Assembly: GCA_951406725.2 (NCBI GenBank)
Contig: OX597828.1
Location: forward strand, 72,416,001-72,480,000
Direction of reading: 5' to 3'
Source of the DNA: Octopus vulgaris
Lineage: Eukaryota
DNA: 64,000 nucleotides
A program made the translations under genes and the position numbers. Below the pieces are notes generated by a model. The model saw only the letters and a program-made list of their open reading frames with translations. It made no database searches and was not told the origin of the DNA. The first letter of the stretch is position 1; each line of letters starts with the position of its first letter. Below are positions 1 through 64,000 of the stretch, piece after piece.

Positions 1-131
1 TATGTATATATGGATGGATGGATGTATATATATATGTAAGTATATAGGAATGTATGCATTTGAGTATGTATGTATGTGTGTAATATATGTGTATGTTTGT
101 ATGAATATATGTGCATGTGTGTGTCTATTTG

Positions 132-196
<65 letters not shown>

Positions 197-430
197 ACTT
201 GTTTGTATATATGTGGATGTATGTGTCTATATGTGCATACAAGTATCTATTTGTATTATATGTGTATGTATGTATGTATATATATATATAAATGTATATA
301 TGTGTGTGTATGTGTGTGTGTATTTAATGTATGTATATATTCGTATATATGTTAAGTAAGTTTCGATGTATTTGTGTATGTATGCGTGAATGTGTATATG
401 TCTGTGTATGTAAGAATGTATGCATGTATA

Positions 431-660
431 TGATTGATTGATTGATTGATTCTAGTTTCAGCTTATGAGCTGTGGCCATGCTGGGGCACCGCCATTTGGT
501 GTTGCTACTTGGTTTCACTTCATGGAGGCTTTCTAGCAACTGCTATTTGGTGCATGAGAGAGTTCGATGCAGCTGCCCTCATCTGCCCCTCCTGCCGTGA
601 AGTTGGTTCATCTGGGACACCTGACAGGAAGAGATCCAGCTTCATTTTAAAGACATCTGT
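431..660 (-). mobile_element. 5'-truncated LINE 3' end (CR1-group ORF2 C-terminus + 3'UTR + (ATCA)n tail)
   Basis: Minus strand reads VFKMKLDLFLSGVPDEPTSRQEGQMRAAASNSLMHQ..stop (520-522), then GGCGGTGCCCCAGCATGGCCACAGCTCATAAGCTGAAAC and (ATCA)n; homologous copy at 59645-59870. Confidence 0.75.
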
Positions 661-924
661 ATGTGCAATGTATATGTATATTTGTACGTATGTGTATGTA
701 TGTACACCAAAGATGCGAGTGCGTGCTTTTATGTGCGTATCTAAGTACGTATGTGAGTATACATATATATATGCATGTGTGTATGTATTTATATATATAA
801 ATGTGTATATATGCGTGTATATGTATCTATGCATGGTTGTATATGCTTGTATGTTACGTAAATTGTGAACGTGTGCATGTGTATATATGTATATATATAT
901 GTGTTTATGTGTGTATGCATCTAT

Positions 925-1140
925 TATCTTTTACTTGCTTCAGTAAGATACACACAGACACACAGATAGAGATACACACAGACACACAGACACAGATACA
1001 CACACACACACACATATATGCAATGGGCTTCTTTCACTCGCATAGCGTAAGGCTATAGTAGAAGACACCTGCCCAAGGTGTTAATCAGAGGGACGGAAAC
1101 CAGAGCCATATTTTTGTGAAGGAAGGTTCTTGTCACACAG
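925..1140 (-). mobile_element. SINE family B, degraded and internally deleted
   Basis: Matches family B segments (ggctatagtagaagacac..gcccaaggtg; tcttttacttg tail). Confidence 0.65.
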
Positions 1141-1739
1141 TCGCAATCTTTTTTTTCTTTAAGGAACTTAAATTCTTCCCAGAGTTCAAACCGGTAACTA
1201 ACAAAACGTCCAGACGCCTTTGAGAATTAAGGAATCCGTAAAGGGGCTTGTGTATTAACGGATATACTTACAGCCCTATAACAGCTCTGCATGTTCCTAT
1301 ACAATGCTGTATGTGTAGATACACTTCCATATGTCTATTGTATGTATGTAGGCGTGTGTACATATGTGTGTGTGGAGTGTGTGTGAACGCATGTGACTGG
1401 GTGCATATGTTCATTCTAGGAATCTCGAATGAAGAATCGTCGAATTGCTTCACAAATCTTCCTTGTACCAATAATCGATAGGATTTGCAAGACTCGTGTT
1501 AGTTTAATTTGTTTTTCCTCTTTGAAAATCCTATAATTTCCAGATTTTATGCAAATCCCTTGTTATATATCCCCGTACACCATGATACTTAGCACAAACG
1601 ATAATCTATCGTAAGACTACAAAAGTTCTAACTCTTGTATCAGTTGACCACAGATTCTGCCAACTGACCTCATATCTCTACCTTCATTCATCTTCCTCGT
1701 ATAACACTCTTAACTATATGTGTATGCGTGCATACATGC

Positions 1740-2034
1740 ATACATGTATGTATATATGTGTGTATGTATGTATGTATGTATGTATGTATGTATGTATGTA
1801 TGTATGTATGTATATATGTATGTATGTATGTATGTATGTTTGCATGTATGTATGTTTGTGTGTATGTATGTATGTATGTATGTATGTATGTATGTATGTA
1901 TGTATGTATGTATGTATGTATGAATGTATGTATGTATGTATATATGTATGTATGTATGTATGAATGTATACATGTATGTATGTATGTATGTATGTATGTG
2001 TGTATGTATGTATGTATGAATGTATGTATGTATG

Positions 2035-2068
<34 letters not shown>

Positions 2069-2147
2069 TGTATGTATGTATGTATGTATGTATATATGTA
2101 TGTATGTATGTATGTAATGTATACATGTATGTATGTATGTATGTATG

Positions 2148-2179
<32 letters not shown>

Positions 2180-2195
2180 AATGTATGTATGTATG

Positions 2196-2229
<34 letters not shown>

Positions 2230-2296
2230 TGTATGTATGTATGTATGTATGTATGTATGTATGTATGTACATGTATGTATATGCATGTATGTATGT
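1740..2296. repeat. (TATG)n microsatellite tract
   Basis: ~550 bp of TATG units with few interruptions. Confidence 0.98.
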
Positions 2297-2402
2297 CATT
2301 GTTCAGTTTTATTTCAAAATTTCTTGCCAATAAAGAACCGGTTTCTAACCTAGATTCTAGGTTCCTTCATTGGAATTTCAACATCAACAACAGGGTATTT
2401 TT
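2297..2402 (-). mobile_element. ~105 bp dispersed unit embedded in (TATG)n
   Basis: Same unit recurs at 32419-32868 (interrupted by a SINE) and in the duplicate at ~41890-42339, each time with TATG repeats on both sides; strand inferred from AATAAA near one end. Confidence 0.7.
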
Positions 2403-2702
2403 GTATGTATGTATGTATGTATGTATGTATGTATGTATTTATGTATGTATGTGTGTGCAGATTTGTATGTTTTACGTATGTATTCTCACGCATATAGCAT
2501 GAGAATACATACATATCTAGACATGCTCATATATATTTAAATGATAAACTTCTGGAAAGTTTTACAGATTTTTACAGTTCCAGTGATGGATTGGATCTGT
2601 AGTCTTCGAATTAGCTTTCTCCTTTCTGGTTTTGAGAAGCCTAATTTCTCAAGATTGGTATTTAGGTAGTGTGTTTATGTATGTATTATATATGCATGTA
2701 AA

Positions 2703-2909
2703 GGCGCGTAGCTTAGTGGTTAGGGGTATTCGGTTCACAATCTTAACATTGTGAGTTCGATTCCCGGCGACGCATTGTGTACTGGAGTAAGACATTTTAT
2801 TTCAAATTCATCCAGTCCACTCTGGCAAAAATGTGTGGTACCAATAATTCAAAATGAGTGGTACCAATAATTCAGCTGGAACCCACGTCGACGTAAGCGA
2901 CGGAATGCC
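2703..2909 (+). mobile_element. SINE family C, internally deleted
   Basis: A box TAGCTTAGTGG, B box GAGTTCGATTCC, body ccagtccactc.ggcaaaaatg and terminal cgtcgacgtaagcgacggaatgc match 32462-32788. Confidence 0.75.
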
Positions 2910-3084
2910 AGGGTTCTGTGTGTATGTATGTATGCATGCGTGTGTGTGTGTATGTTGTGCGTGTGCATGTATGCGTATGTGTATGTGAATGTGGTGTGTG
3001 TATGTTTGCGAACCGAATGCGACGATAACTCCACCTACATCACTTACACGACCACTCTTAGCATTTTCTCCTCTACCCGCACCT

Positions 3085-3297
3085 CAATCATCATTATCAT
3101 CATCATCCTCATCATCACCATGATTGCTACTAACATCACCGTCATCATTATCAGCATCATCTTCATCATCACCTCCACCTCCACCACCACCACTATCACC
3201 ACCGTCATCATTATCATCGTCATCATTATCATCGTCATCATTATCATTACCTTCGTCGTCGTCGCACTCGTCATCATCAACCTCCTCCTCTCCCTCC

Positions 3298-3329
<32 letters not shown>

Positions 3330-3385
3330 TTCCTACTCCTCCTCCTCATCATAACCATCAACATCACCATCATCGCCATCCTCAT
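3085..3385. repeat. compound triplet repeat (ATC/ACC/GTC/CTC)n
   Basis: Phase-conserved triplet runs. Confidence 0.9.
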
Positions 3386-3749
3386 AATAATGCTTAATCC
3401 TTTTAAGTATCTATCAGTGACCGTGTGTTGATCAGCGCCCTCTACCGGCTGATTACAATGACGAGTTGTTTCAGTCTAAACAGCTTCGGCTTTCGTTAAA
3501 GGTTATCAGCGTCAAACAATAAACAATTTACCGAATTTAAATGTCAGACAAGCTTTTCTCCGACCAATTTAATTAGCATTACCTGATTTAGACAGGTGTA
3601 GACATGTTACATTTAATGCAAACCACATTCGACTTATTACAGCAGAACATTCTAATAAATCAATGAGGCTTTTTCTTTGACAATAAAATATAATAGCTTT
3701 TTATTTTTATATATATTTCTATAGACTCGACTGATTTTTTATCTTATAA

Positions 3750-3949
3750 CTAGTTTCAGTTATTGGACTGCAGCCATGCTGGGGCACGACCTAGAAGGGT
3801 TTTGAATCGAACAAATCGACCCCAAATCAACTTAGTCTATCGGTATCTTTTACCGGAGCGCTAAGTATCGAGGATATAAGCAAACCAGCAAAAATTGACA
3901 AGTGGTCAAGGGACAAACACATACACATAAAGTTACACACAAATAAATA

Positions 3950-4038
<89 letters not shown>

Positions 4039-4790
4039 CTTTTATCTTTTACTTGTTTTAGTTATAAGGCTGTGCCCATGCTGGAGGCACTGTTGCCTTG
4101 AAGAATCTTTTAGTCAAATGGTTCGACAACAGTACTTATTTTTTAAGGTCTCTTGCCGAACCACTAAGTTACGGATACGTAAACATACCAATACCGGTTA
4201 CAAAGCAGTAGCGGTGGACAATTGCAGACGCAAAGAAACACACACACACAGACACACACAAGACGGGCTTCTTTTAGTTTCCGTCTATCAAATCCAGTCA
4301 CAAGGCCTTGGTAGAAGAGACTTGCCCAATGTGTCACGCAGTGGGACTGAACTCAGGATAACACTGTTTGCAAGCAAGCTGCTTAACCACACGACCAAAT
4401 TTGCTTAAGTTTTCCAATAATTTAGAAAAGCCATAATTTCTATCTAGAAATTATGTTCTTAAAGATTAATTATATATTTCGTATTTGAATGTTAGTATTT
4501 AACAGGAATGGATGTGTGTTTAGGAAACTCGCTTTGCAATCGCGTGTATATCTACCTTCTTTTATTCATTTACTTGCTTCAGTCATTTGCCTGCGACCAT
4601 GCTGGAGCAATGTCTAGAAGGGCTTTTAGACGAACAAGTCGAACCCGCGACTTAATTTTTTCAAAGCCTAGTATTTATTCTGTCGGTCTCTTTTGCCGAA
4701 CCCCTAGTCTACGGGGACGTAAACAGACCAAAACCGCTTGTCAGGTGGTGATGAGGTGGGGACAAATACAGACACAAAACACGCTCACAT
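3750..4790 (-). mobile_element. cluster of three degraded family B SINE copies (~3750-3950, 4038-4395, 4558-4790)
   Basis: Each contains gccatgctgg.gca and ttgccgaacc.ctaag segments; separated by (CA)n and unique DNA. Confidence 0.8.
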
Positions 4791-4969
4791 GCATAAATAC
4801 ATACATACATACATACATACATACATACATACATACATGCATGCATACATACATACATACATACATACATACATACATACATACATACATACATACATAC
4901 ATACATACATACGAATAGCCAGTAAGCAACTCTCCATCCATTAGGATGTGAACGAAGTTTTTTAAATTT

Positions 4970-5060
4970 TTGCCCTGAAGAGATTTTTACTTTTTAAATA
5001 CATATGCAATCTTAATTAAAAATATGAATGAAGGTAAGAAATTGAAACGTACGTAGGCGA
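4970..5060 (+). ncRNA. type I hammerhead ribozyme motif (PLE-associated)
   Basis: Stem I TTGCC(4970-4974)/GGCGA(5056-5060); core CTGAAGA 4975-4981; long stem II GATTTTTACTTTT/GAAGGTAAGAAATT; GAAA 5044-5047; palindromic stem III ACGTACGT; cleavage triplet GTA 5053-5055. Confidence 0.7.
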
Positions 5061-5112
5061 TATGAAACTGACTATTATATAAATAAATAAATAAATTGTT
5101 TCTGGGTTCAAA

Positions 5113-5216
5113 CACCATGACAGTTCGTGTGAACTCTAATGTTTAATGACGGAACATTAAAAGGCAAATTTTTGTAGGCGATAAGAAAATACTGTACAAA
5201 TGATATCGTTCGCCTT
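5113..5216 (+). repeat. dispersed ~100 bp repeat (second copy inverted at 11051-11154)
   Basis: gacagttcgtgtgaactct..aaatgatatcgttcgcct is the reverse complement of 11051-11154 with few mismatches. Confidence 0.85.
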
Positions 5217-5490
5217 ATGTTTTATTATTAAAATTTTGTTCTCCGATATCGAATGGATGAAAACATCTATAAGGACAACTGGAACTTCATAAGTGTTGAC
5301 ATTAAATGCTAACACAAGTTAATGAATTCTAAGTATGCAATCGATATGGAACTAAACTGGTGACGCTTGGATAAAATACATCCCTGTGAAAGATCAACCT
5401 ATTTCCATTCAATACTATATAGGTGTCCCACAGTGGGACTGAACCCGGAACCATGTGGTTGGAAAGTAAGCTTATGCTTATGTATATATA

Positions 5491-5886
5491 CTAGCAGTAT
5501 CGCCCGGCGTTGCTCGGGTTTGTAAGGGAAATAACTATATAAGCATTTTTAGAGAGTTATAGCCAAAAAATAGCCAAAAAATGCATTAAAAATGGAAAAA
5601 AATGATGGTAAATTTTTTTTAAATCGTTGACTCATCGTAGACATTTTTAGAGAGTTACTTCCCTTATATAATAGCGAAAAAATGCATTAAAATGGAAAAA
5701 AATGATGGTAAATTTTTTTAAAAATCGTAGTCTCATCGTAGACGCGCGCTAATACCCAGAAGGGCTCGATATGAATGACGACTATAAGATACCCAGTTTT
5801 GGTTAAACTGCACCGCAAAATGTGGGAGTAGTTAGGAATCTAAATCGTAGGAGACAGACACACAACTTCACTTTTATATATAAAGA
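5491..5886 (-). mobile_element. non-autonomous Helitron (396 bp)
   Basis: Minus strand A|TC.. start at 5886, GC-rich subterminal hairpin CCCGAGCAACGCCGGG (5503-5518), ..CTAG|T end at 5491, no TSD; internal ~100 bp tandem duplication (5544-5743). Confidence 0.88.
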
Positions 5887-6739
5887 TATCCGTCTATTCT
5901 TTTATTCTTTTATTTGTTTCAGCCATCAGACTGTGGTCATGCTGGGGCAACGCCTTGTATTGTATATATGTATATATTTACGTGCGTGTGTGTGTGCGTA
6001 TGAGAGTGAGTGTGTGCATGTATGAGTGTAGGTGTGTGTGTGTGTGAGTGTGTGTGTGTGTGTGTCTGTGAAATGTTTGTTAGATGAGTTGCTAAATAAT
6101 TCTCCCTGCACTGTTTACAGACGACACAACATTGTTTTAAAAACTCGCGGCTGTCTGATGATCAGTAACTTGAACCACCGGGTGATAGCTCGCCTTGCAG
6201 TATCAATAAAGTGCTACAAACACACACACGCACGCGCGCGCGCACACACACACACTCATACACGCACATGCACACAGACATACGCAGACACACACATCCA
6301 CACATACAGACTCACACACAGACACACAGAGACACACACAAGCACACACGCACACATACACAGCAAACATACATGCATAAATATCACACAGACAAATGCA
6401 CACAGATGCACCAATGCAGACACACGCGTACACACACACAAATACAGACACGCACACACACATACACGTAGACATACGCACACGAACACAGACACAGACA
6501 TAGACACACACACGCCCACGCAACACGCACATAAACACAGAACCACAGACATATGCACACAGAAACACACCACTCACACATACCCACGCACACGCAGACA
6601 CACGCACACAAACAAACACACACACGCACACGTAGACACACGCACACAACACAGACACAGACACAGACACAGACACACACACGCACACACACGCACACGC
6701 ACACACACGCACACATATAGAGAGCGTCCTCGACATTGG

Positions 6740-7050
6740 GCAAGACGGTAATTATTAACGGAAGTCTTCTCAGCAATTCGTTTCAGAGAAGCTAACGACG
6801 TCTCCTGGGAATTGAACAAAGTTTTAGTGGAAAGACGGGAATAGGTAAAGGAGAAACGAATAAGTACCTGGAGATACGCCTTGCGGACAGTAAGAAGCAT
6901 CTATGGCCTTTCAAGACGAAAATACGATGCAAAGAGATTTTCAGAACGTTGTATAAGGGAGTGTTGTAATTAGGGTTGGGATAGAATGACGAGATTAAAG
7001 AACAGAAACATCATCAGAACTGGCTGGAGATTAGAGGGGGGCGATAAAGA
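6740..7050 (-). pseudogene. degenerate LINE ORF2 fragment just upstream of the RT domain
   Basis: Frameshifted translation [17 protein letters not shown]...[11 protein letters not shown] resembles the KAxGPDGI...GDxxxxxNYRPI motifs of APE-type LINEs. Confidence 0.45.
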
Positions 7051-8528
7051 GAGGCTAAAATATCAGCAGTTCAGATATCAGAGATAAGAAATAGGTTGTA
7101 AGATAATCAAATGTCATTCTGTTAATTAAGGAAATAGTCATCGAAACACACGTCTCCTTTTTATTTTCTGCTTTGTCAAGAAACCTAAAACCTTTCCGAT
7201 GTTATTTTGTCAAAAACAAAACGAAAACAACAAAAAAAACAAAGCAAAACAAAAGGATCGATGGATGGAATAATCCTTCACAAATCAATGGAAACGTAGA
7301 AATCTATTTTCAAAGATTGAAGAAGTATTTTGTTTCGGTATTAATAAAAGGCCACTCTTTTGGTTCTTTACAGTTGAAGATGCGAGGAAGTTAATGGAAA
7401 GCGATTGAGGCAGGTGAGGAATTACGTTCAAAATCGATAACGGATTTGATGGAATTGATGACAGAAAATGGCGGATGTCTTGGACTGAAATATAAATGTG
7501 AATAAAAAAAAAAGTGGAGTTGTGTTTTTGTTCTGAAAATAGGTTCTGCTGGTTTAGCATTAAAGATTGTTGTTGTTGTTGTTGTTGTTGAGCAGGTCTG
7601 TTCGCATGAACATTCCAGCATCACCATGTATTTTTCTTTGCTTTTTCCATAAAAGGCAGGGTGCGAACTGAATGAAATTTGGCCGCTATTTTTGGCGTCC
7701 ACCTTAAAGTTCCCTTTGTTAGTCGGTTATAGTAATGGTACGTGCTGTACAAGAAATATTGTAATAAAGAAGCTTACAACATCAAAGCGTGTTCGAAGAA
7801 GGAATAAAAACCATTCTGATATAAAATACCAATTCCATACGTATTAGGCAGAATAATGAATTAGGTCATACGCATGGCTAACTATCGAAATATCGAAATA
7901 TCAGGTTCTAAAGATTCACTCAGTGTAGGAAAACCGATTTACTTAAAAACAAAATAAAAAAAACAAAACAATACAAAACAAGACAAAAATCATTTTGGAA
8001 TCAATAACGTGACTAAAGGTTAAAAACAACCTGAAATAAGCAATTTTTGACATGTATTGACGACTTCTGCTGATATAAATCTTGATAGTGGAAGTGAAGC
8101 AATCCCAGGCGGTGACAGATAACAGGTTAGCTAAACTGTAAGATCTATTTGTTGGATGTGGGACGTTGGAGAACGCATCTTTTTAGCTGTTTTCACAGTC
8201 GTTATTGTGGTAAGTCGTATACGTGGTTATATTAGACTGGAAGTCCCCTCCCACCTCACTACGTCATTGATGCTTTATACATCGACTTTTCAAGAATGAC
8301 AGATACCTGTTACTTTGACGGGATTTGAACTCAGAGCTCAAAAGAGCCGGAACAAAAAAGACTGCAGAGCATTCTCTCGGATGCATTGCCGTGTCTATCA
8401 TCTATTGTCTTAAACGGAATAAATTCTTCATTCAATAACACCAACAGGAACTTCTAACTTGTCTCGTGAGGTCTCTGGGTGAGACTTGGAGCCAACTAGT
8501 ACAAACGCAAAGCAAAAGTTAAACATAA

Positions 8529-8590
<62 letters not shown>

Positions 8591-8591
<1 letters not shown>

Positions 8592-8796
8592 TTCTTTATT
8601 GCCCACAAGGAGCTAAACATAGAAGGGACAAACAAGGACAGACAAAGGGATTAAGTCGATTACATTGACCTTAGTGCGTAACTGGTACTTAATTTATCGA
8701 CCCCAAAAGAATGAAAGGCAAAGTCGACCTCGGCGGAATTTGAACTCAGAACGTAGCGCCAGACAAAATACTGCTAAGCATTTCGCCCGACGTGCC
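8591..8796 (-). mobile_element. SINE family A, within (TAA)n
   Basis: B box GAGTTCAAATTCC, core GCCGAGGTCGACTTTGCCTTTCAT, tail cttgtgggcaataaagaaa; (TAA)n on both sides. Confidence 0.9.
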
Positions 8797-8818
8797 GCTA
8801 CTGCTGCTGCTGCTGTTG

Positions 8819-8854
<36 letters not shown>

Positions 8855-9034
8855 TTAATAATAATAATAATAATAATAATAATGATAATAATATCAACAG
8901 GATTATTAGGAGGATCCTAAAAATTGAAAGACTAATGAACATTTGTGGACACCCAACGTTGCAGACAGTAACCTGTTATCCACATAAGTCCTACCAAGAA
9001 TAAGACCGAACCTGATCCAAATCAAAATAATGAA

Positions 9035-9082
<48 letters not shown>

Positions 9083-9150
9083 GAGGAGAATAATTTTAGA
9101 TGGAGGGGATTAGTCGACTACATCGACCCCAGTTCTTAACTGGTATGCAA

Positions 9151-9390
9151 GATATTGTTGTAAACAACGAAAGCAATGAAGTCTGTTTATTGATCGCCAT
9201 GACTATCCCTTGTGACCACAATATTTAGGCAAAAGAATTTAACAAACTCAGAAAATATAAAAAAATTGCTCATTGAAATCGAAAAAAAAATGCGGCATCT
9301 CAAAGTGATGAAAGTACCAGTAATTGCAGGGGCACCAGGAATAATCAAAAGCGGAAGTCAAAATTATTTGGAAGCCATCTCTGCAAGAAG
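9151..9390 (+). pseudogene. restriction-like endonuclease (RLE) domain fragment of an R4/Dong-like non-LTR retrotransposon
   Basis: DIVVNNESNEVCLLIAMTIPCDHNI*AKEFNKLRKYK / LLIEIEKKMRHLKVMKVPVIAGAPGIIK matches the PD..D..KxxKY..VPxxxGALG pattern; one stop, one frameshift. Confidence 0.8.
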
Positions 9391-9525
9391 TGCAAAGGAT
9401 TGTATTTAACTGACACGTCACACGAATCGAGGAGAGCAGAGTCGCTGGGAGAATGACTAGCAGCCACGTTGATAATTTTTTTCTACACAACTGTATCTGA
9501 TTTTGTAAAGGAACAATCTGGTGTG

Positions 9526-9599
<74 letters not shown>

Positions 9600-9613
9600 T
9601 GTATGTATGTATG

Positions 9614-9650
<37 letters not shown>

Positions 9651-9733
9651 GCATATATATATATATATATATATGTATATGTATGTATGTATGTATGTAT
9701 GTATATATATATATATGTGTGTGTGTGTGTATG

Positions 9734-9792
<59 letters not shown>

Positions 9793-9793
<1 letters not shown>

Positions 9794-9985
9794 GGGAGAG
9801 TTTACGAAAAAACCAAAAGACGAAGACAGGTAGTGTACAAAACAAACAGATGCATTAGTATAACGCTCAGGAATAGAAAAAGTCTTTTACGTTTCGAGCC
9901 TACGCACTTCTACAGAAAGGGACACAGAAAAAACAAGGAGAGAAAACAATGTGTGTAGTGGCTAACGATCTATCATGGCGACTGC
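9793..9985 (-). mobile_element. (TA)n-anchored short element (family P, divergent subfamily) with minimal hammerhead motif at 9884-9919
   Basis: Minus strand CTTT-CTGTAGA-AGTGCGTAGGCTC-GAAAC-GTA-AAAG followed by ttcctgagcg as in other P copies. Confidence 0.65.
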
Positions 9986-10009
9986 CATATATATACATAT
10001 ATATAATCT

Positions 10010-10379
10010 TAATAATAGCATAGGGTAAAATGAACGAATTAATAATTTTACCAAGTTGTCAGTACGTTAAAAAATTTTTTTAGGTAAATTATACAAAATA
10101 TTCTATAATTATATACATAATTATAATCAGGGGTCATCTAAGTGTCTCGCCACGTACTGAATTAGAAATAGACACTAATGTCTTTTCAGCTACCATAAAA
10201 ATGTCCGAGACAATAACACACTTTTTTATGTAGGTGAAAAGAAAAATGATGAGTCCACACGACTTCGGTTAATCACAGACGCGTTTCGAACTTATATTAA
10301 ATTAAATTATTTGGTATTTGAAAAGACAGCGTCTATTAGCTGACCCCTGATTATAATTATGTATATAATTATAGAATAT

Positions 10380-10380
<1 letters not shown>
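10010..10380. repeat. foldback element with perfect 40 bp inverted repeat (10097-10136 / 10341-10380)
   Basis: AATATTCTATAATTATATACATAATTATAATCAGGGGTCA and its exact reverse complement; left tail recurs at ~59430-59550. Confidence 0.85.
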
Positions 10381-10438
<58 letters not shown>

Positions 10439-10439
<1 letters not shown>

Positions 10440-10695
10440 AAACATTATTATCGAGTTAGAAAACAGAGATCTATTTGGTACAAATTAATTAATTAATTAA
10501 TCAACTTATTCACCTACAATTGTTTAATTTCACAATTGTAGGTAAATATGCTGATTAATTAATAAGTTAATTTGTATCCATTAGATCTCTCTTTTTTCTA
10601 ACCCGATAATAATGTTTGATGTTTTATGATATTTTATATAATATATTCATTGAAGAAATATCTCTATAAGAGGTTTAGATATCCTCAATGTGACT
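10439..10695. repeat. foldback element: ~85 bp imperfect arms (10439-10617) plus ~80 bp tail, between (TA)n tracts
   Basis: AAACATTATTATCGAGTTAGAAAA..CCTACAATTG pairs with CAATTGTAGG..TTTTCTAACCCGATAATAATGTTT. Confidence 0.85.
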
Positions 10696-10753
10696 ATATA
10701 TAATATATATATATATATACATACATATACATACATATATATATATATATATA

Positions 10754-10801
<48 letters not shown>

Positions 10802-10805
<4 letters not shown>

Positions 10806-11010
10806 ATCCAAGCACGAAAGCACAAAGAGAAAACACAACAACGCGAGGACGTGGAACAAGTATAGTGTTATTGGACGCTCAGGAAAGGAAAGAAAGAAGG
10901 AGGATGTAATGTTTCGAGCGGACCTCTTCGTCAGAAACATAGGAAAAGGAAAGGTCCAAGGTAGGGAAGACGGAGAAAGAAAATCGCCAACGGTACACAC
11001 GTGGTCACGT
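10802..11010 (-). mobile_element. family P element with minimal hammerhead motif at 10904-10938
   Basis: Minus strand GTTT-CTGACGA-AGAGGTCCGCTC-GAAAC; ends TTGGATTAAC directly against (TA)n. Confidence 0.75.
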
Positions 11011-11366
11011 CGTGTATGTATGTGTAGTCTTGTGAATGTACGTCGGTGTTGAGGCGAACGATATCATTTGCACAATATTTTCTTATCGCCTACAAAAATT
11101 TGCCTTTTAATGTTTCGTCATTAAACATAAGAGTTCACACGAACTGTCGAGGTGACTATTAGAAAACTATCTAAAGATACCATACACAGAAGACCCCGCC
11201 ACCACACCGCCACGCCAATCCTTCATGCACGCGCGCATACACAAATGCACACACACACACACACACACACACATGCATCTATATCTGTGTGTGTGTGGGG
11301 GGGAGGGTGCGCGAGTATATATAATAGACACATGTGTCTAAATATGTTATGTATATACATTTATAT

Positions 11367-11730
11367 ATCTTTTACTTGTTTTGAGTCGTTGGACTGCGGC
11401 CATACTGCAGCAACGCTTCCAAGAGTTTTAGTCGGACGAATCGGCCCCAGGACTTATTTTTGATGCCTGGTGCTTACACTAAGGGTTTCTTTTGCCAAAC
11501 GGTGATGGGGGAAAACGCAGACAATGTCACACACACGTATACACATACACACATATAAACATACACACACATGTACACACACACACACACGAGCGGTTTC
11601 TTCCAGTTTGGTCCACGACATCTACTCGCAAGGTTTTGGTCGGTCCGGAGCTACAGAAGACACTTGTCCAAAATATTACGCAGTAGGACTGAACCCGGAA
11701 CAAGCTCCATACCACACACTCACGCCTGCA
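11367..11730 (-). mobile_element. SINE family B, degraded
   Basis: Tail, internal (CA)n and head segments match 20566-20968. Confidence 0.8.
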
Positions 11731-11804
11731 CCTCATACACACATACATACACACAAACATACATGCATATATACATATAAATAAATAAATATATGAATAT
11801 ATAT

Positions 11805-11860
11805 GGCGGTGCCCCAGCATGGCCACAGCTCATTAGCTGAAACTGGAAAATCAAAAAAAA
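11805..11860 (+). mobile_element. isolated LINE 3' tail (extreme 5' truncation)
   Basis: GGCGGTGCCCCAGCATGGCCACAGCTCATTAGCTGAAAC nearly identical to the 3'UTR at 454-493. Confidence 0.7.
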
Positions 11861-12011
11861 AAAAATCAAATATAAATAATATATACATATTTATTTATAA
11901 ATATAAAGCTTAATTATGTATCATTTTCTCGCCTTAAACCTAACTTATGTATCTCCTCTCTTTGCATACATACATACATAAATACATACATACATACATA
12001 CATACACACAC

Positions 12012-12132
<121 letters not shown>

Positions 12133-12208
12133 AGAAGTCTAATGTGGTATATATTGATACAGTCTCTCTCTCTCTATATATAACTTAGAATAACTTATGT
12201 ATATATAT

Positions 12209-12298
<90 letters not shown>

Positions 12299-12303
12299 AC
12301 CTA

Positions 12304-12340
<37 letters not shown>

Positions 12341-12815
12341 ATATCTATCTATCTATCTATATATCCATCCATCTGTATGTGTCCGTAGAATTTATTTTAA
12401 CTTAGCTCCAAACCCCCAAAAGCAGAAGATGAAATCTATTTATTCAAAGTGTTCCATAACTGTCAAAGCGAAATAAGCGGAATGCCATTGTCGCCAAGCG
12501 AGACAAAGAACGCTTCGACGTGGGTGGAAATATTTACTGACTGTCTGCCTCTCTTACTCTCTTAACCAGGGAAACTCTGTGTAGTTGTGGCTTGACCCGG
12601 TAGATGTAGCCGCCAAATCGCCCTCAAATTACACGCTTGTGTTTAAAAATAGTATACAATGGTTAAGGTGGTCCAGAGTATGTCTGTAAAGAAAGAAAGA
12701 AAGGAAAAAAAGAGAAAAAGAAAAGGGAAGGAAAGAGAAATGAAAATGGTTGGGATGGTCAGGAATGGAATGTTTGTGATTATTAATCTGTTTGTGTATC
12801 TCTGGTCTGGAGTTG

Positions 12816-12848
<33 letters not shown>

Positions 12849-13144
12849 AGACAGAATAACATTGATTTGAAGGTTAAATGATTTCTACAAGAACAGCAGA
12901 AAAAGGAAACATTCAACCGTCTTCATATATATATATATACGTATGTATATACATACGTATACATATGTACACGCATACATAATACATACATACATACATA
13001 CATGCATACATACACACATACGTACATACATACATACATACATACATATACATACATACATACATGCATGCATACATACATACATACATACATACAGGCA
13101 TACATACATACACACATACATACATACATGCATACATACATACA

Positions 13145-13175
<31 letters not shown>

Positions 13176-13208
13176 GCGCGTACATATATAAGCGCGCGCA
13201 TGTGTGCA

Positions 13209-13259
<51 letters not shown>

Positions 13260-13272
<13 letters not shown>

Positions 13273-13445
13273 CCGGTGTTGGTGTGTGTACGTCCTCGTA
13301 ACTTAATGGTTCGGCAAAACAAAAAAAAACAATAGAATATATAGCAGACTTAAAAAACAAGTACTGGGGTAGATTCATTCGAGTAAAAATTCAAGGTGGT
13401 GCCCCAGCATGGCCGCAGTCTAATAACTGAAAACAGGTAAACGAT
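13260..13445 (+). mobile_element. SINE family B 3' half
   Basis: caaccggtgttggtg..ggttcggcaaaa..ggtgccccagcatggccgcagtc. Confidence 0.8.
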
Positions 13446-13597
13446 ATATAGACCGTAGTTAAACTCTTGGTTCGATAGTGATACGAGTGAGGAATCTAAT
13501 GTGGTATATATTCATATAGTCTATATCTGTATTTTTTTTCCTTATAAATGTGCTGAAAACTCTTCAGATCCTTGGCTTTCTTACCTCATTTTGTATA

Positions 13598-13764
<167 letters not shown>

Positions 13765-13952
13765 CGAACGCCACGCATCCTTTTCTAAGTAAGTTTTATC
13801 TATATATCTATCTATATCTATATCTATATCTATCTATCTATATATGTATATATATATGTATTGAAATCTAATGCAAGGATGGAATATTTCATTGGTTTGG
13901 CGGTTTTATACCCAACATAGCAGAGGAAAACATTTCCACAGTTCAACTGGGT

Positions 13953-14253
13953 TGGAAGCACTCCGTCGGTTACGACGACGAGGGTTCGGGTTGATCCGAA
14001 TCAACGGAACAGCCTGCTCGTGAAATTAACGTGTAAGTGGCTGAGCACCCCACAGACACGTGCACCCTTAAAGTAGTTCTCGGGGATATTCAGCGTGACA
14101 CAGAGAGTGACAAGGCCGGCCCTTTGAAATACAGGTACAACAGAAACAGGAAGTAAGAGTGAGAGAAAGTTGTGGTGAAAGAGTACAGCAGGGATCACCA
14201 CCATCCCCTGCCGGAGCCTCGTGGAGCTTTAGGTGTTTTCGCTCAATAAACAC
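13953..14253 (-). mobile_element. retroposon sharing the family C 3' ~190 bp but lacking the tRNA head; 10 bp TSD
   Basis: TSD TCAACTGGGT at 13943-13952 and 14254-14263; 13955-14140 matches 32465-32650. Confidence 0.85.
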
Positions 14254-14349
14254 TCAACTGGGTATATGTTCAATATACAAAAATGAGAAGAAAATGTGAA
14301 TTTACGATTATCACATTTTAATTTAGCATATTATATTATTATTATTATA

Positions 14350-14620
14350 ATATAATAACTTAGATTGGTTTCGGCCATTATCGGCCCACGCCATGACTAA
14401 CTAAATAGCACCACCCGGAAAAGTCTTTTAGTTAATTATTTCGGGACACCTTGGACCACTCAAGCAGAGAGTTGTCATTGGTTGAGATGTATCCAGGTGT
14501 GGGTGGTTTATCCGGTATTTCCAGGCAAAAATTGTCCAGGTACCGCTTGAACGATGTGGGGTCTTTCTCTACTTTAATTTCTTTCGGGATATCATTGAAA
14601 AGAGTAGGACCAGTTGCAAT
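14350..14620 (-). mobile_element. LINE 3' end (CR1-group, second subfamily)
   Basis: GPTLFNDIPKEIKVEKDPTSFKRYLDNFCLEIPDKPPTPGYISTNDNSLLEW..stop(14432-14434), then GGTGGTGC..CATGGC..GGCCGATAATGGCCGAAAC. Confidence 0.8.
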
Positions 14621-15092
14621 CCTACAATATACGTATATACATACACACACACGCATGCTTATTCACATGCAAACTAACAAACACACACACGCACACACAC
14701 ATAATAATCTTATATATGTATACACATACAATACTTACACACACTACATGCATGCGTAGACATGCATACATGTAAACATGCATACATACATACTCACATG
14801 TGTGCGTACATGCATGTATACATGCATACGAACATAAATACATGCAAACATACACATGTACTTAAATACATACATGCATACATACATGCATACATGCATA
14901 TTTATGTATACATGAAATACGTGACATACATACATGCATGTGTACATGGCATATATACATACATGACAAGCGAGAGTTGTATCTTGGTCGGGTAGGATAT
15001 CTTCGGGTACAACCGTGTCTATTCAGACACGAAATCAATTTGCAAGCGCTTCCACAGGTTACACACACACACACAACACAAACATGCACGCG

Positions 15093-15220
<128 letters not shown>

Positions 15221-15392
15221 TGCACGCATGCATAGTACACCAGCACAAAAACACGCACACACATACATACACACACACCCACAAACAGACACACAAACAC
15301 ATACACACACACAGAAAAATTAACCAATGATAACATTAAACAAAAACTGGGTATTTTTTAATGTCAATTTATTATTAAATATGTACATAAAA

Positions 15393-15782
15393 CGGCGAGC
15401 TGGCAGAGTGGTTAGCACGCCGAGGGAAATGCTTAGCCATATTTCGTCTGCCCCTACGTTCTGAGTTCAAATTCCGCCGAGGTCGACTTTGCCTTTCATC
15501 CTTTCGGGGTCGATTAAATAAGTACCAGTTACGCACTGGGGTCGATGTAATCAACTTAATCCATTTGTCTGTCCTTGTTTGTCCTCTCTGTGTTTAGCCC
15601 CTTGTGGGTAATAAAGAAATAGGTATTTTGTCTGTCTTTATGTTCTGAGTTCAAATTCCGCCGAGGTCGACTTTGTCTTTCCTCTTATAGGAGTCGATAA
15701 ATTAAGTACAGTTGCGTACTGGGGTCGATCTAATCCCCTCCCCCCAAATTTAAGGCTTTGTGCCTATTATAGAAATGATTAT
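15393..15782 (+). mobile_element. SINE family A, dimeric form
   Basis: A box TGGCAGAGTGG, B box GAGTTCAAATTCC; second unit lacking the A box from ~15622 with a different tail. Confidence 0.9.
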
Positions 15783-15804
15783 TAAATAATTATGTATTTC
15801 TGAC

Positions 15805-15970
15805 AGATGCAAGCGTGGGTGTATGGTAACAAATTTTCTTTCCCAAACCATGGTTCCCGGTTCAATCCTACAGCGTGGCACCTTCGGCAGGTGTCTTCAG
15901 TTATATTCACAGGTGGACCAATGTTTTGCGAATGAATTTAGTCTACGGAAACTGTGTGAAAGCCCGCCGT
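15805..15970 (+). mobile_element. SINE family B 5' part
   Basis: ccatggttcccggttcaatcc..gcgtggcacctt..acggaaactg. Confidence 0.7.
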
Positions 15971-16258
15971 GAGTATATATATACACACACATCTATATTA
16001 ATATATACAAATATACATACATACATGTATACATACGTATATCGATTCATATATATATATATATATATGATGCACACACACCCACACACACATATATATA
16101 TATATGTATATATATACGTATTCATCTCTCTATATATACACATATATATATATATGTATATACTCATATACATATATATATATAAACACGTATATCACAT
16201 GCATGCCTACCTACACACACACACACACACACACACACACGTACACACGCACACACAA

Positions 16259-16315
<57 letters not shown>

Positions 16316-16536
16316 CATATATATACATATACATACATATATACATATATAAATCTATGCGTGTGTGTGTAATCTTTTACATAAGTATTGATCTTTACGT
16401 TCCGTGGAGTCAGATACAAATGGTGAGTGATTATTCGGCTCCTCTTCGAATTACCTCTCTGTTGCTTTTAGCTATTAACTTTCAGCATAACTCTTTATTC
16501 TTCAGCAAACCAAATACAGAAGTGAACACACACACA

Positions 16537-16592
<56 letters not shown>

Positions 16593-16846
16593 CAAAGAGA
16601 AAAACACAACACATCCTGTTATAATCAGAATGACCTTGAAATGTTTGTTTGTTGTAAAAGGTCACGGAATCCGGAGAGGAGAGCGTTTGCGATGGGCGGC
16701 TTTTTATAGCTCCAGTGTGGACAGAACTGACTCATATCACCTCAGATCATCTCAGACCGACACAAATACACTGGTAAACGGAAGTGAGCATAAGCATATA
16801 CATATATGCATACATACATACATATGGACACACATATGTATATAGA

Positions 16847-16888
<42 letters not shown>

Positions 16889-16937
16889 TATAGTACACAC
16901 AGACACCTCCCCTTCCCACACACATAAATACACACAG

Positions 16938-16970
<33 letters not shown>

Positions 16971-17314
16971 CACTCATATACATATGTAGATAAATAAATG
17001 TATATATATATATCTACATATATAAACATACACACATACATATATATATATATATATACACACATACATATATATACATACATATATATATGTATGTATG
17101 TATGTATACACACATGGCAGACGTTCAGATAAAATGACCAAGGGATTATAATAAGGGGTTCGTTTTAACCGATTAATAAATAGGTAAACACAGCTATCAT
17201 CGTATCATATTAAGGGACAGTTATCTCTAGCAATCGCATGCAAACCCTGCCTCCATTTTCTCTCTTTCATTCATTCACTCTTTCTCTCTTTCTCTGTCTC
17301 CTCTGCGTCTGTTC

Positions 17315-17356
<42 letters not shown>

Positions 17357-17484
17357 ATCACCCTCCCTCTTTTTCCATCTTTCCCCTCTCTCTCTTTCCC
17401 TTTCTCTCTTTCCAAGTGAGTTCCCTACATTTTTTGCTTTTATTTGTTGATTCATTCATGATTTATCTCGTACATTTCCACCCT

Positions 17485-18010
17485 CACACACATACATACA
17501 TACATACATACGTACATACATGCATACATACATACAAACACACATACATACACACACATACACATACATACATACATACTTACATACATGCATACATGCA
17601 TACATACATACATACATTCATACATGCATACATACAAACACACATACATACATACAACATACACATACATACATACATACATACATACATTCATACATGC
17701 ATACATACATACATACATACATACATACAAACATACATACATACATACAAACACACATACATACACACACATACACATACATACATACATACATACATAC
17801 ATACATGCATACATACATACATACACATACATGCATACATACAAACATACATACATACATACAAACATACATACATACACACACATACACATACATACAT
17901 ACATACACACATACATACATGCATACATGCATACATACATGCATGCATACACAAATACATACATACATGCATGCATACGCACGTAGGTACATACATGCAT
18001 ACATACATAC
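17485..18010. repeat. (CATA)n compound microsatellite with higher-order internal repeats
   Basis: CATA runs with recurrent caaacacacatac variant blocks. Confidence 0.95.
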
Positions 18011-18131
18011 ACGCAGATACATACACGTATGTGTGCTTCTATATCTGTATGTTGTATGTATGCATACCTAATATATATAAATATATGCATGCATGTTTGT
18101 GAGTTACGATATATGAATGCACCAATGTTAT

Positions 18132-18186
<55 letters not shown>

Positions 18187-18611
18187 CATATATACACATA
18201 TACATATATACTTACAGATATACATATTCATATACAGGTGTGTATATGTATAAGCATAGGTATATATATATATACATGCATGCACACACAGACAGACACG
18301 CAGACGCACACGTGTACGTATGTATGCGTACTTGTCATCCGCTCTGTCCTTCCTCTCAAGATCTCTTTGCTAACCCCTAATTCCCTCTCTCTCTCCCACT
18401 TTCACTCCTCTCCCCTCTCCTCCAATGTCCACATTGTCCCCAATGAAGAGGATCTAAGTGGGTTAATAGAATCTCTGTTGATGTCTGCTGCTGCTGCTGT
18501 TGCTGCTGCAGCTGCTGCACCCCTTCCTCTCATTCACTTCCTCCTCCTCCTCCTCTTCCGCCATTAATGACAAATTCCTTAGTTTCTTTCAGGTCACTTT
18601 ATTTTTAGTCA

Positions 18612-18925
<314 letters not shown>

Positions 18926-19252
18926 AATATTTATTTACAATTCTCAGCTAATCAAGACATAATTATTAAATATATACACAAACAAGACACACATGCAAAT
19001 ATAGAGAAATTCACGTATTTACTCATGCGCGGACACACACTTTGTGTGTGTGTGTGTGTGTATGTGTGTGCATAAATATATATATACATATATATGTATA
19101 TATTTATATATATATACATACATATATATGTATATATATATATGCATATATGTATATATGTAAACACATAGACACGCACTCATACTAAGCGCATCCCCAC
19201 AAACAAACGCACTAACATATAGATATACAATTTCATAAAAATTTGACTCACT

Positions 19253-19306
19253 TGCATGACTTAAAGTTTCATGAGTTTATAGGACAATCCCATCTCGTCA
19301 GATGCA
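19253..19306 (-). ncRNA. type I hammerhead ribozyme motif
   Basis: Minus strand TGCAT-CTGACGA-G-ATGGGATTGT CCT ATAAACTCAT-GAAA-CTTTAA-GTC-ATGCA: 5 bp stem I, ~9 bp stem II, short stem III, GUC cleavage triplet (19260-19258). Confidence 0.75.
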
Positions 19307-19331
19307 TAGGTGCGGGAAAAACTCTTCTCAA

Positions 19332-19375
19332 CGCACCTGACGAGACAGGCTTGTTCTACGTGCCCACGAAAATTT
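19332..19375 (+). ncRNA. degenerate inverted second hammerhead copy
   Basis: CTGACGAG (19337-19344) + 23 nt + GAAA (19368-19371); the 23 nt align ungapped with the stem II region of 19253-19306; cleavage site and stem I lost. Confidence 0.45.
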
Positions 19376-20158
19376 ATGAGTGGAATTGTTATTAAATAAT
19401 ATTTGCAACTCCTAGCAAATATATTGATGGCCATTTTCATTCGCTTTTTATGAATGGAACGCTTCCGTAACGCGAGATGCATGAGACATGGAAACAGCTT
19501 GCTTCTGCAAGTGCAGTCAGTCGAAAACTCCGCAAACCAGACACTATAGGCTTCAAGAATCATGAAGTGACACTGCGCAACATTTCGGTGCATTCTTCAA
19601 TGGGAAAATACGTTTCACGTTACAGACCTCTATGTTGCAACACGATTTTTATGAATGGATACCTCCCATAATGTGGGGACGCCTATAGCTGATAATTTGC
19701 AAAGAAAACATTACTGCAATTGTCTTAAAAACAATCTGTAATATAAACATACATATACACTCACAGACGTATATACACATACACAAACACATAGATACAC
19801 ACACATCCACACACGCTCACGCATCCACTCGTTCACTCGTTCACATACACATATAGAGTGACTGGGACGACACACAGCTGAAGATAGAGAGGTGACTGTA
19901 ATTAAATATTTCTGCTAGTAACCGAAGTATTTGGGAAACTCCGTCGTAACACTGCTCTGCTTATTATGCTGTGCAAGTTTATCTTTAAATAGAAAATGTG
20001 AGGTTTGATGTATTTCTGTTTCTGATACTATCCTATGGTGACAGCACAGACAGCAGGCATGGACAGCATCGTTTGTATAAAGTGTGTAAGTAGGTGTGTG
20101 TGTGTTTATATATTCATATGCATATGCGTATGCATGTCTGTCTGTATGAATGCATATA

Positions 20159-20216
<58 letters not shown>

Positions 20217-20277
20217 TATATATCTATATGCGTGTGTGTTTGTGTGTATATATATATGTATTTATGTATCTATCTGT

Positions 20278-20525
20278 GGAGGCACGTGGTTCAGTGGTTA
20301 GGGCGTCAGCACCATGATCGTAAGATTGTGGTTTCGACTCCTGGACCGGGCGACGCGTTGTGTTCTTGAGCAAAACACTTCATTTCACGTTGCTCCAGTC
20401 CACTCAGCTGGCAAAAATGAGCAACGCTGCGATGGACTGGCGTCCCGTCCAGCTGGGTAACACATATGCCATAGAAACCGGGAAACCGGGCCCAGGGGCC
20501 TGGCTAGGCTTTAAAAGGGCGCATT
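20278..20525 (+). mobile_element. SINE family D (family C-like head/core, different 3' domain)
   Basis: A box TGGTTCAGTGG, B-box-like GTTTCGACTCC, shared ttcacgttgctccagtccactcagctggcaaaaatgag, then CTGCGATGGACTGGCGTCCCGTCCAG. Confidence 0.85.
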
Positions 20526-20565
20526 TATTTATATTTATTATGTATCTATCTATATATAATGAATA

Positions 20566-20968
20566 TCTCTTTTACTCTTTTACTCTTTTACTTGTTTCAG
20601 TCATTTGACTGCGGCCATGCTGGAGCACCGCCTTTAGTCGAGCAAATCGACCCCGGGACTTATTCTTTGTAAGCCCAGTACTTATTCTATCAGTCTCATT
20701 TGACGGGGACATAAACACACCAGCATCGGTTGTCAAGCAATGCTAGGGGGACAAACACAGACTCACAAACACACACACACACACACATATATATACATAT
20801 ATACGACAGGCTTCTTTCAGTTTCCGTCTACCAAATCCACTCACAAGGCATTGGTCGGCCCGGGGCTATAGCAGAAGACACATGCCCAAGATGCCACGCA
20901 GTGGGACTGAACCTGGAACCATGTGGTTGGTTAGCAAGCTACTTACCACACAGCCACTCCTGCGCCTA
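20566..20968 (-). mobile_element. SINE family B, near full length
   Basis: Head AGGCGCAGGAGTGGCTGTGTGGTAAG, B box GGTTCAGTCCC, internal (TA)/(TG) microsatellite, (GAGTAAAA)n tail. Confidence 0.92.
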
Positions 20969-21624
20969 TATTATGTGCATATATAATGCAGGTATATGCA
21001 TATGATACGTAAGCATCTGTGTATAGATATACATACATACATACATACATGCACACGTACATACATACATACATGCAGGTATATATAGGTACATACATAC
21101 CTATATATGTATATACATATATACCTATATATATGTATATATAGGTATATATGTATATATATATCTATACTATATAGAGGTATAGATAGATAGACTGAGC
21201 GGACATAAATAATATAGATGTATACTTTGGTCAGCGTTGGTGTGTGTGTGTGTGTATATACATATATATATATGCACACACATACATACCTACATACATA
21301 CACACACATATATGTTCATATATTTATACATCTGTACACACTTGATAAGAATATATTCCTTTGCACACACATATTCCTTTGCTAATAATTCTCCAGGAAC
21401 TGGCTACTAAATTTAACTGACCACGGAAATATTGCCTTATAAATCCACTTAGTAAAGACTTATATAAATTGGATAGGCCAGCGTGTATTTGTAGCAAATT
21501 TATGGTTGCTAGTTATTTGAACAAATTATGTGAGTATAAAGTTAACGCCCCAACGATTTACTAATCAAAATTGTGTTGAGTACACGCCATACGTCCCAAT
21601 TGCTCTGTTTAGTTTAATGAATTC

Positions 21625-22054
21625 AGTTACATGGTTGGATGTCAACAACTCTGGGGAGATATGACCCAAAAGTTTTTAAGCATAATGTTAAAACACACCA
21701 AGATATATTGCTATATATCAGGTACAAAAAACACCGTAAGACACTATTTTTAAAGCCAGACACATTGAAATTCAACATGAAAATTGTAGAATTTATCTAT
21801 GAAGTAAACAGATGATACTAGGTTATCTACAAAAATATGTCATTTAATAAATAGACATAATTTAACCGGTTGCATATGTATGAGAGCAAAAACAAGAGGT
21901 TTGGGGTCAGTAGATAGTTCCACACTCTATTCCTATACACATCATGGTCTGGAATTGGCTGATAATACCGAGGAAGTGAGTCGATTGCATAGCGTAACAT
22001 AGGCAATTGGCTAACGTAACAACGAGAATCGATTTAAGAAACACGTGTAAGTTA
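21625..22054 (+). mobile_element. highly degenerate Penelope-like element 3' end with decayed hammerhead (21963-22054)
   Basis: Broken translation ..FKARHIEIQHENCRIYL*SKQMILGY / LINRHNLTGC weakly parallels the CxLCLxEK..LN..C tail at 22765-22920; downstream CCGAGGA, 10 bp stem TGAGTCGATT/AATCGATTTA, GAAACACGTGTA. Confidence 0.5.
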
Positions 22055-22089
22055 CATAATGCTGAAGATTACCAATTACATTTTGTGTA

Positions 22090-22139
<50 letters not shown>

Positions 22140-22316
22140 CATGTGTGTACATACATATATGCATGTTCGCGAATGTGTGCATGTGTATGTGTGTGTACGT
22201 ATGTATGTATCTATCTATCTACCTATCTGTCTATATCTCTCTTTCTCTCACACACTCGATCTGAGAATCGAACTCCCAACCTCAAGATTGTAAGCTCAAC
22301 GCTCTAACCACTGTGC

Positions 22317-22365
<49 letters not shown>

Positions 22366-22484
22366 TCTCTATAACATTTTTGAGCGGTAATACTGAGTAA
22401 TTAAAAAATACGTAACTATGAATACAGCCACATGTATATTTCCTTTTTGAACCTTTCATTTTGAATTACTCTGTATTTTACACA

Positions 22485-23035
22485 GATGTTGGTTATGGCT
22501 GGTCAGAAAGTGACCATTGGTTTCACGTCTATTATTACTCTTAACAATATAAACTACCCATTACACCTGCTAACCAGAGGCACATAACCTTTTTATTAAT
22601 GGAAGTAAGGATACAATTCCGGCCAGCATAGGGCTGAAAAAATCTGAAACGAAATTCTTCGAAGTGAAAATCCATCCTGTACAAGGGGCTCCAATTGTGT
22701 CCGAAAAGGGTTAGTTTATGTATGCTTTCCGTTCACTAATTAGCAAGCGAGAAAATCCATGTCTCCAGCATGAATTTTCTCTCACGGAGACACCGACTAA
22801 ATATCTCATTTATTGAATTTAAGAAGGTCTCGGATGTGAAGTATTTTAGGACTCTTGTTCTTTCCACCAAGCAGAAATTACATTGTCTGCTTCAGTTGAG
22901 GTATGGCCTGGAGTCTCTACTTGATTCTGTATGGCGTTCCCTCTTCTTTTAAACGCCACAAGTAGTTGGCCAAAAACCTCTCCGAGATGTTACACCTCGC
23001 TTGGATGTTAAAAGAGGACCTGTGGTTATTTAGTC
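22485..23035 (-). mobile_element. Penelope-like element remnant: GIY-YIG endonuclease C-terminus and 3' region
   Basis: RLNNHRSSFN..FLANYLWRLKEEGTPYRIK* / RPYLN*SRQCNFCLVERTRVL..FLNSINEIFSRCLRERKFML matches PLE RxxxHxxxF..LSxYIWxLK..CxLCLxEK..LNxxxE..C motifs. Confidence 0.8.
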
Positions 23036-23067
23036 GAAAATACAAAATTCTCTCGTTCTCATACATA

Positions 23068-23115
<48 letters not shown>

Positions 23116-23457
23116 TACACACACAAACACACACACAAGCGTGTTTTTGTTATAATAAAAAGTTGAAGCATTACTCAATACATTTGGTAGAGTACAAATT
23201 TATCATTCTTCAACAATTATAGTATTGATAGTAACTTAGATGTTTCGACAAGTTAAGCCCCCATCCGTCTGTCCGCAGACAGTTTAGCTAGCCGAAACTT
23301 CGAGAATACTATCAATACGATTCTTATTGAAAAATAATATACATATACATGCATACATACATACATACATACATACATACATAAATACACACATACGCTC
23401 ACACACACAAGCTCACATGTGTGTGTGTATACATACATATATACATACATACGCTGC

Positions 23458-23686
23458 GGCGGCGAGCTGGCAGAACCGTTAGCACGCCAGGCGAAATGCG
23501 TAGCCGTATTTCGTCTGCCGTTACGTTCTGAGTTCAAATTCCGCCGAGGTCGACTTTGCCTTTCATCCTTTCGGGGTCGATAAATTAAGTACCAGTTACG
23601 CACTTGGGTCGATGTAATCGACTTAATCCGTTTGTCTGTCCTTGTTTATCCCCTCTGTGTTTAGCCCCTTGTCGGTAGTAAAGAAA
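23458..23686 (+). mobile_element. SINE family A, full-length monomer
   Basis: GGCGGCGAGCTGGCAGAACCGTTAG head, B box, core and tail. Confidence 0.92.
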
Positions 23687-23720
23687 TATATATACATACA
23701 TACATATGTACATATATATG

Positions 23721-23762
<42 letters not shown>

Positions 23763-23769
23763 CATACAT

Positions 23770-23989
23770 CTTATATCTTTTACCTTTCAGTCACCAAATT
23801 CACAATACTAATATTTTAAAAGTCTGGTGTTTATTCCAATCGGTCTGTTTTACCAAACTGGTAAGTTACGGGGCCGTCAGCAGACCACCATCGGTTATGA
23901 AGCGGCGGTTGTGGAGGACAATGACACACACATCCACACACACTCACATACACATATACTCACATACACGCACGCACACACGCATATAT

Positions 23990-24050
<61 letters not shown>

Positions 24051-24195
24051 TACGACGTGCTTCTTTCGGTTTCCGTCTAACAAATACACACACTATGCTT
24101 TTGTCGGCCCAGAGCTGAAGTACAAGACACTATCACAAGCTGCTGCACAATGGGGCTGAAACCAAGACCAAGGGGTCGGAGAATAAGCGTTTTTG
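23770..24195 (-). mobile_element. SINE family B, degraded
   Basis: Recognisable tail, middle and head segments around an expanded internal microsatellite. Confidence 0.7.
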
Positions 24196-24689
24196 TTAGT
24201 ATGTGACCAAGAGTATATATTATTGTCGTATATGTTTGTATACCGTCAGAAGTTATGCAATATGCTCTCTTATCTTCTATGGTAGATAACACGTTATTGC
24301 TTTTTGCGTACCTACAATCTGATAAATGAGATAATTGTGATAATATTAAGGAAAAAAAAAATCTTTGTCATATAATTAATGACTTTCCATTCTTTCGAAT
24401 TGAAAAAGAAATAATCAATTATGTCTATTTTGAAATCTGACATACATACATACATACATACACCCACACATGCATACATCCATGCATGCATGCATACGGT
24501 AGCTGCCCCCTCGTTATCGAGTATGGCCATTGCACGAAGCTTAATCAATGTTGTTATCGTGCAATGCCTGTGCAAGAAGATTTTTTTAAAGTGAGGAAAG
24601 GCTGTGCACTGAGTCAATCCCACTCACTAAGCAACAGCAGCCATAATCCGAAAAGAAGAACAAGTCAACATCATCGGTAACCACTAAGC

Positions 24690-25050
24690 CGCAGGTTTTA
24701 TGTCGGAGTTATCCCAGTTACCTGAGTTACCTTCTCCTAGAAGGATGCCCTAACAAAGGCTAGGAGTCCTTCACTTCCAATGGCTTAACCGCGCGATCGG
24801 GTATTCAGTCCGATTATTTCTATGTCCCCGCGCATGATACAGCCTTAAGACATTTAATGGATGGCCGTTGACTCTCAAGAGTTCCTCCGCCCTTTGACTG
24901 GTTTTGTTTTTCATCCCGCAGGGTGTGCAATAAACACCCTCCTCATCAAGCAAGCTTGGTGGGGTTGCCGGTTTAGTCGCCGATGACCCGACCATGCAAC
25001 AGGTTGTACTGGGTTACATGTTACCAGTAGCACTCAAAAGTGACCTGACA
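24690..25050 (-). mobile_element. possible RTE-clade LINE 5' region
   Basis: GC-richer segment with ttaccttctcctagaaggatgccctaacaaaggct, resembling RTE 5'UTR sequence as I recall it; no ORF support. Confidence 0.35.
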
Positions 25051-25210
25051 CATACATACATACATACATACATACATACATACATACATACATACATACA
25101 TACATACATACATGCATACATACATACATACATACATACACACATACATACATGTATACATACATGCATGCATAGATACATACATAGATAATACATGCAT
25201 ACATATATAC

Positions 25211-25912
25211 ATCTTTAGCCTGGAGTGCCAGTGTTTCTCCTTTCCCTGTCCAATGTCTTCGGCGCTCGACATTTTATTATGCGAACCCACTTCTTGTCAT
25301 CAGTCACTTTTCGCGCTAAAAAAAGGTTTATTCGTGAGATGTGAGAACAAAGAAGAGTACACAGTCAGTCTCTGCGCGCGATTAGACTCGGATAGTTTGT
25401 GAGGAACCCATTGACCCAATTTGCTGACTTTTCCGATGTCACGCATGTATCGATGAATGGTTGAACGACCAAATCCAATCTTCTCTGCTAGTTGCTGAAC
25501 AGTTGTGATGGGATTTTTTTCCACCAGGGTTTGCAGGACGTCCTCGTCGAGCTCTACAGATCATCCAGTACGAGACTCGTCTTCCAGGCTGTAGTTTCCG
25601 GCTCAGAATTTCTAGAACAACCATTGACACTGGCTTACGCTTATTGTCCGATCCCCATAAACTGCATTAATATTCCCCACACTTTCCATTACGTTGTTAC
25701 CTTTATTAAACTCATAAAGTGAAATACGCCGAATATGCTTCTTTGTCACTTCCATTACAGCTTTGAAAAAATAACTGTTAAAATCGAACTGCACTTTTGC
25801 ACTAAGAACAAAGGTAAGGTGTAATTACTACCTGCTTTTATAGCAAGTTGATGCTGGTAGTTTATTCCGTCCCCCTCTGACTTTTAACCGCATTATTTAT
25901 GGGATGATCCAG
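25211..25912 (-). pseudogene. mariner transposon 5' half: one TIR and disrupted transposase
   Basis: TA (25913-25914) + CTGGATCATCCCATAAATAATGCGG terminus; ATG at 25755, HTH region, WVPHKL motif, VTDDKKW (first catalytic D region); stops at 25612 and 25561 and frameshifts. Confidence 0.92.
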
Positions 25913-25939
25913 TATCTATATATATACATGAGACATGTA

Positions 25940-26130
25940 TATTAATAATAAGAAAATGAAAAAAAAAAAAAACGCAAGAAATAAACCGCAACGCAAGGAC
26001 GTGGTACATGCAAAGTATTAAAAGAAGCTCAGTGAAGGAAAGAAAGGGTGTTTTACGTTTTGAGCCAAGCTCTTCTTCAGAAACAGGAGAGGAAGGAAAG
26101 TCCAAGAGAAAAGGAGGACGGAGGAAATAA
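25940..26130 (-). mobile_element. family P element with minimal hammerhead motif at 26050-26084 (duplicate 35961-35995)
   Basis: Minus strand GTTT-CTGAAGA-AGAGCTTGGCTC-AAAAC-GTA-AAAC. Confidence 0.7.
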
Positions 26131-26307
26131 ATCTATGTATATACATATCTACATGCATATACAATATGCATATATATATATATATATATATATACTTTGT
26201 ATATAGATATATGTATGTATACACACATACGTATATATATATATACTCTCCTACTTCTATACATATTATATGTTACATATATATAATTATATATTATATA
26301 TGCATAA

Positions 26308-26375
<68 letters not shown>

Positions 26376-26409
26376 GTATACCTATCTATCTCTCATATGT
26401 AATTAATAT

Positions 26410-26750
26410 AGTAGCAGGCTATGGCCAGTGAGGGAGTTACCGCTGGTTTTTGATCTATAAAGTTCTTAGCAGTGAATGTGATATCTCAGACTTGTTTATC
26501 GGAAGCTCAAAACCTATCTACAATAGGAGGTAGGAATGCACTCTTGGTGAGTCAGGGTTGTGAACAAACCCCGAAATTGATGCTCAGTAGAATTTCATTT
26601 TGTAGTTTTTCCCCACAATTCTGACTGACTAAGACTGTATTCCTATCTCCAGTTGTTAAGAGGTTAAGTGCCTCCGTTGAACGAGTCTATACCACTAAGA
26701 AATTATGGGTGCGAAACCAATGGTTACTCTCTGACAGGTCACAACTAGCT
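26410..26750 (+). mobile_element. non-coding PLE 3' segment between TA-rich tracts
   Basis: aggttaagtgcctc..GAAACCAATGGTTACTCTCTGAC matches the reverse complement of 22485-22615 downstream of the GIY-YIG remnant. Confidence 0.65.
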
Positions 26751-26803
26751 ATAATATAACTATATCTATTATATATGTATATATGTATATATGTATATAT
26801 GTT

Positions 26804-26871
<68 letters not shown>

Positions 26872-26872
<1 letters not shown>

Positions 26873-27014
26873 TTCCTTCTCCTATGTTTCCGAGGAAGAG
26901 CTCCGCTCGAAACGTTAAACCCTCCTTCTTCCTTCTTTCCTGAGCGTCCAATAATACTATATTTGTTCCACGTTCCACGTTGTTGTGTTTTTTTGTTTTC
27001 TTGTTTGGATTAAC
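26872..27014 (+). mobile_element. family P element (5'-truncated) with minimal hammerhead motif at 26886-26920
   Basis: GTTT-CCGAGGA-AGAGCTCCGCTC-GAAAC-GTT-AAAC; ends TTGGATTAAC + (TA)n. Confidence 0.75.
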
Positions 27015-27044
27015 TATATATATATATACATACATATATATATA

Positions 27045-27142
27045 GGTTTTGTAATATATATGTATATGTTTGTATGTATGTGTGTGTACATATATATATA
27101 TATATTTATTTATTTATATTTGCTACATATACTTATATATGT

Positions 27143-27219
<77 letters not shown>

Positions 27220-27322
27220 CCACATATATAAGTATATGTAGCCAAATATAAATAAATAAATATATATATATATATATGTACACACACATACATACAAACA
27301 TATACATATATATTACAAAACC
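27045..27322. repeat. ~280 bp palindrome centred on (TA)n
   Basis: GGTTTTGTAATATA..TATGTGG is the reverse complement of CCACATA..TATATTACAAAACC; left arm absent from copy 2. Confidence 0.9.
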
Positions 27323-28230
27323 TTGGTAGGTAACACAGAATTTCACACAAGGGGCTGGGCTGTTCCCGACAATAGGTTACGAGCAACTCACCCCGGGACG
27401 AGTCTCAGGGTGATTATTCGACCTCCGTTGTAATGTTTTGATACAGTAACATAACTATCTACTGCACTTGTCAGTTTTAGTCACTCGCGAACTCATCAAT
27501 TCAATTCTCAAACAAACTGAGTGCAGTTTTTTCAGCAATGATTGTCCAGTCTTTAGCTACATTTCGCAATCAAATAACTGGAATTTCGCTCATTCAAAAA
27601 TGAAAAAAATTAGTTGAAATTATATGAGGTAAAAATGGCGGAGTAAGGCGGAAAATTGACTTTGAATTAAAATATCTCAGCTCTTGTTGAAGAAAACCAT
27701 ACAACAGTTATGTTCAAACGAATGAGTCCTCTGAGATAAATGCTATAGTGAAAACCTTGTCAAAAAATATTAGCCACAATAAAGTGGTGTGGCTGTAACT
27801 GACGAGTAAAGAATGTGATCATTTTAAGAAAGTAAAATATTTTTGTCGTTTTAAAATATTTAGCATTATAAAAACATCATATGACATTATGGGTCACTTG
27901 TGTGTCTGTGGTGGCTTGCCAAGTATTTTGTTTTTTCGTTTTCTGAGGGTATTTAGTCGATCTTCTAAGCTATTTTTACAGCTACTCTGCGTTCGAAATT
28001 GAGTTCAGATAAAAGAATCGTATGAGAAGAATCTTATGGTAAAAACCTTGTCCAAAACTATCTGCTAGCTACGAAAACTGCTGTGTGGTTTCAAGAGACG
28101 AAGAAGGAAAAAAAGTGTAATTTTTAGAAATCAAACTATTTAAGAGAAAGATGATATTATTTAAAATCAAGACAAATAATTCAACAAGACGAATATTTTG
28201 GAGAAAACACCGCCTGAAAAAGGTTGAGCA

Positions 28231-28436
28231 TTCTTTTATTCTTTTACTTGTTTCAGTCATTTGACTACGGCCATGCTGGAGCACCGCCTTTTAGTCGAAC
28301 ATATCGATCCCAGGACTTATTCTTTGTAAACCTAGTGCTTATTCTATCGGTCCATCTTGCCGAATCCCTAAGTTACGGGGACGTAAACACACCAATATCA
28401 GTTGTCAAGCGATGCTGTGGGGACAAACATAGACAA

Positions 28437-28525
<89 letters not shown>

Positions 28526-28693
28526 CGACGGACTTCTTTCAGATTCTGTCTACCAAATCCATTCCCAAAGCTTTTGTCGGCCCGAGGTTATAATAGAAGA
28601 CACTTGCCCAAGATGCCACGCAGTGGGACTGAACCCGGAACCACGTGCTTGATAAGCAAGCTACTTAGCACACAGTCAGTCACTCCTGCGCCT
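28231..28693 (-). mobile_element. SINE family B, full length (duplicate ~38014-38478)
   Basis: Head to tail match with (CA)n expansion in the middle. Confidence 0.9.
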
Positions 28694-29051
28694 AAAAATA
28701 GTTATGATTTCTTGCGATTTCATATTCATTTTTATTATTTTGTTTCTATATTAAATTATGTACTTACTAAAAACATATCAAAATAAAAAAATTCACTCAT
28801 GAAAAAAAGCTAATTATTAATTATTTGATTAGAATATAACATTATTTTATCGTAATATATTTACTTGTAACAGATAGTATGCTGTTAATCCTTTTTTATT
28901 TTTATGTGCAAACAAAATTTTTAAATTTGAACAAAATCTGTATTTAAAATCTGTATCTAAAAATATGTAAAATAGTATCATTTTTTAAAAATTAGAAAGG
29001 TAAATATAATTAGCCACAAGCATAGAAGCGTTGCCTAGGAAAGGAAAGTGG

Positions 29052-30011
29052 ACTACAATGAAAAATATGGACGCAGGATCCTCGAATATTCTTAAGTATT
29101 GAACCTGGGAAAGTACACAAACCGTAATTTAAGCTTGGAAAAGTACAGGACAAAAGAAAAAATTTAAACCTCACAGCTGAAGTTAGGATTTAGTAAATAA
29201 ATTTCTGAAATTGTTCATGAAATAGAGTGTGCTGTGTCTTGTTTTTTATGACTTTTTTGCTTTTTATTATAATTTAAAAAATTTAAGTTAATATTTTTGA
29301 GTTAAAAATTTCTTTGTATTAAGATGAAAGATTTTCTTTCCTATTTTTAATATTATATTACCTTTTTAATTTTCTTTTCTTAACTAAACACATTATTCAA
29401 AAAATTTAAATCACAGATATTGTGTTTCAAAATTAAACTCATGTAGAATATATGTAATTAAAACGAATAACATATAGTATTAAAAAGTTTTTTAAACAGG
29501 TAAAAAAGAATTAATTTCTTTAAAGATTGCATCATCAGATAACAAAATATTTCCTATTTACAGTTAGAAAAATATTATGAAGAATGAAATCCCATGAACA
29601 AATTTATTGCAAAATGTAGAAATGACTCCAGTTTTTTAAAAAATCTTTTTTTATACTTCGGGGTTATAATTGTCAGTTTTGCATAAATTGCTATTTAGTG
29701 ATTTTTGAAAATATACAAATTTGTAATATGAAATATTTAATGTGTAAACTTGCAGACAATTAGTTTTTTTTCACTAAAATAGAAAATAAATAGCTTCTTA
29801 AATAGCTTCATTTAAGCTTTTAAGTAAAAAAAATATATAAAAGGGAATTCATTACTATTTTAGTTTTAAATTCTAACTTCAGCAGTAATATTTTAATTTT
29901 TCTTTTCTTGTCCAATACTTTTCGAAGCTTAATTAGTGCTTGTTCTGTAAACTTCCAGGAGCAATACTTAAGAATATTCTAGGAATCTGCGCCCGCACTT
30001 TTCATTGTAGT
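29052..30011. mobile_element. MITE-like element with ~145 bp imperfect terminal inverted repeats (duplicate 38837-39799)
   Basis: ACTACAATGAAAA..GAATATTCTTAAGTATTG..GCTGAAGTTAG (29052-29195) pairs with 29865-30011; very AT-rich interior; no TSD seen. Confidence 0.75.
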
Positions 30012-30367
30012 TAATTAATGTTTGATCTACGTAAAATATAGCTGTCTTAGATTTTATAACTCTGGTACGACTATGTACGTACACACACTCATAAAATTAT
30101 ATGTGTACATATGTGTGTGTGTGTGTGTCTGTACGTGTGTATATGTGTGTGTATATGTATTTATAGACTTATACATCCTATTTAGATAAGCAATACTTAC
30201 GCCCTTTTCTTAGCGAAGGCGTTGTAAACGGTGATCTACCAACATAAGAATTTACCTTTATATACATACATATATACATACATACATACATACATACATA
30301 CATACATACATACATACATACATACATACATGCATATATATCATATATATGCATGTATATATATATA

Positions 30368-30544
30368 GGGAATTTTTTTCCTCTGTCTTCCCTTCTCGGG
30401 ATCTTTCCTTCTCCTATGTTTCCGACGAAGAGCTCCGCTCGAAACGTCAAACCCTCCTTCTTCCCTTCTTTCCTGAGCGTCCAATAATACTTTATTTGTT
30501 CCACATCCTTGCGTTGTTGTCTTTTTGTTTTCTTGTTTGGATTA

Positions 30545-30546
<2 letters not shown>
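30368..30546 (+). mobile_element. family P element with minimal hammerhead motif at 30418-30452 (duplicate 40200-40234)
   Basis: GTTT-CCGACGA-AGAGCTCCGCTC-GAAAC-GTC-AAAC; (TA)n on both sides. Confidence 0.78.
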
Positions 30547-30591
<45 letters not shown>

Positions 30592-30874
30592 TATTGTGTG
30601 TCTCCACTGCCCTGTCTTTGTTCCCAACTTTGACCCCTCCATAAATCCCAAATTTTATTTTGGTATTTGTGGGAGCAACTGCTTTCGAAGACTCATATTG
30701 TCGTTCAGTGTTCGAAATGAGGAGTAGATCGGCAGCCGACAACCGATGAAGAGTCGTTCTTTATGTTTCTTGTCCTGTTTTCCGTTTGTTTCTCTCGTCG
30801 TTTGTTTATTCAACTCGTTTGTTTCCGTATTTCATCTTGTTTACTGTTTGTGAAGTCCTGTACCCATATATACA

Positions 30875-30910
30875 TGCATACATACATACATACATACAAA
30901 CATACATACA

Positions 30911-30942
<32 letters not shown>

Positions 30943-31192
30943 CATACGTACATACATACATACATACATACATACATACATACATACATACGTACATACA
31001 TACATACATACATACATACACACATACATACATACGTACATACATACATACATACATACATACATACATACATACATACATACATACATACATACATACA
31101 TACATACATACATACATACATACATACATACATACATACATACATACATACATACACATACATACATACATATACATACATACATACATACA

Positions 31193-31226
<34 letters not shown>

Positions 31227-31240
31227 CATACATACATATA
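30875..31240. repeat. (CATA)n microsatellite
   Basis: ~365 bp; much shorter and partly (TA)n in copy 2 (~40670-40845). Confidence 0.97.
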
Positions 31241-31298
31241 CATATATGTATAAATTATATATTATTATTTGACTGAACGCTTTGCATCCATTTCCAAA

Positions 31299-31332
<34 letters not shown>

Positions 31333-31363
31333 AGTATATATGTATATATATATATATATATAT

Positions 31364-31424
<61 letters not shown>

Positions 31425-31439
31425 ATAGGCGTATATAAT

Positions 31440-31512
<73 letters not shown>

Positions 31513-31732
31513 TATTAGAAAGGTGTGGCAAGAAAATTTTATTGATCTTAGAATTCTTCACAAGTTGTTACTCCGAGATTCTCATAACTGATCCTCAGAT
31601 GACCGGTTGCATACTTTGTGAAGTTTGTTTCAGTTTCAATAACGCCTTACATTTAACTCTACCTTTAGTGCTCGGGCATCATTTACCCCGCTCACCCATT
31701 CTCATCCTCACAACAAAGCATCGCTTTTGTCT

Positions 31733-32093
31733 TTTTTCTTGTTTCAGTCATTGGACTCCGGCGGCCATTATGGGGCATCACTTTGAAGAAGGAATCTTCC
31801 CCCATAGCATTTTTGAAGCCTGGTGCTTACTATATCGGTCCCTTTTGCCGAAAGTCTGATTTACAGTGATGTAAACATACCAACACCGGTTGACCAGACG
31901 TGGTCGGGGAAAAACACAGATTCAAAAACACACGTACATATATATATGTATATATATATATATATAATATATATATATATATATAAATATACACGCACGC
32001 GCACACACGTGCACATATACATACATACATACATACATACATACATACATACATACATACATACGCACACACACAGACATAGACACAGACACA

Positions 32094-32147
<54 letters not shown>

Positions 32148-32305
32148 TATATATACACCCATATATACGTCCGCCAAATCTACACACAAGGTTTTAGCTG
32201 CCCGAAGCTATAACAGAAAGCACTTGCACAAGGTGCCATGAGGTGGAACTGAACCCTGAACTATTGGGTTGAGAAGGAAACTTCTTATCACACAACCACG
32301 TTTGC
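31733..32305 (-). mobile_element. SINE family B with greatly expanded internal microsatellite
   Basis: Tail 31733-31920, compound repeat ~31930-32165, head 32165-32305. Confidence 0.8.
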
Positions 32306-32315
32306 ATCTACACAC

Positions 32316-32372
<57 letters not shown>

Positions 32373-32461
32373 ACGCACACACACACAGACACACACACAC
32401 ACATGTATGTATGTATGTCATTATTCAGTTTTATCTCAAGATTTCTTGCCAGTAGAGAAAG

Positions 32462-32788
32462 GTAGGAGCACTCCGTCGGTTACGACGACGAGGGTCCCAG
32501 CTGATACGATCAACGGAACAGCTTACTCGTGAAATTAACGTGCAAGTGACTAAGCAATCCACAGACACGTGTACCCTTAACGTAGTTCTCAGGGAGATTC
32601 AGCCTGACACAGAGTATGACAAGGCCGGCCCTTTGAAATACAGGTACAACTCATTTTTGCCAGCTGAGTGGACTGGAACAACGTGAAATAAAGTGTCTTG
32701 CTCAAGGACACAACGCATCGCCGGGAATCGAACTCACGACTTTACAATCGTCAGTCGAATGCCCTAACCACTAAGCCACGCGTCTTCA
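32462..32788 (-). mobile_element. SINE family C, full length, 13 bp TSD (duplicate 41933-42259)
   Basis: TSD CCAGTAGAGAAAG at 32449-32461 and 32789-32801; A box TGGCTTAGTGG, B box GAGTTCGATTCC. Confidence 0.93.
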
Positions 32789-33262
32789 CCAGTAGAGAAA
32801 GAGCCGGTTTCTAACCTAGATCCAGGGTTCCTCCATTGGAATTTCAACATCAACAACAGGGTATCTTTGTATGTATGTATGTATGTATGTATGTATGTAT
32901 GTATGTATGTATGTATGTATGTATGTATGTATGTATTTATTTGTTTATGCACCACACAAGCCTGTATGAGCAAACAATGGTGGATTTCTTAGTATTTTTA
33001 TTCGTTCATTTGCACGCCATTTTGAGCTTGGACGAAACAGTAGATCTACCATTTGTAAATAAACGTACACCAAAAAGAATTATACCGTAGGGAGAAAAAT
33101 GAAATCAATGTTCGTAATTTATTGTTTTTTATTCACAAATTTATCGGGGGATGAAAACCAGACTTTTGTCTGCTAATATACAAATTGGGTATGTATATAT
33201 GGAATTTTAGAGGTATCTAGAAGTTATTTAAAGGCATTTAGGCATATATATATATACATATA

Positions 33263-33304
<42 letters not shown>

Positions 33305-33539
33305 GAGGTATATAGGGGTCTTCATATGTGTCTATTTTACAATAGATATTCAGATTTAATTTGAGGAAGAATTAAACTGATATTTCTTGCAGGTCGAATG
33401 GTCATGTATAAATTCTCTTGTCTCTGGAACATACACGGGTGTGTTTGTGTATATATACGTACATGTTTATATACATACATATATTTGCATATACATTTAT
33501 ATATATATATCTGTATATATATATGCATGTTTGCGTATG

Positions 33540-33608
<69 letters not shown>

Positions 33609-33733
33609 TTATATATATATATATATATATATATAAATTTGTATACACACACATACTCAAGCACCCATATATATATATGTATATATATATACATATATAT
33701 ATGTATATATATATATATATGTATATATATATG

Positions 33734-33814
<81 letters not shown>

Positions 33815-33935
33815 AGATATATATACTTACATATACGTTTTGTGTGTGTCTGCATATTTGAATGTGTGTGAATGTCAAACCAATTTATTAATAGAATTGG
33901 AAAAGCAGACACGGACAACCAACTACGCACGCGCG

Positions 33936-34007
<72 letters not shown>

Positions 34008-34138
34008 CCACGTGTAACGTGTTTTGGCGATTCTACTAATTATCCTTGGTCCGTCTTGGCTTGCTGTGTTTGCATCGACCTAAACCAATTGTTAGTACAA
34101 AGAAACAAATGAAAATACATTCAGGATATATGGTAAAA

Positions 34139-34173
<35 letters not shown>

Positions 34174-34574
34174 GGAAAGCAAAGTAGCTAACTAAACTAA
34201 TAAATTGAATCTATATAAAATATCTGTTTTGGACTGTGTTATAATTCCATTTGTGGAGCGCTAATGTATAATATGTATATGCACATATATAAATATACAT
34301 ACATTCATATAGATAAATATACATACATACATATACATATATGTATATAAATATGTATATAAATATGTATATATATATATGTATATATATATATGTATGT
34401 ATATATATGTATAATTGTGTATATGTGTAAGTGTGTGTGTGTGTGTCATTTGGTTACCTTCCACTGAACTGGCATTGAGCCTAAAAGACAAATAATTCAC
34501 ACATAAACACACACACATATTTATATCTGTATGTATGTATATACCCATATTTATGTAAGTATATATATGTATAT

Positions 34575-34648
<74 letters not shown>

Positions 34649-35369
34649 ACGTGTGCGTGTGTATATATGCATATGTATATGTAGTTTCATCTATCTATCT
34701 GTTTGTCTGTCTGTCTACTGTCTGCATATCTATCTATCAATCTATCTCTCTCTCTCTCTCCCCCTCTCTCACTCACTCACTCCCCCCCTCTCTCTCTCTC
34801 TATATATATATATATATGTACACATATGTAGAGAATGAAAGAGAGGGAGTGTGTGTGTGTGTGTGTGAGAGAGAGAGCAAGAGATGGGGAGAGAGAATTT
34901 CTTTTTGGAATCGACCTTAATATTAGTTAAAAACCAAATATACCGGAAGTGACTTATTTCTTAATAGATTTACAAGTAAAGTGAAACTATTTTATTCCAG
35001 CCGTGTGCATTGAGAATAAAACAAATATTATGCATTGTTTCTTCCGCCTACCTCTCGTTATTATATGTATTTTTGTATTTTTTAAATTTTCTTTGATATG
35101 GAAAGGAGAAAAAAACAGGGTTTTTTCACCGATCTTAACGTTTCTATTGGCTTAGTTACCGTTTATATTCCATTCGTGCCGAAATTTTTTTACTGAATGA
35201 AATTGCCCGAAAATTCACAGATATTATTATTTTGACCTAAATAACAACTGAAATCCGTTTGATACAGACTGCATACGCGTTAAGAACATGTTTCATTCTT
35301 TGATACAGACCATACACAAATCACAATTTACATCAATCATTTGTTTTATACCCGTATGACCGCCTTTTC

Positions 35370-35469
35370 NNNNNNNNNNNNNNNNNNNNNNNNNNNNNNN
35401 NNNNNNNNNNNNNNNNNNNNNNNNNNNNNNNNNNNNNNNNNNNNNNNNNNNNNNNNNNNNNNNNNNNNN
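35370..35469. other. assembly gap (100 N)
   Basis: Exactly 100 N, the usual unknown-size scaffold gap placeholder. Confidence 0.99.
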
Positions 35470-44806
<9,337 letters not shown>

Positions 44807-44812
<6 letters not shown>

Positions 44813-45165
44813 AAACTCCACCTGTCTAACACCGGTGGACATGTTTACAAAGTCAGAAAACAGCACAGCTCCCATGACTTTCGGAAGCATTTTTTCACGC
44901 TAAGAGTTGCTGAAGCATGGAACAAACTGTCGGCATCAGTTGTTAGTTGTCGGAGCACTGCGTCCTTCAAAACTTCCATGCTTCCTGAGATTCGCCAACA
45001 CTACACCTGATTTTCTTCCCTCCATACACACGCAAGCATGTATCTGACTCATACACTGTTCGCTTTCCAGATATTTGTACATCACTGCATATACTTTATA
45101 CACACTTTTGACAAGTTGTGGTGCACCTGAGCACTGTATACAATAATTTCATTATTATTATTATT
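44807..45165 (+). mobile_element. CR1-clade LINE 3' end
   Basis: LFKLHLSNTGGHVYKVRKQHSSHDFRKHFFTLRVAEAWNKLSASVVSCRSTASFK..TGA(45008-45010) matches the CR1 TRGH..RxxFFxxRVxxxWNxL..FK terminus; 3'UTR then (ATT)n. Confidence 0.88.
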
Positions 45166-45687
45166 TATAAACTAAGGGTCAGTTTAAACGGTCGATCGGC
45201 TTGAATGTGCTATACTCGATATGGAGTCGTTGATGAGAATTTGAACCTATAGGTTAGAAACTGCATTGCTGATTCAAAGCTTCGTACTCCTCTGCCGTTA
45301 TCGGTGAAAGGTTTTAATGTAGATACAACACCAACTTTCTGCACCCGGATGGCGCAGAACCTCTTATGATTCGCGCTAATTTACATAATTTACAAACAAG
45401 AACTTCAGGTTCCTGCAGCAGCTGAACTAGTTTACTGGTACCTTGCACAAACTAGTAGTACCTTGCACAGTACACTATTAATGAACTTGTATTATTTATA
45501 CTAATGTGAGGATGCCTGTATTTCATTTAATTATTTAAGTAAATTTAATATTTGTTTAATTCGAATATGTTGAACAAGGTGACTCCTCCTGGTTTGGAAG
45601 AATTCGTGGTCCAGAAGGGCTTTAGTACTAAATGTTCCCGAAGATCATTGTTGTACTAGTATATCTACAGCTACGAGACCAATATAT

Positions 45688-46079
45688 TCTTTTCTACTCT
45701 AGGCACAAGGCCCGAAATTTTTGAGGAGGGGGCCAGTCGATTAGATCGACCCTAGTGCGTAAATGTTACTTAATTTGTCGACCCCGAAAGGGTGAAAGGC
45801 AAAGTCGATCACGGCGGAATTTGAACTTAGAACGTAGCAGCAGACGAAATACCTATTTCTTTACTACCCACAATGGGCTAAACACAGGGAGGACAAACAA
45901 GGACAGACAAATGGATTAAGTCGATTATATCGACCCCAGTGCGTAACTGGTACTTATTTAATCTACCCTGAAGGATGAACGGCAAAGTCGACCTCGGCGG
46001 AATTTGAACTCATAGCGGCAGACGAAATACCGCAAAGTATTTCGCCCAGCGTGCTAATGATTCTGCCAGCTCGCTGCCT
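45688..46079 (-). mobile_element. SINE family A, dimeric form, 16 bp TSD
   Basis: TSD TACGAGACCAATATAT at 45672-45687 and 46080-46095. Confidence 0.93.
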
Positions 46080-46111
46080 TACGAGACCAATATATCGTAG
46101 CAGTCATCAAA

Positions 46112-46335
46112 GGGTGGCGTGGCTTAGTGGTTAAGGTGTTGGACTCCTGATCGTGAGACTATGGTTTCGATTCCTGGACAGGGCGATGCGTTGTGCTCTC
46201 TTGAGCAAAACACCTCACTTCGCGTTGCTCCAGTCCACTTAGCTGGCAAAAATGAGTAACCCTGCGACGAACCGGCGTTCCATCCAGGTGCACCACGGAA
46301 ACCGGAAAACCGGGAAACCGACCCTTATGAGTCCT
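46112..46335 (+). mobile_element. SINE family D
   Basis: Homologous along its length to 20278-20500. Confidence 0.85.
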
Positions 46336-46741
46336 TAGGTGTTATTTACAGTATATAAACGTAAAATACCCGGAGTTTATATTTCCGACCTCCCACCTTA
46401 AGCACAGGCTTCGTTTTCTTTTACGTATACAGTTCAAAAACTAACAGCATTGTCCTCTAAAATTTCGTTTCCAGATTCTAGGCTCTACCTTAAGTAGTGT
46501 TGATGGAGACAGTGGTTTCATTTTATTAGACGTATAACTGCAATTAGTAATTCTCGACTTATATTAATCAACATCGTTATCTGGAGGAAGTTGTAAGTAT
46601 GCGTGATGACAATGGCCGCACATGAAAGGGGACATCCCTATTTGTGAGTCTATAGAAGACAAAATAAATACGATGGTCTCTCCTTTAAATTTCCTCATTC
46701 ACAATGTCATTATCCTTCCCCAAATACACACACACGCACAC

Positions 46742-46810
<69 letters not shown>

Positions 46811-47124
46811 TAAACAGACACACATTAAACAGACACCAAGTTTTCTATTCAGACGCACAGATTGACGCACGCACACATATACCTTTATAAAGTCTTTCGT
46901 TCCCCCAGACGTGTATATCATAATTTAGAAACATTTAGTTTAAATACATTGACAGAGGATTACAGTAGACATGTACGGGGCGCATATATTGTATATATTG
47001 TATTGTATTTTGTATATATAAAGAAATGTTTATGGTTTACGTACAGATATATGGAAATGAAAAAAAGACACATTTAAATGCTCAGACATTTATAGAAATA
47101 TACAACACTCATATACGTATATTA

Positions 47125-47156
47125 TCTGTCTATCTGTCTGTCTGTCTGTCTGTTTG

Positions 47157-47234
<78 letters not shown>

Positions 47235-47243
47235 CATCCATCC

Positions 47244-47325
<82 letters not shown>
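47125..47325. repeat. (TCTG)n/(TCTA)n microsatellite
   Basis: ~200 bp; similar tract at 12012-12102. Confidence 0.97.
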
Positions 47326-47555
47326 GAATTTACTAAAACGAATGTTCAGAGTGAACATGTTTAGAAAAAGAAAACAACAAAAATCTAATGATTTTGCAGA
47401 TATTTCATAATTTTCCCTACAGCTGTTTCAACGCTTAAAGAATAAACCTCTATATAATTACGCAATTAATATATAAAAAGTACATAGTTAATTAATTAAC
47501 TAATTTAGATGCTGAAATAGATAAATCCTTTGATAAGGAAACCAAAATTGATAAC

Positions 47556-47586
<31 letters not shown>

Positions 47587-47754
47587 ACACATACACACAC
47601 ACGAGCACAAGTATATACAACGTATTCACGTGTAGTTGTAAGCATGTTTATAAGCAATCATGTATTTATGCAATATAAATTCAACGTTGATTTTATGGAT
47701 TCTTTGCTGCCAAAGCCTTTCCAGAACAATGATTTTTTTTCCGAACCAGGGATA

Positions 47755-48190
47755 ACTCTTTTACTCTTTTACTCTTTTACTCTTTTACTCTTTTACTCTT
47801 TTACTCTTTTACTCTTTTACTCTTTTACTCTTTTACTCTTTTACTTGTTTCAGTCATTTGACTGCGGCCATGCTGGAGCACCGCCTTTAGTCGAGCAACT
47901 CAACCCCGGGACTTATTCTTTTGTAAACTCAGTACTTATTCTATCGGTCTCTTTTGCCGAACCACTAAGTGACGGGGACGTGAACACACCAGCATCGGTT
48001 GTCAAGCAATGCTAGGGGGACAAACACAGATACACAAACACACACACACGCATATGCATATATACATATATACGACGGGCTTCTTTCAGTTTCCGTCTAC
48101 CAAATCCACTCACAAGGCTTTGGTCGGCCCGAGGCTATAGTAGAAGATACTTGCCCAAGGTGCCACGCAGTGGGACTGAACCCGGAACCA
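47755..48190 (-). mobile_element. SINE family B with ~11-unit (GAGTAAAA)n tail, 5' end missing
   Basis: (ACTCTTTT)n at 47755-47845 then near-consensus body. Confidence 0.92.
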
Positions 48191-48510
48191 TTCATGTTTC
48201 AAATGAAAGAAATATTGAAATTTTCTTCAATAGTTAAACGAAAGACAGCTACCTGTGCATTAATACAAATGACATAAGTTTAATAATGCTGCAGTGTGCA
48301 GTGTCCTGGTCTGTGCAAGGTTAGCAGGGAACTAGTTTGGCGACCGGAGAATTTGAACTCCCTGCTTGTAAATTAGAACATCCGGATTGTCGGTGTCGTA
48401 TCCCTATATGGCAATAGACGCGATATTTCCTGATAATTTCTAGCAGTTTCCCACGATTCGTGAAGCACAATAAAATTGTGTTAAAACAAGATGATTGACA
48501 TAAACGGTGT

Positions 48511-49242
<732 letters not shown>

Positions 49243-49658
49243 AGACTTAAAATTATGAGCACTGAGGTCGATTCACTCGTCCAAGACCGTCGAAAGAAGT
49301 GGCCAGCATGGACGCAGTCCAATGATTGACACAAGTGAAAAATAAAAGATAAAAAGGATGATAAAGAAAATAGGATACAAGAGGAAATTATAGATTGACT
49401 CTGATAAGGAATGTAAATATATATATATGCATATATATATATATATATATATACATTTATACATTTATATACAAATACATATATATATATATATAAATAT
49501 ATATGTATATGCGCACACACACATATATATATGTATATATATATATAAATGTGTGTATATATGCACAGATTTATATATATATATATATGTATATACACAA
49601 ATATATATACACGTACATATATATATATACATAAATATACACATATATACATACATAT

Positions 49659-49715
<57 letters not shown>

Positions 49716-49940
49716 TACATTTATATACAAATACATGCATACACACACATATATATATGTATATATATATAAATGTGTGTATATATGCATAGATTTATAT
49801 ATATATATATACAAATATATATATACACGTACATATATATATATATATATATACATACATAAATATATACATATATACATACATATATACATACATAAAT
49901 ACATATATATATATACATATATATATACACATATATATAT

Positions 49941-50020
<80 letters not shown>

Positions 50021-50330
50021 GTTTTGATACAAGTTAAGGCGACATTTCAAGCAGTTCCGTCTGGTGCAATTTGGTACGTAATATAATATGTTAATAATTG
50101 TGGTTATGTAAATAATTTCGTCTCATACTGTAGTAACCGACAGCTATTTGACAGACAGCAATTTGTTAATATTACAGTAAAGATTTAGTAAATATAGACT
50201 GATGGTAGTTAATTGGACGTCTGAAATTAATTGTAAATTATTCAGTGCAGAAGGTTTTCCTCTGCAACTGTGAAATGATAGACATAACAAAAAGAATTTG
50301 TCTTTTTTATTTGTGACTTTCTATGACAAG

Positions 50331-50645
50331 GAGGGCCAACACGAGTGTCTCTCTTAGAAAGCTAGGGCCCATATCTCTCTTTTTGCAGACCAGTGCACAC
50401 GTCTCTCTTTCTGGGCTAGTGCCTACAAGGTTAGTGTCCATGCCTCTTTTTCAGGGCCTGTGACCACATGTCCCTTTCGGGAATAGTGCCCACGTCTCTC
50501 ACTCAGTGTCACTGTCCATGCCTTTCTCTCTCCCTCTTTCAGGGCCATGTCCACATCTTTGCTTCAGGACATGCAATCATGTCTCCGTCCCAGAGCCAGA
50601 GCGCACATCTCTTCCAGGGCCAGCATCCATGCCCCTTTTCCAAGG
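50331..50645. repeat. degenerate ~25 bp GC-rich minisatellite
   Basis: About a dozen units resembling GGGCCAGTGCCCACGTCTCTCTTCCA. Confidence 0.75.
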
Positions 50646-51659
50646 TGTCTGGTAGGTCATAGGAAGGGAGTCATCCTCAGATTTCGCCAATACTTATAAC
50701 AGAGGGAATTCTGCTAGAGGCACCCATACCTCAGGTGATGGTGTTAATCCGGATGACCGATTGATTAAATCTATTACATAGAAACAGGACAGACCCTGCC
50801 AAAGGGCTTCCACACAGTTACCATTTATCAAACATCGCACACATGACTTCAGTTGATGCAAATATATTACAGAGCAAACAACAGCAGGGATGGAGTGGAT
50901 AGTATCTGGACTCTTCTCCTTGGGCAGAGGGATAAATTTAATACATAACAATCAAAATTGGGATTTGGTATACCATTATGTTGGGTATAAAAAAAGAGTC
51001 AAAAGAGAAGTAAATTATTGACTAAAAACAAAAAAAAATCGGAAAATATTTGAGATCGTATTATACTAGAGTATAACCTTCCTTATTTCAGATTATGATT
51101 TCAAATCTTGTCTGAGACGATTACATTTTGGAAATATTCTTTCTACATTTAGGTTGGGTGCAGTTAAGGCTGTTTGTTAAAGAGGCTCAACTCCCAGGCA
51201 TGACATAATTGCATAGTAAAGAAGTTCAGGCATGACTTGAGCAGTAAAGAGATTCAATCTCCAGGCTTGGCTACATGGTAAAGTAGTTCTTTCTGTAACT
51301 ACATGGCTTCGGATTTGATTCCACAGAGTGACACCTTGGGCAAGTATTTTCTTCCTCGGGTTTATCAAAGCCTTGTGAATGAAATCTGTCGGACTGAAAC
51401 TGTTGGGTAAATTGACAAGTGGACAGTCAGGAGGTTGTTCTCGTTTTTGGATGATAGATTATATCTGTCACGTGGTGTAACACCACTACCAGCTGACCCT
51501 TGGGTACCTTTAAAAAGTTCCTTCCTTTGTAAACCAACAAAACCTGGGCTCTGTTCTAAGGACAGCTTCTTCTCACCGGTCTCGGAGACGCTGAACAAAG
51601 TTATAAACATTTTCTCTCTTCTGACTAAGAGATAAACGATTATACTTTATCTACAGAAA

Positions 51660-52243
51660 TAAGCGTGGCACCTCTTGAAACAGGCGAAGTGCTTACTCAG
51701 ATAAGCTTGGTATCCACTTCAATAATTTTAGTACCAACTCTCGTAAACTTCGTGCTTCTTAAAATATACTTGGTAATTACTCAGATATGATAGGTATTTA
51801 CTCTAATAAGCTTGGTATTTAACCAAACAAGTTTATCAGTTACACCAATAATCCTCGTACCTACTCTAGTTTGGTAATGAGATCTTGATGTGTCTTGAAA
51901 TAGGCTTTGTATTTACTCGTATCAGTTTGGAAGCTATTCTAATAATAGCTTCAGGGCCTATTCTAATAAGCTTACTATCATAGGCGCAGGGGTGGCTATG
52001 TGGCAAGTAGCTTGCTTACCAACCACATGGTTCCGAGTTCAGTCCTACTGCGTGGTACCTTGGTAGCTTCGGGCCAACCAATGCCTTGTGAGTGGATTTG
52101 GTAGACGGAAACTGAAAGAAGCCTGTCGTGTGTGTGCATATATATATATATACTCCCTGCTTCCATTTCCTGAGCGCCTATTAATAATAATACTGTAATT
52201 GTTCCCTTGTTGTTGTTTTTTTGTTTCCCGTTTGGATTAAAAT

Positions 52244-52275
<32 letters not shown>

Positions 52276-52746
52276 AGTGTGCGTGTATATGTGTGTGTAC
52301 ATATGTTTGCATGTCTATATTTACCCCCCCCCCGCCATCGCTTGACAACCGATGCTGGTGCGTTTGTCCCCGTAACTCAGCGGTTCGGCAAAAGAGTCCG
52401 ATAGAATAAATACTAGGCTTACAAAGAATAAGTCCTGGGTTCGATTTGTTCGACTAAAAGGCGGTGCTCCAGCATGGCCGCAGTCAAATGACTGAAACAA
52501 ATAAAAGAATAGAAGAATAAAAGAATTAACTAAAACACGCTATTCTAACCAGTTTGGTACATTTTGAAAAAAAAACAACAAAAGAAACGCTTGGTACTCT
52601 CACCAATAATAACCTAGGTACTTATAGAAACACGATTATTAGTTACTCAAATAACGTTCGGCGCTGCTCTTCTATATTTGGTATCCATTGATGTAGGTTG
52701 ATATCTGATGAAATATTTGGGCAAGTATTCCAGTAAGTTTGGTATC
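51660..52746. repeat. degenerate 21 bp minisatellite (51660-51975 and ~52540-52746) split by a SINE
   Basis: Units resembling CTTGGTATTTACTCTAATAAG at 21 bp spacing. Confidence 0.7.
51981..52525 (+). mobile_element. SINE family B with a nested family P 3' stub (52153-52240) in its internal (TA)n
   Basis: Head and tail match family B; insert ttcctgagcg..gtttggattaa matches the P 3' end. Confidence 0.85.
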
Positions 52747-52942
52747 AAATAAAAAGAAATTCGTGTCCAGATGGTTGATAGAAGTCAATTGATAATTCGA
52801 AGAGCTGTAACAAAATCGCTCTACCCTAACACCCGGCCCTATCTATTTGCTATAGAGCTTCGATAAAGACGCTCGGGCTGTAAGTAATGGCAGGCGTTTC
52901 TACCACAGCTCATACATCTCGCCCACGTAAACAAGGGGAGAG

Positions 52943-53155
52943 CGGCGAACTGGTAGAATCGTTAGCACGCCGGGCGAAACGCTTAGCAGTATTTCGCCTG
53001 CGGTTACGTTCTGAGTTCAAATTCCGCCGAGGTCGACTTTGCCTTTCATCCTTTCGGGGTCGATTAAATAAGTACCAGTTACGCACTGGGGTCAATATAA
53101 TCGACTTAATCCGTTTGTCCCCTCTGTTTAGCCCCTTGTGGGTAGTAAAGAAATA
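52943..53155 (+). mobile_element. SINE family A monomer, 16 bp TSD
   Basis: GTAAACAAGGGGAGAG at 52927-52942 and 53156-53171. Confidence 0.92.
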
Positions 53156-53740
53156 GTAAACAAGGGGAGAGGCAGCATCTGTTTCTTCATGCCCTTCCCG
53201 GAACTTCTTTAAGAGACGGAGTAGTCATGGATGGAATGCTTTTGATAAATAGGTTTGCACAAAAACACTACAACCCCTGTCGCCGTCACCATCGCCACTG
53301 CCACAACCTGGAGCAGTAACAGCAACAACAGCAAAAGCAGCAGAAACAAGAATAACGACAACAACAACATGATTGAGAATATATTTTGCAATAATTTAAT
53401 CTTTGTTGTTGTTGCTGCTGTTGGTATTACTGCAGCTGGTGTTGTTGCTGTTGTTGTTGTTAAGCAACAAGATGGGTAAGGGGGATTAGGTGATGGTCTA
53501 GGGCTTAGGGGGGGGGGAGACCCCAGACCTTGGGGAAAAAGAAAAACTTTGGTCGTCTTGTTGTAGTCGAGGGCTCTTCGTTGACGCCCGACACCACTGG
53601 GAGGTGGCCCTCGAAGTCGCTGGAAATGGAGATCTCCAGGTCCAAATTCTTGGACGGCTGCTACTGTTGTTGGTGCTGGTGGTGCTGCTGTTGCTTCTGT
53701 TGTCGTTGGTTACCACCAAATCGGTGGTAATCCAGCAACT

Positions 53741-53971
53741 GGCGGCGAGCTGGCAGAAACGTTAGCACGCCGGGCGAAATGCTTAGCGGTATTTCGTCTG
53801 CGTTACGTTGTGAGTTCAAATTCCGCCGAGGTCGACTTTGCCTTTCATCCTTTCGGGGTCGATAAATTAAGTACCAGTTACGCACTGGGGGTCGATGTAA
53901 TCGACTTAATACCTATGTCTGTCCTTGTTTGTCCCCTCTGTGTTTAGCCCCTTGTGGGTAATAAAGAAATA
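53741..53971 (+). mobile_element. SINE family A monomer, 15 bp TSD
   Basis: GGTAATCCAGCAACT at 53726-53740 and 53972-53986. Confidence 0.94.
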
Positions 53972-54235
53972 GGTAATCCAGCAACTCAAGGCTCGACGGC
54001 ATTCAGCTGTGACCATACCAATCTTCTTTTCAAGCTTATCGACTAACATTATCCAATATGTCCCTTTTTAAGAAACCGTAGGGTGAGATTTAGCTGCTAT
54101 TTCTTGCAGCTCGAGCGATTTTGTGAAGGCTCGCTCCCTTGCTGACTTTTACGTATCTACGTTTAGAATGGGTTAAATATGATGTTGTTTATGATAAGCA
54201 TTTCCTCAGCCAGCTATGATATATCAGCTGGACCC

Positions 54236-54730
54236 GAATTTGAACTCAGAACGTAGCGGCAGACAAAATACCTATTTCTTTACTACCCACAAGTGGCTAA
54301 ACACAGAGAGGACAAACACGGACAGACAAACGGATTAAGTCGATTATATCGACCCCAGTGCGTAACTGGTACTTATTTAATCAACCCCGAAAGGATGAAA
54401 GGCAAAGTCAACCTCGGCGGAATTTGAACTCAGAACGTAGCGGCAGACGAAATACCGGCAAGCATTTCGCCCGCTCGCCGCCTTTTTCAAAATTTACTTC
54501 AAGGCCAGTAATTTTAGGGGAAGTGAACAAATCGATTGGATCGACCCTAATGTACGAACGGTACTTTATTTTATGGAGAGAATGAAAGCAAAGTTGACCG
54601 CTGCTTCAGACAAAATGCTTCGTATCTGTCGTTTGTTATATTTTGTGTTCAAATCCCGCCGAGGAAAACTTCGCCTTTCATCCATTTGGGGGTACGATAA
54701 AATCAGTCAAATACTTTGGTTGATTTAATA
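54236..54730. mobile_element. cluster of family A SINE pieces (54236-54483 -, ~54490-54600 -, ~54605-54730 +)
   Basis: Core aaggatgaaaggcaaagtc / gcctttcatcc in both orientations. Confidence 0.8.
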
Positions 54731-54784
54731 TTCCTATGAATTTAATATTTCTACTAGTGGGGGGAGGGAGGTAATGGTGGTGGG

Positions 54785-54818
<34 letters not shown>

Positions 54819-54993
54819 GGGTAATGGTGGTAGTGGTGGTGGAAGTGGGTAGTAGTAGTTGTAGTAAGCCCACCTGATGTGAATGGAAATAGAATAGAAT
54901 AGAAAATAGCAAAATTAGCCCCCCCCTCTAAAATGTTTGGAAATTCAATGGACTCTGAGAAGCTTTGTAAATAAAAGAAAAACCCAACAACAA

Positions 54994-55027
<34 letters not shown>

Positions 55028-55347
55028 CTCCCCCCTGTAGATATGAGATCTAGCACTGACGATGTCTGCCGTAACACTCGTTAGATGTAATAAGATACTG
55101 CAACGTATCAATCATTGTGTATCGATTTTTCTGGACCCTTTTACTTATTTTGTGAGGAAGCATCTAAAAATAGTTCGTTTATGACTCCGGCGTCCAATTT
55201 ATCCAAAGTAAACAATCTCTAATAGACCTCACTCCACAGTTCATAGATTCTTTGCCACGATCTGCTTTATATAGACAATATTGAGGGATGGAATAGTGAT
55301 TTTACTTACTAACCTGTCATTTTTCCTTCTATAATTAGAAGAAGAAG

Positions 55348-55561
55348 AAAGGCTACGAGGTGGTAGAATCGTTATAGCACGCCGGGCAAAATGCTTAGCG
55401 GCATTTCGTCCGTCTTTACGTTCTGAGTTCAAATTCCGCCGAGGTCGACTTTACCTTTCATCCTTTCGGAATCCAAAAATTAAGAACCGGTTGAACACGG
55501 AGGCGATGTAATCGACTTATCATCTCCCCTGAAATTGCTGGCCTTGTGCCAAAATTTGAAA
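55348..55561 (+). mobile_element. SINE family A with second tail type; probable 19 bp TSD
   Basis: CTATAATTAGA(A/G)GAAGAAG at 55329-55347 and 55562-55580. Confidence 0.85.
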
Positions 55562-56639
55562 CTATAATTAGAGGAAGAAGGACGGTGTAAAGGAGCTTTT
55601 GATAGAGGGCTTCCGATACTCGTAAGAGAAAACATTCTCAAACCGGAAACCTGGCATGAGTGCTTCCAAAGGTAGCCTCTACTAAAGGCCCTTAGGGACT
55701 ATATGGAAATATTTAACCGGGTGATGGATTAAGTCTATATCACAAAAACGGGAAACGTCCGTTCCCTGTCCCTTAGACGTGTTTCCACATAGTTTCCGAC
55801 AACCAAATTTATTTCATCCAATATTTTAGGCATATAGCTCATCTCAAAATGAATAACTTTGCTAATTATCATTTATATTTAATTAAACAGCTGTGTCATT
55901 TTTAAGATTGTGGCAATGAACTCTCTAATTATTCGATAACTTGGATATAGCTTGGGTTGAATTTTTGTGTTTATCAAAGCACGTTCAGTAAATTTCTCAG
56001 GTATGTCTTCAGCATGAAGAACATAAAGTCAAGTGCGTGTTGATCTACATAAAGTAGTGAACGAAAAAAAGTCAGTTGACATTATATTGTTTATGAGAAG
56101 AAAAATCATTAGCGTTTCAATGATAATTCTTGTGAAGCAGAGCAGGGAAGAGAACTCTGCTTTATAAAGCATTAATTTGAATTTGGAAGGACAATAATAT
56201 TTGTCTCGTCTTGGAGCAGCTTGTATTTCTTCGTGAAATGTTAGGTTAGTTATTTAACATCGAAAATCTATTTTATTTCATAAAACCTAAGTAAAGAATG
56301 TGGGTATATGAGAATGGTTTGTCGTGCCGGGTGAGCGATATTAATTTCAATGACAACCTTCGTAAATGATCTGTTTTGGTCTGTGAATTTGGAGGTTTTG
56401 CTAGGTACATTTATTCACCTTTAGAATTGACTATGAAATATTATTTGGAAGGAAAATGCTATTTATTCATGATATCTAAGAAAATTCTTCGGCTATGTGA
56501 GCCATTAAAAATCTTTCAAAGAAATCTCAAAGGAATTTAAAGAAAATGGTCTGAGAGGAAATATTTATTTCAAACTTTTGCAGAAAGCTAGCAATTCCGA
56601 AGAGGTAGGTAGTGGAATATATTGACTGCTGTGCTCAAA

Positions 56640-57070
56640 TGGTATTATTTTATCGACGATGAAAGGTAAAGTTCACCTCGGTGGAATTTGAACTCAGAGC
56701 GTAAAGACGGACGAAATGCTGTGAAGCATTTTGTCCGGCCTGCTAACGATTCTGCCAGCTCACTACCCTTATTTACGCTAGGAAATATGAAAATTAAAGT
56801 TTGCTTGTGGAAATGTGAATAAACTTTATAAGGTGCAGGTGCGGTTATGTGGCGAAGAAGGTTGCTTCCCAACAATGTGGTCGTGGGTTCGGTCCCACTG
56901 CACAACCAATTGGGCAAATGCCTTTTACTGTAACTCTTAGCTGACCAAAGCCTATGAGTGGATTTGGCAGAAAGAAACTGAAACAAGCTTATCATATATA
57001 TATCCGAGACTTAAAAAATAAAAACCAAGCCCAATTTATCCACAGTTCAATAACTGAAACAATTAAGTGA
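56640..57070. mobile_element. family A fragment (56640-56770 -) and degraded family B copy (56830-57070 +)
   Basis: Recognisable A/B boxes and cores. Confidence 0.75.
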
Positions 57071-57341
57071 TGAAAGCTAAAAAAAAAAAAATATTAGTCT
57101 CAGTGAAACAAAAGTTTGGCTGAAGAGGACAGCGTTCTACATTATATTCATTTAAATATTTTTGTTATTAAGTTGTGAAAAAGCAACATTAAGGAGCTGA
57201 GGTCCTTTCAGAAGGGGCTGAAAAAGCTTGAGAAGGGAGACATCACGTCTAAGGGTCAGAAGTCGGAGGATGTATTTAGGAATATATATATTGTGCATAT
57301 ATATATATATATATCTATATATATATATATATATAATGCAA

Positions 57342-57437
<96 letters not shown>

Positions 57438-57744
57438 GTATGTGTGTGTGTGTGTGCTGTGTGTGTCTATATATATAATAATAATAGTAATAATAATAAT
57501 ATTATTCTTAATTATAATAATGATGATGATGATGGCAAAAATTATAAAAAAGGATTAAAACACCCAGTCAGATATCAATAAAGCACTCAGTCTTAGACAA
57601 ATTTGGTCAATGGCATCAAACAGACACTAAAAAATGCAAGTATACATCCAAGGTAATTCTTCAAATAGATCCAAATACCATTTCGAAGAATTTGAAGAAA
57701 TTCAGAGTATTAGACAATAATGTATTACACACACACACACACGT

Positions 57745-57876
57745 CAGCCATTCCTTCAGTTTCGCTCTACCAATTCCATTCAGAAGGCGTTGGTCGGCCT
57801 GATGCTGTATTAGAAGGCTGAGAGCGAACTCGGAGCCATGTGCTTGGGAAGCAAACTTTGTACCACGCAGCCACGC

Positions 57877-57960
<84 letters not shown>

Positions 57961-58345
57961 GTGTGTGTGTGTGTATGTGTGTTTATTATTCAAAGACGTG
58001 TGTTCGGAAAGATAATCGAAAGCGCTCACACACACGAGAGACTTCTCAAAAGGTTAGTGACTTTCTGGTTTATTTACAACTTAATTAAAAAATCCCGTCC
58101 TATATGTATATATATGTGTGTGTCTGTGTGTGTCTCTGTCTGTGTGTACGTGTATACATGTGTGTCTGTATTTGTTCATCCCCCCAACATCGCTTGACAA
58201 CCGATGTTAGTATGTTTACGTCCTCGTAAACTAGCGGTTCGGCAAAAGAGACGGATAGAATATGTACTAGGCTTACAAAGAATAAGTCCTGGGGCCGATT
58301 TGCTCGACTAAATGTGGTGCTCAAGAATGGCCGCATTCAAATGAC
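57745..58345. mobile_element. family B head (57745-57880 -) and family B 3' half (58170-58345 +)
   Basis: Segment matches to family B. Confidence 0.75.
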
Positions 58346-58365
58346 TGGAACTAGTAAAAGAGTAT

Positions 58366-58398
<33 letters not shown>

Positions 58399-58445
58399 CA
58401 TATTCACATACAAACATCTATCTATCTATCTGTTTATCTATATAA

Positions 58446-58516
<71 letters not shown>

Positions 58517-58929
58517 ATATATATATATATATCACATATATATATATGATGTATGTTGCATAGTTAGATTACATTCGTGACACTTCCGCGAATCCATAGC
58601 TAAGAAGGCATTTGCCCTAAATGTCCTTGTATGGGATTGAAACCAAAACTGTTGAGATGTAAAAAGAACAAAATCAAGACAAAACAAATAAAAGAACAAC
58701 AAAAAGCAAAAGATAAACGTCCGAGGACACAGCGACTCCTTCGATGTTTGCTACGTGTTTTTCTTCTATCTTTGCAGTGTACTATCATATGTACTATTAT
58801 GTAACTTCTATGGTGTTACTATGTCAACTACTATACTATTATGCAACTTATATTTCATATAACTCTACTACTACGAGACGCCTATGTTGTCTCTGTGGCA
58901 CTGCAATGTAGAATAATGGTAAGAAATGT

Positions 58930-58963
<34 letters not shown>

Positions 58964-59105
58964 GGAGAAGAAACCAGAAAATGTTAGAAATTCGAAAAGT
59001 ACAACTCATGAAATATTGATAAAAAAGACATTTTAGAGATTTAAAAATTAATTTGTCATTAAAAAAGATACCGGACAGATTGTCGTGTCACGTGTGACGT
59101 GCAAT

Positions 59106-59139
<34 letters not shown>

Positions 59140-59378
59140 TGTGGTCATACAGTCATGGATTTCTGGTGCTGACTCCGCACTCCAGGTTCCTGATCTCAAA
59201 GAAACAAATATGAATTATTCCTTTTATACATACATACATACATACATACATACATACACACATACATACATACATACATACACACACGTGCAAACACACA
59301 TATACGTATATGTGTGTGTGTGGGGGGGATGTATATCTGTATATATGAATACGTACTTATATAATTACACACACACTT

Positions 59379-59429
<51 letters not shown>

Positions 59430-59644
59430 ATAATAATAAAAGGGTAAAATTAATTAAGTAATCAATTAAATTAATAAATAATTAATAATTTTACCAAGTA
59501 GTCGGTACGTTTAAAAAACCTTTTTAGGTAAAATTATACAAATATTCTATACTCTGTGTATGTATATGTATGTATATATATATATATATATATGTATATA
59601 TAGACACACATATACATACATATTTTTTATTTTTATTTTTTTTT

Positions 59645-59867
59645 TCTTCTTTCAGTTCAGAGCTGCGGCCATGCTCATGCACCGCCGTTTTGTGCTACAC
59701 TGTTATTACGAAGGACCTCCTCTAATATGTGGCACTTGGTGAAGAATGGAGTTTGATATAGCTACTCCCATTTGCACCTCTTGCCGTGAGGTAGGTTCAT
59801 CTGAGACTCTCGACAGGAAGATGGCCAGCTTTGATTTAAAAACCGCTACATCTACTTTGTGCAAGTT

Positions 59868-59870
<3 letters not shown>
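59645..59870 (-). mobile_element. LINE 3' end, same family as 431-660
   Basis: RNLHKVDVAVFKSKLAIFLSRVSDEPTSRQEVQMGVAISNSILHQ..stop(59706-59708) + GGCGGTGCATGAGCATGGCCGCAGCTCTGAACTGAAA. Confidence 0.78.
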
Positions 59871-59936
<66 letters not shown>

Positions 59937-60094
59937 ACACAAATGCATTCATATCTTTGTGTGTGTGTGTGTGTGTAGTTATATATAATCATGTCTACTA
60001 TATATAAAATATACATATGTAAGCATATGTATGTATAGACATGCATAGAATTACACATATATCCCTATTCATGTGTGTATATAGAATTATAGCG

Positions 60095-60125
<31 letters not shown>

Positions 60126-60163
60126 ATATATCTATATATATATAATTTTGCTTATATAAATAA

Positions 60164-60198
<35 letters not shown>

Positions 60199-60238
60199 CG
60201 CACACACATATATATAGATATATATATATAAATGTGTG

Positions 60239-60306
<68 letters not shown>

Positions 60307-60718
60307 TACATATATATAAATATATAAATACATATATACATATATAAACAAGAGTTTAAGACGAACTAATCGACATCATGGCGTATTTCTTAAGCCTAAT
60401 GCTTACTCTTTCGGACTCTTTCGAACCTGGCACAATGTGGTTGGGAAGCAAGCTTCTTACCACTCAGTAACGCCTGGGTCATGAGGAATGTATATGTATA
60501 TATGTATATATATATATATATATCATTTATATACACACACGAGAAAACACAGGAGGATCATTTAATTATGATTCTATTGAATATATTCCCCTCTCAGTTT
60601 CACACATTTGGAGCGGTCTTTGAGTTTTTCTAAGTCCTGTAAAAGAACTCAAAAGTTTGGACCTTCACCCAGGCCTTACGCGACACCCTTAAAGTCAGGA
60701 ACTTTTCAGCACCCCTCC

Positions 60719-60782
<64 letters not shown>

Positions 60783-60866
60783 TTAAGATAATAGGGATTT
60801 TTATCTTTATGAAATTTCTTTGGCACATATGTAAAAATATTCGTGTAGAAATTCCATATTATATCG

Positions 60867-60929
<63 letters not shown>

Positions 60930-61512
60930 ACACACACAGACACACACGCAATGATATTAGAGCTAGACATAGCAACAAATATCTCTCAAATCAGCGTATC
61001 ATTTTGGAAGGTAAATATACATAGCGGGTGAACACACTGGTTAAAGTAATCGTTTACATCGCCGCCTTCGTAAAAGACGTGTTGGCCACGGTTGGAAAAC
61101 TCTTTGTTTATGGATATGCTGGGCATAATTATTGGTGACCCAGTGAAAACCACCAACAACAATAGCAGTCATTGTTGCTGCATCATACGTTTATTAAGAT
61201 ACATCCGAACAATAAACATGTAGACACACATAGCTCTGTTGTAAGGAATTAACTCTCCTACGAGAAGACAACACACACACACACGCGCACACATACGCAC
61301 ACATGCACTTCCCCGCGCACACACATGCAAAGTTACGCATCTACACACACACGTACGTGCACAGACAAATTGTATAGCAACGATGGAAGGATATTTCCAT
61401 GAGTGCGTGTGAATATATAATTTGCATGTATGTATATTCATCCGCACGCACACGTACACACACACACATACATATATGTTGTGTATACAAATATACAGAT
61501 ACACACACACAC

Positions 61513-61555
<43 letters not shown>

Positions 61556-61870
61556 CATATACATATACATATATGTACATATATATATATATACATATAT
61601 ATACATATATATATACATGTATATGAATATTGTGTACACAAATATAAACCTGAATACACAATACATTTAATAGTAGGCTTCGTCACGTGTAGATCGCCAT
61701 ATATGTATATATAAATGCTTTATTATTAAAGCTACAGATATATCACAAAGAACTTATGACCAAGAATGGAATAAAATTTTTTTGTTCCATTCTTCATCAC
61801 AACTGCCCGACGACGAACGGGAACGTAAAATTCTGAGCAACAGTCTTTTGTGATGTTGTGATGTTATATG

Positions 61871-61936
<66 letters not shown>

Positions 61937-62093
61937 TATATATATATGCATATTGTTAGGCTGTGTGATATTATTAAAAGAACATTGGGTTTGTTGCTTC
62001 TGTGTGATATTTAGAATACAATATATTTATATGCACACCACAAATACATGTATATGAACACACACACACATGCATATATATCTATGCATATAC

Positions 62094-62126
<33 letters not shown>

Positions 62127-62197
62127 CATATATATATGCATGTATATATATATATATGTGTGTATGCATATATACATACAAACATACATATATATAT

Positions 62198-62261
<64 letters not shown>

Positions 62262-62270
<9 letters not shown>

Positions 62271-62725
62271 TAAATTAGAGATAAAACCACTATTAGGCAA
62301 ATCAAACAGTGAAAATCATAAGCCAATACATAGAAATAAAATTAATTAAAAAAATATAAAATATAAAATATTAAACTTTTAATACTTTTTGATAGTTTAT
62401 AAAAAAAAAAAAAATAAAAAAAAAAAATTAAATAAAATAATAATAATAAAAATATATATATATTTATAATTTATAAGTTTAAGTTATTAATTTAAATAAT
62501 TTAAAAAATTTTTAACTTTAATTTAAATATTTTAATTGGATTTTTATATTTTATATTTTTTATATATTTTTTAATTAATTTTATTTCTATGTATTGGCTT
62601 AAGTTTTTCACTGATTCACCTAATAGTGGTTTTATCTCTAACTTAATATAATATATATTTATACTATAAAATTAGATTTAATCCTAAATCTAATTTTTCC
62701 CTGTAAGTTTGGATTAACTCCCAAA
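62262..62725. repeat. foldback element: ~105 bp inverted arms (from 62262 and ending ~62655) plus ~70 bp tail
   Basis: TTAGAGATAAAACCACTATTAGG..AAGCCAATACATAGAAATAAAATTAATTAAAAAA pairs with 62570-62641. Confidence 0.88.
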
Positions 62726-62820
<95 letters not shown>

Positions 62821-63083
62821 AATATAAGAGAGTGGTCACTATGTGGCTCACTCCTTATTAATTAATTATATATATATATATATATATGCATATATATGTA
62901 TATGTGTGTGTGTGTTTGTATATGCATGTATTTGTCGCGTGTGTATAAATATATTGTACTTCAAATTAAATACAGAAGCAACAGATCCAACGTCCTTCGA
63001 ATAATATCTCACAGCCTAGAATAATATCTCACAGCCTAGCAATATGCCGCATCGGTTTTGGTGGTTTTGGATACCTACAAACG

Positions 63084-63300
63084 TTGACCATGATCAGCTC
63101 TACTATAAAAAAAGCTGACCTTCTAAAAAAAAAATTTGACGACATAACAAAAGCATATATGACCAACACAGCTATTTCATATGATAAAAAAAACAAAAAC
63201 TTTCTCCATTCTATGCTTATATTAAGTTCATGTTGTTCTATCACGGAGGCCAAATTCCATGCATAAAAACAATAAAGAATGCCCGAAAGATTATTGTAGA
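63084..63300 (+). pseudogene. possible degenerate piggyBac-like transposase fragment
   Basis: TAISYDKKNKNFLHSMLILSS..MPE resembles piggyBac TLVSYxPKKNKxVxLLSSMH..KPE; weak. Confidence 0.3.
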
Positions 63301-63321
63301 AATTAGAGTTGCTTTTCTTAA

Positions 63322-63733
63322 TACTCTTTACTCTTTTACTCTTTTACTTGTTTCAGTCATTTGACTGCGGCCATGCTGGAGCACCACCTTTAATCGAGCA
63401 ACTGAACACCGGGACTTATTCTTTGTAAGCCCGGTACTTATTCTATCAGTCTCTTTTGCCGAACCGCTAAGTGACGAGGACATAAGCACACCAGCATCGG
63501 TTGTCAAACAATGCTAGGGGGACAAACACGGACACACAAACATATATATATATATACGTACATATATACGTTGGGCTTCTTTCAGTTTCCATCTACCAAA
63601 TCCACTCACAAGGCTTTGGTCGGCCCGAGGCTATAATAGAAGACATTTGCCCAAGGTGCCACGCAGTGGGACTGAACCCGGAACCATGTGGTTGGTAAAT
63701 AAGCTACTTACCACACAGCCACTCCTGCGCCTA
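63322..63733 (-). mobile_element. SINE family B, full length
   Basis: Near-identical architecture to 20566-20968. Confidence 0.93.
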
Positions 63734-63930
63734 TCTTCATTCTTTACAATTCTTTAAAAATAGTATTTTTATGATAATGAACGATCTAGTTTCCGTTGAA
63801 AAGTTCTTTCTGTAATTAGTGTTAAAAGGAATTGAGCAGAATTTTCTCCTTTTTAAAAACTTAATGTTATTTTTAATGGAAAAACTCAGCTACAGTCTAC
63901 CTTTCCTTGTATATTTGAATATGTATGTGT

Positions 63931-64000
<70 letters not shown>

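Follow-up and report, generated by a model that had tools for sequence, protein, structure and literature searches.

The repeats of family P, six copies of which were predicted in a 64,000-nucleotide stretch of the Octopus vulgaris genome (GCA_951406725.2, contig OX597828.1, positions 72,416,001 to 72,480,000; hereafter the window), are, as judged from sequence, the 3' ends (pseudo-LTRs, pLTRs) of at least two coding lineages of Penelope-like retrotransposons (Penelope-like elements, PLEs), and not the single family originally proposed. We consider it highly probable that these are the ends of coding Neptune-type PLEs lying in (TA)n, and that the short copies are likely internally primed cDNAs that ran off at the 5' end of their RNA. 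The reading as PLE ends follows from the fact that each type of copy, subfamily C excepted, matches the end of a 4-6 kb element encoding a reverse transcriptase (RT) and a GIY-YIG endonuclease (EN).

A profile built from the six window copies yields, in the 64-kb window, just those six, all at the coordinates predicted for them, and three duplicates (E<1e-13). The duplicates fall within a ~9.8-kb direct duplication (25555-35369 versus 35470-44812, 93-98% identity) that flanks a 100-N gap at 35370-35469, so that the window holds six independent family P insertions; the duplication may be an assembly haplotype duplication. The copies, with their hammerheads and duplicates, are as follows.

9793-9985, reverse strand: family P copy, pLTR end of lineage B, identical at 178/190 positions to the end of the coding B copy L250
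9919-9884, reverse strand: minimal hammerhead of lineage B, with stem I CUUU/AAAG, an A6U core and the triplet GUA
10802-11010, reverse strand: family P copy, decayed pLTR end of subfamily A3, identical at 171/194 positions to the RT/EN-linked L034
10938-10904, reverse strand: hammerhead of the 10802 copy, canonical CUGACGA, with one broken pair each in stem II, stem III and stem I
25940-26130, reverse strand: family P copy of subfamily C (the oldest, with a canonical CUGAAGA core), 3' end decayed
26084-26050, reverse strand: hammerhead of the 25940 copy, with a private G12A
26872-27014, forward strand: family P copy of subfamily A2, identical at 134/140 positions to the EN-linked L031
26886-26920, forward strand: hammerhead of the 26872 copy, with U4C
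30368-30546, forward strand: family P copy of the young subfamily A2, identical at 173/174 positions to the end of L031
30418-30452, forward strand: hammerhead of the 30368 copy, with U4C and every stem intact, cleavage predicted after 30448
52153-52240, forward strand: stub of the youngest coding subfamily, A1, identical at 95/96 positions to the pLTR of the full-length L073
35879-36045, reverse strand: duplicate of the 25940 copy, in the local segmental duplication
36759-36883, forward strand: duplicate of the 26872 copy
40151-40328, forward strand: duplicate of the 30368 copy

Four of the window copies terminate in TTGGATTAA(C) adjoining (TA)n. The window as a whole is 34% GC, with many TA, CA and TATG repeats. 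The 9793 copy, whose hammerhead is predicted to cleave after 9888 and has a single private break in stem II, begins ~98 nt upstream of the predicted cleavage site (the edge class below) and has (TA)n adjoining its 3' end. The 10802 copy begins ~103 nt upstream of its cleavage site, the 26872 copy is truncated 45 nt upstream, and the 52153 stub begins ~5 nt downstream. The best 40 genome matches of the 30368 copy are 97-100% identical. The window also contains two dispersed repeat families, probably SINEs, of 200-400 bp and with copies 75-94% identical: one at 8587-8795, 15393-15735, 23458-23691, 45817-46078, 52942-53159, 53741-53976 and 54236-54473, the other at 4557-4864, 20562-20969, 28230-28694, 47818-48191, 52246-52529, 58101-58364 and 63320-63734. 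Elsewhere, six-frame output gave a putative intronless seven-transmembrane-receptor-like ORF (L032:3887-4825) and a putative helicase-like (Helitron-type) ORF pair (L033:6761-7723).

Stem I, core, A, stem II, GAAAC, GUH and stem I' are present in five of the six window copies, each with substitutions and none fully canonical (0/5), just as predicted; stem III is the loopless palindrome ACGU in four of the five. By this layout the motif is the minimal, dimer-type hammerhead of the PLE kind that had been proposed, with cleavage predicted. The substitutions, which had been regarded as deviations from an intact consensus, are present, but U4C and A6U turned out to be subfamily consensus rather than decay. 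Similarly, the stem I pairs do differ between copies, but what had been called covariation amounts to one difference that separates two PLE lineages. Within the ~9.8-kb duplication, the subfamily C hammerhead differs at core positions between its two copies. Minimum-energy folding and cofolding with ViennaRNA did not produce the hammerhead dimer, and are uninformative for a 4-bp intermolecular stem; hammerheads were also absent from the best 150 of 680 Rfam matches in the window, all of them microsatellite noise.

The core changes are fixed by lineage, the older subfamilies being canonical and the younger ones carrying U4C or A6U. Divergence was taken as the median from the subfamily majority in samples drawn by exact anchor (for C, by likeness to the window copy), and thus gives relative ages.

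Subfamily C: 5.4% divergence, CUGAAGA/GUA
Subfamily A3: 4.2% divergence, CUGACGA/GUU
Lineage B: 2.9% divergence, A6U
Subfamily A2: 2.8% divergence, U4C
Subfamily A1: 0.7% divergence, U4C and a U-U pair in stem I

Canonical CUGANGA is found in 25/26 scored cores of C (30 loci) and, by majority, in A3. It is not the consensus of A1, A2 or B, with U4C in 26/26 scored A1 cores and A6U in 22/22 scored B cores (30 loci each). The dominant core is CCGA-type (85 CC, 13 CT and 2 CA among the first 100 listed of 6,374 exact family-A cores) or, in B, CUGU-type; the former is the state that the original prediction had counted against itself if inactive. Its expectation of a majority consensus close to intact was not supported: the consensus cores of A1, A2 and B are non-canonical. 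We rejected CpG decay as the main source of CTGA cores, both because the count at position 4 is 13/100 against 2/100 at the neighbouring CpG and because A3 and C are CTGA by consensus. The five subfamily consensuses all keep stem II, GAAA, the ACGU palindrome, an unpaired base after A9 and G10.1-C11.1, with an outer stem I pair that varies by subfamily (G-C, C-G, A-U or G-U). Stem I is fully paired in 44/53 A2 and 44/51 B cores and has one U-U mismatch in 24/24 A1 cores. Such changes suggest that the ribozyme core of the youngest lineages is likely weakened. U4C is reported to reduce in vitro activity considerably, yet the viroid carrying it stays infectious, and an A6C variant is slow to cleave (PMC3088659); minimal PLE hammerheads are described as cleaving weakly and as dimers only (PMC4209133). 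A minor subfamily, represented by L024:1787-1962 and L092:7209-7348 and by ~8/100 A3-type anchors, has a GUG triplet and an A-U outer stem I pair, and is likely uncleavable.

The claim of an abundant family was supported. The genome comprises 2.8 Gb in 227 contigs, and we sampled density in forty 10-kb segments placed at round coordinates across 28 contigs. In these 400 kb the profile has 25 matches (E<=0.01), against 0 once the sequence is reversed. Scaling by density gives an estimate of ~175,000 genome copies (Poisson interval 113,000-258,000), the true interval being wider owing to clustering, as 4 of the 25 matches share one locus. Exact anchors of 22-34 nt match 921 (A1), 1,947 (A3), 6,415 (B) and 8,115 (A2) times, against 0 for the reversed patterns.

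Some family P copies continue upstream into CA-rich sequence and, in L031, on to a GIY-YIG ORF remnant 2.7 kb upstream of the family P end. Used as a query, this remnant gave 15,164 candidates; 150 of them were scored, and many of these lie in open frames of 880-1,010 codons. The 17 A1 loci that we fetched, selected for long frames, comprise 15 single copies and two head-to-tail arrays (one trimer and one dimer, with a ~6.2-kb period). A family P end lies ~3 kb downstream of the RT+EN frame in 17/17, and another lies upstream in 13/15 single loci. The layout of L073, a 6.2-kb unit, is (TA)n, 5'-truncated pLTR, body, ORF, 3-kb C/A-rich UTR, pLTR, (TA)n, and the upstream and downstream pLTRs are at least 99.6% identical in 14/14 mapped A1 copies. 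The UTR consists of ~3 kb of degenerate CA repeats (L073:5260-7780; 40% C and 34% A over the measured stretch), so that every long A1 insertion disperses microsatellite-like CA-rich DNA. In 10/17 A1 copies (L065-L084) the first ATG and the RT are in different frames, the break lying ~500-600 nt into the ORF and mostly at one C run; this is either an assembly homopolymer error or a real shared frameshift.

The A1 ORF product (P0003, 1008 aa stop to stop) has an RVT_1 domain at 491-677 followed by GIY-YIG at 913-949, with Pfam scores for both below the gathering thresholds. It carries the motifs DKG, LDVKSLY, GVAMG and YIDD and a C-x4-CxxC linker between RT and EN, within the CX2-5CxxC form of Neptune/Nematis, and it shares with these a CCHH motif in the EN. 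By these motifs we would class the coding PLEs as Neptune-type. Database homologs number 636 at E<=0.001; they carry PF00078, and the named ones come chiefly from aquatic animals. A PDB sequence search with P0003 gave 0 matches, and a search with the EN fragment for homologs in longer proteins gave 1. Of the features of EN+ PLEs, the following are found: a single ORF with RT and then C-terminal GIY-YIG, DKG, pLTRs in partial tandem, 5' truncation and a pLTR hammerhead. Contigs assembled from four sequencing runs (three presumed RNA, plus one unlabelled, about 3,800 million letters) span the greater part of the pLTR and ORF and showed no GT-AG intron joint or transcript end; we gave them no weight as evidence of expression.

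Lineage B, a sister lineage with a 4.2-kb unit, has RT/EN upstream in 7/20 long loci, at about 54-67% identity; the coding lineages are 60-67% identical in amino acids. The B unit in L250 measures 4,180 bp and has two pLTRs, and its ORF is broken. A coding partner sharing the end sequence, of the kind whose search had been proposed, is present for both A1 and B. For subfamily C, which belongs to lineage A, a coding partner was not seen within 1.5 kb at 30 loci with short flanks. A candidate non-autonomous unit, an internally deleted B derivative of ~500 bp with the body start fused to the pLTR, occupies L216:9330-9860; beside it, in inverted orientation, is what remains of a more distant PLE (26-36% identity to P0003).

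The 3' ends are enriched at (TA)n, as predicted. A (TA)n tract starts at most 12 nt from the 3' end in 25/30 A2, 19/30 A3, 28/30 A1 and 17/30 B copies, pooled 89/120, against a background of 5.5%; the sample was picked by internal anchor, and an unrecognised end motif was scored as a miss. Both A1 misses are pLTR/body junctions. This junction itself holds a short TATA tract, with 80 exact matches in A1, and likewise in B and in an A3-type copy. Together with the coding PLEs, these results bear out the description of a TA-targeting, ribozyme-bearing retroelement. A tail of 30-40 bp was not seen at any of the sampled 3' ends.

The 5' ends had been described as variable, which is true in the window, but genome-wide they pile up at a fixed edge. 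We give positions relative to the predicted cleavage site, +1 being the first base after GUH. In anchor-picked samples, 24/30 A2 copies end between -65 and -125 and 22/30 A3 copies between -76 and -124; for B, 26/30 end between -46 and -113, the few near -60 being perhaps alignment stops at a T run. Searches for 5' ends joined to TA gave 2,212 matches at -94 to -123 in A2 and 1,343 at -89 to -118 in B, and 86-258 in the other A2 windows, totals that are not strictly comparable as the A2 edge anchor is of 17 nt and the others of 23 nt. Beyond the edge, only ~3/98 unique listed matches pass -112 in A2 and ~5/96 pass -99 in B (hand counts, with 2-3 more ambiguous in each). The 5' ends of short copies are thus non-random, piling up at a sharp edge that precedes the predicted cleavage site by 95-112 nt. 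Penelope transcription is reported to begin within the pLTR, from an internal promoter (PMC2377424). On the evidence of sequence, the edge likely corresponds to the transcription start. Some B 5' junctions (e.g., G000:C1:200523974-200524024) carry a short inverted copy of the first bases of the element, resembling the self-priming palindromes of PMC3846280. The edges coincide with what we take to be initiator-like motifs.

The edge class is rare in A1 (3/30, versus 24/30 in A2, p=6e-8), where 12 copies extend to the end of the 1.5-kb locus. Such rarity in the youngest coding subfamily is not what simple run-off from full-length transcripts would predict, and edge-class short copies dominating the older large subfamilies is what would be expected if the ~200-bp copies were a SINE-like offshoot, that is, solo pLTRs transcribed from an internal promoter into their own (TA)n tail and mobilised by PLE protein in trans. 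The internal promoter of the Penelope pLTR (PMC2377424), the existence of non-autonomous PLE derivatives (PMC8557442) and the internally deleted B derivative would all fit this view, to which we assign a real but minority probability. It sits less well with the comparison of 28 short and 32 long B copies, the long ones chosen by likeness to one copy, which share one consensus and similar divergence (3.6% versus 3.3%) with no short-only variant. Being alike in consensus and age, short and long B copies make run-off on a full transcript and SINE-like solo masters inseparable. RT/EN-linked long copies exist in each tested subfamily but C, and Poseidon RNA is reported to require ORF-start sequence (PMC11167929), which solo copies are without. 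An Rfam scan of the 30368 copy alone gave no hammerhead, nothing below E=3.7 and no small-RNA-derived head of the kind found in tRNA or 5S SINEs.

Full-length copies behave differently from the short edge-class copies, as they are more-than-unit cDNAs with random stops. The upstream pLTRs of 14 full-length A1 copies span -174 to at least -1,900, and among 30 of the 80 body-linked A1 junctions, 28 lie past -150, one at -106 and one at -21, with none at +1 to +19. A linear template starting at the edge was rejected for these copies, as 0/14 and 1/30 body-linked pLTRs (partly overlapping sets) end near it. More-than-unit copies with random stops require a circular or tandem template, or template jumps. 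A circular RNA template has been proposed as a model (PMC4209133); here the circle is unproven, because tandem donors exist among the A1 loci.

A minor class of 5' ends lies at the cleavage site. On the reverse strand, TA-joined ends were found for 138/4,107 anchors at +19 to -11, versus 52/4,079 at +48 to +19 and 43 of at least 3,300 at -18 to -47. This is a ~2.7-fold excess just downstream of the cleavage site (p=2e-10 and 5e-9 versus the flanking windows). By hand count, 85/95 unique listed matches in the cleavage-site window lie downstream of the cut, 25 of them at +1 to +4. In A1, 24/26 unique listed sites are at +4 to +9, as is the 52153 stub, and 2/30 copies end at -22, just beyond the window that gave 24/26. 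The asymmetry is weak in B (~59 downstream and 34 upstream of 93). In A3, with its canonical core, the yield after the cleavage site is 18/976, lower than the 138/4,107 (p=0.013), a comparison confounded by age. The GUG variant, a natural control, accounts for 1/37 junctions versus 8/100 anchors (p=0.44). We consider the chances about even that the excess of junctions downstream of the cut is caused by in vivo cleavage; RT pausing at the folded ribozyme would give junctions at the same place.

Extending that caveat, both 5' pile-ups could reflect RNA structure and TA microhomology, through RT pauses or preferred junctions, rather than RNA ends, with the young hammerheads as dead passengers. 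The junctions do favour microhomology, clustering at points where 1-3 letters are common to the element and TA repeats, and the footprint does not track core quality. Likewise, changes at U4 and A6 reduce in vitro activity (PMC3088659), the stem I mismatch is constant in A1, and Naiads proliferate without canonical hammerheads (PMC8557442). We nonetheless find this account rather unlikely, slightly more so than the SINE-like offshoot. Two lineages that differ in sequence both show a sharp, one-sided edge, which long copies pass without a pile-up; junctions are also far scarcer at a comparable pyrimidine tract upstream of the core than at the one following the cleavage site. The palindrome, stem II and GAAA persist in 5/5 consensuses, and U4C is compatible with viroid infectivity. 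A third possibility, that family P is a non-LTR retrozyme cycling as a small circular RNA, short, non-coding and independent of any coding body, is very improbable: the size near 200-300 nt and the type I hammerhead would suit it, but short copies have one mid-sequence hammerhead rather than a unit bounded by two, and the tandem units found are coding, of 6.2 kb and 4.2 kb, with no head-to-tail hammerhead units of about 200-400 nt among the fetched loci or in 400 kb of other stretches. The search for tandem copies thus succeeded for coding arrays but not for short ones, and the suggested non-autonomous retrozyme-like RNA is not supported.

Under the preferred reading, the short copies as PLE ends run off at the RNA 5' end, the endonuclease would nick (TA)n, and the nicked strand would pair with the (UA)n tract of the RNA, priming reverse transcription at that point. 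With an uncleaved transcript as template, RT would arrive at the transcription start after ~200 nt, giving the major short class; a circular or tandem template would take it through the 3' UTR and ORF and past one unit, giving the long copies and their pLTRs; and on RNA cut by a hammerhead dimer, it would halt after ~95 nt, giving the minor stub class. Ribozyme cleavage would likely be slow, perhaps protein-assisted, and speed is likely unneeded for insertion. In the Poseidon PLE in vitro, initiation is internal, near the pLTR-ORF junction, product length tracks the RNA 5' end and hammerhead mutants insert, although initiation there occurs at a site without homology to the target, in contrast to the pairing suggested here (PMC11167929). 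More tentatively, and we would not expect all of it to hold, the genome might be read as a fossil record of the PLE cycle. The short insertions would then mostly map the transcription start and a minority in vivo cleavage, the long ones would derive from a ribozyme-made 6-kb circle primed by (UA)n/(TA)n pairing, and the cores would have been successively weakened. In that case, the activity of recent lineages along the series canonical, U4C, U4C plus stem I mismatch would imply that slow, protein-gated cleavage was tolerated or favoured.

If the basic reading alone holds, this is an ordinary, very abundant PLE. PLE ends may account for a sizeable number of the short repeats in octopus. The role of the hammerhead in endonuclease-bearing PLEs has been called unclear (PMC8557442), and in the sole in vitro system cleavage is unnecessary and no RNA ends are reported at the cut site (PMC11167929). 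Subfamily A1, with 0.7% divergence, an intact ORF, ~900 exact-anchor ends and 80 pLTR/body junctions, beside older canonical, U4C and A6U subfamilies, offers natural material for comparing priming, RNA start and cleavage. Our search of the literature on octopus hammerhead ribozymes, PLEs in microsatellites and U4C, which covered papers rather than their supplements, found no description of these families. The main text of an octopus repeat annotation (PMC13282606) does not mention ribozymes, and a study of Neptune in killifish (PMC12602865) contains nothing about targets or ribozymes.

Among known systems, the hammerheads resemble the metazoan PLE type I hammerheads of Cervera and de la Pena 2014 (PMC4209133) in the missing loop 3, the palindromic 15.2-16.2, the unpaired base after A9, G10.1-C11.1, the 4-bp helix I, the pLTR position and the prevalence of solo copies of truncated PLEs. 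They differ in a helix II of 4 bp, against 7-8 bp in the Schistosoma families, in the fixation of U4C or A6U in young subfamilies, and in number, with ~175,000 copies estimated here against the 2,000-9,000 per genome reported there. Metazoan non-LTR retrozymes (PMC7229834; bioRxiv 10.64898/2026.07.22.740005) likewise have a type I hammerhead and a link to PLE pLTRs, and can also reach very high copy number (up to 120,000 in axolotl), but are described as short tandem units with canonical hammerheads, whereas family P consists of dispersed single ends of coding elements. Poseidon_Ac of the green anole (Frangieh et al. 2024, PMC11167929) is similar in initiating internally close to the pLTR-ORF junction, in having AT-rich targets, in using mainly uncleaved RNA as template and in not needing the hammerhead for insertion, the mechanism being inferred in our case. 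There, a 30-40-bp tail marks two sites and the initiation site lacks target homology, whereas here one end coincides with a (UA)n tract that matches the target, and the hammerhead is located outside the ORF. The coding elements are closest to the Neptune/Nematis EN+ PLEs (Craig et al. 2021, PMC8557442), with which they share the single RT-GIY-YIG ORF, DKG, the CX2-5CxxC linker, pLTRs in partial tandem, 5' truncation and a microsatellite bias attributed there to the linker. They differ, with the clade assigned by motifs, in the ~3-kb CA-rich 3' UTR of A1, the sharp modal 5' edge and the TATA tract at the junction. The family P PLEs thus belong to a known kind, the EN+ PLEs, and are distinguished by their fixed 5' edge, their junction TATA tract and their age-ordered core changes.
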